Positions 1-64,000 of a stretch of DNA of 64,000 bases are shown here, in pieces. Both the position numbers and the translations under genes were made by a program. The stretch lies in assembly GCF_024502345.1 (NCBI RefSeq), contig NZ_JALDNN010000003.1. The stretch is one strand, 5' to 3'. The notes beneath the pieces are model-generated. The model searched no databases. It was not told the DNA's origin and was given only the letters and a program-made list of their open reading frames with translations. How positions within the stretch are numbered: the first letter of the stretch is position 1; every line of letters begins with the position of its first letter. Source of the DNA: Escherichia coli. GTDB lineage: Bacteria; Pseudomonadota; Gammaproteobacteria; Enterobacterales; Enterobacteriaceae.

Positions 1-17
1 GTATTCGGAATTCCATT

Positions 18-1074
18 GGCTTTGTTGAATAAATCAGATTTCGGGTAAGTCTCCCCCGTAGCGGGTTGTGTTTTCAGGCAATACGCACGCTTTCAGGCAT
101 ACCTGCTTTCGTCATTTTGTTCAGCGCTCGTACCAGGGCCATAGCCTCTGCAACCTGACCATCGTAGTCACGCAGTGTCAGTGAACCCCCGAACAGCTGT
201 TTTACCCGGTACATCGCCGTTTCCGCTATCGAGCGACGGTTGTAATCTGTTGTCCATTTCCACCGCGCATTACTCCCGGTCATTCGCTGATTAGCCACTG
301 CACGGTTACGGTCTGCATATTCACCGGGCCAGTAACCCGCACCTTTTCGGGGAGGGATAAGCGCGCTGATTTTCTTACGCCGCAGTTCATCGTGACATAG
401 CCGGGTATCGTAAGCGCCATCGGCGGCGGCTGACCTGATTTTCCGGTGGGTTTGCCGGATTAACCCGGGGAAGGCCTCTGAGTCCGTAACGTTGTTCAGC
501 GACAGGTCAGCGCAGATGATTTCATGTGTTTTACTGTCAACGGCGAGATGCAGCTTACGCCAGATACGGCGGCGTTCCTGGCCATGCTTTTTGACTTTCC
601 ACTCGCCTTCACCGAAGACCTTCAGCCCGGTGGAATCAATTACCAGGTGTGCGATTTCACCCCGGGTGGGCGTTTTGAAACTGACATTAACCGACTTTGC
701 CCGCCTGCTGACACAGCTGTAATCCGGGCAGCGTAGCGGAACGTTCATCAGAGAAAAAATGGAATCAATAAAGCCCTGCGCAGCGCGCAGGGTCAGCCTG
801 AATACGCGTTTAATGACCAGCACAGTCGTGATGGCAAGGTCAGAATAGCGCTGAGGTCTGCCTCGTGAAGAAGGTGTTGCTGACTCATACCAGGCCTGAA
901 TAGCTTCATCATCCAGCCAGAAAGTTATGGAGCCACGGTTGATGAGGGCTTTATTGTAGGTGGGCCAGTTGGTGATTTTGAACTTTTGCTTTGCCACGGA
1001 ACGGTCTGCGTTGTCGGGAAGATACGTGATCTGATCCTTCAACTCAGCAAAAGTTCGATTTATTCAACAAAGCC
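18..1074 (-). mobile_element. IS903-group (IS5 family) insertion sequence, 1057 bp
   Basis: 18-bp terminal inverted repeats GGCTTTGTTGAATAAATC at 18-35 and, as reverse complement, at 1057-1074 enclose one transposase ORF. Length and protein match my memory of IS903/IS102. The flanking 9-mers differ (aattccatt vs gattttgga), so there is no target duplication. Confidence 0.9.
74..997 (-). CDS. IS903-type DDE transposase (307 aa from the GTG start; the ORF track extends to 1042)
   Basis: The translation (V)AKQKFKITNWPTYNKALINRGSITFWLDDEAIQAWYE...MTKAGMPESVRIA is recognisably the IS903 transposase. Confidence 0.9.
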   Translation of the reverse strand: MAKQKFKITNWPTYNKALINRGSITFWLDDEAIQAWYESATPSSRGRPQRYSDLAITTVLVIKRVFRLTLRAAQGFIDSIFSLMNVPLRCPDYSCVSRRAKSVNVSFKTPTRGEIAHLVIDSTGLKVFGEGEWKVKKHGQERRRIWRKLHLAVDSKTHEIICADLSLNNVTDSEAFPGLIRQTHRKIRSAAADGAYDTRLCHDELRRKKISALIPPRKGAGYWPGEYADRNRAVANQRMTGSNARWKWTTDYNRRSIAETAMYRVKQLFGGSLTLRDYDGQVAEAMALVRALNKMTKAGMPESVRIA

Positions 1075-1224
1075 GATTTTGGAATTTCCCCTACCATAAT
1101 CTGGTAGCTACACATTCACTCGCAGAGATTAATCGCTTTAACATAATTAGTGCCAGCACTGAGTCCTTTAAAATTATAAATCCATGTTCTATCCATAACG
1201 TCGTGCCATTGCTCCTTTCGGTGT

Positions 1225-1506
1225 TCACTGCAAACGGGAGCAGGAATTCCGTTGCAGTTCTTCGGCCGCCTGCTGTTGCAGCACGACCATCACTCTGCTG
1301 AGCATTGTCAGCGCCTGGGAAGGGGAACCGCCAAACGTCAATTTGATTTCGTTGGTGGTGTGGTGCTGTTCCAGGTCGAGAATATTTACTTCCACGTCTG
1401 CGCCCTTCTCATCCTTAGCCGTACAATGAATGCTGACCCGGGTCACCGGGTCCTTAACTGTCTGCAATGGTTTCTTCGTGCTGATGTTGATTGCGGTATT
1501 CTTCAT
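1225..1506 (-). CDS. hypothetical protein, 93 aa, distal gene of the ParB-like-1 module
   Basis: ORF on the same strand, 65 nt downstream of the ParB-like gene. No recognisable motif. Confidence 0.5.
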   Translation of the reverse strand: MKNTAINISTKKPLQTVKDPVTRVSIHCTAKDEKGADVEVNILDLEQHHTTNEIKLTFGGSPSQALTMLSRVMVVLQQQAAEELQRNSCSRLQ

Positions 1507-1571
1507 TGCCCTGTTTCTCCTTGACCAGTGGTGGTAACCGACCCTACCGGGTGGCGGGGTCAGTCAGGAAA

Positions 1572-2777
1572 TCATGCCTGGCCCTTGTTCTGCTTTTCAG
1601 CATGTTTACGCAGGTACTGCGTCAGATCGCCGTGAGCTTCACAAATGGCATTCATCTCGTCATTGGTCAGCACCAGAGTGTAAGTATCGTCGCTGAGGTT
1701 CTTAGCGGCCCGTTGTTTAGCTTCTTCCGCAATACGCGAAAACAGCGGGATTGCCGTGTCCGCAATCGTCGTCACGGTCTTTTTGTTCAGTACGCTGGAG
1801 ACCGACACAGCTTTAGGCTCTGGCGTTTTGACCGGGTCTTTCATCTGCGGTGCCGGGGTCCTTTCCGGGGTCGGCTCCGGGTTAGTGCCCGCACTCCCGT
1901 CCACCAGCTGCGGTGGGGTGGTCTCATCGTTAGTACCTTCGCCGGACGTTTGTTCAGTCACGGTGGTTTCCGGGGGGGTCGCATTTGCGTCCGGCACGAT
2001 GGCTGCTTTCGGCTTCATCGCTGCATCAATGTTGCCAGCTTTGACGAATTTCAGGGTTTTGGCCGTCGCCTTACCATAAACATCAATGGCTTTGGTGATG
2101 TTGTTGACCGCTTCATCGCCGCTGTAAAGGTATTCATCCAGCGCGACATACATACTCACTTCACCCTTCACCAACATGGCCTGGAGGGCTTCAGGCAGAT
2201 CCAGGACGCGAACCATCTGACGCAGGTGCTGTTCGGTTTTACCGCGACGCTTCGCCAGTTCAGCGAACGTTTTGGGTTCTTCCGCGTCTTCAACCATCCG
2301 TTTGATGGAGAGCGCCTCAGCTACGACAGACAGAGCCAGATTTGAGTTACCGTCCAGCGTAAACTGCTCGGCACTGGCGCGGCTACCGCGAAACTCCTCG
2401 CATCGAATTAACGTGATCAATTCACGCCCTTCATCTGCCAGCTCGATGTTTGCCATCGCGACGGCACGGATACGGCATGCTCCCTGGCGCAGGACCGGAC
2501 GGCCATTCAGAATCTGTACGACAATAGCTTGTACGCTTAAAGGATCGATCTTGTAGGACTCTTTCAGGCTGTTCAGGTGGGCTACCACGTCAGGTAATGA
2601 GTAGTAACTCTCCCCAATGCCAGCAGTACGGGTGTTAAACCCCTCTTCCTCTTCGACCACTGCCGGGTTAATGACTAGACCATTGCTTTTGCGTGCGCCG
2701 TTACCGGTACGCTCCAGGTAGGTGCGCAGGCTGATATCGTTGTTAGCGGTTTTTACATCATTTTCGACAGTGGACAT
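1572..2777 (-). CDS. ParB/Srx-fold (KorB-like) DNA-binding protein, paralog 1, 401 aa
   Basis: GFNTR...YYSLPDVVAHLNSLKESY...RQGACRIRA (ParB box-like GxxR region) followed by an HTH-like segment. It is clearly homologous to the ORFs at 41183-42346 and 45571-46647. No ParA gene is adjacent. Confidence 0.8.
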   Translation of the reverse strand: MSTVENDVKTANNDISLRTYLERTGNGARKSNGLVINPAVVEEEEGFNTRTAGIGESYYSLPDVVAHLNSLKESYKIDPLSVQAIVVQILNGRPVLRQGACRIRAVAMANIELADEGRELITLIRCEEFRGSRASAEQFTLDGNSNLALSVVAEALSIKRMVEDAEEPKTFAELAKRRGKTEQHLRQMVRVLDLPEALQAMLVKGEVSMYVALDEYLYSGDEAVNNITKAIDVYGKATAKTLKFVKAGNIDAAMKPKAAIVPDANATPPETTVTEQTSGEGTNDETTPPQLVDGSAGTNPEPTPERTPAPQMKDPVKTPEPKAVSVSSVLNKKTVTTIADTAIPLFSRIAEEAKQRAAKNLSDDTYTLVLTNDEMNAICEAHGDLTQYLRKHAEKQNKGQA

Positions 2778-2826
2778 GGTGCCTTCCTTTTAGTTTTCGT
2801 TTAGGGTGTTTGTTCGCTACAAAACA

Positions 2827-2862
2827 ACAATACCAGGTTCGATTCATTTCCTAATAACCTGA
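2827..2862 (-). promoter_or_regulatory. putative sigma70 promoter of the TTATTAG family (TCAGGTTATTAGGAAA - N - TATTGT)
   Basis: The sense-strand motif TCAGGTTATTAG is shared with five other sites. There is a 16-nt spacer to a -10-like TATTGT, about 45 nt upstream of the ParB-like-1 start. Confidence 0.45.
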
Positions 2863-2866
2863 GGCG

Positions 2867-2887
2867 AAAAAAAAGTAACTTTTTTTC
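2867..2887. promoter_or_regulatory. expanded variant of the GAAAAGTWACTTTTC box (G-A8-GTAAC-T7-CC)
   Basis: Near-perfect palindrome centred on GTAAC, about 95 bp upstream of the ParB-like-1 start. Confidence 0.5.
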
Positions 2888-2986
2888 CGGGGGTTATAGT
2901 ACGCGATCCGTCCGTTTTAAATTCTCGCTAAGGAGGGCAAATTTCACTTTAGTGTGAAAAGCGGGTACATAAAGCAGGAATATGTC

Positions 2987-3001
2987 GAAAAAGTTACTTT
3001 C
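2987..3001. promoter_or_regulatory. GAAAAGTWACTTTTC-type box (2 mismatches) with a CCCGGTTGCC extension
   Basis: The sequence gaaaaagttactttcccggttgcc has the same right-hand extension as the box at 20951. Confidence 0.5.
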
Positions 3002-3260
3002 CCGGTTGCCTGAAAAAATGCCGTTGCAGCAAACACAAGGTGTGAACACCCCCCCCGCCCCGGCGGCTCCGGGCAAAGGAGTATCCGATGAAGCTTTCCC
3101 GGCAGACCACAAATGATACGGCTGTAATCGAAGGCACCCGCAGATTACCGACCATATCGCCTCCCAGCGAGCCACCGAAGCCAAAAAAGACGGCATGAAT
3201 TTTAATGCAGGCGTTGAGCTTGCATCTAAAAGGAACTGTGCAACGAGGACAAACATTACC

Positions 3261-3461
3261 ATGATTGAACACCGCACAGAGATGCGCCAAACGGCCATTA
3301 AATCGCTTCAGGAAGCCGAAGAAGCATTGACGGCACTGGCTATGTCCTATGAGCTACAGCCCGATGATAAGGCCAGTTCGTGTCATCCACGGACCGGTAC
3401 TCTCTCCACGGCCAGCCAGGTACGGAAATTGCGCCGTGTCGTCGAAAAGCAGAAAACTTGA
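3261..3461 (+). CDS. hypothetical small protein, 66 aa (the ORF track starts at 3195)
   Basis: ATG at 3261 lies 11 nt after GAGGA. The ORF is followed by a good plus-strand hairpin with a T-run at 3540-3567. No homology is recognised. Confidence 0.35.
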   Translation: MIEHRTEMRQTAIKSLQEAEEALTALAMSYELQPDDKASSCHPRTGTLSTASQVRKLRRVVEKQKT

Positions 3462-3539
3462 AATTCGACAAGGCGGCGGGTAGCTATTTCCTGCATGTAC
3501 AAACTAACAAGGGTTTAGCCGACGATAGAAAGGAAAAAA

Positions 3540-3567
3540 GGGTTTCCCCGACCGGAGAAACCCTTTT
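3540..3567 (+). terminator. rho-independent-type terminator
   Basis: Stem GGGTTTC / GAAACCC around a 10-nt loop, followed by TTTT and preceded by an A-run, so it could act in both directions. Confidence 0.55.
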
Positions 3568-3606
3568 CTAAAGGTGCCATTAGCTTGCTGGCCCACATTC
3601 TGAAAT

Positions 3607-3626
3607 GAGGGGGGTCGCCCCCCCTC
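3607..3626 (-). terminator. GC-rich hairpin at the 3' end of the hok transcript
   Basis: 8-bp stem GAGGGGGG / CCCCCCTC with a 4-nt loop, immediately downstream of the hok stop. Confidence 0.45.
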
Positions 3627-3632
3627 TTTCAG

Positions 3633-3791
3633 CTACTTACCGGATTCGTAGTCCATCACAGCCGACACTTCCCGTGTACCGTCTTTCAGCCTCAGTTCGC
3701 AGAGCGAATTGCGCGTAAGCCAGGTGAATATCAACAGCGTAAGACATACTATCAATACGCACAAAACAACGGGTTGGTTCGGCAGTTTCAT
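3633..3791 (-). CDS. hok: Hok-family membrane toxin (type I toxin-antitoxin), 52 aa
   Basis: [52 protein letters not shown] has the same length and near-identical architecture as R1 Hok. The ORF-track entry 3633-3935 is an in-frame upstream extension (mok-like leader region). Confidence 0.9.
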
Positions 3792-3839
3792 GGCCTTCTT
3801 CTCCTTGCATTTAAGCGGGTAAGAGGCTACTCTGAATGT

Positions 3840-3899
3840 GACTAGCATACAGGGGCCTCGGGTTAATTTGAAAAAATTACTCGGGGCTTTCTGCTTTTT
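3840..3899 (+). ncRNA. sok: candidate Sok-like antisense RNA
   Basis: Antisense to the hok leader. TTGCAT (3805-3810), a 17-nt spacer and TACTCT (3828-3833) precede a long imperfect hairpin at 3856-3886 and a T-run ending near 3899. The ends are inferred, not measured. Confidence 0.4.
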
Positions 3900-4148
3900 A
3901 CCACAGTCAAACAGTGAATCTGCTGGCTGGGGCAAAAGCCTCCAGCACCGAGGTTATTATACCACCCCGCCCCTTTTAAACGAACAGATCGTTCTCCTAA
4001 ATATTTAATAAGTAAGTATTTCAGGTTTTGCTGCTTCGCAGGCTGTAACAGCAGGTGTCTGACGTAATAACTGATTAAACAGACGGATTCGAATCTCAAC
4101 ACTCAACGACGCCAGCTCGCCTGTTCCCCCGCTTCTTTCCGGCTGTAA

Positions 4149-4754
4149 TCAGTCCGTTTTCGTACCAGCGATCAGTGACAAACGGTGAGCACGAACACTA
4201 CTGTGCCGGAGGCTGTCCGGGTAATGGGCGATTTTCTCCAGTTCCTCATCGAGGCGGGTATACGTCAGCCTCCTGATTTTCAAGATTTCCTTGTGAAGCC
4301 AGCGTTTGATAAAGGGATTGCCGGAAAGCAGTACCAGGTCTGCATCCTCCACTTCATCAAAAAGCCAGACGGGTTTTGCCGGAGTAAGGCGGTAGAGCCA
4401 GGTGCGGGAAAACTCCCCCGTTGCAATCAGAAACCAGACAACCATGCCAAGTGCGAACTCGATGACCAGCATCAGGGTAAACTGAATATCCCGGACGTCA
4501 GGCTCTCCGGTAAAGCTCATTAGGCGGTCGCCAGTTGCCAGACGCTGAATAATACAGACCAGCATCAGCAGAGCCAGTAACAGCGCCATGAGCAGCCCGC
4601 CGTTCACTTCAAAAGTAGCTTTCTGGACGCGATCAGGCGGCACCTGCTTACGGTAGCGGCCGACCACATCACCAATCATTACCCTGATGGCTATGCGTTC
4701 TTCATCGACCGTTGTTTCGGTAAATCCGGACGGGCCCGTTTCTGTTTGATTCAT
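4149..4754 (-). CDS. hypothetical membrane protein, 201 aa
   Basis: Long ORF with two hydrophobic segments (LLMALLLALLMLVCII and FTLMLVIEFALGMVVWFLI). Confidence 0.6.
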   Translation of the reverse strand: MNQTETGPSGFTETTVDEERIAIRVMIGDVVGRYRKQVPPDRVQKATFEVNGGLLMALLLALLMLVCIIQRLATGDRLMSFTGEPDVRDIQFTLMLVIEFALGMVVWFLIATGEFSRTWLYRLTPAKPVWLFDEVEDADLVLLSGNPFIKRWLHKEILKIRRLTYTRLDEELEKIAHYPDSLRHSSVRAHRLSLIAGTKTD

Positions 4755-4967
4755 GTACCCTCTCCTCTCTCTGAAAAATAATGGTAAGACGCAAGCTGAT
4801 CATACCAGGTGAGCAGGAGTGGTTTTGTCGGTTAAAGGCTGGAAAAAAACGGTTAAAAAAAGAGGGAAATGACAGCAAGAAGGTGGGATGCAGTAAGCGG
4901 CTTTGGTTCCCTCCGGTTCTGTGGGGAGGAAACGGCCAGAACAGCAGACCGATACGATGGGCGGGCG

Positions 4968-5249
4968 CTATTTTGTATCCAGAATTCGTGCCTTTTCTTC
5001 CCGCGTCGCCAGTCGGGCACTTCCGGAACGGTCGCGGATCAGCAGTGGCTTTTCCTTTTTCCAACCAGTGATAGCCGTTTCCCCGAAACGACGCGGTGCA
5101 TTGCCATTCCAGCTGGCAATCACGTGATTATCGTGTACTTCCTTGATGACGACAGAATGAAGAGTCACCGTCTTAATGGTGGTGTTTCCCATTTTGGTCC
5201 GGGAGAGTGACCAGACGGTCATCCCCACCTCCAGCTGACTGAGTTTCAT
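4968..5249 (-). CDS. hypothetical protein, 93 aa
   Basis: Start moved to the ATG 5 nt after GGAG. The ORF-track start at 5279 has no RBS. Confidence 0.5.
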   Translation of the reverse strand: MKLSQLEVGMTVWSLSRTKMGNTTIKTVTLHSVVIKEVHDNHVIASWNGNAPRRFGETAITGWKKEKPLLIRDRSGSARLATREEKARILDTK

Positions 5250-5380
5250 CTTTACTCCGGTAATATCGGGATACATCATTAAACGACGTGGAGACGTAGG
5301 TTAGCATAAGCACTCACAGCGGATACTGCCGCCAGATAACAGGGTGAGGTATCCGCCATGAGCAGTCTTTACGGCTGGCG

Positions 5381-5551
5381 TTATTCGGCCAGGGCGCGGG
5401 TAATAGACGCACGCTGACGCTGGCGCTCAGCCTTACGCTGGCTGCGGCGATATAGCGGCTTCGCGGCAGCGTAGCGACAATCTTCCGGGTGGTACCAGCA
5501 ACAGCCGCAGGGCTCAGGCTGGGGTTTTCCGGCAAGTCCGAATGGTTTCAT
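5381..5551 (-). CDS. possible small Cys-rich basic protein, 56 aa (below the ORF-track cutoff)
   Basis: My own translation is MKPFGLAGKPQPEPCGCCWYHPEDCRYAAAKPLYRRSQRKAERQRQRASITRALAE. AAGGTG lies upstream of the ATG. It competes with the track ORF 5314-5535 in another frame. Confidence 0.3.
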   Translation of the reverse strand: MKPFGLAGKPQPEPCGCCWYHPEDCRYAAAKPLYRRSQRKAERQRQRASITRALAE

Positions 5552-5592
5552 AATGTCACCTTTTAAATGGAATAATGTTCAGGTCCCGTCCA

Positions 5593-5916
5593 TCAGGCCA
5601 CGGGTTCATTAATGAAGCGGCGTTGCATAAACAGGTACAGATAACCCTCTGGCGAGAACATACAAAGATTCTCGGTAATACAGGCATCGAGGTACTTCGT
5701 GTCGCCAAGGAGTCGCTTAATGACAGCCAGCTGGTTAGCCGCAGACTGAATCAGCGGATAGCCATTCACGGCACGATGAATACCTGAGTGGAATAACGAA
5801 CGAGCCTTTCCAATCTTTTCCCGGGTTGCGTCCATTTCCATATCGATAACAGACTGACGCGCAACATTAATAGCATTGCCGGATAACTCCGCGAAGCTAA
5901 CCAGAGGCTTATTCAT
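5593..5916 (-). CDS. hypothetical protein, 107 aa
   Basis: ORF with GGAAGGAG upstream of the ATG. No motif recognised. Confidence 0.55.
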   Translation of the reverse strand: MNKPLVSFAELSGNAINVARQSVIDMEMDATREKIGKARSLFHSGIHRAVNGYPLIQSAANQLAVIKRLLGDTKYLDACITENLCMFSPEGYLYLFMQRRFINEPVA

Positions 5917-6101
5917 AAAAAACTCCTTCCAGGTATGTGAGCTTATTATATCAATACGGACTTTGCCCCAAACAACCCGACTCGAAATATTTTGGAAATT
6001 ACTCTAATAACTAAAAATGGCACCCGGAAAATAGAATGAATTTATTTTAAGCTTGCCGAACATGGCTGGCGGCGGAATTAAATTTGGGTAATGACTCCAA
6101 C

Positions 6102-6605
6102 TTATTGATAGTGTTTTATGTTCAGATAATGCCCGATGACTTTGTCATGCTGCTCCACCGATTTTGAGAACGACAGCGACTTCCGTCCCAGCCGTGCCAG
6201 GTGCTGCCTCAGATTCAGGTTATGCCGCTCAATTCGCTGCGTATATCGCTTGCTGATTACGTGCAGCTTTCCCTTCAGGCGGGATTCATACAGCGGCCAG
6301 CCATCCGTCATCCATATCACCACGTCAAAGGGTGACAGCAGGCTCATAAGACGCCCCAGCGTCGCCATAGTGCGTTCACCGAATACGTGCGCAACAACCG
6401 TCTTCCGGAGCCTGTCATACGCGTAAAACAGCCAGCGCTGGCGCGATTTAGCCCCGACGTATCCCCACTGTTCGTCCATTTCCGCGCAGACGATGACGTC
6501 ACTGCCCGGCTGTATGCGCGAGGTTACCGACTGCGGCCTGAGTTTTTTAAATGGCGGAAAATCGTGTTGAGGCCAACGCCCATAATGCGGGCGGTTGCCC
6601 GGCAT
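6102..6605 (-). CDS. insB: IS1 InsB frame (expressed as the InsAB' frameshift fusion)
   Basis: Canonical InsB sequence that overlaps insA in the -1 frame. Confidence 0.9.
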
Positions 6606-6799
6606 CCAACGCCATTCATGGCCATATCAATGATTTTCTGGTGCGTACCGGGTTGAGAAGCGGTGTAAGTGAACTGCAGTTGCCATGTTTTACGGCAGTG
6701 AGAGCAGAGATAGCGCTGATGTCCGGCAGTGCTTTTGCCGTTACGCACCACCCCGTCAGTAGCTGAACAGGAGGGACAGCTGATAGAAACAGAAGCCAC
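6524..6799 (-). CDS. insA: IS1 InsA
   Basis: [43 protein letters not shown]... is the canonical InsA sequence. Confidence 0.95.
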
Positions 6800-6952
6800 T
6801 GGAGCACCTCAAAAACACCATCATACACTAAATCAGTAAGTTGGCAGCATCACCGAAAATAAAATAGAGAGAGTTTTCAATCCGCATGACTTTAAAAAAG
6901 ACAATTTTTAGAAATAAGCCGGATAAAAAAATAGCTTTATCCGGCACTCATA

Positions 6953-7903
6953 TTACAACCAGTTCTTCCGCTTAAAGTACAGATACGGTGCCAGGCCCGC
7001 GAGGATCATAAAGATAATCGCGGCAGGGTAGCCGAAGCTCCACTTCAGTTCTGGCATAAACTCAAAGTTCATGCCATAGCTGGAAGCAACGAGCGTCGGC
7101 GGCAGGAATACCACGGATACCACCGAGAAGATTTTGATGATGCGGTTCTGCTCGATGTTGATAAAACCCATTGCCGCCTGCATCAGGAAGTTCACCTTCT
7201 GGAACAGGGATTCGTTATGCGGCAGCAGGGATTCGATATCTCGCAGGATTTCACGCGCCTGCTCCAGTTGCCCACCCGGTAAACGCGCTTTACGCACCAG
7301 GAAGTTGAGCGCGCGCTGGGTATCCATCAGACACAGGCGAACTTTCCAGCCGATATCTTCCAGTTCCGCCAGCGTGGAGAGCGCCTCGTCGTACTCATCG
7401 CCCTGATGCCCTTCCATAATCACCCGGCTCAACTGCTCCAGGTCGCTATAGATATTTTCAATTTCATCTGCCAACTGTTCGATTTTGGTTTCGAACAGAT
7501 CCAGCAGCAACTCGTAGGCGTTACCGTCTACCATCGACTGGCTACGGGCACGCATACGATACAGACGAAAAGCGGGCAGTTCACGCTCACGCAGAGTAAA
7601 CAGACGACCATCACGGATGGTAAATGCCACAGTGGAGTTACCGGCGTGATCTTCCGCATCTTCAAAGAAGAAGAAGGAGTGAATATGCAGGCCGTCGTCG
7701 TCTTCAAAGAAACGTGCCGATGCTTCGATGTCTTCCAGTTCCGGGCGGGTTGCCAGGCTCTGGCCAAGTTCAGATTGTAAGCGCAGTCGCTCGTCGTCGT
7801 CCGGTTCGACAAGATCAATCCATACTGCATTTACAAGGGGTTGTGACTCTTCGACTTCCAGCCGGGTCAGTCGGTTATTTTCCAGTTGAAATGCGCTCAG
7901 CAT
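6953..7903 (-). CDS. corA: CorA magnesium/cobalt transporter, 316 aa, chromosomal type
   Basis: [38 protein letters not shown]...[13 protein letters not shown]...YFKRKNWL matches E. coli/Salmonella CorA, including the GMN motif. The native start is at 7903; the ORF track extends to 7918. Confidence 0.95.
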
Positions 7904-8302
7904 GACCGGGACTCCCAATGCTTAAAATATCGGACAGTTCGGTGGGCACACAGAAACAAATTGGGTTTCAGACCATTAAACAGCCTGACTCAGCGCGACG
8001 GGAAAAATTGAGGTCGCTGACAACCGCTAAGGCTATCAGCAAAAAGGGATAGCCTTAGGAGTTGATCCTGGATGACAGGATAGTGAGCCAGTATCTACTG
8101 GGTGTGTCCAAGGCGAATGTCCTCTTAGAGTGATCGTGCGCGCATGTTACGCCAGCAAAATTTTGCCGTCAACACGCAACAGAACACCACAGAACAATAG
8201 TTGAACTTCGCGCTTTTTGGTACTCGTCAAGGTCGCTAACAGGATAAAAAAATCCCACATCCAGGACCTATAATGGCGCATCAGCTACTCATTGGTAAAG
8301 GA

Positions 8303-8551
8303 ATGATCACCTTGAATCTCAAACGGATTTTTCTCGCCCTCACCTTACTTCCCTTGTTTGCTGTTGCCGCTGATGATTGCGCACTCTCAGATCCGACGCT
8401 GACCGTACAGGCGTATACCGTTAATCCTCAAACAGAGCGGGTGAAAATGTACTGGCAAAAAGCCAATGGCGAAGCGTGGGGAACGTTACATGCTCTGCTG
8501 GCGGATATTAATAGTCAGGGTCAGGTGCAGATGGCGATGAACGGCGGCATC
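8303..8551 (+). pseudogene. 3'-truncated signal-peptide gene divergent from corA (probably the chromosomal corA neighbour, yigE-like)
   Basis: MITLNLKRIFLALTLLPLFAVAADD...MAMNGGI then runs into unrelated AT-rich DNA at about 8551, where the 9-mer ttaaatttg begins. Confidence 0.5.
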
Positions 8552-8586
8552 TTAAATTTGACGGTTTTTGATATAAAATATAGAAA

Positions 8587-8613
8587 GAAGGAGGTTTTCT
8601 GAATACCTCCTTC
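8587..8613 (-). terminator. hairpin terminator of the long minus-strand gene string
   Basis: Perfect 9-bp stem GAAGGAGGT / ACCTCCTTC with a 9-nt loop, 9 nt past the stop of the 8622-8828 gene. Confidence 0.55.
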
Positions 8614-8621
8614 ACTGGCGC

Positions 8622-8828
8622 TCAGTTCGAGAATACGTTAACGCTGTACCGTTTACCGAGCACCTCGGCAGTGGTATCGACAATTTTCTGAATATCATCG
8701 GCAATCGCGGGTTTACTGAATGCGACGGTGTGCAGTTCACCAGCCTGTTCCGCCGTCGCACCATCATGAAAGCGGCTGGCATCGTAAAGCTGGACCCGGA
8801 GTGTCCGGGTATAATCGACATGGCCCAT
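8622..8828 (-). CDS. hypothetical protein, 68 aa
   Basis: ORF with AGGAGAGGAA upstream. It competes with 8612-8821 in another frame. Confidence 0.45.
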   Translation of the reverse strand: MGHVDYTRTLRVQLYDASRFHDGATAEQAGELHTVAFSKPAIADDIQKIVDTTAEVLGKRYSVNVFSN

Positions 8829-8862
8829 TATTCCTCTCCTGTTCAGTCAGGCGCTATACGCG

Positions 8863-9087
8863 TTAATAATCACTTTCTTCCGGTTGCGGCTGGGTGACAA
8901 ACTGGTACTTCACCCCATTAGGGACGCCAACGGCTTTTGCTACAGATTCACACAGCAGCGACAGGTCATTCAGAGTCATCGGATATTCGATATCGACGGA
9001 ATATAAGGCCCCGGCGTTCTCGGCCTCTTCGATATTTTTATACTGGGCACTGAAAATGGCTATGGTAGAGATTTCAAGGTTATGCAT
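8863..9087 (-). CDS. hypothetical acidic protein, 74 aa, paralog of 14964-15188
   Basis: Shares the block EYPMTLNDLSLLCESVAKA and the overall length with the 14964-15188 ORF. Confidence 0.65.
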   Translation of the reverse strand: MHNLEISTIAIFSAQYKNIEEAENAGALYSVDIEYPMTLNDLSLLCESVAKAVGVPNGVKYQFVTQPQPEESDY

Positions 9088-9104
9088 GAGTCAGTCCTTG
9101 TTAA

Positions 9105-9130
9105 TAAAAAAGAAGCCACCGTAAGGTGGC
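9105..9130 (-). terminator. rho-independent terminator
   Basis: GCCACC-GTAA-GGTGGC hairpin followed, on the minus strand, by a T-run. It lies just downstream of the 9141-9347 gene. Confidence 0.6.
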
Positions 9131-9140
9131 TGAATAAAGG

Positions 9141-9347
9141 TTAATGGACCTGGCTGGCCTTTTTTTCCGCGTTCTTGTTGTAATCAACGCGGGCAATAAC
9201 GACGGCAGCGGCCAGGAGTGCAGCGAGACCGCCGTAGAATACTGGTCGGGAGATATCGACGAACATATCGCTCAGGTTATCAACGCCGAGGAGAAATACG
9301 CAGATAATGACGATAAAGCGAACAGGTTTGCTGTAGAACAATTTCAT
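9141..9347 (-). CDS. small membrane protein, 68 aa
   Basis: Two hydrophobic helices (FIVIICVFLLGV and GGLAALLAAAVVIA). Confidence 0.55.
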   Translation of the reverse strand: MKLFYSKPVRFIVIICVFLLGVDNLSDMFVDISRPVFYGGLAALLAAAVVIARVDYNKNAEKKASQVH

Positions 9348-9546
9348 CAGGAGCTATCCTTCTGGGGTGAAATGACACCAGCATTACACCATATCAGATG
9401 CCAATTTTTTTTCGGTAACGGGCCTATTTTGACAAGAAAAAAGACACATCAGGGAGGCAATGACGAGAGTATTTTCGAGGTGCCTATGGCCTGTCACTTC
9501 CTGAACTCAGGAAAAGAACGATGCTGTAGAACACAATCGAAATATA

Positions 9547-9561
9547 GAAAAGTAACTTTTC
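9547..9561. promoter_or_regulatory. perfect GAAAAGTWACTTTTC box
   Basis: Reads GAAAAGTAACTTTTC. Intergenic, about 200 bp upstream of the 9347 start. Confidence 0.6.
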
Positions 9562-9742
9562 CACCGACGATATGTCCGGCGGCAAGTTATTCTTATGCAG
9601 GGCACAAATCAGTGAATTGGGTTCCGCGCGGGAAAGTCAAAAAAACTTGCATGTCGTTCCGGATGCCAGGCGACGTAGCACATAGATTTGGGCCTGTGTA
9701 AGCGGGGAGCTGGGACGTTTTGTGTCTGCCATAATGTTCCTT

Positions 9743-10003
9743 TTATAACGAGGGCTGTCCGGCTGACAGATTAGCGGACAGACCTGAAAATAACGTGCAT
9801 ATCCAGCACCTGGCTGAATCCCTGAGCGAGGCAAATGCCTTTACTCTTCCCCCTCCGACAACAACAAAAATGCGTTGAGCTTCCTCTTCGGCCTGTTCAT
9901 CAGTCATGCTTTTCTCGCGGATGTGCGAAGTAAACAGGCTCCAGTTTGCAGCGATAAAATCACGTACTTGATGCATTTCCGAATTCTCAGCGTCAATAAC
10001 CAT
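9743..10003 (-). CDS. hypothetical protein, 86 aa
   Basis: ORF in the same-strand gene string. No motif recognised. Confidence 0.45.
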   Translation of the reverse strand: MVIDAENSEMHQVRDFIAANWSLFTSHIREKSMTDEQAEEEAQRIFVVVGGGRVKAFASLRDSARCWICTLFSGLSANLSAGQPSL

Positions 10004-10091
10004 TTTTAGTGTCCTGTGTCTTAAATAAGGTCCGCCCTGTTAATAGATCAGGGACGGACTGTTTAAGCGAGATAGCCAGCCTGTGCCGTGG

Positions 10092-10583
10092 TTATCCATT
10101 CACCAGAGTGATTTTTGTGGGGGATACTTTGATACTAAAAGCATTAAATTTCTTTTTAAGAGCGAGTTCAAACCACGCCACCGGGATAGAGACCGAACTA
10201 TCATCGCCGCCCAATGCCTCCTCTGCCTCGTCATACCATTCATCATCAACAGACGGATTCATCCCACGGGCATAGACAACCGTATCACGGGAAACAGGGG
10301 TTCCATCCAGAGATGCATTGGTAATCAGATAGACGCCATGATCTTTTACCAGAAGGATCTGTGGAGTCAGGCGGGCCGGGTCAATGTGTTTGGATGATGG
10401 CCAGAAAATTCCCCCCGTCTGGTTCATTTCCACTTCTGTTTTGCCCTCTTCGTTGAGAGGAGTACCGCCGGGGTAATTTGACGGTTCAAAAAGCTGTTCA
10501 ATGGTTGCATTGAACCGTTCCGCCGAGCGGAGTTCTTCGAGGAGCTTTTTTACCCCAGCAATTTCGAATGTTAATGTGGTCAT
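10092..10583 (-). CDS. hypothetical protein, 163 aa (resembles the DUF3085-type proteins common on conjugative plasmids)
   Basis: Start set at the ATG 9 nt after GGAG. The ORF-track start at 10598 overlaps the upstream stop. Confidence 0.6.
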   Translation of the reverse strand: MTTLTFEIAGVKKLLEELRSAERFNATIEQLFEPSNYPGGTPLNEEGKTEVEMNQTGGIFWPSSKHIDPARLTPQILLVKDHGVYLITNASLDGTPVSRDTVVYARGMNPSVDDEWYDEAEEALGGDDSSVSIPVAWFELALKKKFNAFSIKVSPTKITLVNG

Positions 10584-10587
10584 AAAC

Positions 10588-10896
10588 TTATTCTCCATCC
10601 GTAGTCAGCATCAGATATCGGGTGGCCAGTAGCAACTCTTTGACGTCAGCAGTTGAAACCTCCCCTTTGCCTTCTACCGCGTCCTGCAAACGCTGACGCG
10701 TCGCCTGAATCGTCTCTGACGACAGTGACGCCAGTTTGCTCAATACAGCGTTAGCTTTTTCCACAGCGGGATACAGGGACTCTGAGGTGGTATTGTCTAC
10801 ATCGTTATCGAAAAACAGGTCAGACTCCATATTAATATTGTCTTCGAGCCAGCTGGTAAGAATATCAAGTAAAGACATAACTTTATTAATCTGCAT
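10588..10896 (-). CDS. hypothetical protein, 102 aa
   Basis: Start set at MQINKVMSLL. The longer track ORF (to 11088) would read through the predicted promoter at 10925-10960. Confidence 0.5.
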   Translation of the reverse strand: MQINKVMSLLDILTSWLEDNINMESDLFFDNDVDNTTSESLYPAVEKANAVLSKLASLSSETIQATRQRLQDAVEGKGEVSTADVKELLLATRYLMLTTDGE

Positions 10897-10924
10897 TTTT
10901 CTCGCCCTCGGTTGATGTAATTCA

Positions 10925-10960
10925 AATATAACAAACTGTCTCGTCTGGCTAATAACCCAG
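10925..10960 (-). promoter_or_regulatory. putative promoter of the TTATTAG family (TTATTAGCCAGA, TTAGCC-N16-TATATT)
   Basis: Conserved motif with a 16-nt spacer to the -10 hexamer, about 30 nt upstream of the 10896 ATG. Confidence 0.5.
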
Positions 10961-11104
10961 AATGAAAAAAATAAGCGATTTATTAGATAGGACTGAATTA
11001 AATTTAAATGGAGTGCAGCCGGACTCAGTTTAAAAACACTCCGCGCTAAAGGCAGAAAAAAGCCTTCCGAAAGGGAAGGCTTATGCACTACATCAGGAAA
11101 AGAA

Positions 11105-11485
11105 CTATCGCTGCTTCTGGAGCGCGATATACGCTGCGAAAACAGCTACCAACACCGTCATGAAGTAAACTAGATATGAACCAGATTGCCAGACATTAAC
11201 GCCAAAAAACGATATTAATTTTCCGTCCGGGATAACAGAAAAAATCAGGTTCCAGAATCCAACCAGAACGACCTGAGAGATAATCATTTTACCAAGCGCT
11301 CCCAGTTCATGAGCCGCATACATTGCAGCCATGACAAATGTCAGAGCTACCACAAGCAGCGCAGACAAAGCCACAACCGAAATGCTCAGGCCGACGGATG
11401 TAAACAGAATGGCATCTTTAAAAGTCAGACCTGTAAAACCCCAGATCAGAATGGCTAAAATGAAAAACATAAGGATAAATTTCAC
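11105..11485 (-). CDS. integral membrane protein, 126 aa
   Basis: Four hydrophobic segments across the ORF. Confidence 0.6.
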   Translation of the reverse strand: MKFILMFFILAILIWGFTGLTFKDAILFTSVGLSISVVALSALLVVALTFVMAAMYAAHELGALGKMIISQVVLVGFWNLIFSVIPDGKLISFFGVNVWQSGSYLVYFMTVLVAVFAAYIALQKQR

Positions 11486-11570
11486 TAGAATTGCGTCCCT
11501 CTTTCGGTGGCAGAGTGTCGGTCAGGATGCCTGTGGCGAGGCAACTACAGACAGAATTTAACACAAAAAA

Positions 11571-11855
11571 TTAATTACAAATCCGTTCACAGGCCTGTTT
11601 CAATGATTCTTTGGTATGGCTATGTGCGGCCTGATTTAACAATGCCCGGATGTGTAGTTCATCATGACCGTCAGCTACAAAGAGTTTGATTTTACTTTCA
11701 AGGCGGCTCATGGCTTCGTAGAGTTTTGCCTCTTTATTGTTCTTCATAAAGCGAAGAATGTAATCCGCAATAATATGCTCTGGTGGCGTTTTAATTTCAC
11801 GGCAGCGATTGCTTGTCATGAGTTTTTCCTCAAGTTTGTGGCAAAATGGCACCAT
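11571..11855 (-). CDS. hypothetical protein, 94 aa
   Basis: The ATG lies one nucleotide (G at 11856) after the upstream TGA stop (TGAGATG), suggesting translational coupling. The track ORF extends to 12002. Confidence 0.45.
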   Translation of the reverse strand: MVPFCHKLEEKLMTSNRCREIKTPPEHIIADYILRFMKNNKEAKLYEAMSRLESKIKLFVADGHDELHIRALLNQAAHSHTKESLKQACERICN

Positions 11856-11856
11856 C

Positions 11857-12078
11857 TCATTTAAGCCACCCTTTTCCGGTTGTATAATTAATTTGACCTG
11901 CTTTACACAGCGCCAGCAAACGGCGATCAAGAATATGCGACGGTTGCGGATTGCTTTCCCCGGCTGCAATCCGGTGACACTCTGCTTTGATCTCTCCGGC
12001 AAATAATGTCGAGAACGGCGTAGGAACTGGGGTAAGAATTTCGTTGAGTGCCCTGTCCAGCGCCAGATACTTATCCAT
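11857..12078 (-). CDS. hypothetical protein, 73 aa
   Basis: Start set at the ATG 7 nt after AAGGA. The track ORF extends to 12177. Confidence 0.45.
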   Translation of the reverse strand: MDKYLALDRALNEILTPVPTPFSTLFAGEIKAECHRIAAGESNPQPSHILDRRLLALCKAGQINYTTGKGWLK

Positions 12079-12253
12079 ATTCATGTCCTTGCAGGTAATT
12101 GAATGGATGGGATTTAAATTTATTATACTGAATCGAGTTACTAAACTAATATCCTTCAGGATGAAGAAAGGAATCATCCACCTTCAGTATGTATTCGACA
12201 TATAGGACACGTCTCTAAAATTTTTCGCGTTTTCGCGATTTACACCGACAGGC

Positions 12254-12607
12254 CTACCAGTCACCACCTTCGATATGAAGTTGCGTCGCAGAAACAGCCA
12301 CCATTTCCTGCATTGGCTGGTCATGCTTGTTATGACTACTCCCAAGCAGTAGGCTCACCTTGCCGTTAGCGGAATAAAACATAGCATCAGGAAAATGCTC
12401 TCTGACTTCCCCCAGCAATGTGTGCATCGACTGAGTCAGTCGGTAGAATCGACGTGCGGCAGTCGGCATTGCATCATCAAGGAGATCTCCGGCGTCGCCG
12501 TCCCCGCTGTTTATGAAACTCAGTACCTTATCTTCGTCCATTCGAACCTCTTTTTCAGTCATGTCATATATATCCATTGAGATATCTGTCAGCCTGAGCA
12601 ACGACAT
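12254..12607 (-). CDS. hypothetical acidic protein, 117 aa
   Basis: ORF in the same-strand string. No motif recognised. Confidence 0.5.
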   Translation of the reverse strand: MSLLRLTDISMDIYDMTEKEVRMDEDKVLSFINSGDGDAGDLLDDAMPTAARRFYRLTQSMHTLLGEVREHFPDAMFYSANGKVSLLLGSSHNKHDQPMQEMVAVSATQLHIEGGDW

Positions 12608-12622
12608 CAGGCTGACCTTCGC

Positions 12623-13231
12623 TCACCCGGTAATAACGATGGCCTGTTCCAATTGTGGCTGGCGATCCCCCCGCAGCGCTACCGACTCCTGGAGGCGTGC
12701 GGAAGGCATCGTCATTGCCTTAAACCCCTCATCCCGCGAACGCACCAGCATCCCCCACGAATGGGTTTCACAGACATCGTTCTCGAAATTGGGTTCGGTC
12801 GACAGCAGTGATTCCATCTTCGGTTCGATGTGTACCGGCGCAATGTTTTTATAAACAGGGTGAACACGACACTGTTCAGACGCTTGTGCTCGGTAGCTCC
12901 CTTGCGCCAGCAGCACGTCATGGGAAACCAGGTCATAATCTGTATCTTCGACAAAAGTCTTCAGGGTGTGCGTTATTTTGCCGAATCCTTCGATATTCCA
13001 GACGGACACCATCGTAAACTCTTCAAACGCACGGGGACTTTTGACCAAAAATCCATTCAGCGCCCTACGCCCCTTCAGCATCCCCACCAGGTATTGCTTG
13101 TTGGGATAAGGGCGCATCGCAACAAGGTCATTACCAGTCAGGCGTAGCGACAGTTCCGGGACGCTTACGGAATCCAGCGTGCAAAGATTTCCCATCGGAT
13201 GCAGGATTTTTGGTACAAGGTGCAAAAACAT
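12623..13231 (-). CDS. hypothetical protein, 202 aa
   Basis: Strong RBS (GAGGAG) 7 nt upstream of the ATG. Confidence 0.6.
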   Translation of the reverse strand: MFLHLVPKILHPMGNLCTLDSVSVPELSLRLTGNDLVAMRPYPNKQYLVGMLKGRRALNGFLVKSPRAFEEFTMVSVWNIEGFGKITHTLKTFVEDTDYDLVSHDVLLAQGSYRAQASEQCRVHPVYKNIAPVHIEPKMESLLSTEPNFENDVCETHSWGMLVRSRDEGFKAMTMPSARLQESVALRGDRQPQLEQAIVITG

Positions 13232-13261
13232 CGGTATTCTCCTCGTTTATTAAGCCTTCAA

Positions 13262-13798
13262 TTATTGTGCCGTCGCCTGATGTATTTCGAACCAGAAGAC
13301 AACCGGCTTTTCCGTGACTTCAATTAACCCAAATCGCTCTGCGGTTCTGAAGTTGACGCTGTATGCCCTGGCGCGTTCTACCTGGCGGCTTATTTCTTTC
13401 CTCATGCCTTCAACACTTAATGCACCTTTAAAGAGATTGCAGGGGGCGCAAGCCGGAAAAAGATTTTCGATTGCATGCAGTTCAGGGTGCATGACCTTAC
13501 CGGTACTTCGAGCCCGGTGTGTCACTCGACTTCCAGCGGGGGCTCTGACCATTTCAAAATCCCGCCTCACCGGTTCAACATGATCGGCATGCCAGCCTTT
13601 TTCCGGCAAAGGACAGCCGCAGTAGGCACACCGACCGCCAAATTTCAAACGCAGTTCGGCTCGTTGCTCTTTGGATATTTTATTTTTTGGTTTTGAAAAT
13701 CGCCCATCATCAGATTCAACCTTCGGGAGGAGTTCTGAAAAATTGGGTAATTCGATTACTGCGCCTTTGTTATTTAGAACTTTCACCGGACCTCCCAA
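13262..13798 (-). CDS. HNH endonuclease-family protein, about 175 aa
   Basis: CAYCGCPL...WHADHVEPV...NLFPACAPCNLFKG is an HNH/Zn-ribbon pattern. The start is TTG at 13798 or GTG at 13786. Confidence 0.7.
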   Translation of the reverse strand: MGGPVKVLNNKGAVIELPNFSELLPKVESDDGRFSKPKNKISKEQRAELRLKFGGRCAYCGCPLPEKGWHADHVEPVRRDFEMVRAPAGSRVTHRARSTGKVMHPELHAIENLFPACAPCNLFKGALSVEGMRKEISRQVERARAYSVNFRTAERFGLIEVTEKPVVFWFEIHQATAQ

Positions 13799-13816
13799 CC
13801 ATATTAAGACGATTTT

Positions 13817-14128
13817 TTATTTATTTTCCTGAATTAGTTTTCGAATTTTAATCAGGTGTGGTCGGCTTAATTTGCATAGCTGTTCGGTCGCGGCATCCAG
13901 AGTGGGAAATACATGGGCCTCATTAATATCCAGTGTCCAGTATTTCGCTTTACCTTCTCCCAGATCAGATTCAAAGTAATTCCGCTTTACCCCAATCTGC
14001 TTTGGTCTTCCATTAATTCTGACGATTTCATGCCGCTCGTCGAAGATAAAACCCTCTCCGACCAACGTCAGGAGGACAAAAGGGCCCTCGGCCTTTTGCG
14101 TACCCAGCGAACTCATCTCATTATTCAT
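13817..14128 (-). CDS. hypothetical protein, 103 aa
   Basis: ATGA start/stop overlap with the upstream ASCH gene, and a GGGAGG RBS. Confidence 0.6.
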   Translation of the reverse strand: MNNEMSSLGTQKAEGPFVLLTLVGEGFIFDERHEIVRINGRPKQIGVKRNYFESDLGEGKAKYWTLDINEAHVFPTLDAATEQLCKLSRPHLIKIRKLIQENK

Positions 14129-14823
14129 ACGACCTCCCCGGTAATACGCTTAAAGTTGACGACCCAGACCCACGGGTTGGCCTGCCAACTGTCCTCGCCG
14201 TACGTGTTTTTCCAGAGGCTGCGGAAGCCAAGAAAGTGCTTATCGCCAAGAACACAACATTCTGTTGGTGCGCCTTCAGCTTTGGCATCTTCCTCGCTGA
14301 TGGTATTTAACCGCTCTACCCGCAAATCGGTAATTTCCAGTGCAATACGGCTGGCCCAGCGAGGCATATGGATTGAAGGTGTCCACGCACCTTCGAACTT
14401 CATATTTTCGGTACGAGGCTTCCAGTCGGCCTCATCAGGGATCGACCACAGCCCATAATCCCCCGACCGCTGTTCGCAGCTCGCCCGGTAAATGCGGGCT
14501 GCTTCAGTCCTGTCCATCACGATGTTGTCATTCCAGTCCACCGCGCACGCATCTTCATTCCCGAGCAATGAAAACGCCTCACGGACCGTAATGCGGTCGC
14601 CAACTACGCCGTACGGACAAGGCCGAAGCGCCGAGTATGGCTGGGTCCCTGTTGGAAGCCACCAGTCATGCGTGTGCCCGCGATGTCGCGGTGTTTGCGC
14701 AGGCCTTATAGACCATTCATCCGAACTATATTGAGGCTTTATAATCCGCCGCGTCTGTGTTTTCTGATCTGCCAGAATTGCCCGGACCATTTCATCATTA
14801 AAAAGCATTCCACGAGTCTTCAC
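14125..14823 (-). CDS. ASCH-domain (PUA-like fold) protein
   Basis: The N-terminal signature MLFNDEMVRAILADQKTQTRR is typical of phage/plasmid ASCH proteins. The GTG start at 14823 lies 8 nt after AAGGAG; ATG alternatives are at 14856 and 14808. Confidence 0.65.
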   Translation of the reverse strand: MKTRGMLFNDEMVRAILADQKTQTRRIIKPQYSSDEWSIRPAQTPRHRGHTHDWWLPTGTQPYSALRPCPYGVVGDRITVREAFSLLGNEDACAVDWNDNIVMDRTEAARIYRASCEQRSGDYGLWSIPDEADWKPRTENMKFEGAWTPSIHMPRWASRIALEITDLRVERLNTISEEDAKAEGAPTECCVLGDKHFLGFRSLWKNTYGEDSWQANPWVWVVNFKRITGEVV

Positions 14824-14963
14824 TGTGCTGACTCCTTTCACACATGGTTCACACATTGAGAGGCCTATCCCTCTTTATCAGCCAGGCATACCGAAACTGT
14901 CGGTAGTTTTACGGGAACGGGCAACTGCCCCCCTACCTGATAAAGTGGTGTTCTCCCCCAAAA

Positions 14964-15188
14964 TTAATCGTATTCCCCATCCACTACCGGCTCAGTCGTA
15001 ATTTCATATTTCACTCCGCCGGGTACATCCAACGCTTTAGCGACGGACTCACACAGCAATGACAAATCATTCAGGGTCATTGGGTATTCAACTTCCAGGC
15101 TGTGCAGTGCATTGGCGCTGGCAGCAGCAGCCTTGTCAGCATGACAGGCATTAAAAACGAAAACGGTGGTTTTTTCTTGAATAGGCAT
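14964..15188 (-). CDS. hypothetical acidic protein, 74 aa, paralog of 8863-9087
   Basis: Shares the EYPMTLNDLSLLCESVAKA block with 8863-9087. Confidence 0.65.
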   Translation of the reverse strand: MPIQEKTTVFVFNACHADKAAAASANALHSLEVEYPMTLNDLSLLCESVAKALDVPGGVKYEITTEPVVDGEYD

Positions 15189-15274
15189 AGTGCAATCCTC
15201 TGAATAATTAGCCCTGTGATCAGGGCGGTTTTTGATTAAATTTAAATGTTCGTTTTCAATAATTAGTGAATCTG

Positions 15275-15739
15275 TTAATCGGGTTGTGACTTATCATTTT
15301 CTCCAACCGAAGTGCTGTCGAGAAATGACCATTCTTGTTTGGGGCTTTTATATAATGCACTAGCCTCAGTACTCATCCACGACTCACAGGCTTTATAAGT
15401 CATGCCTTCCTCTCTAACGCGGTCCTTAAAATACGCCCAGGCTTGCAGATCAAGCGGCTGATACTCTTTCAGCGACTGGTCAAGCCTTTCCTTCCAGATT
15501 TTCTTCCGATGAGTAAAATGAGGAAAAGCCAGGAATGCATAACTACCTGCAACAAAAAAAAAGAACAGGAGTCCGCCCCATAGAGAATGTTTGAAAAACA
15601 CCAGTCCTGGGAAAATCCATGCCACAATGGCAACAAATAAAAGAAGGTGCTCCTTCCCAGTAGGTTTATTAAAATGCCAGGAAATTGCAATACACTTTAA
15701 TTTACTAAAGTGATTTTGTTTCTCCTTAATATCGGTCAT
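15275..15739 (-). CDS. membrane protein, 154 aa
   Basis: AAGGA RBS, and two hydrophobic helices in the N-terminal half. Confidence 0.6.
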   Translation of the reverse strand: MTDIKEKQNHFSKLKCIAISWHFNKPTGKEHLLLFVAIVAWIFPGLVFFKHSLWGGLLFFFFVAGSYAFLAFPHFTHRKKIWKERLDQSLKEYQPLDLQAWAYFKDRVREEGMTYKACESWMSTEASALYKSPKQEWSFLDSTSVGENDKSQPD

Positions 15740-15784
15740 ATATCAGTCCTTACTTATAAAAAAATGGTTATTATTAGTCTGATG

Positions 15785-15799
15785 TAAAAGTTACTTTTC
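15785..15799. promoter_or_regulatory. GAAAAGTWACTTTTC box (1 mismatch, TAAAAGTTACTTTTC)
   Basis: 46 bp upstream of the 15739 start and 120 bp downstream of the dndC-like stop. Confidence 0.55.
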
Positions 15800-15921
15800 A
15801 AAACAGTCCCTTTAACGAATTCCGCACCTGCGCTCATTACAACACACACCATTCGGCGCTTTTTCCGTTAACGGGGCTATTTTCACGTTTTTTGCACGTA
15901 TGTCTGATTTTGCTGGTGGGC

Positions 15922-18297
15922 TCACGCCAGCAGGCGGACCATACGTTTCAACAGAGGCCTTAACAACGCCGCCGTCCTCTCCCGGCATTCATCCACATGC
16001 CGGAACCCCGTCTTTTTCGAAGACTGGGGGCCGGATAACATCCGCAGCTCCCAGATGACTTCCCGTAAGGTTCCTTCGCGCTCCGGCGAAATACACCCGG
16101 CTAATGTCTCCAGAAAGCGTTTTCTTACGGCCCGGTAATACAGACGTTCTTCCGGTTGCTGTGACGAAATCCGCAGGTTACAGAGGGTCAGGACAGCGTC
16201 AAGAGTCCTTGCCTTCAGTTCGTCTCCCGTCCGGGCCAGATGTAGCTGTTGTTCTGTCTCCAGTTGCGTCGTTATCCACCCCCCCAGAGGGGTTTTGTTG
16301 TAGGTGTGCAGTGCCACACAGGCCGCAACACAACACCAGAAGCGCAGTTTCTGCCGCTGCCCCCGCAGTTTGCGGGCTACGAGCAAGCGATAATCGCTGT
16401 CGGTCAGGATCTTGAAACGGCGGCTGGCGAGCAGAGACGGCAGCGGCGTCTGGTCGTTAATGCCAAGACGTGAATAGGCCTGCCCGCGTTGAGCGAGTCG
16501 ATGGTACACCGCACCTTTCCCCCGCGAAATTCGGACGGCGCCGTATCTAAGCAGGTACTGTGCCGCCGCCACAGGGGTAAACTCACCGTCAGACACACGC
16601 TGGCGTAATCCGTCATATTCATGCCAGATAATCCAGGATGCCGTGTCTTCATCGACCGTCAGCTCATCCTCTTCTTCGAATGCAACGATGTTCAGGCCTT
16701 CCCCGCTACTCATCAGACTGCGGGAAGCTCGCTCATCCTCCCGACCGTCAAAATAGGCTATTTCGGATGACGGATCGGACAGCCCGTCAAATGACGTCCC
16801 GATACGGCCTTCCGGCAACTTCATCCAGCGTGGTGCTGGCATCGGCGTGCGGGGTACTGGTTGCATAGCTGGCTCATCGTCGAGAAGATCCAGTGCCCCC
16901 CCTTCCCACACCTGGCGGTAAAGTTCAATGGCACGAAATGGGCGCGGGTTAAAGCAATGCAGTGACCAGAGAAAGTCGATATGCAGCACGTTAGCCTCCT
17001 GCACCAGTCGAAACTGCGGCTCCGACATGCGGCGGTTATGCGCGGTATCTTCGATCTCGCCTGAAAGTAACTTTTCATGCACCGCTGCGGCCCGCTGAGC
17101 CTCCACGTAATCGAGGCTGCAACAGATATGGAACAGTCTTTCGGTCAGGGACGACGAGAACACATTGGGCTGAAGACGCACATACCCGCCCTCAAACACT
17201 TTGCGTCCGATATAATCCCGAAGGCTCCAGTCGTACTGAATTTTGGTCAGGAAACGCTGAAGGCGGTTGAGACCAGCCTGGTAGCCGTACTTCTCAGGGT
17301 CAGTGCGGAGTAAGGTTTCCATCGAGTGATCAATGCCGACGGCGCAGCATAGCGAGCATCCATAGCGAGCGCCGCAGGCAGAAGACCGGACAGTGGATTT
17401 CTCCGGCGTCCAGATACATTCCCCGGTCGCGTCTTTGTAAAGCGTGGCGAGGCTGAAGTTGTCCGGCAAAAAGCTTGGCAGCGGAAATCGCGCCAGAGAA
17501 CCACAGGCCATCAGAAATGACCAGATATCCTGTGCCCGCCACTCTTTCACCGGGTACAGTTCGCCGCCGTGCTCCGTGAGCGAGACGCTGTCCGCCTGCC
17601 CGCCCATTCTTAGGATGTTGTCTGCCCGACGGGCGCTCTCATCATCGCGGGAACCCAGCATCAGGCACACTTTGTTGCGGACAGAAGCAGGTGCATTTTT
17701 CAGATAACGGGCTTTGGCCTGGCGCAGTGGAGAACGCTTTAGATCTGTAGCGCATTGACGCGTAGAAGAATTTGTCCAGGTTGGAAGTCCACGCCCGGTC
17801 AGAATGCGTCCGACCCAGCTCTGGGTCATGGACGGGCGGGCCACAAGGACGGTCAAAGGCAGTTCTTGTTCGGCAATAAAGGCTCTGAGCTGGCTGAGAA
17901 CCTGCGTGGCCTGATGATGCATCTCAGGGTTTTCAATCAGGGTGTCAGACATCTGAATGAAGTGGTGCTGGCTGACGTTCGACCCGTTTCGTACTGCACG
18001 GATCAAGGCCATAAGGAACAAGTGCAGTAGCGAGTGAGAGTCTTTCCCGCCGCTGTAGCCGACGCACATGGTCCAGCCTTCGGTAATCGCATGATAAATG
18101 GCACTGGTTGCCGTCGTCACGCGCGAAGCGAGACTGATCGGCTCACCGGCATCAGTATAATTCAGATCCGCATCGGTCTTCAGTGTCTGCCAGACATCGC
18201 CCCATTTATCCTGCGTCAGAATGGCAGCGTTAGCCGCCTCAGAAAATTGAATTTCTGAGGGTAATTCAAGGAATGTTTCTTTCATTTCGATATACAT
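15922..18297 (-). CDS. DndC-like PP-loop ATP pyrophosphatase (PAPS-reductase superfamily) with a long unknown C-terminal extension, about 791 aa
   Basis: PP-loop motif CVGYSGGKDSHS plus the cysteine cluster CGARYGCSLCCAVGIDHSME, as in DndC. The start is set at the ATG 6 nt after AGGA; the track ORF starts at 18351. Confidence 0.7.
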   Translation of the reverse strand: MYIEMKETFLELPSEIQFSEAANAAILTQDKWGDVWQTLKTDADLNYTDAGEPISLASRVTTATSAIYHAITEGWTMCVGYSGGKDSHSLLHLFLMALIRAVRNGSNVSQHHFIQMSDTLIENPEMHHQATQVLSQLRAFIAEQELPLTVLVARPSMTQSWVGRILTGRGLPTWTNSSTRQCATDLKRSPLRQAKARYLKNAPASVRNKVCLMLGSRDDESARRADNILRMGGQADSVSLTEHGGELYPVKEWRAQDIWSFLMACGSLARFPLPSFLPDNFSLATLYKDATGECIWTPEKSTVRSSACGARYGCSLCCAVGIDHSMETLLRTDPEKYGYQAGLNRLQRFLTKIQYDWSLRDYIGRKVFEGGYVRLQPNVFSSSLTERLFHICCSLDYVEAQRAAAVHEKLLSGEIEDTAHNRRMSEPQFRLVQEANVLHIDFLWSLHCFNPRPFRAIELYRQVWEGGALDLLDDEPAMQPVPRTPMPAPRWMKLPEGRIGTSFDGLSDPSSEIAYFDGREDERASRSLMSSGEGLNIVAFEEEDELTVDEDTASWIIWHEYDGLRQRVSDGEFTPVAAAQYLLRYGAVRISRGKGAVYHRLAQRGQAYSRLGINDQTPLPSLLASRRFKILTDSDYRLLVARKLRGQRQKLRFWCCVAACVALHTYNKTPLGGWITTQLETEQQLHLARTGDELKARTLDAVLTLCNLRISSQQPEERLYYRAVRKRFLETLAGCISPEREGTLREVIWELRMLSGPQSSKKTGFRHVDECRERTAALLRPLLKRMVRLLA

Positions 18298-18473
18298 ATT
18301 ATTTCCTGAATTTGGCTTTCGCTGTATTGTCGCGATATTTATTAAATCCATTTAATATCTTCAGCGCAATATGTGAAGCTAAAAATAGTTAAATTGAAAT
18401 CATGCCAATTTAATTAAATAACACTGAACAAATAAAATTACGCGGCAATAAATATATTATGTTCTCCACGCTC

Positions 18474-18920
18474 TCACGAATACTGCTGGGTAATTAAAAC
18501 CGTCGCATTTGATTCCAGCTCTGCCAACGGAATTAGGGGCGTATTGAGCATCATGTCATCGCCGCAATGACGGGGTACAGCCGTCAGATGAAATGATTCT
18601 TTCATGACCCGGATGGAAGTTGTTTCCGTGCGGCAGGAGGGCATTACGTCCCGGAGCATCGTTTCCTGTCCGCTGCTGTCACTTTCAATAAACGCAGCCT
18701 GCGACATGAGAACCTCAATGTCCTCTTCCAATGTTTCGGACCAGTGGCAGTCATAGAAGAAAAACTCGGCGGCGTACAAATCATTTTCTTTCACGTATGC
18801 CGCCAGTTCACGGATACGCTTAGCCAGCGACGTATCAATGGAAAAGAAGACGCTTTGCGGGACATCACTCGCAAATTCATTGATGCAGCTAGCGGACAAA
18901 ATCAGGATTTTATTGGTCAT
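18474..18920 (-). CDS. hypothetical protein, 148 aa
   Basis: Start at MTNKILIL with GGAG upstream. The track ORF extends to 18986. Confidence 0.5.
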   Translation of the reverse strand: MTNKILILSASCINEFASDVPQSVFFSIDTSLAKRIRELAAYVKENDLYAAEFFFYDCHWSETLEEDIEVLMSQAAFIESDSSGQETMLRDVMPSCRTETTSIRVMKESFHLTAVPRHCGDDMMLNTPLIPLAELESNATVLITQQYS

Positions 18921-18967
18921 TTTCAGCTCTCCATGCCACCGGCTGTTCCGGTGGCAATCAGGGATTA

Positions 18968-19774
18968 TCAGGCAGTCACGGGGCACAATTCGTCAAGTGA
19001 AGGCAGTAATTTGCTCAGGCTTTCGTACACGACGGGCATCAATTCAGTGACGCTGTGAAGCGCCATGCTGGTATTGTCTTCTTCGCTGAGAATGATAACT
19101 CCATCCTCACCAGGATTGTCGGGCGTGCTCTCGTCAGAGGCCAGGCGGTGGCGTGCAACGTCATAAGCCGATTCTGATTTTTTGCAGCTCATCAGATAGC
19201 ATTGAGTGTATGTGTATTCGTGGTTGTACTGGTTCACTTTCACCAACGCATACTGAACACCGGCATCATGAGCTTCGTTCATCAGGCGAGAAAAATTAAA
19301 GCCTTCTTCGTAGTGGTGTGTATCTTTAGTCACCACAATAGTCGCACCGCCGAACTCGTTTTCGCGTGGTCGGTCGCAGACGAAAGCGGCATTGATTGTG
19401 ACCATCTCAGGCAGGTTAAACACCGACAACACGGCAGTTGTTACCGCGATAGCGTGGTCGAGGTTAATGCTTTCATCATGGCAGATTGCCAGGCCTTTAC
19501 CGGTGATTTCCGCTTTGAGTTCCAGCTCGTAATTGTCTTCTGGTGACTCCGACTGACCAAAAGTCGGCTCAAACGGATCGCACTCCGGGTGGTTCTGAAT
19601 AATACCCAGGACAAGCAATTCAGTGAGGGAACACTCTGAAACCGGTTTAGACAGCAAGTGTTCACCTTCCGCCACATCCGTGTCTGTAACATACGCAATC
19701 GCGTCCAGTGCCATCTGTGCCTGTTCCTGTGAACAGAGAATTGTGAAGGATGCCTGAGTGTAATTGTTCGCCAT
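18968..19774 (-). CDS. hypothetical, visibly acidic protein, 268 aa
   Basis: Long ORF with AAGGAG upstream. No motif recognised. Confidence 0.6.
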   Translation of the reverse strand: MANNYTQASFTILCSQEQAQMALDAIAYVTDTDVAEGEHLLSKPVSECSLTELLVLGIIQNHPECDPFEPTFGQSESPEDNYELELKAEITGKGLAICHDESINLDHAIAVTTAVLSVFNLPEMVTINAAFVCDRPRENEFGGATIVVTKDTHHYEEGFNFSRLMNEAHDAGVQYALVKVNQYNHEYTYTQCYLMSCKKSESAYDVARHRLASDESTPDNPGEDGVIILSEEDNTSMALHSVTELMPVVYESLSKLLPSLDELCPVTA

Positions 19775-19961
19775 TGCATAACTCCTTATTTAATTAAATG
19801 TGATTGCTGTCTGTGAATAGATAATATCAAAACAGATACCTGCACCTAATAACCAATAATGAAATATGTTCGAAATTTTTATAGAGCAGACAGCGCCATA
19901 TTTAATAATCCAACTTTTATTCTGGATACGGTGTAAAATAAATATACGGGAAAACAAAAAA

Positions 19962-19976
19962 CCGCCACAAGGGCGG
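19962..19976 (-). terminator. rho-independent terminator
   Basis: CCGCC-ACAAG-GGCGG hairpin followed on the minus strand by TTTTTTGTTTT, downstream of the 20002-20265 gene. Confidence 0.55.
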
Positions 19977-20001
19977 AATTTATTAGACGGGAAAGATTTG
20001 G

Positions 20002-20265
20002 TTATACGGTATGTGTCAGGGAGGAAGCAATGAGCCTGTCTGGTAACAGTGATTGTAGGGACGCAGACGAAATAACAAGCACCTGATCCAAGTGCGCTAT
20101 ACCTTCGTCGATATGTTGCTGGAATGCCGCTTCAGCTTCACCGCAGGAGTCCGCTTCGACCAGCATCACCTCTTCCTCATCATCAAACATCATGCGGCCT
20201 GAGATAATATACAGTCGGCTTAAGTCCGGGGTATTTACAGCGATGCCCTGTTCGTTAATCATCAT
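20002..20265 (-). CDS. hypothetical acidic protein, 87 aa
   Basis: ORF with GGAGAAA upstream of the ATG. Confidence 0.5.
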   Translation of the reverse strand: MMINEQGIAVNTPDLSRLYIISGRMMFDDEEEVMLVEADSCGEAEAAFQQHIDEGIAHLDQVLVISSASLQSLLPDRLIASSLTHTV

Positions 20266-20321
20266 TTTTCTCCGCCTTCAATTTTTAAATTTGTCAGTTC
20301 TGCTACGTGTAAAAAACAGCA

Positions 20322-20654
20322 TCAGCCCTGTAAACCCGGACAGGTATCAACGTAGCTCATTGGTTTGCCGATCGCGGCGCTCAGGCGAAGGATTTCGCCG
20401 ATGGAGACGTACCGAAGCATTTCCGAACGCCCGTGTTTCTGGTATTCATCCACCGACATAGTGCGCCAGTCCTTGTGCGGTGCGGTTTTGCACAACTGCC
20501 AGTTGTCGGCAGTGGTCGGGCGACGCAGGACATATACACCCAGCGAAGGCGTGAGGCCACTGCCGAATGCCTGCTCCACCACAATACGTACTTCAGAGCC
20601 GTCGGGGCGTTTCAGTGTCTGAGTAATTTTAGTAATGAGCTGTTCGGATTCCAT
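20322..20654 (-). CDS. hypothetical protein, 110 aa
   Basis: ORF with a TTATTAG-family promoter 40-70 nt upstream. Confidence 0.55.
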   Translation of the reverse strand: MESEQLITKITQTLKRPDGSEVRIVVEQAFGSGLTPSLGVYVLRRPTTADNWQLCKTAPHKDWRTMSVDEYQKHGRSEMLRYVSIGEILRLSAAIGKPMSYVDTCPGLQG

Positions 20655-20693
20655 ACTATTAACCTCGACCGTCAGTTGGGTTGCTGTAGGGAT

Positions 20694-20725
20694 ATTTTAC
20701 CAAAGTCGGCTCTCTGGCTAATAAG
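20694..20725 (-). promoter_or_regulatory. putative promoter of the TTATTAG family (CTTATTAGCCAGA, TTAGCC-N16-TAAAAT)
   Basis: Conserved motif with a 16-nt spacer to a good -10 hexamer. Confidence 0.5.
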
Positions 20726-20950
20726 TAAGAAGTGATTTTTTTCATTCATTGAAGTTTCTTTCATATGGAATGAATATTAATTATTTAAACTGACTCGGCC
20801 TATTTTAATTATTATTAATCAGGGTATTTAATGTGCAAATTGGCAGGGCGCTGAATTACCGGGCATCCATTGCCCGGACAGTTTATTAAAAAAAACTGAT
20901 AATGCCCCGCCGGAGAATTACGCCAATTCCTGTGAAGGCATGGTCTGGCT

Positions 20951-20965
20951 GAAAAGTTACTTTTC
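20951..20965. promoter_or_regulatory. perfect GAAAAGTWACTTTTC box with a CCCGGTTGCC extension
   Basis: The sequence is GAAAAGTTACTTTTCccggttgcc, and the site is intergenic. Confidence 0.6.
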
Positions 20966-21153
20966 CCGGTTGCCCTGCCTTGATCCCGTATCGTTTATAC
21001 CGGTCTGCTCTTACATCCTACCTGGGCAGCAGCTGGCTACGGTGATCGGGTATTAAAATAGAACCGGTCTGTTTTACCGCAGATTCAACGCCCCGCACCT
21101 AGCGTAAAATCGCCTTTCCCGGATGCCCTCCTTAGTCGTCCGGCACGATGGCG

Positions 21154-22324
21154 CTACTCCCAGCGATAAGGGGTAAAATAGTCCTCGTTAACAGCAAGAA
21201 ATTCGGTCAGGGAATGCATCGCCTTCGTGTCATATGCCGTCACAATAAAACGGTATCCGTCCACCGTTTCGATGTAGCTGATCCCCCGTGGCGTGCAACT
21301 GGATTTCACAACTTCCGCCGTCATCATAAACTGCCCTTGCGGGAATTCCGGTGACAGGTAGATAAAGCCAGTGGTGGCTGATGACGGGTTGGCATTCATC
21401 AGCACGCTGTTAAATTGCTTTCCGTGCCGCGCCGGAATCAACGCGCTCCCCGCTGTCGCCTGAGTCATCAACTGGCGGATCAGGGTTTCCTCTTTATCTG
21501 AGCTGTAGGCGCGAACATCATTTTCAGCCCCGGAGCGTGAGTAGACGCCGACATGAGCAAGACGTCGGTACTCGTTACGCATATAGGCATGACAGGATGC
21601 ACCGGCTCGCCCCTGAAGAGTGACGCCAAAGTCTTCACATAACATCAGTACCTGGCGCAGGTTTTTGTCATAGACCGTGGCAGAGAGCGCCAGGTTATAG
21701 CTGATGAATGTCAGCTCAAAAACCCGGGTATGTGCGTCACTAAGGTGTGCCTCCATGCGGATCACTGGTTTCTCCGTCATTGGAAACGGCGTACCGGCCA
21801 AGCAGTACGAGGTAACATCGCTAAAACACTCGTCGATCACACTGGCAATGACCGTATCGGCGTCAATGACAGCCGGAGCTGGAACATAAATCTGAAACTG
21901 TCCTTCAGTGCCCGGTTGGATCAGGACGGGGTATAGACGCGGGGAATTGAGTTGTTCGCAGTCGGCATTGATCAGTTCTGTCCAACCGGGTTTTCCGGTG
22001 GGAGCATCAAGGCGAAGACCCAGGTTATCGCAGAAGTCGACGATCTGGCGGGAGTGCTCCACCATCACTGCCCCGGAGAGTGTCAGACCGTGCGTAACCA
22101 TCTGCATCTCACTCGTCCGGGTCTGGGAGTTCTGGGACCAGGGCTGTAATGAAAGCGTCGTCCGACTTAAGGAGGGAATGATGGTTTCATTCAGAGGTTC
22201 AATAAGCTGGCAATGCGCATACAGCCGGGTGGCGAGGAAGTCAAATATGAAGCTTGCCTGTTGTTTTGTGCTGGCCTGAATATAAAACATCGCATCCATG
22301 CCTGAATCCCGGGATGAAATACCG
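21154..22324 (-). pseudogene. IS1-interrupted gene for a roughly 394-aa protein of unknown function
   Basis: The reading frame continues across the IS1. The original first codons, ATG AAA CTT TTC GGT ATT TC, lie at 23112-23093. The 9-bp duplication gaaataccg sits at 22316-22324 and 23093-23101. Confidence 0.75.
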
Positions 22325-22379
22325 GGTGATGCTGCCAACTTACTGATTTAGTGTATGATGGTGTTTTTGAGGTGCTCCA

Positions 22380-22655
22380 GTGGCTTCTGTTTCTATCAGC
22401 TGTCCCTCCTGTTCAGCTACTGACGGGGTGGTGCGTAACGGCAAAAGCACCGCCGGACATCAGCGCTATCTCTGCTCTCACTGCCGTAAAACATGGCAAC
22501 TGCAGTTCACTTACACCGCTTCTCAACCCGGTACGCACCAGAAAATCATTGATATGGCCATGAATGGCGTTGGATGCCGGGCAACAGCCCGCATTATGGG
22601 CGTTGGCCTCAACACGATTTTACGTCACTTAAAAAACTCAGGCCGCAGTCGGTAA
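22380..22655 (+). CDS. insA: IS1 InsA
   Basis: Canonical InsA sequence. Confidence 0.95.
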
Positions 22656-23077
22656 CCTCGCGCATACAGCCGGGCAGTGACGTCATCGTCTGCGCGGAAA
22701 TGGACGAACAGTGGGGATACGTCGGGGCTAAATCGCGCCAGCGCTGGCTGTTTTACGCGTATGACAGGCTCCGGAAGACGGTTGTTGCGCACGTATTCGG
22801 TGAACGCACTATGGCGACGCTGGGGCGTCTTATGAGCCTGCTGTCACCCTTTGACGTGGTGATATGGATGACGGATGGCTGGCCGCTGTATGAATCCCGC
22901 CTGAAGGGAAAGCTGCACGTAATCAGCAAGCGATATACGCAGCGAATTGAGCGGCATAACCTGAATCTGAGGCAGCACCTGGCACGGCTGGGACGGAAGT
23001 CGCTGTCGTTCTCAAAATCGGTGGAGCTGCATGACAAAGTCATCGGGCATTATCTGAACATAAAACACTATCAATAA
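22574..23077 (+). CDS. insB: IS1 InsB frame
   Basis: Canonical InsB sequence. A few substitutions distinguish it from copy A. Confidence 0.9.
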
Positions 23078-23120
23078 GTTGGAGTCATTACCGAAATACC
23101 GAAAAGTTTCATTTTTTACC

Positions 23121-23417
23121 TTAATGGATGAGCGATTTATAATCATGCGCCGACAGGTGGACGTTATGTACGCCATCGTTCCACTCAAAGAATAGCCGAT
23201 ATTTTGAATTAACTCGAATGGAAGAATACCGGTTTGCGGTCATTCTTAAGCGTTCGTACCGCAAACTACCAGATAACAATTCGCGTTCGTTTTTAACATT
23301 ATTTAACGTTTCCAGTCTGCATGAAATCGCATTAATCAGTTCAGCAGGAATGCCTGCCGTGGATTTTCCATTACGGAAAAACTTTTCCAATCGCCTGTCT
23401 TTAAATGAATGGATCAT
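23121..23417 (-). CDS. HigB-like (COG3549 'killer protein', RelE superfamily) toxin homolog, 98 aa
   Basis: MIHSFKDRRLEKFF..G...GIPA....I..RL...........L....S.RVN..YRLFFEW..G....V.L..HDY follows the HigB pattern. The usual HPLKGDR segment is replaced by ERLRMTANR. Confidence 0.6.
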   Translation of the reverse strand: MIHSFKDRRLEKFFRNGKSTAGIPAELINAISCRLETLNNVKNERELLSGSLRYERLRMTANRYSSIRVNSKYRLFFEWNDGVHNVHLSAHDYKSLIH

Positions 23418-23480
23418 ATTTTCCTCCGTAACGAAATGAGTTTAAATAAATAAGAATTAAAAAAGCCTAAATCTAATTTA

Positions 23481-23948
23481 TTACATCCCGAGGATTCTGG
23501 CTGCGACCGTCAGTTGTTTATCACTTAATGGAAATTTGCGTGATAACGTCGACTTCAGGCTGTTCAAAAAACTGTTCTCGCCGTCTTGCTGCGTGATGGC
23601 GTCCACCAGTTCTTGGTGGTTCTGACACCAGAGGTTGAACGCGGAAGTCTTTGATTGAACAGCACGTTGACGCTCTGCTGCCTGAGCGGCTGAGATCTTG
23701 CGAGCAGCTTCTGGGTATATGCGATACAGTGCAGTCAGGGTGTAACAGGTACGGGTAGTGACCAGGCTATAGCCAGTGGCATTACAGGCAATACAGCGGC
23801 TCTTATAAAAGTGATTGCGTTCGCCACGTCCATTGCATTTATTGCAAGTAACACGGTAAATATATTCCCCGGTGCCTTTTACTGAATCAATACACTTAAT
23901 CTTAGCGTTATCGATTGCCATTCCGCTACGGTCAAAGTATTTATCCAT
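23481..23948 (-). CDS. protein with a DnaJ-type CxxCxGxG zinc-finger pair, 155 aa; paralog of 44649-45356
   Basis: Contains CNKCNGRGE...CIACNATGYS. The C-terminal region resembles that of the 235-aa ORF. Confidence 0.6.
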   Translation of the reverse strand: MDKYFDRSGMAIDNAKIKCIDSVKGTGEYIYRVTCNKCNGRGERNHFYKSRCIACNATGYSLVTTRTCYTLTALYRIYPEAARKISAAQAAERQRAVQSKTSAFNLWCQNHQELVDAITQQDGENSFLNSLKSTLSRKFPLSDKQLTVAARILGM

Positions 23949-23977
23949 TTTTGATTCCTCAGGTTTGGTCTGAAGTA

Positions 23978-24013
23978 ATAATGACAGATTGGCCTCGCTG
24001 GCTAATAACCTGA
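23978..24013 (-). promoter_or_regulatory. putative promoter of the TTATTAG family (TCAGGTTATTAGCCAGC, TTAGCC-N16-CATTAT)
   Basis: The 17-nt motif is identical to the one at 25671-25687. It lies about 50 nt upstream of the 23948 start. Confidence 0.5.
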
Positions 24014-24661
24014 ACGAACGTTTTTTGAAAATAAATCAGGAAGGATGATTGAGATGATTTATATATGCAGGATTCAATTTTAATGGAGGGTATTTTCAGA
24101 ATTATCTGTTTACAAAAAACGAAACAAATCCTAATGAGGCATTTATTGCATCACAATAAAAGTGATTGCTTTTCACTCATTTGAGTAGCGATGCTTAAGT
24201 ATTTATCCGTTTTAAGGTATAACAGCAGCGTGATACGACTCAGGGAATGCCTGTCCGTCACCTTAATGATGCTTTACTTCCGGTTGCCGAAACAGTCCAT
24301 ATGGCTGACATGTATTACACGCACGGTCTAACGCAGTTCCGGGGGGTGGCACAGCGGCGTGATGCCGCTTTAATCTGGAAAACGCAGGCATCTACTGGTG
24401 CCTCAGGATCGCGGCACTCGCAAGCTGAAACACCAGAGCCTGTTCGTCTTCCGGCTGTATCGCTCGTCCCCGTCTACAAAACCCGTCTCATCCGCAGGTA
24501 TCGCTGGCGCACTCCCAGACGGTTAGAGGCTTTCGGGAACTGCCTGGGTCAAAGAACACCGGCGTTCAGGTAGCTGTTGAAATGGACATCTACACGTTTT
24601 TGTTCAAGTGATTCAGTTGTGGTGAGGGCATAACGGGTAATGCCCTCCCGTGAAGCCCTGA

Positions 24662-24676
24662 GAAAAGTTACTTTTC
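24662..24676. promoter_or_regulatory. perfect GAAAAGTWACTTTTC box
   Basis: Reads GAAAAGTTACTTTTC, about 70 bp upstream of the 24747-24778 promoter candidate. Confidence 0.6.
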
Positions 24677-24746
24677 CAGGATTAATGCAGTCTGGCTTTT
24701 AATATAAATTCAGGGGATATTTTTTAAAAAAAATACCTGTCGTCAA

Positions 24747-24778
24747 CTTATTAGAAAAGTAAGTCAAAATGCTAGAGT
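24747..24778 (+). promoter_or_regulatory. putative promoter of the TTATTAG family (CTTATTAGAAAAG, TTAGAA-N16-TAGAGT)
   Basis: Same TTATTAG core and 16-nt spacing as the other sites, 30 nt upstream of the 24808 ATG. Confidence 0.45.
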
Positions 24779-24807
24779 GTTCTCATTCAAAAAGAGGAGA
24801 ACTAACC

Positions 24808-25584
24808 ATGCCAAAATATTTGTTACCTGCCGAGCTTGCGGAAATTGTTTGTGGATTACTGGTGCAACCAGCATTATTGAATGAATTAAAAACACCAGCC
24901 ACGCATAAAGCATTTATGCAGGACATCGGCGAGCTGGTGGCGAAACATTGCGGCGGTCAAATTGACGGCGTGATCATGCCTGAGGTACGCGATGAAGACA
25001 GCCAGGCCGATTACCTGACATCTCCAGATGAAACCCCTTATATTGTTGTCTCTCCTGGCCAGGACATGCACTCCCTCACAGATAACGTCTGGCGTCATCA
25101 TGCCCGGGATGGCTGGCTTGACCATATCAAAGGCAGTGTCGAAGAAAGCCCTGATGAACTGCCGACCCACAAAGAGTGCGCTGTACGCCGCTACACCCTC
25201 CAGCGTCTGCTCCTTCAGGAAGAAACCAGCCATGCTAATCTGCCAGTACAGGTGGTGCGGATGTGTGAGTACAGCACCGACGATGTTGAGCAGACCGATT
25301 CTTCAGCAGAGTTTAACGTCACAATGGCGCTCGGTGGTCATGCCATGCTGGCAGTAAAAGATACAGATTCCCGTCTGGTGATGGCCCTGACACTCTTGAT
25401 TGAAAATGGAGTTCCCTCTGTCCACGTTAATGCGGGTGACACTGATCCTTCAGTTCTGCACATCCGGGCAGCTCACGGTGGTCTGGTTCTTTCAACCGAC
25501 TCCCTTAATCATGATTTCAGTATTTCGCCCTCTGACCAGTATACCTACGGACGCCCTGGATTATTATTGAAAGCCGCCTACTGA
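24808..25584 (+). CDS. hypothetical protein, 258 aa, tandem paralog A
   Basis: AGGAG lies 8 nt upstream of the ATG. Homologous end to end with 25734-26510, for example LAEIVCGLLVQPALLNEL vs LATIITALLVKPELLGEL. Confidence 0.7.
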   Translation: MPKYLLPAELAEIVCGLLVQPALLNELKTPATHKAFMQDIGELVAKHCGGQIDGVIMPEVRDEDSQADYLTSPDETPYIVVSPGQDMHSLTDNVWRHHARDGWLDHIKGSVEESPDELPTHKECAVRRYTLQRLLLQEETSHANLPVQVVRMCEYSTDDVEQTDSSAEFNVTMALGGHAMLAVKDTDSRLVMALTLLIENGVPSVHVNAGDTDPSVLHIRAAHGGLVLSTDSLNHDFSISPSDQYTYGRPGLLLKAAY

Positions 25585-25670
25585 TTTATTAATTCAAAAT
25601 CCGTCATTATTATTTACCCCCATTTTTCGCCCCTAACTTATGGGGCGAGTATATTTTAAAAAACTTTCTT

Positions 25671-25706
25671 TCAGGTTATTAGCCAGCAAACTAGAACTGG
25701 TAGAAT
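25671..25706 (+). promoter_or_regulatory. putative promoter of the TTATTAG family (TCAGGTTATTAGCCAGC, TTAGCC-N16-TAGAAT)
   Basis: Conserved motif with a good -10 hexamer, 28 nt upstream of the 25734 ATG. Confidence 0.55.
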
Positions 25707-25733
25707 TAATTCATCAGAGAAAAGGGGACTATC

Positions 25734-26510
25734 ATGGCTAAATTAATTTCGACGCGTGAACTGGCAACAATTATTACTGCATTACTGGTAAAACCAGAAT
25801 TACTGGGCGAGCTGGATTCCCCAGAAAAACATCGCGCCCTGATGGAAGATCTGGGGCGTGTTGTGGCAGAGCATTGTGGCGGTAATGTCACTGAAATCGC
25901 ACTACCGGAGACCGATGGTACGGCTGCTGAAGGCGCGTTGCAGAATGGCCAGCCCGTCCGCTATCTGGAAACCAAAGAAAGCTCTCCGTATCTCATCGTA
26001 CACCCTGACGCCTCACTGCCGTCGGTGACGCAAAACGTCTGGATGCACGCTGATCATGATGGCTGGGAAGAGCATTTCAACGGAGAGACCGATGCCCTGA
26101 CTCCAGAGATGAGCGAGCAGTTCCGCCAGCAGGTTTATGCACTGCTGACGCCGGAATCCCATACCACCTCTTCAGAAATGAGACTGACTTTGCAGGACTG
26201 GCAACTGGGTGAAGCCGAGATCCCAGAAGAAGACTGTCAGCCCTACCAGGTGAAGGTGTTAGCAGAAAATAAAAACGTTCAGTGCGAAGTGACGAATGAA
26301 ACCGGCACCACGTGTTTCGGCCTCATTTTGGAGATCGACCGTGGTGTACCGACGCTGCACATTGATACGGGCAGTGATTCACTGCTGCACATTCACGCGG
26401 CACATGACGGCCTGGTTCTGACACCGGATGCACCGAGCCACAGATTTGAAGATGCTCCTGTAGATCGCTTTTCTTATAACAGCCCGTCCCTGTTGGTGCC
26501 TGGGGTGTAA
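25734..26510 (+). CDS. hypothetical protein, 258 aa, tandem paralog B
   Basis: See 24808-25584. GGGGA RBS. Confidence 0.7.
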   Translation: MAKLISTRELATIITALLVKPELLGELDSPEKHRALMEDLGRVVAEHCGGNVTEIALPETDGTAAEGALQNGQPVRYLETKESSPYLIVHPDASLPSVTQNVWMHADHDGWEEHFNGETDALTPEMSEQFRQQVYALLTPESHTTSSEMRLTLQDWQLGEAEIPEEDCQPYQVKVLAENKNVQCEVTNETGTTCFGLILEIDRGVPTLHIDTGSDSLLHIHAAHDGLVLTPDAPSHRFEDAPVDRFSYNSPSLLVPGV

Positions 26511-26574
26511 CCAGGCAAACTGCCCAGCGGTATTTTGGCCCCGGGTAAAATTATTCAGAACAGGAGTCAGGCAG

Positions 26575-26697
26575 ATGGGCGATGTTGCCACACTACCACC
26601 GAAAATTAACGATGGCGTACTTCGACGCTGGAATGCTCGCGATAAAGCGGATAAAGAGGCGCTGGCCGACTATGGCGTTAGCGTGAAGGAGGAGTGA
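26575..26697 (+). CDS. possible small protein, 40 aa (below the ORF-track cutoff)
   Basis: My own translation is MGDVATLPPKINDGVLRRWNARDKADKEALADYGVSVKEE. CAGGAG RBS. Its 3' end carries the AAGGAGGAG RBS of the next gene. Confidence 0.35.
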   Translation: MGDVATLPPKINDGVLRRWNARDKADKEALADYGVSVKEE

Positions 26698-26698
26698 A

Positions 26699-27040
26699 TT
26701 GCGCGAATTACTTGGAATGGCAGGTGCAGAACATCAAGCCTCCGTAATGTATCAAACGTTCGGACACCTCGACGCGAAGCTAGGCGAAAAGCATAAAGGT
26801 CACTTCGTTTTTATCAACGGCCAGCACGGCGATCTGTGCGTTGTGCATAGTGAATTTTCATCCTTTGACGAAGGTCCAGGCTATTTCAGTGACCGTGCCG
26901 ACTTCATCTGGGAATTAGTTAAAAACGACGGCCCATGCTCTAAGGTCGGGATTTACCGATTTGACGGCGAATACGCGCTTCCTAAGCGCCGGAATGGGAG
27001 AAGATTTTCAGGAAGCGTAACGTGCCTGCAAGCATTCTAA
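26699..27040 (+). CDS. hypothetical protein, 113 aa
   Basis: TTG start 5 nt after AAGGAGGAG. Confidence 0.5.
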   Translation: MRELLGMAGAEHQASVMYQTFGHLDAKLGEKHKGHFVFINGQHGDLCVVHSEFSSFDEGPGYFSDRADFIWELVKNDGPCSKVGIYRFDGEYALPKRRNGRRFSGSVTCLQAF

Positions 27041-27140
27041 TTCCGTGCTGCATGAGCGCCGACAGGTCTTCCGTACAACGGGAGGCGGCACAGTTCGCGT
27101 GCAACCATCCCCACACAATAACTCGACTGAGTACATAATA

Positions 27141-27404
27141 ATGACGAACGCTAACGCAAATGACGGGAAGACCAGCCCGGTATTACCCACTCTCGAACAG
27201 GTCTATGCTCTGCTCAAGGCCAACTATAAACCCGCACGATTTGCTGATCGGGATGGGGAAATCTGGGGGCATGAGTATTCATGGAACTTGGCAAGATCCA
27301 GTTTGCAAGACCTGGAGAAATACGGGAAATCATATGTATCCAAGCATTCCGACCGGATGGGCGATGGATTCAGTTTTGGTCCTGACCTGGTCATTATTCG
27401 CTGA
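27141..27404 (+). CDS. hypothetical protein, 87 aa
   Basis: ATG-started core of track ORF 27045-27404. The RBS is weak. Confidence 0.4.
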   Translation: MTNANANDGKTSPVLPTLEQVYALLKANYKPARFADRDGEIWGHEYSWNLARSSLQDLEKYGKSYVSKHSDRMGDGFSFGPDLVIIR

Positions 27405-27455
27405 CATACGCACGGAAGTGAGTAAGATGGCTGGCTGCGCCGGAGAACTAGAGTA

Positions 27456-27635
27456 ATGAAGGGTAAAAATATCGTGGCTCGTGTCGTGCGGGAAGCGGCC
27501 TATAAGTGGGAAACTCGCCACCAATTGCAGCAGGCGTACAATTCAGCGAGTGACGTGGGAAAAGTTCCCAGACATTCCGGTTCCGCATCTGATTTACGCC
27601 AGACGCTGTCATTTTTAATTCTTTGTAGGGCATGA
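27456..27635 (+). CDS. possible small protein, 59 aa (below the ORF-track cutoff)
   Basis: My own translation is MKGKNIVARVVREAAYKWETRHQLQQAYNSASDVGKVPRHSGSASDLRQTLSFLILCRA. GGAG lies upstream. Its TGA overlaps the next ATG (ATGA). Confidence 0.4.
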   Translation: MKGKNIVARVVREAAYKWETRHQLQQAYNSASDVGKVPRHSGSASDLRQTLSFLILCRA

Positions 27636-28336
27636 CGATGAAAAACACAGTAATACCGACGGTGACTGAAAACGAGATGGGAGAGGTGATCACCCGCCAC
27701 TCGGCTTACGGACTGGTATCAGTAAGCCGCACGTCCACGACGGGACAGCGCCTTTATGCCTCCGACCTCAGTCATAAAGAGGTAGTCACGATGACCTTCA
27801 GTGAATCAGAGCAGATTGAACGCGACGGTGTGATCCGTCATCGACTGGCGGAAGGCCGACGCCGCTCACCGCTCCTGCAAGTCAGTCTGTCTCCGGCGCA
27901 GTGGGCCACGATGATCACATCGTTCGGAATGAGTGACGGCGTGCCGTGTACCATTAACAGCCTGATTCGCGGCGATTATGAGCGGCAGCCGGAGATTGGC
28001 TATATTGAGTCGACACGCGAACGATACGAACGGCAGATCCGGGAAGCCGCTGAGCGTGAAATGGCGAAATTGCATGAAAAGCTGGAAGTGCTGCGTTTGC
28101 TGGCGGTAAAAGGCAAGGCTGGAAAGCGTGAGCTTGACGAAGCCTATCAGTCGCTGTTAAGCGTAATCAATAACTTGCCGGTCAATCTGGCCTTCACCAA
28201 CCAACTCATTCAGGAATCCATGGTGAATATCGTCTCACACGGCAAGGCCGAACTCGAAGCCACCGCCATGGGCGTAGCCGCTCGTCTGGGTATGAAAGAA
28301 ATGAGCAGCCTTGCCTCGCTGGAAGAGAAGAAGTAA
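27632..28336 (+). CDS. hypothetical protein with a coiled-coil-like C-terminal half, 234 aa
   Basis: Long ORF, last gene of the plus-strand string. Confidence 0.6.
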   Translation: MTMKNTVIPTVTENEMGEVITRHSAYGLVSVSRTSTTGQRLYASDLSHKEVVTMTFSESEQIERDGVIRHRLAEGRRRSPLLQVSLSPAQWATMITSFGMSDGVPCTINSLIRGDYERQPEIGYIESTRERYERQIREAAEREMAKLHEKLEVLRLLAVKGKAGKRELDEAYQSLLSVINNLPVNLAFTNQLIQESMVNIVSHGKAELEATAMGVAARLGMKEMSSLASLEEKK

Positions 28337-28368
28337 CCGGTGCGCCCGCCCGTAAATCATGAAATGCA

Positions 28369-28788
28369 CTAACGTCCATACCTGCTGCACACATACGCGG
28401 CACACAGCTCAACGGCCAGCGCATACCGCGTTGACATAAACCGTAAACACTGAAGTGCGTCGTCCTGTCGGGGACATTCTACGTGGTTTTCTACGCCCCC
28501 CCCTTCTCTCTTCTGCGGCTCACAGAACTTCAGGAATTGCTGGTGGGCAGTCTCCAGGACGTTTTCCAGTAACCGGCTGTGGTCAGCGTCATATCCCTTC
28601 AGCAGGCGTTCCAGTTCTGCCATAGCGAGTGCAGGTGGTAACCAGATGACGCCAAGCAGCAAAAACTGGCTCTGCATTCGAATTTCATGGCGATCTGGCT
28701 TCAGACCCTCTGCCCGGGAAGCGCAATAATAAATCCTCTCCAGGGGAGCTACACGCGTGATAAGAGGTTTCTCAGCAATTTCTGACAT
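28369..28788 (-). CDS. hypothetical protein, 139 aa
   Basis: ORF downstream of the Ig-like gene and its terminator. No motif recognised. Confidence 0.5.
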   Translation of the reverse strand: MSEIAEKPLITRVAPLERIYYCASRAEGLKPDRHEIRMQSQFLLLGVIWLPPALAMAELERLLKGYDADHSRLLENVLETAHQQFLKFCEPQKREGGGVENHVECPRQDDALQCLRFMSTRYALAVELCAAYVCSRYGR

Positions 28789-28844
28789 GCGACTAAATCA
28801 GCCTGTTTCGTTTCTTTCTGATTATGTTAAGACACTATGAAAAA

Positions 28845-28861
28845 GCCCCGTAATACGGGGC
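28845..28861 (-). terminator. rho-independent terminator
   Basis: GCCCCG-TAATA-CGGGGC hairpin followed on the minus strand by TTTTT, 15 nt after the stop of the 794-aa gene. Confidence 0.7.
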
Positions 28862-28875
28862 CGGTTCGGAGGCAG

Positions 28876-31260
28876 TTACTGGATTTGCGGCAGCTCGATC
28901 ATGAAGCTTGATTCACCGACATTGCCGCTGGTGGCCGGGAAGATGGGGATCAGGACGCCATCACCCTGCCCGAAATCTATCGTGATGTCTTTCGAATCCC
29001 CGGGTACGACGGCCACCCCATTCATACTGACCGCAAAGGCCGCATCTTTGCGGACCGTCAGCGTGCCGGTTTGTGCTCCAGTGATCAGCGAACCATCTTT
29101 TTTCCGGATGCTATTGGTACGCAGATACGCCAGCGGCTGGTTATCTGATGTCTTCAGTCCCATGCCCACGGCCAGCGTCTTGATGGTATTAAATTCAATC
29201 AGGTTGTTCGGTACATAGCGGAACCGGCTGGTCTTTGTGGTGGCGTTTCCAGCTTCATCCATAGCTACGACAGTCAACAGGTAGGAACTCGCGTCGTCTG
29301 TCGCGGGGAAGATACGCGGGTAGTTCAGTCCATATTTGTCGGTTCCCTGGCTGTACCAGCCTACGCTGACTTTATCTGACGTGGGTCCGCCGCTCAGCGT
29401 AATGTTCTTCAGAGAAGCTTTAGTCATGTCATCGCTCAGGGTGATCACCAAGTTTTCCAGTCCTTTGACAAGCGATCCGTCAGCTGGTTTTCCTTCAAAG
29501 ATGATACCGACGACTGGCGGCGTCACGTCATGCAGGATGGTGCTCGATAGCTTCAGTTCAGCCGTGTTGTTGTAGGTGTCCGTCGCAGCACCCGTTGCAG
29601 TGTATTTCCCGGAAGGTAACTTACTGTAGTCAAACGTCACTTGCTTCAGCTGGTAGTTCAGGACTGCGACGCTTTTCGGCGACAGGGTTGTGACTTTATT
29701 ACTGGTATCCTTCAATGAGAGGTTGAAAATGTTGGTGGCCCACATATAGGTGGTCCAGTCGTTAGTTACGTCGCTGTCAGTCACCAGCATAACGACTGTT
29801 TTATCTAGTGGGTTGGAAACAATACTGTTGATGACAGGAGGATTCATATCCCAGTAGGTATAGAAATGCGACTGAAGTCCACCAAGATTAGCGTAAGTAC
29901 CGGTCCCTTTCATATGAATTTGGTACGGACTATAGCCTTTACCGCTCGTCTTACAGTAATCCATGCTGACTAGACAACTGCTCTCCCCCACTGCAACATT
30001 GCAGCTACCAAGACCTATGATAGTGGCGGTTTGCACATACGGGCGTGGTTCAACGTTAACACGGCCCATATCAACGCAATCCGGTCCAGTGAACCTGACA
30101 ATGTCGGTCGGTGTCCAGGAATTGCCTTTTTTGAAATGAAACTGCCCGGATAAATAACGTGGAGCTTCCGGCACACCGCTGCCGAGAGTAAATTTCAGTG
30201 TACTATAATTGATAGTATTGTTCAGACCAGCCTTGGTAAACCGCTCGTAGTAAACATAGGTCTCTGGGTAACTCACCGTGACTTCAGTATAAAAGTAGGT
30301 GCTGTCAGAATTAGTAATCTGATCGATCCAGCCAAAATCAGTCCCGTTAAAATTTGTTGAGTCCGATTTAAGGCGTTTGAACCGGAATTTTACCGGGTTT
30401 TCATAAATGGTCATGCCAGGAACATAATCTTCCCAGACGCCTGTTTTCGCATTCCGCACCTGATGTTGAATGTAGCTGGGTATTGTACGATCAATACCAG
30501 AGCGATGTGATGTTTCTGTCCAGTTCCCGGCTTTGTCATAAACCCGAAAACCTACGGTGTAATATGCCGGACTGACGGGCGCAACCGTGCTTCCTGCCGC
30601 CACCGCCGCCAGTGCCTGGACCACCCCCGTGAGTGCATTCAGCTGAGCATTTACAGTCCGGCGGACACCGCTGCTGTCAATAGCAAACCACTCCGCTTTA
30701 TCCAGTCCTGACCTCGCATCAGAGACGTTCGATAACGAAATGGCCTGGGTTGCGGTCCTGTCGCCGAAAATATCCAGACTTCCGTACTGAAAACCAGCCC
30801 TGAGCCACTGCATCGGATCTGGTAGAACGGGAGGAGTGATATCGATGCTGAAAGAGTAGCTGGTTGTCGCCACGACATTCGACTTATTGTCGAGTGTTTC
30901 GGATTTAAGAGAAAAAGTACCCTCGCCCAGTACCGGCAGTGTCATGGACTTGCCGTAGTACTCACTACCATCAGCGGCAGTGATCCTGTCGGCCACTGTC
31001 ACCAGGCCGGTGACACTCTGGAACATCTGCACATTATCGGATGAACGTGTCACGGTAACGCGCTCGTAGCGGTCGAGACCAGATATCAGATTCAGCGTAA
31101 TTGCGCTGCCCGGGTTGAGATACTCTCTGGTGGGTTCAGCATTCACTTTCGTGCCGCGTGTGTCGGTATACGAATAGTTGTAAAGCTGAGCCTGGCTGTA
31201 AAGCGGGAACAGCAGTGCCGTATAGACGGCGACAATCAACGGACGTCGGCAAAATTTCAT
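28876..31260 (-). CDS. large secreted bacterial Ig-like (Big) domain protein, 794 aa (RSP-family of IncHI plasmids)
   Basis: Signal peptide MKFCRRPLIVAVYTALLFPLYSQA. The N- and C-terminal regions are shared with 36154-38610 (AQ.Y.YSYTDT...LNLISGLDRYERV.VTR and a C-terminal GESSFMIELPQIQ-type end). Confidence 0.8.
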   Translation of the reverse strand: MKFCRRPLIVAVYTALLFPLYSQAQLYNYSYTDTRGTKVNAEPTREYLNPGSAITLNLISGLDRYERVTVTRSSDNVQMFQSVTGLVTVADRITAADGSEYYGKSMTLPVLGEGTFSLKSETLDNKSNVVATTSYSFSIDITPPVLPDPMQWLRAGFQYGSLDIFGDRTATQAISLSNVSDARSGLDKAEWFAIDSSGVRRTVNAQLNALTGVVQALAAVAAGSTVAPVSPAYYTVGFRVYDKAGNWTETSHRSGIDRTIPSYIQHQVRNAKTGVWEDYVPGMTIYENPVKFRFKRLKSDSTNFNGTDFGWIDQITNSDSTYFYTEVTVSYPETYVYYERFTKAGLNNTINYSTLKFTLGSGVPEAPRYLSGQFHFKKGNSWTPTDIVRFTGPDCVDMGRVNVEPRPYVQTATIIGLGSCNVAVGESSCLVSMDYCKTSGKGYSPYQIHMKGTGTYANLGGLQSHFYTYWDMNPPVINSIVSNPLDKTVVMLVTDSDVTNDWTTYMWATNIFNLSLKDTSNKVTTLSPKSVAVLNYQLKQVTFDYSKLPSGKYTATGAATDTYNNTAELKLSSTILHDVTPPVVGIIFEGKPADGSLVKGLENLVITLSDDMTKASLKNITLSGGPTSDKVSVGWYSQGTDKYGLNYPRIFPATDDASSYLLTVVAMDEAGNATTKTSRFRYVPNNLIEFNTIKTLAVGMGLKTSDNQPLAYLRTNSIRKKDGSLITGAQTGTLTVRKDAAFAVSMNGVAVVPGDSKDITIDFGQGDGVLIPIFPATSGNVGESSFMIELPQIQ

Positions 31261-31510
31261 TTCGGTTCTCCTGGTTGGCCAGAAAATTTTACCTGAATCG
31301 TTTTCTTCGCCCGGGCGCTAAGAGGGGTAATTGTTCAGTAAAACATCGTCCGTTTGTGTGCTTTTTGCCAGATTTAATCGGCAGGCCTGCGGGAAATACC
31401 CCATCCCAATGTCCGTTTTAGGCTGATTAATTCCCCAGAAATCCCCCCCTTAACGGAAAAATCCGCAGGGCAGACGTTTAAAATAGCAACAACTAAAAGG
31501 GGAATACTGA

Positions 31511-33129
31511 ATGAAAAATCAGGCTATAGCTTTGGCTATGGCTATGCTCGGAGTCTCAGTTCCGGCATCTGCTCAAATTTATGAATCCATCTTCACAGAT
31601 ACCAATGGTATTGAAGTTCACGCCCCCTCAACCCGGCTGTTGCTGAATCCGGCCTCACCGGTAACCCTGACGCTCATTGCCGGTCTTGACCGTTATGTGA
31701 ATGTCAAAATCACCAGCGCCACCGGCACGCAACTGCTGAACACCACTACTACGCGCACCAGCGTATCCGACCGTCTGAAGGCCGGAGATGGCAGCGAATT
31801 TTACGGAAAAAAAGTAACTTTACCGGTGCTTGGCGAAGGCAGGTCGGTTGTGCAGGTCAGTATTCTGGATCTGAATCAGTCCGTTGTAGCCACCTACAGC
31901 TACAACTGGCTGGTAGACACCACACCGCTGTCTGTTAATGCCCTCACAGGCAACGCCGCCTATGGATCAACTGCGGGTAGCGTCTGGAAAATGGGGCTGG
32001 AGGCCACGGGGCAGTTTGATTTTACCTCAACCAATGTCACGGACGTAAATGGCATCGAGAAAGGTATGTTTTATGTCTATCACAGTAACGGCAGTCTGTT
32101 CAGTACGACGCAGATGTAGTACGACGTGACTGGTCAGAAGATGTATCACACTTACTCAAAAAACTCGGTCAAAGGCGCGGGTATTCCCGACAGCAATCTG
32201 GATGAAGATTTCACGGCCAAGGTAGTCATTTATGACAACGCAGGAAACACCCGAACCCTTCCGTTGCAGCTCTTTCGATATGATAACTATCTGGGCGGTC
32301 CGAGATCCGCAAAGCTCCGCCAGCGTGGTGCCAGGGGTTTCCGGATATCCGGCCTATTCAGCTGGGATGACCGTTAATGAGAATCCGATTCATCTTGTAT
32401 ATCGCGTGCCAAAGTCCAACTATCGGTCATATGCCGAGGGCGGCCTGCTATTCTATAACCTGTATTCTTCCCCGACCGAGATTGCGACGGACAGCACCTA
32501 TACCTACGTTGAAATGATCCTGCCCTAGTACGGTGGTATACGGGCTGGAGAATATCCGTATAGCTCTGGCGGATAACCTGACAACACCCCGGATCACCCG
32601 TCTTCAGATAACCGGAGGGCCAACGGCAGATAACGTTGAGCTCACGTGGTCACCTGCTGGCACGAACGTTTATGCGCCAGAATATCCAAGGCTGTTCCCC
32701 TCATTCGAGCCTTCCGAAAACTATGCGCTTAGCGTGACGGTCTCCGACAGTCAGTCGAACAGCAAAACTTATACCCAGAAATTCAGCTACCTCCTGAATA
32801 ACCTAGTGCAGTTGCATAACCTGCGAACCTTATCCGTCAGTTCAGCACTCAAAACGTCGTTAAATGAGCCTCTTGCTTATCTGTCAACCAACGTGTTGCG
32901 TAAGTCCAACGGTGAGATTGCAAAAGACGTCCAGAGTGCGACGCTAACGGTACGTAAAGACGCTGCCTTCGGTATTAAGTTCAACGGCGTGCAGGCCGCG
33001 CTTGGTGAATCTGTAGAGGTGAAAATTGATATGGGGCTCGGTGATAACCTTTTAGTACCTATATACCCTGCTGAAAACGGCAAAGTGGGTACATCCGAGT
33101 TCATGATCCAGATCGATGAGCTGAAGTAA
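31511..33129 (+). pseudogene. decayed third member of the Ig-like protein family
   Basis: Four consecutive ORF pieces (31511-32119, 32126-32377, 32232-32528, 32533-33129) align in order with the 834-aa paralog. There is an in-frame TAG at 32117, a frameshift near 32290, and about 250 codons missing at about 32525. Confidence 0.8.
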
Positions 33130-33164
33130 TGAGAATGGGCCGTCGGTAGTACTGGCGGCTTAAC

Positions 33165-33179
33165 GAAAGTAACTTTTTC
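33165..33179. promoter_or_regulatory. GAAAAGTWACTTTTC-type box shifted by 1 nt (GAAAGTAACTTTTTC)
   Basis: Intergenic, between the Ig-like pseudogene and the Rep region. Confidence 0.45.
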
Positions 33180-33381
33180 TGTAAGGGTTGAAGTGTGCTT
33201 CTGATGTTTTTAGAACGGATCGGAATTTACTCACATTTTGATCGTGATGATTCAATACGTGACAGAGCATAGTTATCAACAGGATAGAATAATAATAAAG
33301 ATCAATAGAGGATCAATAGCAGATCAAAAAGGAATAACGATCCTCGCAGCCCAGTGATAGCGGGCCTCTCAGCGGATCAGC

Positions 33382-33484
33382 ATCCACTGTACAGGGGGAG
33401 AAATACACTATGTCGGGTAATCCATCCACTGTACCGGGCGCATAATCCACTATACCGGGTAGATTCGATACACTATAGCGGGTA
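33382..33484. repeat. four iteron-like repeats (ATCCACTRTACCGGG) upstream of rep
   Basis: Copies begin at about 33382, 33424, 33445 and 33466. They are the inverse orientation of the downstream iterons. Confidence 0.75.
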
Positions 33485-33520
33485 GGATGTAGATCTTATG
33501 CACAAAACGGATCTCCCAAT

Positions 33521-34402
33521 ATGTCCAGTAATAACAACAAGTTATCTCTCGTCATTGAAGAGTCCCTAAAAGATTCAGGGGAAGTTATACAACTCTTTCC
33601 CACATTAAAACAGACCATTCAACCGAAAGTTTTACTCCGCCTAGGTGTGTTTGTGCCGACTTTGAAATCTACGGACAAGGGGGGGAGGAAGAGCCATCAT
33701 ATCGATGCCACTGAGCCGCTATCAAGGTTATCTATTGTAGAGGGTGAAGGTTACAGCCAGATCCAAATCTACGGGCCGCGTCTCGATATGGATACCGATT
33801 TCAAATCATGGTGTGGGATCGTTTATGCGTTGTCTAACCGGCCGCTTGATTCAGAAGGTCAGCTGGAGCTGAATTTTCCGGAGTTTGCAAAATTTTGTGG
33901 GTTTGATACCAAGCGCATTGATAAACAACTGAAAGAGCGCTTTGATGCTTCGCTGACGCGTATAGCCCGGACCAACATTTCATTTATTAAGAAAATACCC
34001 GGTACAGATGATCAGATAACGATAAACATGCACCTGGTGGAATCGACGTATTACGACAGTTCCACGGGAAAAATCATCATCAAGCCAAATTCGAAGCTCA
34101 ATACGCTGTATCGCGTCGACGGTAAAACCCGACTCTACCTGAAGACATTGCAAAAACTGGCCCGTAAGGAGTCCGCACAGGCCCTGTACCTGTATCTGGC
34201 TGAGCTGCCGAGCACCTTTTACCGCATCGGATTCGATCGGCTTCGTGGACGACTCCAACTGTCATCACACCTCGGTAACCAGAATGCCACGGTTAAAAAG
34301 GCGCTGGGCCAGCTTAAAGAGATCGGTTTTCTGGAATACTCCATAGACAAAGAAAACGGCGATTACGTACTGAATATTCTAAAGAGAAACATGAAGCCAT
34401 GA
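33521..34402 (+). CDS. iteron-type replication initiator (RepHI1-type), 293 aa
   Basis: Homologous to the second initiator at 47182-48057 (LLRLGVFVPT / LLRLSVFTPV; DFKSWCGIVYA / DFKCWLGCIMA; ESAQALYLYL / EAAQSLYIYF) and flanked by iterons. I cannot tell from sequence alone whether it is RepHI1A or RepHI1B. Confidence 0.85.
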   Translation: MSSNNNKLSLVIEESLKDSGEVIQLFPTLKQTIQPKVLLRLGVFVPTLKSTDKGGRKSHHIDATEPLSRLSIVEGEGYSQIQIYGPRLDMDTDFKSWCGIVYALSNRPLDSEGQLELNFPEFAKFCGFDTKRIDKQLKERFDASLTRIARTNISFIKKIPGTDDQITINMHLVESTYYDSSTGKIIIKPNSKLNTLYRVDGKTRLYLKTLQKLARKESAQALYLYLAELPSTFYRIGFDRLRGRLQLSSHLGNQNATVKKALGQLKEIGFLEYSIDKENGDYVLNILKRNMKP

Positions 34403-34448
34403 CCGATGCCGGATAATGCACCTGCCTGCCGCGTGGGTGGCTGCGTTA

Positions 34449-34921
34449 CCCGGTATAGTGGACATTCTTCTCCTTTCCACTCTGCTTTACCCGGTACAAT
34501 GGATCTCCACTACACCGGGTAGTGTCAGGCCTAAAATTACGATGCAGCCCCTCCTCTTCAGCCTTACACTGAATATTTAGTGTGTTTTTTCACCAAAAAT
34601 GTGATCTATACCCGGTACAGTGGAGTCACAGAAATGTGATCCGTACCCGGTATAGTGGATGAGAACTACTGCTAATCGGTTACCGGGAATGTGGTGGTAC
34701 TGGGTGGAAAGGTTTACCCGGTATAGTGGATCGTGGCAGTGTCATCTTTCCGGATAGCATGACGTCACGGTTAGGAAACCGTACCCGGTATAGTGGATAG
34801 CGAATGGTGTACAACCCTGTTAACGTGATGATGCTGAAGTGAAAGTTTAACCCGGTTTAGTGGAGCGACTTAAAGCGCGTACCAGTAGCTGATGGGGGAG
34901 CAGCACCCGGTACAGTGGAGG
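34449..34921. repeat. origin iteron array, about 9 copies of CCCGGTAYAGTGGA
   Basis: Copies near 34449, 34490, 34507 (inverted), 34611, 34646, 34716, 34784, 34851 and 34906. Confidence 0.8.
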
Positions 34922-34987
34922 GGCGGATATCGTCGTAAAGGTCTTAACTAAAAGATGACCATTCAGTCGCAGCATTAAAGAAATATA

Positions 34988-35503
34988 TCATCGAGTCTCA
35001 GGGGTTTTAAGCCGGTAGACACCCTTCCACCAGGAGTCGAAAGACAAGCTATCATCGCAGCGCATAAATATGCCGTTATGCTTGGTGACAACGCTAAGAT
35101 AGCCTTTATTTTTCCCGCAGATCTTCTCAAAAGACTCTGTTGCTTTAATAAAATTTTCACCATCCGTGATGGCCGGAGAATCCAGTTCCTTCGCCAGCCA
35201 TGCCGGATAGCTGTCCGCATTAACCCATACAAGGCGTTCAACAACTGAAAAGAAGACGCCGACAAGGCCAATCGTCCAAAGCGTAATAACTAGTAAACGC
35301 AAAATTCGTAAGGCTATAAATTTTGAGTGCTGTAGAGGCGAAACGATAAAAGGCAGTGAGATCATGACTGTTAGTGAGACTGATGCCGCCAGCAAGGTGT
35401 ATAACAATGACCATGATTTAACATAGGCGGAAAAAGCGATCATTAAACAAATCAGAATGATGAGCGGTGCATTGCTTTTCATCATGCCCGTGCTAATTTT
35501 CAT
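34988..35503 (-). CDS. integral membrane protein, 171 aa
   Basis: Four hydrophobic helices in the N-terminal two-thirds. Confidence 0.55.
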   Translation of the reverse strand: MKISTGMMKSNAPLIILICLMIAFSAYVKSWSLLYTLLAASVSLTVMISLPFIVSPLQHSKFIALRILRLLVITLWTIGLVGVFFSVVERLVWVNADSYPAWLAKELDSPAITDGENFIKATESFEKICGKNKGYLSVVTKHNGIFMRCDDSLSFDSWWKGVYRLKTPETR

Positions 35504-35703
35504 TCTTTTGGGGCTCCATTTTGTACGAGTTTTGAGAGACTGCGTTTGTAATCATCCGCTGCCTTAGAAAAGTTACCGTCATTCTGTACCGGCGTAAAGC
35601 GAATGCCAAAAAACGCCTCAATGACGGAGGAAAGCGTCACTATCGGTCCTGACGAGGCATGGGCTTTTCGCTCCCGAGCCTCACGCTCCGCAAAGTGGAT
35701 CAC
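35500..35703 (-). CDS. hypothetical protein, 67 aa
   Basis: 4-nt overlap with the downstream membrane-protein gene. Confidence 0.4.
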   Translation of the reverse strand: MIHFAEREARERKAHASSGPIVTLSSVIEAFFGIRFTPVQNDGNFSKAADDYKRSLSKLVQNGAPKE

Positions 35704-35825
35704 CGGTCCCCTAGAAAATGAGAGTGAGTCATGGGAAGACCAGTCTGTTTATAGCCACAGTAGTTAAACGCACCCCGCCAGTCCGTCGCTGTTTGACATC
35801 ATGGCCGCGAATTAGGTTAACGTCG

Positions 35826-35948
35826 CCCGGTATAGTGTAATCCCAGGCTGAACCTGTGTTTGCAGCTGGTGGCCCTGCATCCATCACCATGACAGGCGCT
35901 GGCCGCAGGAATCGCGTGCCGGATGAAGGGTATCCACTATACCGGGTG
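35826..35948. repeat. two outlying iteron copies in inverted orientation
   Basis: CCCGGTATAGTGTAA at 35826 and ATCCACTATACCGGGTG at 35932. Confidence 0.6.
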
Positions 35949-36153
35949 AATGATATGTTGATCCACGCTGACGGGTAGTTTTATGAGCAAACCCGCAGCG
36001 AGTGGCAGGCCTGTGTCATTCGCAGTTTTACTGATGGGACGGAAGGTTATCCACAAAAACGGTGAATAACCCTGTGACCGGAATCTGGATAATCATCATT
36101 GCGGCGACAACAACAGAAAGAAGTGGCCCGGACTTGGCCACCCTACCCTGCTT

Positions 36154-38610
36154 TTACTTCAGTTCCTCTATATTCAGCATAAATTCAGAAGTTCCAACGA
36201 CGCCGGAAGTCGAAGGAAAAATAGGGAAGCTGCGGCTGTCACCCAGACCCAGATCCAACTGAACATTTTTGCTCTCCCCAGGAGCTGCGGAAACCCCATT
36301 CACCGTGACGCCGAAGGTTGCATCCTTACGCACCGTCAGTATCGCGTCCTGTTTCCCGGTTGCGATAGACCCGTCCTTCTTACGCAGCTGGCTGGCATAA
36401 AGAACCGCCAGCGGTGTGTCATCGGACGTTTTCAGCGCGGTACTAACGGAGATGGTCTTAAGGTTTTCCAGACGAACCAGGTTGTTCGGCAAGTAACTAA
36501 ATTCGACGGCGCTTTCTTTAACGTTGTTCATCTCGTCTTTGGCCTGCACGGTAAGCGTGTAAGTTTCGCCGTCGTTAAGTGAAGGAAAGATCTTCGGGTA
36601 ATTCGGGGCATAAAGATTATTTCCGAGGTTTACCCACGACAACTCAACAGCATCAGATACCGGGCCACCGCGAAGCGTCATTCGCGTTAAAGAGGGCTTG
36701 GTCAGGGTATCTGCGAGCTGAATACGAATGTTCTCCAGTCCATACACCGTTACACTGCTGGTGATAGGTTTGGTTTCGTAGCTGATACTGATGGACGGCG
36801 GCGTGTTATCGACCGTCACAGTCTTATAGTCCAGACTACCCGTATTGTTGAACGAATCCTGGGCGTTGAGCTGCACGTTATAGCTGCCCTCCGGGATTAG
36901 TTTCAGGTTGAACTCGTATGTATAATTCCCGGTTGCTGTGTTACGCCCCGTTAGTGTTCCGGTCACATTGATATCCGCGTTATTGCGGGATTTGTCGGAC
37001 AGCCACACCCGGCTCAGTTTAACGGTATCGAAATACGATCCGTCTCCCGGCTGGTTGATGTAAACCTGAAGGATGTTGGTCGTATCATTGTAGTCATAGC
37101 CAGTGACCGAAGGCCCCAGCGTATGCCAGACGACGTTTTCCCAGATAGGCATGAAGAAGGTGGATTCTGTTGTGGAACGTACCTCATAACCACTATGCAG
37201 ATAGCCGGTGGTGCCGTTTGTAATCGCCTGTGTCAGGGCGACGGTACACGACGTTGACCCGGCAGGGATGTTGCAGGTGGCACCGCCAGTAATTTTTTGG
37301 TCGTAGGGCCTTGCCTGCACATTGAAACGGATCTTGGTCAGGTTCACCGGCATATCTGAAGCCTTGAAGTATTTCCAATTGACGCTGTTAAACCAGGTAC
37401 CATCGGACATCTGTCGCTCAATCGCCGGACTCCCCCATGCAGGACTTTTTACCGAAGCCGGGTCCCAGTTCAGCCAGGAGGCGTATTGCGTCAGATCGCC
37501 TCCGGACCATTGGTACGTGTTCACTGGGCGATAGTAGTTTATATCCAGAGCGCCCTGGGGAAGCTTCACCTCGACGTACACATAGGTCGTGTCTTCTGAA
37601 ATAACCTGAGCACCGCCATAATTGTTAAGAATGGTGATGCCGCCGTTACGGTATGGCTTCCAGTTGGTTCGGGGGATACGGATGACCATACGGTATGGGT
37701 TTTCGAGTACAGATAGCCCCCGAACAAACGGGACGTACCCTGAAGAGATCCCCGGGACCACACTCGTACTGACGCGTGAGTCATGAACCGCAAAGGGGGT
37801 GTATTCACCTATCTGGTCATCAAATAAAAAGCGCTGCGGCGGAATATTCAGCGTGTTTCCGGCTTTATCTGTGATGATAAAATTGAAGGTAAATTCTTCA
37901 TTGAGATCGCTGGTGGGCATACCGGGTTGAGTGACCGCGTCCTTGATCCAGGGGTAAAAGGCACGTTTTGCCGCCGTATCGTAACTGAGTGTGTTGTCGG
38001 ACACGACTGTGCCATTTCCGCGCTTGATGACCAGACGGATCTTGTCTATGCCATTCGCATCATCAACTCCATCAGCAAAGATGGAAAACTGGCCAGATCC
38101 TCCGCGCCCAAGCCCCCAAACTGGCCCACTCAGGACCATTTCATAGCCTGCGTTCTGGCTCGGGTAGATGCTGGTATACTTTGGCGCTGTAGTGTCGATT
38201 GTGAAATGATACGTTGAAGAGCTGACGACAGCCTGCTGGAGATCCAGGGTATCGTTGATGACGGTGAAGGCCCCTTCACCGAGTGCGGGTAACGCCAAGT
38301 CCTTTCCGTAATATTCCGTGCCGTCTGCGGCAACAATGCGATCTGCGACGCTTATCTTTCCTGTCACTGCGGAATACATGACCTTTTTGTCACTGTCCCT
38401 GGTCACACTCACTCGTTCGTATCGGTCAAGGCCGGAGATCAGATTCAGGGTCATTGTGCTTGCCGGATTAAGGTAGCTCTGCGTGGCAGGCTTAAGCGTC
38501 TTTGCCAGCTGATTGGTGTCAGTATACGAATAGCTGAAAATCTGAGCCGCCGCCGGATAAACTGAAGCTATGGCCGTGGCAATGATACAGCCTGTCAGAA
38601 TTTTACGCAT
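36154..38610 (-). CDS. large secreted bacterial Ig-like (Big) domain protein, 818 aa (RSP-family)
   Basis: Start at MRKILTGCIIATAIASVYPAAAQ (GGGAG RBS; the track ORF starts at 38658). Paralog of 28876-31260. Confidence 0.8.
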   Translation of the reverse strand: MRKILTGCIIATAIASVYPAAAQIFSYSYTDTNQLAKTLKPATQSYLNPASTMTLNLISGLDRYERVSVTRDSDKKVMYSAVTGKISVADRIVAADGTEYYGKDLALPALGEGAFTVINDTLDLQQAVVSSSTYHFTIDTTAPKYTSIYPSQNAGYEMVLSGPVWGLGRGGSGQFSIFADGVDDANGIDKIRLVIKRGNGTVVSDNTLSYDTAAKRAFYPWIKDAVTQPGMPTSDLNEEFTFNFIITDKAGNTLNIPPQRFLFDDQIGEYTPFAVHDSRVSTSVVPGISSGYVPFVRGLSVLENPYRMVIRIPRTNWKPYRNGGITILNNYGGAQVISEDTTYVYVEVKLPQGALDINYYRPVNTYQWSGGDLTQYASWLNWDPASVKSPAWGSPAIERQMSDGTWFNSVNWKYFKASDMPVNLTKIRFNVQARPYDQKITGGATCNIPAGSTSCTVALTQAITNGTTGYLHSGYEVRSTTESTFFMPIWENVVWHTLGPSVTGYDYNDTTNILQVYINQPGDGSYFDTVKLSRVWLSDKSRNNADINVTGTLTGRNTATGNYTYEFNLKLIPEGSYNVQLNAQDSFNNTGSLDYKTVTVDNTPPSISISYETKPITSSVTVYGLENIRIQLADTLTKPSLTRMTLRGGPVSDAVELSWVNLGNNLYAPNYPKIFPSLNDGETYTLTVQAKDEMNNVKESAVEFSYLPNNLVRLENLKTISVSTALKTSDDTPLAVLYASQLRKKDGSIATGKQDAILTVRKDATFGVTVNGVSAAPGESKNVQLDLGLGDSRSFPIFPSTSGVVGTSEFMLNIEELK

Positions 38611-38785
38611 GTGATACTCCCGGGATGTATTTGCCCCTATTTTACGAAATCTTTTCACCTGGGCTTGCTGGTTAGCCGGGGTATTTCACGGCATAAAACT
38701 TTTAAATGTTGCCGTGATAGCAATGTTGTCGGGTCAGAACAAAACGAAAGTTAAGGCAACTTCAACAGGGCTGATTACGGTGGAA

Positions 38786-38800
38786 GAAAAGTAACTTTTC
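38786..38800. promoter_or_regulatory. perfect GAAAAGTWACTTTTC box
   Basis: Reads GAAAAGTAACTTTTC, about 175 bp upstream of the Ig-like gene start. Confidence 0.6.
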
Positions 38801-39055
38801 TCTTGAGAAGAAATAGGAAAAGCAGAAATTAGGACGATTAAATGAGGTGAAATGTCAGCAACAGGCGATGATTGTCCATCATCGTAAGGGAGGGTACAGG
38901 GTGCCGCTGCCTTACTGGCATCATGTTGATGTCCAGCTCTTCATACCCGTTTGTACCTTAGCCGGAACTGTTGTTCAGTACAGGTAAAAGTTGTAATAAC
39001 TCCCCGCTCACTGCCGGGGAGTCATTTTAAATCAGCACGGCGCCATCAGAATAGA

Positions 39056-39232
39056 TTAGCTTTCAAACCAGGGCGAATCGGCAGAGTTCGCAGATTCTTC
39101 ACTTTGCTGTGACTCCCCCAGAAATTGCACTTCACGTACTGGTTTACTTTTCCCCAGGCTCCGCTGGAAATCATCCATCACAAACTCAATATCATCACGG
39201 TCCTCAGGCAAGACAGGCGAACTTTTGGACAT
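39056..39232 (-). CDS. possible small acidic protein, 58 aa (below the ORF-track cutoff)
   Basis: My own translation is MSKSSPVLPEDRDDIEFVMDDFQRSLGKSKPVREVQFLGESQQSEESANSADSPWFES. AAGGAAAG RBS. It starts 14 nt after the methyltransferase stop. Confidence 0.45.
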   Translation of the reverse strand: MSKSSPVLPEDRDDIEFVMDDFQRSLGKSKPVREVQFLGESQQSEESANSADSPWFES

Positions 39233-39246
39233 AGTCTTTCCTTCAG

Positions 39247-40923
39247 TTAAAAGCGTTCTGCATACAGAACGCGGACGGAGACGGCAGTGTTGTCAAACTC
39301 ATTATCGAAGGTATCCATCCACTCGGTCCTGAACCCCTCGCCCAGCAGGTTATCGATCCCCTGAAGGGACAGAGGCAGGACGGCAGCTAAACGCCCGCCG
39401 GGAACCAGATGAGACGCAGCGGCCAGCAGATGCAGCTTAGCCCGGTTGTCAGCAAAAGGAGGGTTCATCACCACGCAATCAAATTTCTGAATCTGATTCG
39501 CCGCCGACCAGGCCAGAAAATCGGCTTCCGTGGTCTCGTAACCTTTAGCCCGGGAGACCAGACAATTCAGTGTATCCAGTTCGATGCCGGTTACGTTGAC
39601 ACTTTTCGGGAAACATTGAAGCAAATCCCCGTGCCCAATATTGGGCTCCAGCAGCCGTTCCCCCTCCCCGGCCGCAATAATGGATGCGACGTATTCACTG
39701 AGTCGCGCCGACGACGGATAAAACTGGTGGGATTTAATATCAGGCATGGCGCCCATATGTCCGATGAAGCGCATCACTTCGGTCGGGTCATAATCAAACG
39801 TCACATGGTAGCTTGTCACTCGGGCACCGAGAAATCGCAGAACATCCGCGTTCACCTGCCGCGTTTTATCAGCGTTCTCACCGGCATAGCCGAGCGATGT
39901 CCAGCTGGACCATTCCTTTTCATTCTGGGTAAAATCCAGCTCTGCAAGCTGCATCCGTGAATGAAAATCGATGCAGCGTTTCAGTGCCGGGAACTCCTGC
40001 AACGTCGCTTTGGTATGGGCCACGCGTTCAGCAGGCAGAGCCAGAGGGACGATGGCAGCAAGAATGTTGTTAAGCCGTTCGGCGATATCAGGATGCACAT
40101 CAATGTGCATCGATCCGTTTTTGTAGACCCGAAAACGAATACTGTTGCCATCCAGGCTGATCCAGTTTCTGAATCCAACATGACCAACCATATTCTCAAC
40201 CATTTTTTTCGTGTCATAGACCGGTTTAACTGTTTCGCCCCGGAAATAAGAACAGATCACCCGCAACTCCGAAAGTGGCATGAGGCCGGATTCTTTAAAC
40301 TCAACCTTCAGTTTTACCCATTTGTCTTTCACGCCTTCACATACGCCGGAGGTGATCATGCGAGTAGAGAAGCCAAATGCTTTATTGGTTTTGTGTTGAC
40401 GGCTTAATGACTGAAAGACGGCATAGACACGATCTTTAATGAACTGATGCCGGTCATTGAGCAACGCGACAACCGTGGTAACAACAGCATCGAGTGTAAA
40501 ATCAGGGATCTCCTGAGGAGGAAGGTGGTAACGGTCAGCAGTAAACTGCTTATCCCATTCTTTCTTCTTTTCGTCAGACATCACAGACAGTACATCGGTC
40601 AGGGCCATGACCCTCTTCCAGTATTCTGAACGCAGCGCGTTTTCTGCGTAGCTGGCATCCGCTTCTGAAATGAGATGATTGTATCCGGAGAGGTATGAAT
40701 AGAGCTTCTGATTCCCGCATTTCAGGAACTGAGCGGACATGGACCTCAGTAAGCTAAGCTCATCGTTATATGATTCGACCTGCCTGTTAATGACATCGAG
40801 CTCTTCCCGCATTTCGGGCAGGAAGTTATCGTCGTTAATAAGGAGGCCAGTATGAGGCATATAAGCAACCAGAGAACTCCCAGGGGCACCCATTGGCAGG
40901 GAATCAGATTCAACAGCAGACAT
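39247..40923 (-). CDS. N6-adenine DNA methyltransferase with a long N-terminal domain (DUF4942-like architecture), about 558 aa
   Basis: The C-terminal region has an AdoMet motif I-like LEPNIGHGD and catalytic VMNPPF. The start is set at the ATG 9 nt after AAGGA; the track ORF starts at 41001. Confidence 0.75.
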   Translation of the reverse strand: MSAVESDSLPMGAPGSSLVAYMPHTGLLINDDNFLPEMREELDVINRQVESYNDELSLLRSMSAQFLKCGNQKLYSYLSGYNHLISEADASYAENALRSEYWKRVMALTDVLSVMSDEKKKEWDKQFTADRYHLPPQEIPDFTLDAVVTTVVALLNDRHQFIKDRVYAVFQSLSRQHKTNKAFGFSTRMITSGVCEGVKDKWVKLKVEFKESGLMPLSELRVICSYFRGETVKPVYDTKKMVENMVGHVGFRNWISLDGNSIRFRVYKNGSMHIDVHPDIAERLNNILAAIVPLALPAERVAHTKATLQEFPALKRCIDFHSRMQLAELDFTQNEKEWSSWTSLGYAGENADKTRQVNADVLRFLGARVTSYHVTFDYDPTEVMRFIGHMGAMPDIKSHQFYPSSARLSEYVASIIAAGEGERLLEPNIGHGDLLQCFPKSVNVTGIELDTLNCLVSRAKGYETTEADFLAWSAANQIQKFDCVVMNPPFADNRAKLHLLAAASHLVPGGRLAAVLPLSLQGIDNLLGEGFRTEWMDTFDNEFDNTAVSVRVLYAERF

Positions 40924-41182
40924 AGCACCAGTCCTTTTTGAAGGGTTTATCTGATACCAGGATAACAACCTTGAACAAAAAGCTAATAGGTTGGCTGACA
41001 TGAAAATGGAGAAATTAACACTGCGGAAAGTCAGAAAGACAGATGTGGTTTTAATCAGAAGAAACGGGCCGGAGACAGGACAAAAAAACCCCTACATAGT
41101 AGGGGCAACGGGGGGAGAGCCTGGGTGGCTCGCTCTAAAATATCGTACTTCTTATTGTAGGCTTCTCACACTCTGAAATAAT

Positions 41183-42346
41183 TCATTTAAGCCTGTGCTG
41201 GGGGGGGGGGGCGGATTGCGGTTCTCCGCCATTTTTATCGTTTTTCTTGGTTTTGTAAGTCACTTTTTCCCCTTTCAATCGGGCTTGCCGATTTTCGGCC
41301 CGGCGAAGCTGCTTGTTTTCTGATTCCGTAATCTCACTTTGCAGGTTCTTGAGCATCTCCAACATGCTCCGGTTCAGCGTAAAGGTAATTTCTTCATCTT
41401 CGCTGGAGTCGGTCACCTCCGGCAACTCGATATCACCGAGTTTCTGCAATAGACTCGTCGTAATGAGTTTGACCCCTTCGACGGCTTTTGTAGCGAGAAC
41501 TGGTGGAACACGTGCGGGTTTAAAATCGGAAGGGACAACACGGATCTGCCCGCGTGGCGTTTTCTTAATCTGGATACCGCTTGAATCAGCCTTTTCAAGG
41601 TCTGCGATCATCTTTTCGATCCGCGCAACAGCTTCCGTTTCACCGAACTCATCGATAAGGGACAGGACTGCTACATAGGAAATGGCATCGGCATGGATCA
41701 GTTTTTTGAGATAGACACAGCAGCCGGTCAAGCGAATAAGAGCAGCAATGGTGGTATTACTTTTTCCCTCACGTTCGGCAATACGGTCAAGCGACCATCC
41801 ACCCAGCGCCTGAAGACGTCGGTAGGATTCACCCAAAGCCACAGGAGAAAGAGCTAGGCCACGGTTTCCGTCAATCGTTGTCAGTTCGCAGCTGATCTCA
41901 TCGGCTTTCATCTCGATGCAAAGAATGGTGAGGTTAGAATGCCCTTCTGCCACAGCCATCAAAGCAGCCTTTAAACGGCAATGTCCCTGGCGAACGTACG
42001 GAATGCCGTCTTTGATCAGAACGCGGATAGGGTCTACGTAATCACCCCGGATGTACGCATTCTTGATGTTATTGAGATGATCGGCGACTTCTGGCAACTG
42101 GTAATAAGCTTCCCCCATTCCCATCTCACGGGAGTTGAATCCTTCCGTGATTTGAACCACGGTTGGGCTGATAGCCCATGCTTTCTGTTCAGTGACTTCA
42201 TTACAAAGGTCAGGGTTCGCGTCGCGGAACTGCTTCATACCACTGACGAATCGGCCGGAACCGGTCACTGTTGAAAAAGACACGAGTGGGGATTTAAAGA
42301 CCCGTGAGTTAGTTTGCTGTTGGGAATCAGTCATCAGATCACTCAT
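41183..42346 (-). CDS. ParB/Srx-fold (KorB-like) protein, paralog 2, 387 aa
   Basis: GFNSREMGMGEAYYQLPEVADHLNNIKNAY...RQGHCRLKAA plus an HTH-like region. Homolog of 1572-2777 and 45571-46647. Confidence 0.8.
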   Translation of the reverse strand: MSDLMTDSQQQTNSRVFKSPLVSFSTVTGSGRFVSGMKQFRDANPDLCNEVTEQKAWAISPTVVQITEGFNSREMGMGEAYYQLPEVADHLNNIKNAYIRGDYVDPIRVLIKDGIPYVRQGHCRLKAALMAVAEGHSNLTILCIEMKADEISCELTTIDGNRGLALSPVALGESYRRLQALGGWSLDRIAEREGKSNTTIAALIRLTGCCVYLKKLIHADAISYVAVLSLIDEFGETEAVARIEKMIADLEKADSSGIQIKKTPRGQIRVVPSDFKPARVPPVLATKAVEGVKLITTSLLQKLGDIELPEVTDSSEDEEITFTLNRSMLEMLKNLQSEITESENKQLRRAENRQARLKGEKVTYKTKKNDKNGGEPQSAPPPQHRLK

Positions 42347-42705
42347 AGATACTCCGTTGAATTCTTTTTTGTCATACCTTTCATCTGTGCGTGAATACTA
42401 CCGGAAAAAAAAATCTCACTTTTTCGTTAAAAAGGTACTTTTTGGGTCTATTCCGAATTGAACGAGGAAAATTGTTCTGGCGATCAGAACAAAAAGAAAA
42501 AATAAATCAAATAAAACAGATGGTTATGGTTAATTCGTAAAGGATAAACTTTTTTCTGAGAAGTGAAAAAAAATTAAAAAATGTGTCGAAATGACAATCT
42601 CGTTAACAAAAGCCACGTTTTTTCCTGCTCATACCTTATTGGTAGCAATCCGCCTTTCGGTACCATAAGTGTGGCATACCGATAAAGCTGAACGGAGAAG
42701 ACTCG

Positions 42706-43530
42706 TTGCGAAAACATACACCAATCATCAAATGGGCGGGGGGTAAAACCAAACTGATGCCGTTCCTCAGTAAGCACTTCCCACATGATAAGAGCCGACG
42801 CTGGGTTGAACCGTTTATCGGCGGTGGCGCCGTGTTTCTGAACATGTTTGCCACCGAGGCTCTCCTGGCAGACAGCAACCCGGACCTAATCAATCTGTAC
42901 CGCAACATACAGCGAAATAAACCGGCATTCATCAGAGAAGTGCAGCTGCTGGCGGAAAGGCATTTTGAAGAAGAGGATTACTACGTGCTGCGGAATACCT
43001 TTAACAGCACCAGTTTTGATGATGCCCCGCTACAACGAGCAGCCATTTTCTACGCGATGAATCGACTCGGATATAACGGTCTGTGTCGTTACAACTTGAA
43101 GCGAAAGTTCTCAGTTCCATGGGGAAAGCGATACCAGTTCAGTCTGGATATCCAGAAGGTTGATTACCTCTCATTCAGGCTTTCGAGCGTTGAATTGAAA
43201 ACCGCAGATTTTGGTCAGACGCTGGAGTTTGCAGGTGGTGGTGACCAAATATATTGCGATCCGCCATATGACAAAATCAGTAAAACCAGCTTTGTAAGCT
43301 ATGATGGTATACCGTTCGATAAGAGCGCACATGTTAAACTGGCGGATATGCTGGTGGATGCTAATCGTAAAGGGGCCTCAGTGGCCATATCCAACAGCAT
43401 GACTCCCTTTACGCTGGAGCTCTATGAAGAACGCGGTTTTGATATTCATACTCACAACGCTTATCGGTCTGTCGGCAGTCAATCAAAGTCGCGTAAGAAG
43501 GAAATAGAAATTCTGGCCGTCCTTCGTTGA
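42706..43530 (+). CDS. dam: Dam-family DNA adenine methyltransferase, 274 aa
   Basis: PIIKWAGGK near the N-terminus and the catalytic DPPY. TTG start 9 nt after GGAG. Confidence 0.85.
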   Translation: MRKHTPIIKWAGGKTKLMPFLSKHFPHDKSRRWVEPFIGGGAVFLNMFATEALLADSNPDLINLYRNIQRNKPAFIREVQLLAERHFEEEDYYVLRNTFNSTSFDDAPLQRAAIFYAMNRLGYNGLCRYNLKRKFSVPWGKRYQFSLDIQKVDYLSFRLSSVELKTADFGQTLEFAGGGDQIYCDPPYDKISKTSFVSYDGIPFDKSAHVKLADMLVDANRKGASVAISNSMTPFTLELYEERGFDIHTHNAYRSVGSQSKSRKKEIEILAVLR

Positions 43531-43544
43531 GCGGCGATCAGTAG

Positions 43545-44366
43545 TTAGTCGATCGGGCTTATCCATTCCTCGAAGCTCAGCACTTCGGAATGGTCACGGC
43601 TGGCATAGGGAATAAACTGAAGCTCTTCAATTGATCGCTCCCCTCTCTTACCTTCGCATATAAACGATATGAACCCCTGATCTGCAAGTTGGGTAAGGAC
43701 ATTCATGATTCGTACGTTCACTGTATGCAACTGAAGATCATTCACGATATCGGTAATTTTGTGTGAATGGCGCCGGGACTTTCGCAAATAATCAAAGATG
43801 ACAAACTGGGCATTCCGTCGCTTCAATAATTTTTCCGTCATAAATTCCTGAATTAATCCCCCCAGCAACATCAGGAACGGACGAAGTACCCCAGGGAACG
43901 TTAACGTATAAGACTGCGATGTTTTGACCAGAGTGAAGGACGTCAGGAAGCTGAAGTTTAGTCGCTTCTTTGAATACGGGACATAAACAGCCAATGTCGT
44001 AGACAAGTAAGTAAGCAATTCTTCCAGATGAGCGCGTGTGATCATGACCGTCTTATCGCTATTACGAAGACCGTGATAATCAATAAATGCCACTCTGGCA
44101 CGACTCAGCCACTCGTGAATGCTTATGGATACAGTGAACGGTGCGTTTTCATCGGCAGAAATGACGCCGTGCTCAGCGAGTTGGTTATGGATAAGCATAG
44201 ACAGCTGGTAAAATGGAAAACGGCAGGATGGATGACACTGTAGGCCAGTTAGCGTTAGCTTTGCATTATCCAAGTCATCGAGCGGAAAAGTAACTTTTCG
44301 GGAAATAATTTTTGCTGACGTTCTTGCTGACTTGCGGATGAACCCAAGTCCAAGATCATTTTGCAT
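43545..44366 (-). CDS. hypothetical protein, 273 aa
   Basis: GGAG RBS 7 nt upstream of the ATG. It contains a perfect palindromic box in codons 23-27. Confidence 0.6.
   Translation of the reverse strand: MQNDLGLGFIRKSARTSAKIISRKVTFPLDDLDNAKLTLTGLQCHPSCRFPFYQLSMLIHNQLAEHGVISADENAPFTVSISIHEWLSRARVAFIDYHGLRNSDKTVMITRAHLEELLTYLSTTLAVYVPYSKKRLNFSFLTSFTLVKTSQSYTLTFPGVLRPFLMLLGGLIQEFMTEKLLKRRNAQFVIFDYLRKSRRHSHKITDIVNDLQLHTVNVRIMNVLTQLADQGFISFICEGKRGERSIEELQFIPYASRDHSEVLSFEEWISPID
44285..44299. promoter_or_regulatory. perfect GAAAAGTWACTTTTC box, intragenic
   Basis: Reads GAAAAGTAACTTTTC, 67 nt inside the 273-aa ORF. Confidence 0.5.
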
Positions 44367-44648
44367 ATATCACTCCGTTTTAACAAAATCTCCTTAACCT
44401 ATATGTTAAGAAGAGACAAAAAATTAAAAAATATAATTAATAAGATTATCATTTTTAATTTAAAAGATTAGTTAATAACGGGTGTTGAATTTAAAATAAA
44501 TCGGCTTATTTTCGGAGTGTAAAACCGGGTAAAAACCCGATGCGTGAGCAACAGATTTGACGTGAGTGAGTCGGCACGACAGTGCAGAAAGCCGGTGGCT
44601 AATGTAAAAACGGCCTGTATTTGGGAGTTCCGGTCACTAGACACCAGG

Positions 44649-45356
44649 CTATGCTGTTAATTTAAACACAGTCAGTAATGCGTAGGGCACTGAGTCAAAG
44701 TAGTGGATCTTTCTCACTTTTCCCGAAAGATGATAGCTATGCCCCAATAAAACGTGATCCTGAACATTACCAGTCAACGCGAATCCATCATTCTGCTTTT
44801 TGCCTGTAAAAGTAAAAAAATAGCTATGAGAACCTTTTGAAAACGCAGCTCGCACTTCTGTAAAAATAATATCAAAACTAACTACATCACCAATGTTGAA
44901 AGAATGTTCAATTGGAAAACCGGCGTTTTCTGAAAAAGCTTCAGAAACAGGCTGGTATGTCGAGTAGAAAGACTCCAACTGACGGACTGTTAAAAAGAGA
45001 TTGTTGTTTAACTGCTGTGCAATGCTTGCTGCAAACTTAGAATTGTCAGCTTGCAGCAATGCTAACTGCTCGCTGTGCCTACGTTTCCAGGCTTCAAGAT
45101 CGGGATTGCAGCGAAGTTCCGGGATAGTTTCAAGGAATTCAATGCACTCTTTCAGTACCAGCTTTTCCTCTGTGGCTGGAGACGTTTTGGAGCCATTGCA
45201 TGTCACACAGACGGCGTTCGCAATCTTTCCAGTCCCTCCGCATTCAAAGCACTCACGGGTGATAACGGCGTAATAGTGTCCATCTTTACCGTAGATAGGC
45301 TTTACGGATGATGGCAGTAAATAACCATCCTGAGTAAAAAAAAGAGAATGTTTCAT
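44649..45356 (-). CDS. protein with a DnaJ-type zinc-finger pair, 235 aa; paralog of 23481-23948
   Basis: Contains CFECGGTGK...CVTCNGSK. 4-nt overlap with the upstream 66-aa ORF. Confidence 0.6.
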   Translation of the reverse strand: MKHSLFFTQDGYLLPSSVKPIYGKDGHYYAVITRECFECGGTGKIANAVCVTCNGSKTSPATEEKLVLKECIEFLETIPELRCNPDLEAWKRRHSEQLALLQADNSKFAASIAQQLNNNLFLTVRQLESFYSTYQPVSEAFSENAGFPIEHSFNIGDVVSFDIIFTEVRAAFSKGSHSYFFTFTGKKQNDGFALTGNVQDHVLLGHSYHLSGKVRKIHYFDSVPYALLTVFKLTA

Positions 45357-45553
45357 TTTTTAAGGTTCTCCAGTCGAGCCTCCACGAGCTGTAAAGCGTC
45401 AGTTACCTTCTGTACGTATTGATCGTGCCCTTCTTCAAAATGATCAAAACGCTTTCCAGCCTTGATCTCTTCAATGTTGCGATCGAGTGTGCCTTTTGTA
45501 ATAAGTAGATCGTTATAAGTATTAATTACAGTAAACTGTGCAATCTTGTCCAT
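45353..45553 (-). CDS. hypothetical protein, 66 aa
   Basis: Lies between the ParB-like-3 and zinc-finger genes on the same strand, with tight spacing. Confidence 0.5.
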   Translation of the reverse strand: MDKIAQFTVINTYNDLLITKGTLDRNIEEIKAGKRFDHFEEGHDQYVQKVTDALQLVEARLENLKK

Positions 45554-45570
45554 AAACGGTCCTTAGCATT

Positions 45571-46647
45571 CTACTCACTTGTTAACAGGTCACGAATTTC
45601 ATGCAGTTCTGTAACCTTAGATTTTGGAATGATGATAGCAGTATTTTCATCATTCAGAAGGCTTAATAAAAGCTGGAGTTTTGCTTCATCTAGAGTGATC
45701 TTTACACTTTCCGTTGTCTTTGTGATGGAAGTGCTGCTGATGTTCGTAAATAAATTGGAATGTTGTCCGTCGAAAATTAATTCGGTGAGTTTATTACTGT
45801 CGTTTAGTGCTGGCCGTACAGTATCAATCAGCCCGATAAATTCAGTTTTTAAGCGTTCAGTTTTTTTATGAGAAAGCCGTTTAATACCCAATGAACTGCG
45901 AGTGATGGATTTTGTTTTAACTTCCTTAGGAATAACATGAACAGGGAGTGTTTCCGGGTTATCTAGTTTCTCATCGTTTGATGATGTTTGAACGCTTGAT
46001 GTCTTAGATAAAACAGGTTCTGGTTCAGTTGATGGTACTAAAAGAGAACACGATTCCAAATGTGCAAGGACTTTTGCATGGTCATTGGAATACTTCAACA
46101 TGATCTCAATCGCGAGTGTTTTTTTAATCAGGTTTAGACTGATTAAACGTTGTAGTTCTAAAGGCATATCAAGGATTTTAAGCTGGTTACGAATAGCAGT
46201 GCTAGACCGTTGATAGCGCATAGCAAGGGATTCAACGGTAGAGCCAAGCTTCAGCGCCTCTGCCAGTGCATAAGCTAAGGCTACGGGATTAAGACCGTTA
46301 TTCCTATTCCCATCAAGGTTCTCCAGGTATTCTTCACTTTTATTCTTATAGTTCATAACAACTACTGAAATGAGCTGAATATCAGCTCCTTCCGCAAGAG
46401 CAAGAGATAGTGCTCTGTAACGGCAATGCCCCTGCCTTACAACGTAATTGGAGTCTTTCTTAACAACCTTAATTAAATCGACTCGTCTGCCCTCTTTATA
46501 GGCTTGTTTAATAGAAACAATGGTCGATTTTACTGGTTCCTGTTCATAACAAAGTTCACCAATTACCGCTTCACGTGGATTGAATCCAGATTCGATAAAA
46601 AGTGCTTTAGGACTGATCTCAATAATCTGATAGTCGCAGTGATTCAT
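45571..46647 (-). CDS. ParB/Srx-fold (KorB-like) protein, paralog 3, 358 aa
   Basis: GFNPREAVIGELCYE...RQGHCRYRALSLA plus an HTH-like region. AAGGAGG RBS. AT-rich codon usage, unlike paralogs 1 and 2. Confidence 0.8.
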   Translation of the reverse strand: MNHCDYQIIEISPKALFIESGFNPREAVIGELCYEQEPVKSTIVSIKQAYKEGRRVDLIKVVKKDSNYVVRQGHCRYRALSLALAEGADIQLISVVVMNYKNKSEEYLENLDGNRNNGLNPVALAYALAEALKLGSTVESLAMRYQRSSTAIRNQLKILDMPLELQRLISLNLIKKTLAIEIMLKYSNDHAKVLAHLESCSLLVPSTEPEPVLSKTSSVQTSSNDEKLDNPETLPVHVIPKEVKTKSITRSSLGIKRLSHKKTERLKTEFIGLIDTVRPALNDSNKLTELIFDGQHSNLFTNISSTSITKTTESVKITLDEAKLQLLLSLLNDENTAIIIPKSKVTELHEIRDLLTSE

Positions 46648-47044
46648 ATAACCTCCTTTTTATTACATGATACATTAATTGACTCAGTTTCAAATAACCC
46701 AAAAGCAAAAAACAATTAATTCGGTGCTTGACTGTAATTTTAGTTATGAAGGAATTAGGCCATTTTAATTTAAAATTTTTAAATCTGAATGGTTTGAAAT
46801 TAATATATCTTAAAAGCTTCAGATTGATTGATACTTCTTCCGGCTGCATTCCCTACTTGGCTAGAGTCCGAACCTGAACTTTTTAGGTCAGAGTTGGTTA
46901 ACAGACGGAATTTATCCACGTTTTCCACAAGTTAGATCAATTCTTTAGATCAAGAGAGATCAAGAGAGTACAAAAAAGATCACAGGTTCCGTAAATGACT
47001 GATTTTATTATGGAATAAGCATGATCAGGCATTCAGGTGCATGT

Positions 47045-47130
47045 AAAAAGCATTTGATTGAATAAGAAAAGCATTTACTTGAATTGAAAAGGCATTTAGT
47101 TTAATGCGAGAAAAGCATTTGCACGAATAA
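47045..47130. repeat. four closely spaced iterons (AAAAGCATTTR) in the rep promoter region
   Basis: aaaagcatttgattgaat / aaaagcatttacttgaat / aaaaggcatttagtttaat / aaaagcatttgcacgaat, with a period of about 22 bp. Confidence 0.75.
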
Positions 47131-47181
47131 TCTATTCACATCTAAATGTATCAAGGGATAAACCATGGTGGGTAAATTTAA

Positions 47182-48057
47182 ATGAGTGATAACAATGAGG
47201 TAACACATCCTTTTGATGTGACCAACACGGAGACAGGGAAGACTTATCAACTGAGTCCAAACTCTTCGAAATCGGTCCAACCCATTGCTTTACTGCGCTT
47301 AAGTGTTTTTACCCCGGTGGGAACTAAAGAGAAGCGATACAGAAATTTTGAGGTTGACGCTTCTGATGAGTTGTCGAGCATGGAGCTGGCCCGTTCAGAA
47401 GGATACGATGACATTCGGATCACTGGTCTTAAGCTTTCGATGTCAACCGATTTTAAGTGTTGGCTCGGTTGCATAATGGCGTTCAGCAAATATGGTTTCG
47501 CTTCCGATAAAATCACATTGTCATTCAATGAGTTTGCAAAAATGTGTGGTATCAGTTCTACAAACATAAACAAGCGAACTCGCTCACGATTTCAGGAGGC
47601 GCTAGCAAACCTAGCTTCCGTTGTGATTTCTTTCCGTGATTCAAAAACTGAACGTTTTACTGTCACGCACCTTGTGCAGAAAGCAGTGATTGATCCTAAG
47701 AAGGACACCGTAGAGTTGGTGGGCGATCCCTCAATGTGGGAGCTTTACCGGTATGATCATAAAACCTTACTTAGTTTGCAGGTGCTTTCGGTTCTCGCTA
47801 AAAAAGAGGCAGCACAAAGCCTGTACATATATTTTGAGGCGATGCCTGCCGGTACGTTATTCGTAAGCATGAAGCGTTTGCGTGAGCGACTTCTGTTGAC
47901 GACTCCTGTACGAACTCAAAACCAGATCATCAGGAAGGCGATGCTGGAGTTAAAATCAATAGGATATCTTGAATATCAAGAGGTTAAGAAAGGTAGAGAT
48001 ATCCAGTTCCAGATTTTTAAAAGAAGTCCAAAACTTGCTCTGGCAAAACACAGTTGA
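47182..48057 (+). CDS. iteron-type replication initiator (RepHI1-type), 291 aa
   Basis: Homolog of 33521-34402, flanked by its own distinct iterons. Confidence 0.85.
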   Translation: MSDNNEVTHPFDVTNTETGKTYQLSPNSSKSVQPIALLRLSVFTPVGTKEKRYRNFEVDASDELSSMELARSEGYDDIRITGLKLSMSTDFKCWLGCIMAFSKYGFASDKITLSFNEFAKMCGISSTNINKRTRSRFQEALANLASVVISFRDSKTERFTVTHLVQKAVIDPKKDTVELVGDPSMWELYRYDHKTLLSLQVLSVLAKKEAAQSLYIYFEAMPAGTLFVSMKRLRERLLLTTPVRTQNQIIRKAMLELKSIGYLEYQEVKKGRDIQFQIFKRSPKLALAKHS

Positions 48058-48530
48058 TGCTCCGGGTATAGTACGCACAAAAGTTACTTTGGATGTAATG
48101 AGGAGTATGGGCATTCATCCAAATGCTTTTTAATGTTTCTCCGGATTTGAACACCCTTCCCTGTTTCCAAACTTCCTATCATTTCTGATACCCGGGTTCT
48201 TCTGGTATTCGTTCGAATGCTTTTCAGAAAAAATCATGCTTGCTAGTTGAGACAACGTAACCTATTCATTTTGCTAGTTTAATAAGACTCATTCATACAT
48301 ATGCCTTTAACTACACTACCCTCCATCGTGTTGTATTGGGCTTTAAACGCAAATCCCTATACTCCTTGTGCCACTCGGCGTATTTACAGTTCCTTAACGC
48401 CTGCAAACGACTGGGATATGAGCCTGGTCGACGGCATTTTATGAATATGCAGGCCAATGAAGGACCTAGAGAAATAACATAACATTCTGATAATAAATGA
48501 AAATTACTCAAATTGGATATCAAGGAGATG

Positions 48531-49141
48531 AAAAGCATTTGTTTCAATGGAGAGCAAAAAAGTGCCTTTTGTATAAAAGCATTTGCTCCAATGGCGGCAG
48601 AAAAGTGCCTTTTGTATAAAAGCATTTGCTTCAATGGCGGCAGAAAAGTGCCTTTTGAAAAAAGCATTTGTATGAATGCTGCGGTGAAAGTTGCTTTTGG
48701 TCGGGAAGCAGGGCTCGCAAGGGACAGTGTAAGGTGCCTTTTTTCGAAAAGCATTTGCACGAATAGGAGAATGCAAGTTGCCTTTGGTCGGAAAGCATTT
48801 GAATGAATGGGGAAGTGTAAGTTGCCTTTGGTTGGAAAGCATTTGCATGAATGAGTCCCTGATAGGTGTCTTTGTTTGAAAAGCATTTGCATGAATGGAT
48901 TCAGAAGAAGTGACTTTTACGATAAGCATTTGAATGAATGGGCACCGCAGACGCGCATTCCCCAATCAGCATTTGAATGAATGAGCTCCGCAGTTTTGCT
49001 TTCATCGAACAGCATTCGTATGAATGTGCTCCGCAGAGGTGGCTTTCATTGAAAAGCATTTGTATGAATGGGGGATACATAATCCTTGTGGGTGAAAAGC
49101 ACTCGCATCAATGGGGGAAAAGTGACTTTTGGAATGTCATC
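48531..49141. repeat. origin iteron array, about 14 units with a period of 41-44 bp (AAAAGCATTTGYATGAATGG plus an AAAAGTGCCTTTT-type spacer)
   Basis: Unit starts near 48531, 48575, 48618, 48659, 48747, 48791, 48835, 48879, 48923, 48967, 49010, 49052 and 49095, plus one degenerate unit near 48703. The array ends in GAAAAGTGACTTTTG at 49127-49141. Inverted single iterons lie at 48111-48130 and about 48212-48229. Confidence 0.8.
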
Positions 49142-49410
49142 CTTACCGTGTCCTTTGTTAAATATCTGGCTGGATGAATGCCATAAAAATGGTAAAGGGG
49201 CAGACGATGCCCCTCTTCCCTATTTGGCATGTTAATTAAACGCACCTTCTTTAATCCGATTACATGCGGGATTCTTTTCTGACATTCGATGGCTAAAAAA
49301 ACACCAAGCGCAATTAAGTCAAAAAAAAGGTGGTTAACAGAAAAATGAAAGAAAAATAAAAAGTATTATGCCAATGCGTTTTCGTGAATTCAAATCAACA
49401 CGGAGTAATT

Positions 49411-49764
49411 ATGGAACTGACATTGAATACTAACGTTGAAAGAGGAAAAACTAACGCTTTTGCATTTTTGAAGTCCAAACATGCAAAAGTGCCTTTGTTT
49501 ATTCTCTTGGTTTTAGCAAATTGCAGTTTTGCGTACGCGGGTTCCGATGATGGAGCCTTCGGCGATATCTGGGCCTACATGAGCGAAGCCTTGACTGGTG
49601 CGCCGGGTAAAATCATCGCGTGCGGCATGTTGTTCTCGGTGGCTTATTTCGGCGTTGTAAAACCTAACCTTGGTTTGGCGCTGGTATCAGCATTAATGAT
49701 GCTGGTTATGGCAAACGGTGAAAAAATTATCAGCTCGTTCCTGGATGCTGGTATTCCTCTGTGA
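49411..49764 (+). CDS. trhA: conjugative pilin precursor, 117 aa
   Basis: First gene of the trh operon. It has a long leader ending ...CSFAYA and two hydrophobic helices. GGAG lies 7 nt upstream of the ATG; the track ORF starts at 49384. Confidence 0.75.
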   Translation: MELTLNTNVERGKTNAFAFLKSKHAKVPLFILLVLANCSFAYAGSDDGAFGDIWAYMSEALTGAPGKIIACGMLFSVAYFGVVKPNLGLALVSALMMLVMANGEKIISSFLDAGIPL

Positions 49765-49815
49765 TTTGTTAGAACAATAACAATGAGGGGGATATTCCCC
49801 CTCTCTGGAGTTTTT

Positions 49816-50133
49816 ATGACAAGCCAGTACGAGATACCGCCACATACATATCGCTTTCCATACAGAATAAATATGCCGTTACTAATTCTATTCTGGGATG
49901 CAAAGCAATTGGGTATAACATTCGTGACTATCGCGAGCGGTAATATTTTTGATTTCTTTATAACTTCGGTAGTTGTGGCGGTGGTGTTCTGGTTTGCATA
50001 TAAGAAAGCAGCAGAGGAAGGGATTAGAGGAAAACTAAAACACAAACTGTGGTGGTACGGCTTTTTTCCTGGAAAATCGGTGTTTAGTAGTCGTTACTTT
50101 ACCGATCCATTTATCAGAAACCTCTATTCTTGA
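49816..50133 (+). CDS. trhL: TraL/VirB3-like mating-pair-formation protein
   Basis: YRFP motif followed by hydrophobic helices. Position after the pilin gene. GGAG RBS. Confidence 0.7.
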   Translation: MTSQYEIPPHTYRFPYRINMPLLILFWDAKQLGITFVTIASGNIFDFFITSVVVAVVFWFAYKKAAEEGIRGKLKHKLWWYGFFPGKSVFSSRYFTDPFIRNLYS

Positions 50134-50144
50134 TGGAGCTAAGA

Positions 50145-50930
50145 ATGAAACTTCTCAGCAGGTTAAAAATTCCATTCATTAAAAATTCCAGTAATGGCGA
50201 TTTTGATAACAAGGATGAGACTTCGCAAAAAGGAGGTGAAGAAGTAAAAGGAAGTTTTCTGGATTCAAAAGCACGCTTTAGTAAAGAAATTGAAGGTTCT
50301 GAAATTGGAATTACATATAGTGCATTGATTAAACGCGACGAAAAACTCCTACGTGTGAATACAGTTGCAATGATCATTATTGGGGTTCTGGTTGTAAAAA
50401 ATCAATTTCTCACTGATCCTGTGACTATAGTGCTACCGCCAAATATGACGGAAGAAGTCAAAGTTGTTGGAAATAAAGCCTCAGAATCATATAAAACGCA
50501 GTGGGCCTTATTCTTTAGTACTTTGATTGGAAACATAAACCCAACAAACATCGGTTTTGTTACAACAACTATATTGGATGCGCTTTCTCCGGATTTACAG
50601 GCAAAGACCCGGGAATCACTACAGCAGCAAACCAATATAATGCAGGCTCGTGGTGTAGAGCAGTCATTTAAGCCGATCGATATGTATTACGACACCAAAA
50701 ATGACATGGTCTATGTCTGGGGAACAAAGTCAACTCGTTTGATTAATGTTCCGGACAAAACTGAATCATCCAAATGGACGTTTGAATGGGTCCTGGGAAT
50801 GAAAAATGGACGACCGCGCATAGCCTATGTGAACCAGTATTCAGGTACACCAAATATTAAGAAAATTACAATCAACGGCAAAGAACAACTGGCAACACTC
50901 GATAATCCGCCGCCGTCAATAGGTAACTAA
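50145..50930 (+). CDS. trhE: TraE-like mating-pair-formation protein
   Basis: Single N-terminal TM segment and conserved gene order. GGAG lies 6 nt upstream of the ATG at 50145. Confidence 0.7.
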   Translation: MKLLSRLKIPFIKNSSNGDFDNKDETSQKGGEEVKGSFLDSKARFSKEIEGSEIGITYSALIKRDEKLLRVNTVAMIIIGVLVVKNQFLTDPVTIVLPPNMTEEVKVVGNKASESYKTQWALFFSTLIGNINPTNIGFVTTTILDALSPDLQAKTRESLQQQTNIMQARGVEQSFKPIDMYYDTKNDMVYVWGTKSTRLINVPDKTESSKWTFEWVLGMKNGRPRIAYVNQYSGTPNIKKITINGKEQLATLDNPPPSIGN

Positions 50931-50932
50931 TT

Positions 50933-52165
50933 ATGACTTCAAAAAAGGTTTTTCACTGCACCGCGATTACAGCAGTGATTTTGCTGGCAACTTCGAATGT
51001 GGTATTTGCTGAAGACTATCAGTTACCGGCGACAGTAAATAATCCGGTAGTTATGCCTGTCGGGGCCGATGAATTTCAGAACGGTGTGAAAAATGCGATA
51101 ATTAAAGACACTGGCACTACGACTGAGACCGTACAAGCAACAAAACCGACAACTGCTCTGCCAAGTCTTTCACCTGCAAGCAGTGCTTCTCCCGCAGTCA
51201 ATGAAATAACCGGGGCGTTGTCAAATAACCCTACTCTAGCTGGTTACCAGCAACAGGTTAAATCAGGAAATTTTGATAGTTACGGAAGACCAGCAGGGAA
51301 AGAACCTCAACAAAATGCACAAAGTACCGGGTCCCCTTCAAAGGCAGATGAACTTTATGTTGAAGCACGTAATCGCTATAAAGAAGTACAACGAGTAAAC
51401 GTTCCGCCTGGTGGCAATATTGTACTCCCGGTTTCTCGGGGGCTGCAAAACAGAATTTCGACTTCATTTAAAAATGCATCTGTAAGTACTTCAACGCCAG
51501 CTGATGAAGCCAGTATTTTCGTTAATGGCGGGGATGTTTTTATTTCAACAAATACAGATAAGCCTATAGGAATTATGCTTTCAGAAGATTCAGTTCCTGA
51601 ATCTACTTATAACCTGACACTGGTTCCACTGGATGTACCAGGGGCGATGATTTCAGTAACAACTTCTTTGAGCCCGACAATGCAGGCAAAACGAGAAACT
51701 TCTCTTGATAAACAAAATTATGATGAGATGCTGGCACGCTCACAATCAGAAGAGTTGACTCCTTCAGACCCTCGGCAGGATGACCATAAACAGCGGATCA
51801 TTGATTTGTTGACTCCGGTTGCACTGGGTGAGGTTCCTTCTGGTTTCAGTTTACAAGAAGACCGCTTGTCACGCATACCAAGCTCAGAGCAGTCCCCATG
51901 TAATTTCAATATGTACGCCAAGTTAGGTCAAAGACTGGTGGGATCTCGGGAATTGATAGATGTCGTTCTTGTTAAGAATGATAAGCCTTACGGACAGGTA
52001 GTGGCTGATCAGCAATGTATAACTGAAGGCGTGGTTGCAAGCGCTCTATTCGATAAAGCATTCCTTCAGCCCGGGGAAGAGACCGAACTTTATATTGTGC
52101 GGGATAAATTATTTAAAGAGCGTCAGACTCGTGTTACTACGCGCCCAAGCCTGATTAAAAGATAA
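50933..52165 (+). CDS. trhK: TraK-like periplasmic/outer-membrane ring protein, 410 aa
   Basis: Signal peptide, and position between the traE-like and traB-like genes. Confidence 0.7.
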   Translation: MTSKKVFHCTAITAVILLATSNVVFAEDYQLPATVNNPVVMPVGADEFQNGVKNAIIKDTGTTTETVQATKPTTALPSLSPASSASPAVNEITGALSNNPTLAGYQQQVKSGNFDSYGRPAGKEPQQNAQSTGSPSKADELYVEARNRYKEVQRVNVPPGGNIVLPVSRGLQNRISTSFKNASVSTSTPADEASIFVNGGDVFISTNTDKPIGIMLSEDSVPESTYNLTLVPLDVPGAMISVTTSLSPTMQAKRETSLDKQNYDEMLARSQSEELTPSDPRQDDHKQRIIDLLTPVALGEVPSGFSLQEDRLSRIPSSEQSPCNFNMYAKLGQRLVGSRELIDVVLVKNDKPYGQVVADQQCITEGVVASALFDKAFLQPGEETELYIVRDKLFKERQTRVTTRPSLIKR

Positions 52166-52166
52166 T

Positions 52167-52607
52167 ATGAGAAAAGCTACTTTTCTTACAGTGATCTCGT
52201 TTGGTTTAGTTGTCTTTTTGGGTACCAGTTATTACTACCAAACTAAGTATATCCCGAAAGGCACCGTGAATATATTTCCTGATGTCCACCGACAGGGTGA
52301 GATCGTTGATGATGCCTTTGAGAAAAGCACGATTGTTATAAGCGACCCAACGCTTGCGGATAAATTTGTTGGAAGTTCAACCGAGTCTGTCGGTCGGCAT
52401 GAAGTTAATGTAATAAAAGAATTGGGCACGCAAAATAATGGTTCGAAATTTGTTCATGATGAGTCTGATAAATCAGGTTTGACGGTTGGAGATAAATGGC
52501 CTAGGGCTGGTGAACCTTATATCGTGCCTCAGATGACAGAATACGAGCGGAATTTGAAAGTTAAGCGATTCCAGCAACCAAAGAATGGAGTTAATAATGG
52601 ACATTAA
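52167..52607 (+). CDS. exported protein of unknown function in the tra operon, 146 aa
   Basis: N-terminal signal/TM segment MRKATFLTVISFGLVVFLG. Tightly packed in the operon. Confidence 0.6.
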   Translation: MRKATFLTVISFGLVVFLGTSYYYQTKYIPKGTVNIFPDVHRQGEIVDDAFEKSTIVISDPTLADKFVGSSTESVGRHEVNVIKELGTQNNGSKFVHDESDKSGLTVGDKWPRAGEPYIVPQMTEYERNLKVKRFQQPKNGVNNGH

Positions 52608-53955
52608 AAAGGCCTGGGAAAATAAAACTGTCAGAATCTCAGTAATTGGTGCTGCATTGATGGTATTGATTGTTGTCATCAGTCAATCAATCTTTACCAC
52701 ACCAGTTAAAAAAGAGAAGAAAACCCAGAAAAAAGATATGCAAACTGGATTCCTTATTGATGATTCACAAATGAACAAGCTGAGTAATGAGGAAAGCCAG
52801 AAGACTTATAACGAAATGGTAAGGCAGAACCGTATTGACCAGAACGCTGCCAAGGCTGACCGTGACAAAGCTGAAAAGGCTCAGCAAGAAAACAAAGCAC
52901 AGATAGCCAGTCTTGCTTCGCAAGTTCAGCAACTCACTACGCAGTTGACTGAAATGCAGACCTCAAGAAATGGTAATCGCAATCTCGATGCAGGCGGACC
53001 ACGCAACAACGTCAATGAACAAGCCCCAGCAAAGCCATACCAGCTTAATCCAAATGCAGCGGTGAACGGGGTTAGTTCTGGATACGCACCTATATCTCCG
53101 ACCCGAAACAGTCCAATGCGGACAATAACACAGAGTTCAATTAAGACAAACGGCACTGATGGTGTCATTCAGGTGATGCCGATATCAGAGAACCGGATCA
53201 GAGAGGGGCGCGAGGTTGTTGCGGGAAGTGAAAAGGCCCCAACGCGAACTATTCGCGGCGATGGGACTGCACCTGTTGATAGTAAAGCTCGTCATGCGGC
53301 CCGTAAGGATGAAATGTTTCTTCCAGCGACGTCAATTATTACTGGGGTGCTAATTACCGGGCTGGAAGCTCCAACGAGTTTGTCCTCTAAAGCAGAACCG
53401 ATGCCGGTTACCATGCGCATTAAAAAAGACATCATCATGCCTAACAATTACACGATGGATTTGCGTGATTGTAATTTATTGGGTTCTGCTGTGGGGGATC
53501 TGGCATCTCAGCGTGCGTACATTAGGGCAACCTCCATATCGTGTGTCAACTCGAAAGGAAAAGCATTCGACGTAATAGTGGAAGCTTATGCGGTTAGTGA
53601 AAATGACGGGAAAAATGGCATTCGTGGGAATCTGATAAGCAGAAATGGAAATGCGATTGCAGGTTCTGCGTTTGCAGGAGGGCTGTCAGCATTGGCGGGG
53701 AGTCTGAGTCCATCAAAGGTGTCTTCGCTTAATATAGATCCAAACTCTACGGCACAATACCAATCGCCAAACATAGGTGCATTAGGAGCGCTGGCCGGAG
53801 CCGGTGCAGCTCAGGGGGGTCTAAACCGTCTTGTGGACTACTATACGTCAATAGCTGAGCAGCAGTGGCCAATTGTAGAAATTAGCCCAGGGCGCCCAAT
53901 TACTTTTGTCGTTCAAAAAGGGGCGACAATACCTACAAACCTGACAAGCCGCTGA
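52597..53955 (+). CDS. trhB: TraB/VirB10-like mating-pair-formation protein, about 452 aa
   Basis: N-terminal TM segment, a coiled-coil/proline-rich linker and a conserved C-terminal domain. GGAG lies 6 nt upstream of the ATG at 52597. Confidence 0.75.
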   Translation: MDIKKAWENKTVRISVIGAALMVLIVVISQSIFTTPVKKEKKTQKKDMQTGFLIDDSQMNKLSNEESQKTYNEMVRQNRIDQNAAKADRDKAEKAQQENKAQIASLASQVQQLTTQLTEMQTSRNGNRNLDAGGPRNNVNEQAPAKPYQLNPNAAVNGVSSGYAPISPTRNSPMRTITQSSIKTNGTDGVIQVMPISENRIREGREVVAGSEKAPTRTIRGDGTAPVDSKARHAARKDEMFLPATSIITGVLITGLEAPTSLSSKAEPMPVTMRIKKDIIMPNNYTMDLRDCNLLGSAVGDLASQRAYIRATSISCVNSKGKAFDVIVEAYAVSENDGKNGIRGNLISRNGNAIAGSAFAGGLSALAGSLSPSKVSSLNIDPNSTAQYQSPNIGALGALAGAGAAQGGLNRLVDYYTSIAEQQWPIVEISPGRPITFVVQKGATIPTNLTSR

Positions 53956-53963
53956 GAATAATT

Positions 53964-54476
53964 ATGGAAAATAACAACGACAATGAATCACCAAAAAAGA
54001 GTGAGTCTGCTGATAGCTTAAATATCGACGCGGCTAAACCGGTTGGGGGTATACGTACTACCAAAAAAGTAACTTTAGAGATCGATATCGAGAAAACTCT
54101 TAAGTATCTGATGGTCGCAGGCCTGGCAGTTCTTATCGTGATCTATGGATACAAGGGTGGACGTTTTGTATATGACAACTTCAAAGCAATGTCGCAACCG
54201 GCCTACCAGATTGCCGTGCTGGATATGCAAACTTTAAGAAAAGTATTTAATAAGCAAAATCCGGTGTTGGATTCGCAGCAATCCAAAACTAACTTTGAAA
54301 ATTATTTTAAGGCATTAATGAAGGTTTACCGTGAACGTGGCTATTTGGTTATTGATGCATCCTTGGCAGTAACTATTCCAGAGAATGTTGAAATAGTCTC
54401 TTATATCGACCTTGGTGGAAGTTTTGGTGAGGTACAATCTCTTCCAGGCGAACCTAAAGAAAGTGAGATTCGATAA
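53964..54476 (+). CDS. membrane-anchored tra-operon protein of unknown function, 170 aa
   Basis: Single TM segment (YLMVAGLAVLIVIYGY). Confidence 0.6.
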   Translation: MENNNDNESPKKSESADSLNIDAAKPVGGIRTTKKVTLEIDIEKTLKYLMVAGLAVLIVIYGYKGGRFVYDNFKAMSQPAYQIAVLDMQTLRKVFNKQNPVLDSQQSKTNFENYFKALMKVYRERGYLVIDASLAVTIPENVEIVSYIDLGGSFGEVQSLPGEPKESEIR

Positions 54477-55334
54477 TTGAAAAAGTTACTTTTGTCTCTG
54501 CTGATTTCCATTACCTCAGCGTGCCCGCCGCTTACTCTGGCTGTTGAAAATGTATTAAACAATCGTGATGCCGCTGCGTTAATGGAAAAGGCAAAAGAAG
54601 GTGGAGTATCAACGAAACCTTTAGACGGTGTATTGGCGAAAATGAAAAGCTATAAGCCTAAAGATGCTATTTACATCCCTACTGGCGGTCTTTATTTGTT
54701 CCAGGATGAACGTTCTCAGTTGATGGCGGTGACCACTGACGGACGGTATACAATCACGGGGGGGAGCGTCATGGACATTCTTCAGAGAAAGTCAGTGTTA
54801 TCAGTAGAGGATATACGAAAGTCGTTCTTTATTAATTTAGACGACGCCCCTTTCCCTCTTGAAACTGTGGCATCGATACCTTTAGGAAACCCAAAACTCA
54901 AACGTCAAGCGGCAATATTTATTACGCTTGATTGTGACGGTTGTCAGGATTTAATAAAGAAATTCTATGATGAACGCGAAAAGTATCGGGTCGATATAGT
55001 TTTAATCCCCTCCCCCGGCGAGCCAAAGCAGGAATTGCGTCAATTATGGTGCAGTAAAGAAAAAGGCAAAGTGAATGATCTTGATATCTTGCGTTGGCTT
55101 ATGGGTAATAAGGCCGATATAGAAAAACGACTCCTGACGAAAGAAGAGGCAGAAGCATGTCCGGCTGAACCGTTAGTCGCGTCATTAATGCTGGCTGGCA
55201 TTTATAAATTACAGGGAGTCCCCTCAGTTGTAAGACAGGATGGACTCGCTGGTAATGGCATACCGAAAGATTTTGATTACTGGTTAAAACAAAGTGTCGA
55301 ACCCTTACTCAAAAACCCATTTGATACTAATTAA
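54477..55334 (+). CDS. periplasmic thioredoxin-fold DsbC-like thiol:disulfide interchange protein, 285 aa
   Basis: Signal peptide plus a CxxC active site in FITLDCDGCQDL. F-like T4SS loci commonly carry such a gene. Confidence 0.7.
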   Translation: MKKLLLSLLISITSACPPLTLAVENVLNNRDAAALMEKAKEGGVSTKPLDGVLAKMKSYKPKDAIYIPTGGLYLFQDERSQLMAVTTDGRYTITGGSVMDILQRKSVLSVEDIRKSFFINLDDAPFPLETVASIPLGNPKLKRQAAIFITLDCDGCQDLIKKFYDEREKYRVDIVLIPSPGEPKQELRQLWCSKEKGKVNDLDILRWLMGNKADIEKRLLTKEEAEACPAEPLVASLMLAGIYKLQGVPSVVRQDGLAGNGIPKDFDYWLKQSVEPLLKNPFDTN

Positions 55335-55343
55335 GGTAATGAA

Positions 55344-56294
55344 ATGAACATTAAAAAAGTTATTTTCAGCGCTCTGGTTGTTGGTTCATCTTCATACCTG
55401 GCGGGTTGTACTATTGGCAGCGCAGAATCTGAATGCCCGGGAATTGAAAAAGGAGTTATTTGTAAAGGCCCGCGTGAAGTTATGGAACTGACGAACAATC
55501 GTGATGATCTCTCCGGCCTTGGGGAGGAAGAGGCTAATTCGGGAAAGGGGAAATCGGCTGTCAATGACAGCCAGTACCCTGCCCAACTAACGCCGCCTGG
55601 CGCAGTGCAGTACCCCAAGTCGTCTGTACTTGTTAATAAGCCAGTGACATACACAACGACGGAAGTAAAACCGGTTGGACAGCTCCCGGTGATGTATGAT
55701 CAGACATTAAAAATGGGGGCGCCAACTTCAACAATTGGACCACGGCCAATCAGCGGGAATCCTGTTAATTCTAATGTACGGATGACAACGAGTTACAACT
55801 CAAATGGGTCATCCGTTAACCCCTTTTTGCATCCGTCTGCTGAAGTCGTGAAAAAAACAACTCAGGTTGTTACTCCCGCGCCTGCTCCGCGCTATGTAGC
55901 ACCAAATTCTGATATCAATGCAAGTAAAGACCTTTATTCCATTAACAATGGACAGCCAGTAAACCCTACGCTCAGCTCTGGGCAGGTACAGCAATACCGT
56001 ACACAAGGTTACAAACAGGCAGTCGTTGCACCAGAGCCTCTTGCTGTGCTTCAGCAAGGCCGCGTCATGAGAATCACCTTTGCACCATATACGGATGATA
56101 ATGACGCGCTAAATCTGCCTGGCTTTGTTTATGTGAATGTCAAACCGCAAACTTGGATTGCGGGCAAAAATTCAACATCAAATCCGGCACGAATTGTTCC
56201 ATTGGAAGTCCAGGATGCGGCTCGTGAAAATATGCAACAGCAACAGCGAGCAACGAAAGCAGTTTCGTCAAACGGTATTGTGAGACAACTCTGA
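55344..56294 (+). CDS. trhV: TraV-like outer-membrane lipoprotein, 316 aa
   Basis: Lipobox SYLAGC at residues 17-22, and position immediately before the traC-like gene. Confidence 0.75.
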   Translation: MNIKKVIFSALVVGSSSYLAGCTIGSAESECPGIEKGVICKGPREVMELTNNRDDLSGLGEEEANSGKGKSAVNDSQYPAQLTPPGAVQYPKSSVLVNKPVTYTTTEVKPVGQLPVMYDQTLKMGAPTSTIGPRPISGNPVNSNVRMTTSYNSNGSSVNPFLHPSAEVVKKTTQVVTPAPAPRYVAPNSDINASKDLYSINNGQPVNPTLSSGQVQQYRTQGYKQAVVAPEPLAVLQQGRVMRITFAPYTDDNDALNLPGFVYVNVKPQTWIAGKNSTSNPARIVPLEVQDAARENMQQQQRATKAVSSNGIVRQL

Positions 56295-56302
56295 GGTCAC
56301 GA

Positions 56303-58984
56303 ATGAGATCAGCTAACGTCTATAATAAAGAATTAAGCCGTCATCAGTTAGGTGGATTTATTCCCGTGTATGATCAGATTCCGGGTACACATTATTTTCT
56401 ACTTGACGGAAACCGACTCGGTTTTATGTTTATCTGTAGTCCGTCGCCCGGTGTCTTTGATAATCAGCAGGATGTGTTAACTGAATTATTTAAAATGGAC
56501 TTCCCAGCTGACACCATCTGTCAGACCTCATTAACTGCGCTGCCAGACTTGATCTTGCACTTAAGTGCCTGGTCTGCCGTTCGTGGTGGTCGAATGGAAG
56601 GTCATGATAAGCTTAAGGGGGATTTACTCACTGCATATCAACTGGATTATTATGACCGAAGCCTGAATGAACCTTTGAAGCCGGACCACGATAAATTGAT
56701 GCTTCGAGATTTTCAGGTCTGGATTTCCTTTTCAATTCCATTGAAGTCAGCACTTCCTTCTGAAATAGAAAAGACTCGCATTGATGCGCTTTACTCTGAC
56801 TTAATCAGTAAGTTGAATACAGTAGGCCTTTTCCCACACAAAGTTGGTGCTGAAAATTGGCTTTATTGCATGGATAAGTTATTGCATCCGGGAAAAACAT
56901 CGCGTTGGTCTGAAGGTCATGTTGAAGCTAGCACCATGAGACGCCTAAACGAGCAGATCAATGTACCGGGTCGAAAATATACAGTGACAGAGAATCATTT
57001 CTCATCTACAACGCAGAGCAATGATATTTCTGAGCATCGTTATTTCAAACAATTATCAGTAGTGAAGTTTCCAGAATTTGTAAACTTTGGCTGCATGTAT
57101 GAACTTGTAGTTAATTGGTTGAATGGACGTAAAACGATCTTTAGCCCTTTCATGATAACCCAGACTGTCCATTTCGCCGATCCTTTAAAATTATCAAGAG
57201 AAAACGTCAGATATAAGGCAATTACTAACAAACAAGCCAGTATTCCAACAGTTTTGACGTTTTGTCCAAGATTAAAGGATATGGATAATGATTACATGAC
57301 GATAACACGCGAACTGGAAGATGGGGCTCGCCTCCTACACAGTTATCTGACATTTACTGTAATGGGGAATTCAGCAGTTGATGTTCAGTCTGCCGCAGAC
57401 CAGTTAAAATCATTTTATCTGGAAAGTCGTGTTAATGTTGCTGATGACTCGTACATAGTATTTCCCTCATTTGTTTCAAGCCTGCCGATGTGTAATGACC
57501 CAAAGACAATACTAGAACTGGATCGTTTTGAGGTCGTGAGTAATACTGGTGCTGCGCACATGACCCCCATATTTGGTCCTTGGAAAGGTAATACGGACAG
57601 ACCCGTACTTAACCTTGTCTCACGAGAAGGACAGCTGTTGGGGCTGGATATCTTCAAGACTTCTGCCAGCTATAACATGGTCGTTGGTGCAACGTCTGGT
57701 GCTGGTAAATCATTCTGGGTCGCATACATCATTAATAATTATCTAGGCGCAGGTCCGCGTTCTAATAATCTGATCCATTATCGAGATACTTTTGAGGGAT
57801 TCAAAAACAATTCTTATGATGCATTTGACCCTGATGGAGCCCAGATTTTCGTAGTTGATGTCGGACGCTCATACCAAGGTATTTCGGAACAATATACTAA
57901 TAGTCAGTTTATAGACTTTGGGAAAAAGCCTGATTTTACGCTAAATCCATTCGCATTTTTGACTGATGTGACTGTTGGAGAGCGTGTTTTTGATGAAGCA
58001 CCTGTCTTTAATGACGATTCAAATAATCATGATGATGATAAGGATAAAGTAGCCCAGACCATTATGGTTCTAAACCAGTTAAAAATAATGGCATCTGAAA
58101 AAGGAAATATTGACGATTTTCAACAATCGGTCATGCTGCAACTGATTAGTGAAGAATATAACGAATCACGCAAAGTTGGACGTACAGGCTCTATTACTGG
58201 ATTTGCGCGACGCTGTTCTAACCATGAAGATAAGCGTATTAAAGATATCGGTGACCAGTTGGGGCAATGGTGTGAAGGAGGGATTTATGGGAATCGCTTT
58301 ACAGAAAATCTCCCGCCAATAAATTTTGATAGCCGGTTTATTGTTCTGGAACTTGAAGAATTGAAGGGGACCCCACACCTTCAGACTGTCGTTCTGATGT
58401 CGATTATTCAGGCCGCTCAGCATGCAATGTTTATCAAGAAAGACGGACGCCGCCGGTTGTTCATACTTGATGAGGCATGGGAGTATATCCGTCCGGACAA
58501 TGCTTCAGGTTCCAGTAATCATTCAAATCAATTTTTCTCCTCTTTCCTTGAGGCCGCTTGGCGCCGATTCAGGAAAACGAACTGTGCCGGTATTTGTATT
58601 ACTCAATCCTTTGAAGATTACTTCACCTCATCGGTTGGTCGCGCACTAACGGCTAACTCGCCGTGGAAGATCATCATGAAGCAGGAAAAGGAAAGTATTG
58701 AAGCCATGAAGGTGAACAACTACTTCTCCACAACTGATGCGGAATATGAGCGTATGAAAAATATTCGAACGGTAAAGCGTGCATTTTCCGAGATGCTCGT
58801 ACGATTCGAAAATTTCCAGGAGATATGTCGCCTCTATGTAGATAGAAAAATGGAGCTTTGCTTTACGACTGACAGCACCGATCGTGGAAAACTATGGGAA
58901 ATCCAAAGCCGACTTGATTGCTCTTACGGCGAAGCAATTGAGATTCTGTACGAACAGGAAGTTGCGAGCAAATCAGCTGCCTGA
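56303..58984 (+). CDS. trhC: TraC/VirB4-like conjugation ATPase, 893 aa
   Basis: Walker A motif GATSGAGKS and a Walker B-like RRLFILDEAW. Size and position are typical of TraC. Confidence 0.9.
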   Translation: MRSANVYNKELSRHQLGGFIPVYDQIPGTHYFLLDGNRLGFMFICSPSPGVFDNQQDVLTELFKMDFPADTICQTSLTALPDLILHLSAWSAVRGGRMEGHDKLKGDLLTAYQLDYYDRSLNEPLKPDHDKLMLRDFQVWISFSIPLKSALPSEIEKTRIDALYSDLISKLNTVGLFPHKVGAENWLYCMDKLLHPGKTSRWSEGHVEASTMRRLNEQINVPGRKYTVTENHFSSTTQSNDISEHRYFKQLSVVKFPEFVNFGCMYELVVNWLNGRKTIFSPFMITQTVHFADPLKLSRENVRYKAITNKQASIPTVLTFCPRLKDMDNDYMTITRELEDGARLLHSYLTFTVMGNSAVDVQSAADQLKSFYLESRVNVADDSYIVFPSFVSSLPMCNDPKTILELDRFEVVSNTGAAHMTPIFGPWKGNTDRPVLNLVSREGQLLGLDIFKTSASYNMVVGATSGAGKSFWVAYIINNYLGAGPRSNNLIHYRDTFEGFKNNSYDAFDPDGAQIFVVDVGRSYQGISEQYTNSQFIDFGKKPDFTLNPFAFLTDVTVGERVFDEAPVFNDDSNNHDDDKDKVAQTIMVLNQLKIMASEKGNIDDFQQSVMLQLISEEYNESRKVGRTGSITGFARRCSNHEDKRIKDIGDQLGQWCEGGIYGNRFTENLPPINFDSRFIVLELEELKGTPHLQTVVLMSIIQAAQHAMFIKKDGRRRLFILDEAWEYIRPDNASGSSNHSNQFFSSFLEAAWRRFRKTNCAGICITQSFEDYFTSSVGRALTANSPWKIIMKQEKESIEAMKVNNYFSTTDAEYERMKNIRTVKRAFSEMLVRFENFQEICRLYVDRKMELCFTTDSTDRGKLWEIQSRLDCSYGEAIEILYEQEVASKSAA

Positions 58985-59602
58985 CGTTTTAAGTTACTGG
59001 TTACCTCATTTTGTTTTGACTGAGGTATCCAGTACGTCTTTGAAGTAAATAGTTTTTAGCTGTCATTGCCTGCCCTCCCCCGAAATAATAGCCCGGGTTA
59101 AGAATATCTAGCTCGGATTAAGTCCTCTCAAACCGTCATACATGAAATTCGATTCCTTTTTCATTCTTCTTTTGAAGGTGAATGAATATGATGAAATTTA
59201 CTCCAGAATTATTCTCCCTACCAGGCTTTTGCTGTGAAGTTAATCAGATCAGGTATTATGTTTTGGGTACAAGAACCAACCAAGGTGGGTGTGGTTTTTG
59301 TATGGCAGATGCAAACATCGTTTTTACGGTTATAATAAATAACCATTATATAGATGAATTTATCGTTTTTTCTTTTAAGTCTTTGAAATAATTGGATCTA
59401 ATATCTAGATGATGGTTGTATAAACTATACGTTAATTAGATTTGAGAATGCAACTGTGATGCGATGCGTAGATATTATTAAGGTGAGTGGTTTGTTAAAA
59501 CAACCAAAAAAACAAGTAAGATCAGGTCTTATCTCCATAATAACTTAACCATCTAACTTTCTGGTTGGAATAAGAAACCATTTTAAGCTTATTCAATAAC
59601 GA

Positions 59603-59950
59603 AATTTAACCACTTGAATCGACTGACCATGGAGGAAAGCTGGTCGTGTCCCGTGGCATTTAACCCCCTTAATCGCCAGACCATGGAGGAAAGCTGGTTG
59701 CTTACCGTGGCATTTAACCCCCTTAATCGCCAGACCATGGAGGAAAGCTGGTCGTGTCCCGTGGTATTTAACTCCCTTAATCGCCAGACCATGGGGGGAA
59801 GCTGGTCGGGTACTGTGGCATTTAACCCCTTAATCGGCAGACCATGGAGGGATTATTGCCGGGTACCAGGCCATTTAACCACTTACTCGTCTGTACACGA
59901 TGGGATGCTGGTCGCGTAGCGCGGAATTGCTCCCCTATTCACCAGTTCTT
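59603..59950. repeat. tandem repeat block 1, about 6.4 units of 53-54 bp
   Basis: Units start near 59603, 59657, 59711, 59765, 59819 and 59872. The core is CATTTAACCCCCTTAATCGCCAGACCATGG. The last two units are degenerate. Confidence 0.9.
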
Positions 59951-60563
59951 TGCTAAAGGAAAGCCAGTCTAAAAGGTTTTCCGGCCAAAACTTTTTTTGT
60001 TTCACTACAGTTATTCGTCCTTCCGTTCAGCGTGATAAAATATACAAAAACGTAGAGGTAACCCATAAAAGTAAAAGAGCTTATAGACCAGCTTAAAAGG
60101 CTCGACCCGGATGCGTATGTAGTAGTTGCTGGATTTGAAAACCAGTGTACTGGACACGTGGCTGAAGCAGATACCATTAAAGAATGCATGACAATTCCTG
60201 TACGAGCGGACAGCATGTCAGGTGACCGTACGCTTGCAAAAGATGGATCACCTTCAGTCTAGTTGAGGGGGGGAGATGACTACCGCACGGAATACTTCGT
60301 TAGTGCAATAGACGACACGGATGAATTGGCCTAATTATACGAATTGCCAAAAAACTCTCTTATTGTCAATTGGGGGTATGGGCAATTCATATTGATTGCC
60401 AAATATTTTTTGGGTATTCGGGATGTCCTAACAACAGGATTTGCCGAATACCCTATTTTTTTGCCAAATATTTCGTCATTCTAAGTCGAGATCCAGGCCG
60501 AATATCTTTTAATCTAATCCACTCAATAGACAGATTCTGGTGGGATACTTATTGTGTACCGTC

Positions 60564-62525
60564 GTATTAAACCCACTTAACCGCTAGGGCGTCACGTTGT
60601 CCTGTCTGCAAGCCGAGGCAATTTCCCCTTTAGCCAATGACCACGGTGCCTGCTGGTCGGGTACCGTGGGATTTAACCCCCATAATCGCCAGACCATGGA
60701 GGCAAGCTGGTCGGGTACCGTGGCATTTAACCCCCTTAATCGCCAGGCCATGGGGAGGCTGGTCGCGTAGCGTGGCATTAAACCCTTTAATCGCCAGGAC
60801 ATGGGGTCATGCTGGTCAGGTACCGTGGTATTTAACTCCCTTATTCGCCAGACCATGGGGAATGCTGGTCGCGTATCCTGGCATTTAACCCCCTTAATCG
60901 CCAGAGCATGGCGGGAAGCTGGTCGGGTACCGTGGGATTTAACCCCCTTAATCGCCAGACCATGGAGGAAAGCTGGGCGTGTCCCATGGAATTTAACCCC
61001 CTTAATCGCCAGACCATGGAGGAAAGCTGGTCGTGTCCCGTGGCATTTAACCCCCTTAATCGCCAGGCCATGGGGAGGCTGGTCGCGTAGCGTGGCATTA
61101 AACCCTTTAATCGCCAGGACATGGGGTCATGCTGGTCAGGTACCGTGGTATTTAACTCCCTTATTCGCCAGACCATGGGGAATGCTGGTCGCGTATCCTG
61201 GCATTTAACCCCCTTAATCGCCAGAGCATGGCGGGAAGCTGGTCGGGTACCGTGGGATTTAACCCCCTTAATCGCCAGACCATGGAGGAAAGCTGGGCGT
61301 GTCCCATGGAATTTAACCCCCTTAATCGCCAGACCATGGAGGAAAGCTGGTCGTGTCCCGTGGCATTTAACCCCCTTAATCGCCAGGCCATGGGGAGGCT
61401 GGTCGCGTAGCGTGGCATTAAACCCTTTAATCGCCAGGACATGGGGTCATGCTGGTCAGGTACCGTGGTATTTAACTCCCTTATTCGCCAGACCATGGGG
61501 AATGCTGGTCGCGTATCCTGGCATTTAACCCCCTTAATCGCCAGAGCATGGCGGGAAGCTGGTCGGGTACCGTGGGATTTAACCCCCTTAATCGCCAGAC
61601 CATGGAGGAAAGCTGGGCGTGTCCCATGGAATTTAACCCCCTTAATCGCCAGACCATGGAGGAAAGCTGGTCGTGTCCCGTGGCATTTAACCCCCTTAAT
61701 CGCCAGGCCATGGGGAGGCTGGTCGCGTAGCGTGGCATTAAACCCTTTAATCGCCAGGACATGGGGTCATGCTGGTCAGGTACCGTGGTATTTAACTCCC
61801 TTATTCGCCAGACCATGGGGAATGCTGGTCGCGTATCCTGGCATTTAACCCCCTTAATCGCCAGAGCATGGCGGGAAGCTGGTCGGGTACCGTGGCATTT
61901 AACCCCCTTAATCGCCAGGCCATGGGGTGGCTGGTCGCGTAGCGTGGCATTTAACCCCCTTAATCGCCAGGCTATGGGGAAGCTGGTCTCGTAGCGTGGC
62001 ATTTAACCCCCTTAATCGCCAGGCTATGGGGAAGCAGGTCGCGTAGTGTGGCATTTAACCCCCTTAATCGCCAGGCCATGGAGAAGCTGTTCGCGTAGCG
62101 TGGCATTTAACCTCCTTAATCGCCAGGCTATGGGGAAGCTGGTCTCGTAGCGTGGCATTTAACCCCCTTAATCGCCAGGCTATGGGGAAGCAGGTCGCGT
62201 AGTGTGGCATTTAACCCCCTTAATCGGCAGGCCATGGAGAAGCTGGTCGCGTAGCGTGGCATTTAACCCCCTTAATCGCCAGGCCATGGGGAAGCTGGTC
62301 GCTTAGCGTGGCATTTAACCCCCTTAATCGCCAGAGCATGGCGGGAAGCTGGTCGGGTACCGTGGCATTTAACCCCCTTAATCGCCAGGCCATGGAGGAA
62401 TGCTGGTCTCGTACCATGGCATTTAACCCCCTTAATCGCCAGGCTATGGGGTAATGCTGGTCGGGTACCGTGGGATTTACCCCCCTTATTGCCACATCTA
62501 TGGAGTGATCCTGCTATGTCGGAAG
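60564..62525. repeat. tandem repeat block 2, about 37 units of 52-54 bp (candidate partition/incompatibility repeat field upstream of parA)
   Basis: The same unit family as block 1, head to tail without spacers, with degenerate units at both edges. Confidence 0.9.
60724..61897. repeat. higher-order repeat: a 320-bp block of six subunits (52+53+53+54+54+54 bp), 3 full identical copies plus a 4-subunit partial copy
   Basis: Block starts at 60724, 61044, 61364 and 61684. Sequence lines and the ORF-track translations (135-aa and 111-aa ORFs spaced exactly 320 bp apart) are identical between copies. Confidence 0.9.
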
Positions 62526-62659
62526 ATTGGTATTGTTGATACTTAAGAGGCTTTTGGAAGACTTCAATGAACTGCCAATTGAAATTCAATAATGCAGATA
62601 TTCCAAAATCTAAGAAAAGAATACAGAACGTTAGCGTAATAATAGAATTAAGGTTACTA

Positions 62660-62716
62660 TTAAACGCATAACGCTAAAGTATACGCATTATGCGTAAAGT
62701 TTACGTATATACGTTT
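62660..62716. promoter_or_regulatory. palindromes in the parA promoter region (candidate ParA autoregulation operator)
   Basis: TACGCATTATGCGTA (62682-62696) and ACGTATATACGT (62703-62714), with related ACGCATAACG upstream, 40-90 bp before the parA ATG. Confidence 0.45.
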
Positions 62717-62751
62717 AATTTCACTATTTAGGTAAAAGGGATCGGAAGAGA

Positions 62752-64000
62752 ATGAATCTAATTGATAAGATCGCCCTTGTCGGTCAACGCATGAAGAGCG
62801 AGCAGATCTCTCTGAAAGAGTCATTATTGGTCTCTTCGAGGGTTTCGGTATCGGATGATAGTGTAGACGGTGTTGATCGCCTAATCTATAACCACTGCTT
62901 GAATAAAAAAAATCTGTCAGATTTTTTTGGTAAATCTCGCGTAACTTTTAACAAAATCTTAGCGGATCTTGAAGAAAAAGAACTGGTTGGTGCTCCTATC
63001 TACCAGAACAAAAACCATCTCTATACCCGCTGGGATGTCCAGAAAATAATGGATGCTCTGAACTATCCTCGATATAGCGACTACTACTGTAGCCGTACAA
63101 TCGTAACGCAGAACCATAAGGGTGGTACGGGGAAGAGTACAACTTCAGGCGTTCTTGCAGTTGCGGCAGCACTTGATTTGCATCTAAACGCGCGAATACT
63201 GTTGATCGAATGGGACCCACAAGGGTCTATTGGAAGCGGGATGATCCAGAGCGTAGCGGAAGATGATGTTTTCCTGACTGCTATTGACGCCATCTTAGGG
63301 GTTTACGAAGAAGACTCAGATTACAGAAAATATCTTGATTTAGGGTACTCGGAAGAACAAATTATTGAAGGTATGCCTTTTTCAACACACCTTCCGAATC
63401 TTGATGTTATTACCGCATTCCCTACAGATGCACGTTTCAAAGATAAATACTGGCAGTGTTCCAGAGAAGAACGAACTGAGTTATTACTACGTTTTAAAGA
63501 GGTAATCCTGCCGGTCTTGAAGAGCAAGTACGACCTGATCATTATCGATACTCCACCAGAAGATTCGCCAATCACATGGGCAGCGGATGAAGCTGCTGAT
63601 GGCATTTTGGTTGCCGTTTCACCTCGTGAGTATGATTATGCCTCAACAACTGATTTCATGTTGACGCTCAGTGAGCGATTCAAACAATCGCCGAGCAAGG
63701 GCGAAAATCTAAGCTGGTTCAAAGTGTTGGCAGTGAATGTCGACGATAAGAGTCCCTATGAAAAGATTGTCCTGGATAAACTGGTAAGGACAGTGCAGGA
63801 ACTCTTTATGTCTGCAAATATCAAAAACTCAGAAGCGTTTAAAGCCGCAGCTTCTAGGGGTAGAACCGTATTGGATATTAAAAAATCAGAAGAGCTCTGC
63901 TCTCCCAAACAGCTTGATGTTGCCGAAGAATCCGTGATGGCGGTCTACCAGCAATTTATTAATGAGATTAAGAGTTTTTCAGTGAAGCAAGGGGGTAATG
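62752..64000 (+). CDS. parA: type Ia ParA partition ATPase, 3'-partial (runs off the window)
   Basis: My own translation is MNLIDKIALVGQRMK...TQNHKGGTGKSTTSGVLA (deviant Walker A)...LIIIDTPPE (Walker B). The roughly 110-aa N-terminal extension is typical of P1/F-type ParA/SopA. It is absent from the ORF track because it has no stop codon in the window. Confidence 0.9.
   Translation, partial: MNLIDKIALVGQRMKSEQISLKESLLVSSRVSVSDDSVDGVDRLIYNHCLNKKNLSDFFGKSRVTFNKILADLEEKELVGAPIYQNKNHLYTRWDVQKIMDALNYPRYSDYYCSRTIVTQNHKGGTGKSTTSGVLAVAAALDLHLNARILLIEWDPQGSIGSGMIQSVAEDDVFLTAIDAILGVYEEDSDYRKYLDLGYSEEQIIEGMPFSTHLPNLDVITAFPTDARFKDKYWQCSREERTELLLRFKEVILPVLKSKYDLIIIDTPPEDSPITWAADEAADGILVAVSPREYDYASTTDFMLTLSERFKQSPSKGENLSWFKVLAVNVDDKSPYEKIVLDKLVRTVQELFMSANIKNSEAFKAAASRGRTVLDIKKSEELCSPKQLDVAEESVMAVYQQFINEIKSFSVKQGGN

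Follow-up and report, generated by a model that had tools for sequence, protein, structure and literature searches.

A tandem array of P1-parS-like sites upstream of parA as the probable centromere of the IncHI1 Par1 partition system

The field of tandem repeats between trhC and parA in the 64,000-nucleotide stretch of Escherichia coli DNA that we analyzed (contig NZ_JALDNN010000003.1; below, the window) very probably serves as the parS centromere of Par1 (ParA/ParB), the main partition system of an IncHI1 (R27-type) resistance plasmid. An earlier note on this DNA had proposed that the repeats serve the adjacent parAB genes as a centromere or as a partition-incompatibility site. Computational comparison now strongly supports that reading of the sequence: the repeated site has the layout of P1 parS, its conserved core travels with this parAB clade in all genomic contexts examined, and the site co-varies with the DNA-reading parts of ParB. 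Most likely, the array is an enlarged form of a familiar type of element, with about 40 copies of a 21-bp site that appears to be related to P1 parS. IncHI plasmids, which are 180 to 300 kb in size and low in copy number, carry multidrug resistance in Salmonella Typhi, E. coli, and Klebsiella and need active partition to persist.

A consensus-guided parse resolves the repeat field into 45 unit-like segments of 52 to 54 bp at positions 59604-62515, close to the approximately 43 units in two blocks that had been counted before. The units are arranged head to tail throughout, all on the + strand, and the two blocks are separated by a 542-bp nonrepeat insert (59970-60511, the gap between parsed units). 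Block A (59604-59924) has six units of 52 to 54 bp, the last two of them degenerate, and a 40-nt unit remnant follows at 59930-59969. Within this block, Tandem Repeats Finder (TRF) reports 4.6 copies of a 54-bp period at 59604-59850 (87% matches). Block B opens with three degenerate units (60512-60669), continues with 34 good units, each with the core ATTTAACCCCCTTAATCGCCA (60671-62473; TRF, parse, and pattern search), and closes with a degenerate terminal unit (ATTTACCCCCCTTATTGCCAC...; 62475-62515). The three degenerate units at the 5′ edge of block B have alignment scores of 31 to 45, versus 80 to 101 in good units. TRF describes the second array as 34.6 copies of an approximately 53-bp period (60652-62488, 84% matches) with a higher-order period of 320 bp, or six units (93% matches). 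Four copies of this six-unit repeat occupy 60652-61911, TRF finds a run with a 52-bp period from about 61821 to 62393, and the subfamily of 52-bp units is placed at about 61897-62312. The insert between the blocks contains the remnant of a 66-codon open reading frame (ORF) (60065-60262), with ATA at the position of the start codon, and a cluster of TTGCCAAA motifs. It is IncHI1 specific, being nearly the same in plasmid R27 and unrelated in a relative from Citrobacter freundii. An Rfam search returned no match.

The array contains ORFs of 60 to 173 amino acids in either direction, and the RefSeq annotation of NZ_CP044968 places coding sequences for "hypothetical proteins" inside it, as would be expected if the repeats encoded repetitive proteins. 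We regard this explanation as having a negligible probability: the ORFs overlap in different frames and change between plasmids with the number of units, the 52- to 53-bp units and the 320-bp higher-order period break any frame, and the RefSeq annotation of R27 has no coding sequence in the array. The annotated "hypothetical proteins" are probably artefacts.

Conservation within the unit is uneven. The first 22 nt of the 39 good units have a column identity of 96%, compared with 84% for the remainder, in line with the invariant 5′ half and more variable 3′ half seen previously. The 21-bp core ATTTAACCCCCTTAATCGCCA occurs in the window in 24 exact copies and in nine more with one or two mismatches. 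Every one of these 33 copies lies on the + strand, inside 59658-62441 (the expectation from shuffled sequence is 0), and those in block A are located at 59658, 59712, and 59766 (pattern search). No copy was found outside the array anywhere in the 64-kb window or in the 14-kb par locus of R27, including the region downstream of parB; all 25 of the R27 cores are upstream of parA. In the loci examined, the core always points in the same direction as parAB. In the core, CCCCC separates an A-box-like arm, (A)TTTAA, from its inverted counterpart, TTAA(T); next comes the B-box TCGCCA, which shares its T with the end of the right arm. The arms are only 4 to 5 bp long, which counts against a centromere, and the dyad is evident only in comparison with relatives, because TTAA is self-complementary.

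In the P1 par family, the helix-turn-helix (HTH) domain of ParB reads A-boxes and the dimer domain reads B-boxes. The annotated parS of P1 has TCGCCA B-boxes and ATTTCAC/ATTTCAA A-boxes in the arrangement ATTTCAA-G-GTGAAAT-CGCCA, and the IncHI1 core has the same layout as the minimal P1 site (A2-A3-B2, ATTTCAAGGTGAAATCGCCA): an arm, an inverted arm, and a B-box whose first base is also the final T of that arm. The B-box hexamers are identical, and the A-box-like heptamers (ATTTAAC in IncHI1 and ATTTCAC/A in P1) differ at one position. The two sites also differ in the spacer between the arms (5 nt in IncHI1 versus 3 nt in P1), by 1 nt in the distance from arm to B-box, and in the second (left) parS arm of P1, which is absent from IncHI1. 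P1 has one composite site downstream of parB, whereas IncHI1 has about 40 tandem copies upstream of parA. Unlike in P1, no match to the IHF consensus WATCAANNNNTTR is present in or near the array, and all four matches in the window are elsewhere. This absence, the heptamer difference, and the 1-nt shift of the B-box weigh against a centromere.

The earlier note had considered sopC of plasmid F the closest analogue, which holds for the tandem organization of the array. The element sopC is described as a direct-repeat array with a dyad-type site in each unit and as a partition-incompatibility determinant (PMC3177203, PMC3597684). Both sopC (12 repeats of 43 bp bound by SopB) and the IncHI1 array are head-to-tail direct repeats with one site per unit, and both belong to type Ia systems with a long ParA. 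However, the IncHI1 site is bipartite (arms of 4 to 5 bp plus a hexamer), whereas that of sopC is a 16-bp inverted repeat; the IncHI1 unit is 52 to 54 bp, at about 3.5 times the copy number of sopC; and sopC is located downstream of its B gene, in contrast to the IncHI1 array upstream of parA. Because the cognate ParB is of the P1 family and shares its B-box hexamer with P1, P1/P7 parS is the closest relative, and sopC is an organizational analogue only.

The parB gene lies just past the window, and its counterparts in R27 and NZ_CP044968 encode a 335-amino-acid protein and overlap the stop codon of parA. The best PDB match of IncHI1 ParB is P1 ParB(142-333) (1zx4/2ntz, E about 4e−17; 1zx4 over residues 150 to 327), and the PDB search also matches P1 ParB across the HTH region. 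The protein contains the P1-type C-terminal dimer domain (Pfam PF08775, E = 8e−13) and aligns with P1/P7 ParB at approximately 28% identity over approximately 90% of its length. At E ≤ 1, the PDB search retrieved P1 ParB and VirB and no SopB, with the VirB HTH domain as the third match (3vwb, E = 2.5e−6). The inverted repeat recognized by VirB is built from ATTTCA-type boxes, and Shigella VirB, which acts as a regulator, lacks a ParA partner, does not read a B-box, and has no tandem array. It is a ParB-like transcriptional antisilencer and recognizes an inverted repeat (PMC3905869). In P1 ParB, the loop between β1 and β2 contacts the B-box, while SopB is without this loop (PMC2910045); IncHI1 ParB keeps the loop region, with 2 residues more than P1 has. 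Judged by these matches, the cognate ParB is a member of the P1/P7 family.

We compared par loci of relatives using pattern searches, TRF, alignment tools, and reading of the sequence by eye. On a C. freundii plasmid whose ParB is 83% identical, the 21-mer is identical and sits in 54-bp units with a different 3′ half, and in IncHI2 (ParB 72% identical), the identical 21-mer occurs once per 249 bp. A Buttiauxella contig (ParB 68%) has 43-bp units with the same core except for G as its first base, and relatives with a 55- to 56-bp period carry the identical core. In Klebsiella plasmids (ParB 46%), 36 to 41 units of 66 to 67 bp with unrelated spacers carry a variant core, AAAACAACCCC(C/G)TTGTTCGCAG, and one such plasmid has up to about 56 units (3.7 kb). 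The scale of the IncHI1 array, previously thought unusual, is, thus, within the norm of a clade in which large arrays are common. No repeats were found upstream of parA in Providencia; the region downstream of parB was therefore inspected and has a single core. Providencia, Xenorhabdus, and Commensalibacter each have a single AAAACAACCCCCTTGTTCGCCAA within 0 to 190 bp downstream of the parB stop codon, directly after parB as in P1, and one copy of a variant core occupies this position in five distant loci of the clade (L006, L026, L027, L028, and L029). From pattern length and locus size, the chance expectation of the generic 12-base pattern is estimated at approximately 0.002 per such locus. 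In all genomic contexts examined, which include IncHI1, IncHI2, IncFIB/IncHI1B, and IncU plasmids as well as unrelated replicons, the core accompanies this parAB clade. A location upstream of parA is atypical among type Ia systems and counts against a centromere. The earlier note had singled out this location; on the present distribution it is derived, with distant relatives retaining one site downstream of parB.

These comparisons also bear on whether the repeats are selfish or neutral satellite DNA, enlarged through slippage or unequal crossing-over and without any sequence-specific role. Unit number is polymorphic (18.6, 21.6, and 34.6 units in block B of three IncHI1 plasmids), the higher-order repeats point to recent amplification, and the units at the edges are degenerate, all of which such DNA would be expected to show. 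Yet the 21-bp core remains identical where ParB is only 72 to 83% identical and the spacers have been replaced, it is kept through periods of 43, 54, 56, 67, and 249 bp, and it recurs as a single copy beside parB in distant taxa, which makes functionless satellite DNA very unlikely. Instead, the comparisons indicate that the 21-bp core alone is under constraint across lineages and that the remainder of the unit is lineage-specific spacer. CCATGG and CCAG...CTGG, to which attention had been drawn as notable elements of the unit, are absent from the C. freundii, Buttiauxella, IncHI2, and Klebsiella units and are probably spacer, because relatives conserve neither. Helical phasing was likewise discarded as a constraint, since the period varies (43, 52 to 56, 66 to 67, and 249 bp).

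Differences among the sites are matched by differences among the ParB proteins. TTTAA arms pair with the ParB recognition helix SHVSV(S/A)KR, and AACAA/TTGTT arms pair with the helix xE(S/T)(V/I)RKR, with compensatory changes that preserve the dyad. The B-box TCGCCA pairs with GRK..FEFNR (P1 included), TCGCAG with GQKVSFEFKR, and the P7 B-box TTCCCA with YEFSR, while the Shewanella site (..TTGTTCCAAAA) pairs with MEFSR. Providencia combines arms and helix of the Klebsiella type with a B-box and C terminus of the HI1 type. In this sample, which amounts to a handful of independent lineages, arm variants track the recognition helix of the aligned ParB sequences and B-box variants track the C-terminal loop region.

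On the other side of the array, the last recognizable unit ends 236 bp before the ATG of parA at 62752. The first 416 of the 417 parA codons lie in the window (62752-64000, + strand; assigned from the ORF, PDB matches, and annotation). The product is a long type Ia Walker ATPase of 417 amino acids, as the earlier note had held; its AAA_31 domain starts at residue 115, which leaves an N-terminal extension, and its best PDB matches are Vibrio cholerae ParA2 (7npd, 3e−33) and P1/P7 ParA (3ez2, 3ez9). An imperfect palindrome of 61 bp with 30-nt arms (77% complementary) is located at 62659-62719, ends 33 bp before the ATG, and includes TACGCATTATGCGTA and ACGTATATACGT. TRF detects a 20-bp repeat at the palindrome in the window, in R27, and in another IncHI1 locus (L001), and a related sequence occurs in IncHI2. 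P1 likewise has a long ParA and an upstream palindrome, and its annotated ParA operator is in a matching relative position. We consider the 61-bp palindrome a candidate par operator for autoregulation by ParA. A simple sigma-70 scan gave no convincing parA promoter at the palindrome.

The neighborhood of the array raises the question of whether it binds ParB mainly for regulation, as a reservoir or silencer for parAB or tra or as an incompatibility sink, with segregation directed from elsewhere. The array reaches up to the par promoter region, with 144 bp between its end and the candidate operator, and lies within the Tra2 transfer region, where it adjoins the IncHI-type conjugal transfer ATPase gene trhC (56303-58984, + strand; identified from its ORF and from annotation of matching IncHI1 plasmids), and P1-family ParB proteins spread and silence. 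Against a mainly regulatory role, neither the window nor the 14-kb R27 par locus has another core from which segregation could be directed, and single-core relatives carry theirs where parS canonically lies. Such a role is unlikely, and a regulatory side effect would be compatible with a centromere.

R27 offers the closest comparison. Its Par1 ParB is 100% identical, and its genes and array follow the same order (trhC, array, parA, parB), with the same two blocks and the same insert between them. R27 has about 27 units (5.6 + 21.6) compared with about 40 to 45 here, and the extra units are mostly copies of the 320-bp six-unit repeat. The repeats may already have been named as the IncHI1 centromere or incompatibility determinant; a full-text search of the open literature returned no description of an IncHI parS or of these repeats. 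[quoted passage not shown] The R27 "incC repeats" are a separate locus in the RepFIA-like replicon (PMC4853401) and were rejected as a description of this array. They are also the sole repeat set with a known, Rep-mediated effect on the stability of R27, which argues against reading the array itself as replication-control iterons that titrate a Rep initiator. Iterons can be tandem direct repeats of comparable size, and IncHI1 plasmids have several iteron-type replicons (PMC4853401). However, the array adjoins no rep gene, its neighbors being trhC and parA, and the core is found with parAB on replicons of different types; hence, we give iterons a slighter chance still than satellite DNA.

We infer that ParB binds the array, that the array and its par locus are active in partition and exert incompatibility, and that the operon is autoregulated, and we propose that these functions operate as follows. 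Each 52- to 54-bp unit would present one 21-bp ParB site, in which, by homology with P1 ParB, the arms would be read by the HTH domains of a ParB dimer and TCGCCA by its C-terminal dimer domain, with the approximately 30 bp between cores acting as spacer. With some 33 to 40 competent sites within 2.9 kb, the array would assemble a very large ParB complex, probably by spreading or bridging that involves the conserved arginine patch GSRRR, and the long ParA ATPase would then position this complex over the nucleoid. ParA would probably repress the operon at the 61-bp palindrome. Copies of the array supplied in trans would titrate ParB and, in this way, cause partition incompatibility, while unequal recombination would let the array grow and shrink.

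A cis site narrowed to a 21-bp core can be targeted in binding assays, in curing by incompatibility, and in plasmid typing based on par. The polymorphism of array length among close IncHI1 relatives calls for practical caution, and because the array is made of higher-order repeats, it may be collapsed in assemblies from short reads. Within the clade, one can see how centromere specificity changes in a ParB of two modules (HTH and dimer domain) and how a lone P1-like site becomes a sopC-like array. More tentatively, we conjecture that centromeres of the IncHI clade are tandemly amplified minimal P1-type parS sites, among the largest of bacterial plasmid centromeres, in which arms and B-box may switch independently with the helix and loop of ParB and so define incompatibility groups, which would be a natural series of modular specificity switches, apparently undescribed in the searchable literature, and that an array placed over the par promoter might couple ParB loading to par and tra regulation.

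In PLSDB, 293 records match the window, which corresponds to IncHI1 (R27-type) conjugative plasmids; the gene upstream of its repeat array is annotated trhC. In NZ_CP044968 and R27, the gene order is trhC, the array, ParA (417 aa), ParB (335 aa), four small genes, and parM, a neighborhood that contradicts a reading of the repeats as Rep iterons. Tandem Repeats Finder located a first array at 59604-59850 (4.6 × 54 bp) and a second at 60652-62488 (34.6 × about 53 bp), the latter also with a 320-bp higher-order period (93% identity); the 54-bp, 52-bp, and 320-bp spacings were also recovered as repeat families in the window. Alignment of a consensus unit along 59400-62700 yielded 45 unit-like segments, all on the + strand: block A of six units and a remnant (59604-59924, remnant to 59969), three degenerate units (60512-60669), 34 good units (60671-62473), and a degenerate last unit (62475-62515), with a 542-bp non-repeat stretch (59970-60511) after block A. 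The G+C content is 55-57% in the array versus 36-45% in the flanks, and an Rfam search of the array matched no family. About 100 bp past the trhC stop lies a 20-bp tandem duplication (59084-59122, AATATATAGCCCGGATTAAG twice) that is also found in R27 (L003 2224-2262).

Conservation within the unit is uneven. Among the 39 good units, column identity is 96% over the first 22 nt versus 84% over the remainder. The core 21-mer ATTTAACCCCCTTAATCGCCA occurs in 24 exact copies and nine with 1-2 mismatches, every one in + orientation and confined to the array; no copy was found elsewhere in the 64-kb window (shuffled-sequence expectation, 0). An earlier note had described a two-block repeat field with an invariant 5′ half and a more variable 3′ half, and both descriptions are accurate (45 segments, 59604-62515). 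The palindromic elements that it had pointed out in the 3′ half are probably spacer, as only the core is kept across relatives. The array could instead be a purely regulatory ParB sink, which is hard to tell from a centromere by sequence; we disfavor this explanation, given that neither the window nor the R27 par locus has another core. Nor do the repeats appear to be coding. Open reading frames within the array (60801-61208, 61121-61528, and 61441-61848) overlap in different frames and vary with unit number, and none is annotated there in R27, a frame behavior that contradicts coding repeats. Some IncHI1 records carry RefSeq “hypothetical protein” CDSs within the array (e.g., NZ_CP044968, L001 4715-5020, 5698-5871, 5902-6129, and 6561-6707), which are likely annotation artefacts.

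R27 carries the same array, and unit number varies among IncHI1 plasmids, with block B counts of 18.6 (NZ_CP044968), 21.6 (R27), and 34.6 (the window). Across the 13 records that cover the trhC-parA interval, the window's is the longest. Because R27 has a nearly identical 542-bp insert and a Citrobacter freundii relative lacks it, the equivalent region there being unrelated, the two-block split represents an interruption in the IncHI1 lineage and not a designed two-part structure. The insert holds a 66-codon frame (60065-60262, IKVKELIDQLKRLDPDAYVVVAGFENQ...) with a GAGGT ribosome-binding-like motif ahead but ATA at the start-codon position, which may be a decayed small gene. It also contains a hairpin with a 7-bp stem followed by a T-run (60381-60400), TTTGCCGAA at about 60441, and a cluster of (A/T)TTGCCAAA motifs (60343-60468; three of the window's 13 near-matches within 125 bp) that could be decayed B-box-like remnants or another protein's sites.

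We compared fetched par loci whose ParB proteins are 83% to 45% identical to that of R27. The same 21-mer recurs in the C. freundii plasmid (ParB 83%; 10.5 units of 54 bp with a different 3′ half) and, exactly, in IncHI2 plasmids (72%; one core per 249 bp, here too in two blocks). Lelliottia and Kluyvera contigs (73-74%; period 55-56 bp) contain the generic core pattern AACCCCNTTNNTCGC, as a pattern match and not the full sequence, and the core of a Buttiauxella contig (68%; about 11 units of 43 bp) begins with G. A Klebsiella IncFIB/IncHI1B-type plasmid and pK92-qnrS (46%) have 36 and 41 units of 66-67 bp with the variant core AAAACAACCCC(C/G)TTGTTCGCAG, and their spacers show no relationship either to one another or to those of IncHI1. 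In both, parB is followed by another, shorter array (3.4 and 14.4 units), so that pK92-qnrS carries 41 units upstream and 14 downstream of parAB, about 3.7 kb together; arrays flank parAB on both sides in K. grimontii as well. The coordinates of these two-sided arrays are L008 2086-4853 and 7568-8530 (pK92-qnrS), L007 2060-4419 and 7694-7915 (the IncFIB/IncHI1B-type plasmid), and L030 1-442 and 3235-3589. Such loci adjoin Ig-like-domain genes, not tra genes.

No repeat array was found in the Providencia, Xenorhabdus, and Commensalibacter par loci (ParB 45-51%); these have a single AAAACAACCCCCTTGTTCGCCAA 0-190 bp past the parB stop, the position of the P1 site. The chance expectation for the 12-base generic pattern is about 0.002 per locus, as estimated from pattern length and locus size. 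In all loci compared, the core accompanies this parAB clade in constant orientation, regardless of replicon or neighbor genes. Because spacers and periods differ among relatives while the core persists, the core is the sole conserved part of the unit, a conservation pattern that contradicts neutral satellite DNA.

Several of these loci have further peculiarities. In IncHI2 p628-mcr (L005 2292-3320 and 3750-4871), a duplicated segment about 230 bp long splits the array into two blocks, and the 249-bp unit comprises one intact core and three apparently decayed sub-units (e.g., CACTTGCTCCCTTAATACGAAATG, GATTAAAGTCAC...), which suggests a higher-order repeat with one sub-unit still functional. An Enterobacter hormaechei record labeled as a complete “chromosome” (CP169086.1, 98.7-111.7 kb; L024) has IncHI2-type parAB and a 249-bp-period core array, suggesting that an IncHI2 plasmid either integrated or was joined on during assembly. 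The lone core of Commensalibacter communis, a bee-gut symbiont of the Alphaproteobacteria that is remote from the enterobacteria hosting the other loci, is set in a longer perfect inverted repeat (L029 7000-7044, AAATTTCTTTGGC...GCCAAAGAAATTT).

The IncHI1 ParB matches P1 ParB(142-333) in the PDB (1zx4/2ntz, E about 4e−17 over residues 150-327), with the VirB HTH domain as a second type of match, and Pfam family PF08775 (P1 ParB C-terminal family); its identity to P1 and P7 ParB is about 28% across about 90% of length (tblastn). By sequence, it is not SopB-like. [quoted passage not shown] The annotated P1 genome has A-boxes ATTTCAC/ATTTCAA and B-boxes TCGCCA, and the right half of its parS reads ATTTCAA-G-GTGAAAT-CGCCA. 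The IncHI1 core, ATTTAA-CCCCC-TTAAT-CGCCA, looks like this minimal parS: its heptamer is one mismatch away from a P1 A-box, the inverted partner arm is present, and the identical hexamer TCGCCA begins on the right arm's last T in both. The B-box of P7 is TTCCCA, a difference that is the basis of P1/P7 species specificity. Although the array shares its tandem organization with F sopC, which the earlier note had named as the closest analogue, the nearest homologue is P1 parS. The type Ia call for parA (start at 62752) stands, since the ATPase domain begins only at residue 115 and the best PDB matches are V. cholerae ParA2 and P1/P7 ParA.

Site and protein vary together. The AACAA...TTGTT arms of distant lineages, an unambiguous inverted repeat, differ from IncHI1 TTTAA...TTAA by joint changes at two symmetric positions (T/A to C/G and T/A to A/T). 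Every TTTAA lineage in the ParB alignments has SHVSV(S/A)KR as its recognition-helix segment and every AACAA lineage has xE(S/T)(V/I)RKR; P1/P7 (arms TTTCA) have AKVTRA. Similarly, B-box TCGCCA pairs with the C-terminal segment GRK(I/V)(R/K)FEFNR (..YEFNR in P1), TCGCAG of the Klebsiella lineages with GQKVSFEFKR, and TTCCCA of P7 with ..YEFSR. The Shewanella locus has GRLVKMEFSR and sites ACAA-ACTTTA-TTGT-TCCAAAA; two to three copies of TGTACAAACTTTATT(A/G)TTCCAAAA lie downstream of the 45%-identical parB (L031 7070-7150, an uncultured Shewanella contig), with ACAA/TTGT arms kept and a different spacer and B-box-like hexamer. Because Providencia-type proteins combine an AACAA-class helix with a TCGCCA-class C terminus and their sites are mixed likewise, the arm and B-box modules vary independently. 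Each DNA module appears to track the part of ParB that recognizes the matching box in P1, a pattern that involves few independent events and is supportive but not conclusive.

Between the array and parA lies a 61-bp imperfect palindrome (62659-62719), 33 bp from the parA ATG. IncHI2 has a related sequence at the equivalent position, and the annotated ParA operator of P1 occupies the same relative position, by analogy with which we infer a candidate par operator. A simple promoter scan at the palindrome detected no promoter.

The conserved core, P1-type layout, and co-variation with ParB are computational evidence for the centromere role that had been proposed for the array, and we consider it very likely that the array is the centromere of the adjacent parAB. 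We hypothesize that each unit provides one bipartite ParB site and that a large ParB complex, seeded by about 33-40 competent sites, would be positioned by the long ParA; a GSRRR arginine patch is invariant in the ParB alignments. ParA would repress the par operon at the palindrome, where ParB would probably act as its co-repressor, as it does in P1. The spacer would drift freely, and unequal recombination would alter unit number. Surplus array copies would titrate ParB and thereby cause incompatibility. An IncHI1-specific incompatibility determinant is reported to map to this par region.

R27 is reported to have a type I par module, its major stability determinant, and a type II module, the minor one (PMC4489591; PMC13245405, citing Lawley and Taylor 2003). 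A full-text search of the open literature, beyond which the primary R27 par papers lie, found no description of an IncHI parS. We regard the array, which lies on a plasmid family sequenced long ago, as the centromere of a type Ia ParABS system whose ParB is of the P1 family, with units arranged in tandem as in sopC. Some points of anatomy may be new, although incremental: that the core is bipartite and of P1 type, that site and ParB co-vary by module, that a single site has passed into an array, and that arrays reach about 56 units.

Follow-up and report, generated by a model that had tools for sequence, protein, structure and literature searches.

Organization of the locus

The window, a stretch of 64,000 nucleotides, is part of an R27-like IncHI1 resistance plasmid. 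IncHI1 plasmids confer multidrug resistance on Salmonella Typhi and E. coli, and their main stability determinant has been reported to be Par1. Two arrays of short repeats lie on the same strand, flanked by trhC on one side and by parA of the Par1 partition module on the other (Table 1). The left neighbor of the arrays, trhC, is located outside the partition locus, and its last 984 bp match R27 at 100% identity. Array A was delimited by Tandem Repeats Finder at 59604-59850 (period 54, 4.6 copies), with matches to the repeat core starting at 59605, 59659, 59713, 59767 and 59820. The spacer between the arrays contains several TTGCCAAA-like motifs and a 65-codon open reading frame without a start codon (60065-60262), for which a Pfam search returned no match. 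An imperfect palindrome is situated 34-94 bp upstream of the parA start codon, and Tandem Repeats Finder detected 20-bp repeats in this region (62664-62709). The palindrome is a candidate for the ParA operator/promoter region. A scan for promoters and terminators across 58.9-62.8 kb yielded fewer consensus matches than shuffled sequence.

Table 1. Features of the trhC-parA interval in the window
Feature	Position	Strand	Description
trhC, IncHI conjugal transfer ATPase	56303..58984	+	893-aa ORF; name from the annotation of relatives
Array A	59599..59930	+	5 good and 1 degenerate unit of 53-54 bp; core and orientation as in array B
Unique inter-array spacer	59931..60559		99.8% identical to R27
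Array B	60560..62510	+	About 37 units of 52-54 bp, head-to-tail; both edges degenerate
Higher-order repeat, 320-bp block	60718..61895	+	Unit types 8-9-10-11-12-13; 3.68 copies, zero mismatches
156-bp three-unit duplication	61950..62261	+	Unit types 16-17-18 / 19-17-20; 3 substitutions
61-bp imperfect palindrome	62659..62719		Inverted repeat with 30-nt arms, 77% complementary
parA of Par1, Walker-type ATPase, type Ia	62753..64000	+	99.8% DNA identity to R27 parA; truncated by the window end

The partition proteins are of type Ia. ParA has 417 aa and its Pfam AAA_31/CbiA domains begin only at residue 115, as expected for a type Ia Walker-type ATPase with an N-terminal extension of about 100 aa. 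The parA gene runs past the window end and is followed by parB in relatives. The closest relatives encode a ParB that is 100% identical to the one of R27. ParB belongs to the P1 ParB family and has its C-terminal domain (PF08775, E = 8e-13). It matches the P1 ParB structure (PDB 1zx4, E = 4e-17) and aligns by BLASTP with P1 ParB over residues 37-326, including the GSRRR box (28% identity, E = 7e-30).

Diverged units in identical blocks

Array B combines diverged monomers with larger blocks that are identical. Tandem Repeats Finder placed the array at 60652-62488 with periods of 54 and 320 bp (34.6 copies of 54 bp), and matches reached 93% at the 320-bp period vs 84% for the monomer. A first-pass annotation of the sequence had described a 320-bp block of six subunits occurring three times without any difference. 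A base-for-base comparison of 60724-61043, 61044-61363 and 61364-61683 bore this out, and the subunits have the lengths claimed (52, 53, 53, 54, 54 and 54 bp). Exact self-identity at period 320 spans 1178 bp. The same annotation correctly recognized a fourth, partial copy at 61684-61897 but extended it two bases too far, given that the first mismatch is at 61896 (C where G was expected). Its contrast between diverged subunits and identical blocks also held, as the six subunits show 3-15 differences per pair (72-94% identity) vs zero between blocks. The 156-bp block that it reported as present twice with a few substitutions was recovered as 61950-62105 and 62106-62261, with differences at 61957, 62071 and 62090. 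Blocks at 100% identity, monomers at 72-94% and a block number that varies among relatives constitute a satellite-like higher-order organization.

A search for the 21-nt repeat core with up to three mismatches returned 37 matches in the window. Each of them is on the + strand and inside array A or B. Only 0.01 matches were expected, hence chance is ruled out. The core matches are spaced by 51-54 bp, and 35 core matches were recorded for array B. Two of the six units in the amplified 320-bp block have degenerate cores, so some units may be non-functional as sites.

Other identities for the repeats were considered. Replication iterons were rejected, as the Rep genes of the window (33521-34399 and 47182-48054) have their own unrelated repeats and no rep gene adjoins the array. 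A CRISPR array was rejected because the entire 52-54-bp unit repeats, without unique spacers. The repeats could encode repetitive proteins or a structured RNA, and RefSeq indeed annotates small hypothetical proteins inside such arrays. Open reading frames of 101-173 aa cross the repeats, some of them annotated in relatives (e.g., WP_123894138.1). However, these frames are found on both strands, units of 52, 53 and 54 bp change the reading frame from one unit to the next, and conservation across lineages is limited to the 21-bp core and includes no reading frame. Neither a Pfam search of the repeat frames nor an Rfam search of the repeat region (E <= 0.1) produced a match. A coding or RNA function is thus extremely improbable.

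A conserved core beside parA

The core of each unit comprises 21 bp, TTTAAC-CCCC-TTAATCGCCAG, and includes the B-box TCGCCA. Written in full, the site is (A/G)TTTAAC-CCCC-TTAA[T]CGCCA-G, in which an A-box of the P1 type is followed by a half-box in inverted orientation that the B-box overlaps. The core palindrome is TTAA-N5-TTAA, or AACAA-N5-TTGTT in distant lineages. Across IncHI lineages, the core is invariant and located beside parA, while the spacers are unrelated in both sequence and length. Spacers measure 43 bp in Buttiauxella, 54-55 bp in Pseudocitrobacter, Lelliottia, Scandinavium and Phytobacter, and 249 bp in IncHI2. In Buttiauxella, the core array goes with parA and not with trhC. 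Lineages with ParB at 46% identity have a palindrome altered on both arms (AACAA-CCCCC-TTGTT-CGCAG), arranged in arrays of 29 units of 66 bp and 42 units of 67 bp. A Morganella plasmid with a ParB 51% identical has no array but single AAAACAACCCCCTTGTTCGCCAA sites, one of them 140 bp upstream of parA and the other 170 bp downstream of parB. Helical phasing, with 52-54 bp approximating five turns, was rejected as a general rule, since other lineages use 43, 55, 66-67 and 249 bp.

We suggest that the repeats are a cis-acting, centromere-like array of the type Ia Par1 system, consisting of predicted ParB sites, with array B as its main part, and growing and shrinking by whole multi-unit blocks. 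We consider this reading probable. The array is interpreted as the Par1 centromere because the core is P1-like, ParB is a homologue of P1 ParB, the core is retained at parA despite changed spacers, and the single sites of the Morganella plasmid flank parAB. ParB binding and centromere function are predicted from these sequence comparisons. The palindrome has a short right half (TTAA/TTAAT), and the A-box analogy hence rests on 6-7 bases. Counted against the centromere reading is the position of the array upstream of parAB, whereas the P1 and F centromeres are downstream of parB.

Alternatively, the array might be a non-functional, selfish satellite or a platform for another protein, such as a nucleoid-associated protein or transfer regulator, that happens to be next to parA. 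The location at the end of the Tra2 transfer operon would fit such a role, as would the tolerance of the array to insertion sequences and large changes in size. Yet the core is invariant where the spacers differ wholly, the array accompanies parA rather than trhC in Buttiauxella, and both palindrome arms change along with ParB divergence. The bracketing of parAB by single sites in the Morganella plasmid, as well as the B-box held in common with P1 alongside a P1-like ParB, also argue for a partition site. We regard a role unrelated to partition as very unlikely.

Block copy number among related plasmids

The locus matched 293 plasmid records in PLSDB and 115 records among complete E. coli genomes in RefSeq. 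All relatives retrieved and typed are IncHI1-type conjugative plasmids with the gene order trhC-array-parA-parB. The R27 locus is at 24-28.5 kb, with its two arrays at 25602-26744 and 27544-27846. The flanks in the window are 98.2-100% identical to R27. The lowest value is that of the intergenic stretch between trhC and array A (98.2%), and trhC, parA and the DNA flanking array B reach 99.7-100%. Array A comprises 3-19 units in relatives, and the array A of the window differs from that of R27.

In R27, p2010C_3053-1 and p81EVA-1, the unit types read 7 [8 28 10 11 12 13][8 29 10 14], compared to 7 [8 9 10 11 12 13]x3 [8 9 10 14] in the window plasmid. R27 and its two close relatives thus have the 320-bp block in 1.67 mutually divergent copies (unit 28 vs unit 29), and the window plasmid has 3.67 identical copies, all four with a private T>A change (unit 9). 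The block was already duplicated in R27, and the new event is hence an expansion from 1.67 to 3.67 copies. The 156-bp duplication is also found in R27, p2010C_3053-1 and p81EVA-1 and is therefore old. The proposal of a very recent amplification or homogenisation is thus supported for the 320-bp block but not for the 156-bp duplication.

Across plasmids, the 320-bp block occurs in 1, 1.67 or 3.67 copies. The private unit-9 variant had no match among GTDB species representatives and was found in five metagenome contigs. The variation in copy number anticipated among related plasmids was evident beyond this block. Array B ranges from 765 to 1939 bp in the loci dissected, and different blocks were amplified in different lineages. 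A 106-bp block (29 30) is present in 1, 3 or 4 copies and a 158-bp block (31 32 33) in 4 copies. The plasmid pRHB31-C04_2 differs from pRHB11-C04_2 solely by a clean in-register insertion of 318 bp (3 x 106 bp) within the 5.2-kb loci compared. Both plasmids come from one study. Higher-order periods were also seen in IncHI3-like arrays and in an IncHI5-like array (334 bp, 90% vs 80% for the monomer). IS26 and IS21 are inserted inside the arrays of otherwise intact relatives, and IS421 is at the parA-proximal edge of array B. These insertions are consistent with redundancy of the units.

The expanded structure could be an artefact of assembly or polishing. The true block number would then be 1.67 as in R27, or another value, with copies inflated by the assembler or homogenised by the polisher. 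Short-read polishing can homogenise near-identical repeats. More than 1.67 copies of the block were found in none of the 293 PLSDB and none of the 115 RefSeq E. coli records matching the locus. Exactly at the array, metagenome contigs assembled from short reads of this lineage are broken or collapsed, which substantiates the predicted hazard for short-read assembly. Nevertheless, the block is already duplicated in R27, which was Sanger-sequenced, and several independent complete assemblies show in-register differences in other blocks, including the clean 318-bp insertion. Furthermore, at least 1.5 blocks were found in OGNC01009366, an independent metagenome contig, and the unit-9 variant is present in both. 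An artefact is therefore unlikely.

Proposed evolution of the array

Each 52-54-bp unit would offer one 21-bp site to the P1-like ParB encoded just downstream, and about 40 sites in one orientation might nucleate a single large partition complex. If the sites are redundant, unit number would be only weakly constrained and the array could evolve like satellite DNA, with copy number likely being nearly neutral. Misaligned pairing of similar, non-adjacent units may duplicate or delete whole blocks, and repeated rounds of such pairing could homogenise the interior of the array. By this process, the six-unit 320-bp block may have gone from 1.67 copies in the R27 lineage to 3.67 copies and become uniform. 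The in-register, block-level gains seen among relatives agree with the first-pass annotation, which had attributed the expansion to multi-unit blocks. Block-wise growth and shrinkage is the ordinary evolution of tandem repeats. Repeated unequal exchanges or conversion are the more likely source of the uniform copies. Contraction to one block followed by re-expansion was rejected by reasoning only, as it fails if the contraction deletes units 11-13.

Pairing might take place when sister or dimer copies undergo unequal exchange, or by misalignment during replication. The block-level events in the sequence fit RecA-dependent unequal exchange and RecA-independent replication misalignment in a 320-bp register alike. 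Slipped-strand or template-switching events without RecA would produce the clean in-register gain and loss of whole blocks observed here, and so would unequal homologous crossing-over between sister or dimer plasmids. RecA-independent rearrangement of tandem repeats of a few hundred bp is well documented in E. coli. However, perfect homology over 320 bp is an efficient substrate for RecA too, and homogenisation of the edge copies is accounted for by either route. Replication misalignment as the actual route is possible, if somewhat doubtful.

A further proposal is that IncHI centromeres are true satellite arrays whose block amplifications are non-neutral and record competition among plasmids that share a cell or recombine. 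Plasmids with a larger number of ParB sites would sequester more of the protein and prevail in partition-mediated incompatibility, providing a prokaryotic analogue of centromere drive. Such competition would explain the independent recurrence of arrays of 10-42 sites and of higher-order periods in IncHI1, IncHI2, IncHI3-like and IncHI5-like plasmids. We see this as speculative and quite unlikely. The homologous system of the Morganella plasmid appears to have two single sites only.

Under the centromere reading that we favor, the probable ParB site is narrowed to a P1-like core of 21 bp, which is a concrete target for work on binding and plasmid stability. Whole-block changes between near-identical plasmids cause short-read assemblies to fail at the array. 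Plasmid lengths also vary by multiples of 106, 158 or 320 bp, probably without a functional reason. The array could serve as a fine-scale typing marker. It also shows, in compact form and in a bacterium, the concerted evolution of higher-order repeats at a segregation locus. Since the mechanisms behind this are familiar, the array illustrates them neatly without being surprising.

Comparison with known systems

The Par1 partition module of R27 was reportedly the subject of an experimental study by Lawley and Taylor in 2003. R27 has the same locus with the same two arrays; the window differs by two extra 320-bp copies, the private unit-9 change and a distinct array A. A full-text literature search found no description of the array in the window. 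The incC repeats required for R27 stability are those of a RepFIA-like replicon at a different locus (PMC4853401).

The parS site of P1 is annotated as ATTTCAA-G-GTGAAA[T]CGCCA, where A3 ends in a T that also belongs to B2. The array unit resembles P1 parS in its A-box-like heptamer (ATTTAAC vs ATTTCAC/ATTTCAA in P1) and in an identical B-box TCGCCA, which overlaps the half-box by one T as in A3/B2. Inverted A-box heptamers with an overlapping B-box are hence found in both, the right half-box of the array being shorter than that of P1. The half-boxes are one base apart in P1 but separated by a C4-5 tract in the array. The resemblance extends to the proteins, with ParB homologous over almost its full length and a similarly long ParA with an N-terminal extension. 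The layout is different. The single composite parS of P1, about 83 bp long, is built around an IHF site and lies downstream of parB, whereas about 40 simple tandem sites without a second arm are found upstream of parA in the array. No IHF site was evident in the array by inspection.

The sopC centromere of F consists of 12 tandem 43-bp repeats bound by SopB and is redundant in that one unit suffices for partition. Similar to sopC, the IncHI1 array consists of direct repeats in one orientation with one short inverted-repeat site per unit and is associated with type Ia proteins. In contrast to the 12 nearly identical units downstream of sopB, the IncHI1 array is upstream, three times larger and split by a spacer of about 630 bp, and its units differ by 6-28%. 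Higher-order blocks and length differences between relatives further set it apart.

Higher-order repeats of eukaryotic centromeric satellites such as alpha satellite offer a parallel in array architecture, with diverged monomers in identical blocks, degenerate edges, a variable number of blocks and a position at the segregation site. The eukaryotic arrays span megabases and the site is epigenetically defined, whereas the array is 2 kb long, would be sequence-specific for a ParB-type protein and involves no meiotic drive. The resemblance concerns how tandem arrays evolve rather than common ancestry.

Gene context of the repeat arrays

The locus corresponds to the end of Tra2 and the Par1/Par2 partition region in R27. 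Megablast against plasmids matched 293 records in Escherichia, Salmonella, Klebsiella and Citrobacter, of which 284 are predicted to be conjugative, and all relatives fetched and typed were IncHI1-type. In annotated relatives, trhC is followed by a stretch of about 3-4 kb that lacks real genes, then by parA and parB and, at some distance, by parM. Two same-strand repeat arrays, A and B, lie between trhC and parA. Identity to R27 is 99.7-100% for the flanks of array B, trhC and parA, and 98.2% for the intergenic stretch between trhC and array A. The palindrome just upstream of parA may be the operator through which the type Ia ParA regulates its own synthesis.

Coordinates of features in the window and, where a locus number (L) is given, in loci fetched from related plasmids
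Feature	Coordinates	Remarks
Direct repeats, 21/42 bp	33381-33484	directly upstream of second Rep; probably iterons of the second IncHI1 replicon
Second Rep initiator	33521-34399	identical to R27 protein at 54356-55237
Site without the IS30 copy of R27 51035-52186	~36508	R27 alignment jumps ~1.2 kb
21-bp repeats upstream of Rep	47046-47120	presumably its iterons
Rep initiator	47182-48054	100% identical to R27 RepB-family protein (R27 39480-40355)
43/44-bp repeat field downstream of Rep	48531-49070	presumably its iterons
trhC	end at 58984	
Array A	59599-59930	about 6 units
Unique spacer between arrays	59931-60559	630 bp; 99.8% conserved with R27
Open frame in spacer	60065-60262	65 codons, no start codon; no Pfam match
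TTGCCAAA-like motifs in spacer	~60340-60470	several
Array B	60560-62510	about 37 units
Unbroken period-320 identity	60718-61895	1178 bp, 3.68 copies; first mismatch at 61896
320-bp block	60724-61043, 61044-61363, 61364-61683	identical copies by script comparison
156-bp block, duplicated	61950-62261	three 52-bp units; three substitutions between copies
Imperfect palindrome	62659-62719	61 bp; 30-nt arms, 77% complementary; 34-94 bp upstream of parA start codon
parA	start 62753	continues past window end
RefSeq small ORFs within arrays	L001 7115-7420, 8098-8529; L002 1615-1920	relatives of window 59614-59919 and array B
IS insertions in or beside arrays	L002 3023-3727; L005 1056-2030, 4095-4799; L012 4159-5271; L015 4830-6799	
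IncHI2 plasmid NZ_CP041174	L019 2293-4871	~228 bp of unrelated repeated sequence between cores
AAAACAACCCCCTTGTTCGCCAA single copies, Morganella morganii plasmid NZ_CP149990	L020 5093-5115 and 7671-7693	

Block amplification in array B

The repeat region was analyzed by direct reading of the sequence, Tandem Repeats Finder and scripts. The block repeats described in the first-pass annotation were recovered to within two bases. The 320-bp block consists of six units (52, 53, 53, 54, 54 and 54 bp), which differ pairwise at 3-15 positions (72-94% identity). With each unit coded by its exact sequence, array B of the window reads 7 [8 9 10 11 12 13]x3 [8 9 10 14] 15 16 17 18 19 17 20 21 14 22 23. 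R27, p2010C_3053-1 and p81EVA-1 read 7 [8 28 10 11 12 13][8 29 10 14] 30 16 31 32 19 17 32 21 14 ..., and a Citrobacter plasmid has one block only (8 28 10 11 12 13). Hence the block already stands at 1.67 copies in R27, with unlike copies (unit 28 versus unit 29), and the window has two further copies (+640 bp). Unit 9, which differs from unit 28 by one private T>A, occurs in all four window copies, including the terminal partial one. As read from the unit strings, the extra copies and the shared unit 9 would require expansion and homogenisation of the block after the split from an R27-like state. The recent amplification or homogenisation proposed from the sequence alone is thus supported for the 320-bp block, but the 156-bp triplet duplication is shared with R27 and therefore old. 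Repeated unequal exchanges would produce such an expanded, uniform block. The sequence fits RecA-dependent unequal crossing-over and RecA-independent replication misalignment at the 320-bp register alike. Two units of the amplified block have degenerate cores, which indicates that whole blocks were copied whatever the quality of each site.

The exact copy number of 3.67 and the perfect identity of the copies are as assembled in one record, and this structure was found in no PLSDB record and no RefSeq complete E. coli genome. The private unit-9 variant also turns up, together with the array A of the window, in five metagenome contigs, so the lineage exists independently. These short-read assemblies end inside the array or are collapsed (e.g., 7 8 9 10 14 22 23), in line with the assembly trouble anticipated for this region. 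One of those that end inside it contains at least 1.5 blocks, with unit 9 in both.

Array variation among related plasmids

In the dissected loci, array B measures 765-1939 bp without IS insertions, the one in the window being the longest, and array A has 3 to 19 units across relatives. Other lineages carry a two-unit, 106-bp block at 1, 3 or 4 copies, and pMAK1 has four copies of a three-unit, 158-bp block. Block counts are clearly unequal, which bears out the predicted copy-number variation among related plasmids. Over the 5.2-kb loci of pRHB11-C04_2 and pRHB31-C04_2, from the same farm study, the sole difference is a clean 318-bp insertion (3 x 106 bp); the sum of their common prefix and suffix is greater than the shorter locus is long. 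Higher-order periods are found elsewhere too: 334 bp in the IncHI5-like array, where matches reach 90% versus 80% with the monomer period, and 193 and 391 bp in the IncHI3-like array. Overlapping BLAST segments suggest a length difference for the 43/44-bp field downstream of Rep as well: it would be ~86-88 bp, or two units, below that of R27, and unit number would vary here too. In several otherwise intact IncHI1 plasmids, insertion sequences lie within the arrays (IS26 in array B, IS21 in array A) or next to them (IS421 at the edge of array B nearest parA, ISApl1 in the gap from trhC to array A). Such insertions fit redundancy of the units and arrays that tolerate interruption.

Protein-coding and RNA readings of the repeats were rejected: unit lengths shift the reading frame, ORFs are present on both strands, and the core alone is conserved between lineages. 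A fourth reason is that Pfam and Rfam searches of the repeats and their ORFs gave no matches. For relatives, RefSeq lists several small hypothetical proteins wholly within the arrays (e.g., WP_123894138.1 and WP_153253763.1). These genes are very probably spurious calls because the unit lengths cause frame shifts and no family match was found.

A predicted ParB-binding centromere

The 21-nt core TTTAACCCCCTTAATCGCCAG (up to 3 mismatches) has 37 matches in the window against 0.01 expected, all on the + strand and within the two arrays, so chance is not an issue. Among 59 distinct units from 17 IncHI1 loci, the core GCATTTAACCCCCTTAATCGCCAG is almost invariant and the rest of the unit more variable. 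Downstream lies the gene for a ParB homologous to that of phage P1 (PF08775; PDB 1zx4, E = 4e-17), with 28% identity over residues 37-326 (E = 7e-30) and the GSRRR box kept. In the annotated P1 parS, the A-boxes are ATTTCAC/ATTTCAA and the B-boxes TCGCCA. The right arm of the site, ATTTCAA-G-GTGAAA[T]CGCCA, has one T that both ends the inverted A-box and opens the B-box. The IncHI1 core, ATTTAAC-CCCC-TTAA[T]CGCCA, comprises an A-box-like heptamer, an inverted half-box and a B-box identical to that of P1, overlapping in the same register. Given this layout and the ParB homology, we infer that each unit is one simple P1-type ParB site.

In other IncHI subgroups, every homologous ParAB pair comes with a large array directly upstream of parA. 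A pNDM-CIT-like plasmid (ParB 83% identical) has 10.5 units of 54 bp with the core as in IncHI1, and IncHI2 (72%) has 12 copies of the IncHI1 core at ~249-bp spacing, a unit far longer than in all other lineages. With ParB at 46% identity, a Klebsiella IncHI1B/FIB plasmid has 29 units of 66 bp and an IncHI5-like plasmid 42 units of 67 bp. The core in both is AAAACAA-CCCC(C/G)-TTGTT-CGCAG, with the two palindrome arms altered jointly and the C-tract and CGC..A box retained. When GTDB species representatives were scanned for the exact core, arrays turned up in Buttiauxella, Lelliottia, Scandinavium, Pseudocitrobacter, Phytobacter and Pantoea, directly upstream of a parA homologue wherever the fetched stretch includes parA. 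Across these lineages the 21-bp core is constant, while the spacers have unrelated sequences and lengths of 22 to 228 bp. The Morganella plasmid (ParB 51% identical) lacks a tandem array and has two single AAAACAACCCCCTTGTTCGCCAA copies on either side of the operon, the first 140 bp before parA and the second 170 bp past parB, which may illustrate a minimal form of this centromere family. The ParAB-linked arrays, the joint arm change, the constant core and the Morganella single sites strongly favour a predicted role as a centromere-like set of ParB-binding sites over a bystander satellite.

Comparison with known partition systems

As the Par1 module of R27-type plasmids, the locus belongs to the type Ia ParABS systems. 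Amplification of tandem repeats by blocks is a well-known process. A block-amplified Par1 array is, to the specialist, neat more than surprising. It is very unlikely that array size has been shaped by plasmid-plasmid competition as a drive-like process. The system predicted to be closest in its working is sopC of F, a tandem array of redundant sites; the IncHI1 array would be built from P1-type sites. Unlike sopC, the Par1 array lies upstream of parA, is split in two and much larger, and consists of heterogeneous units with higher-order blocks.
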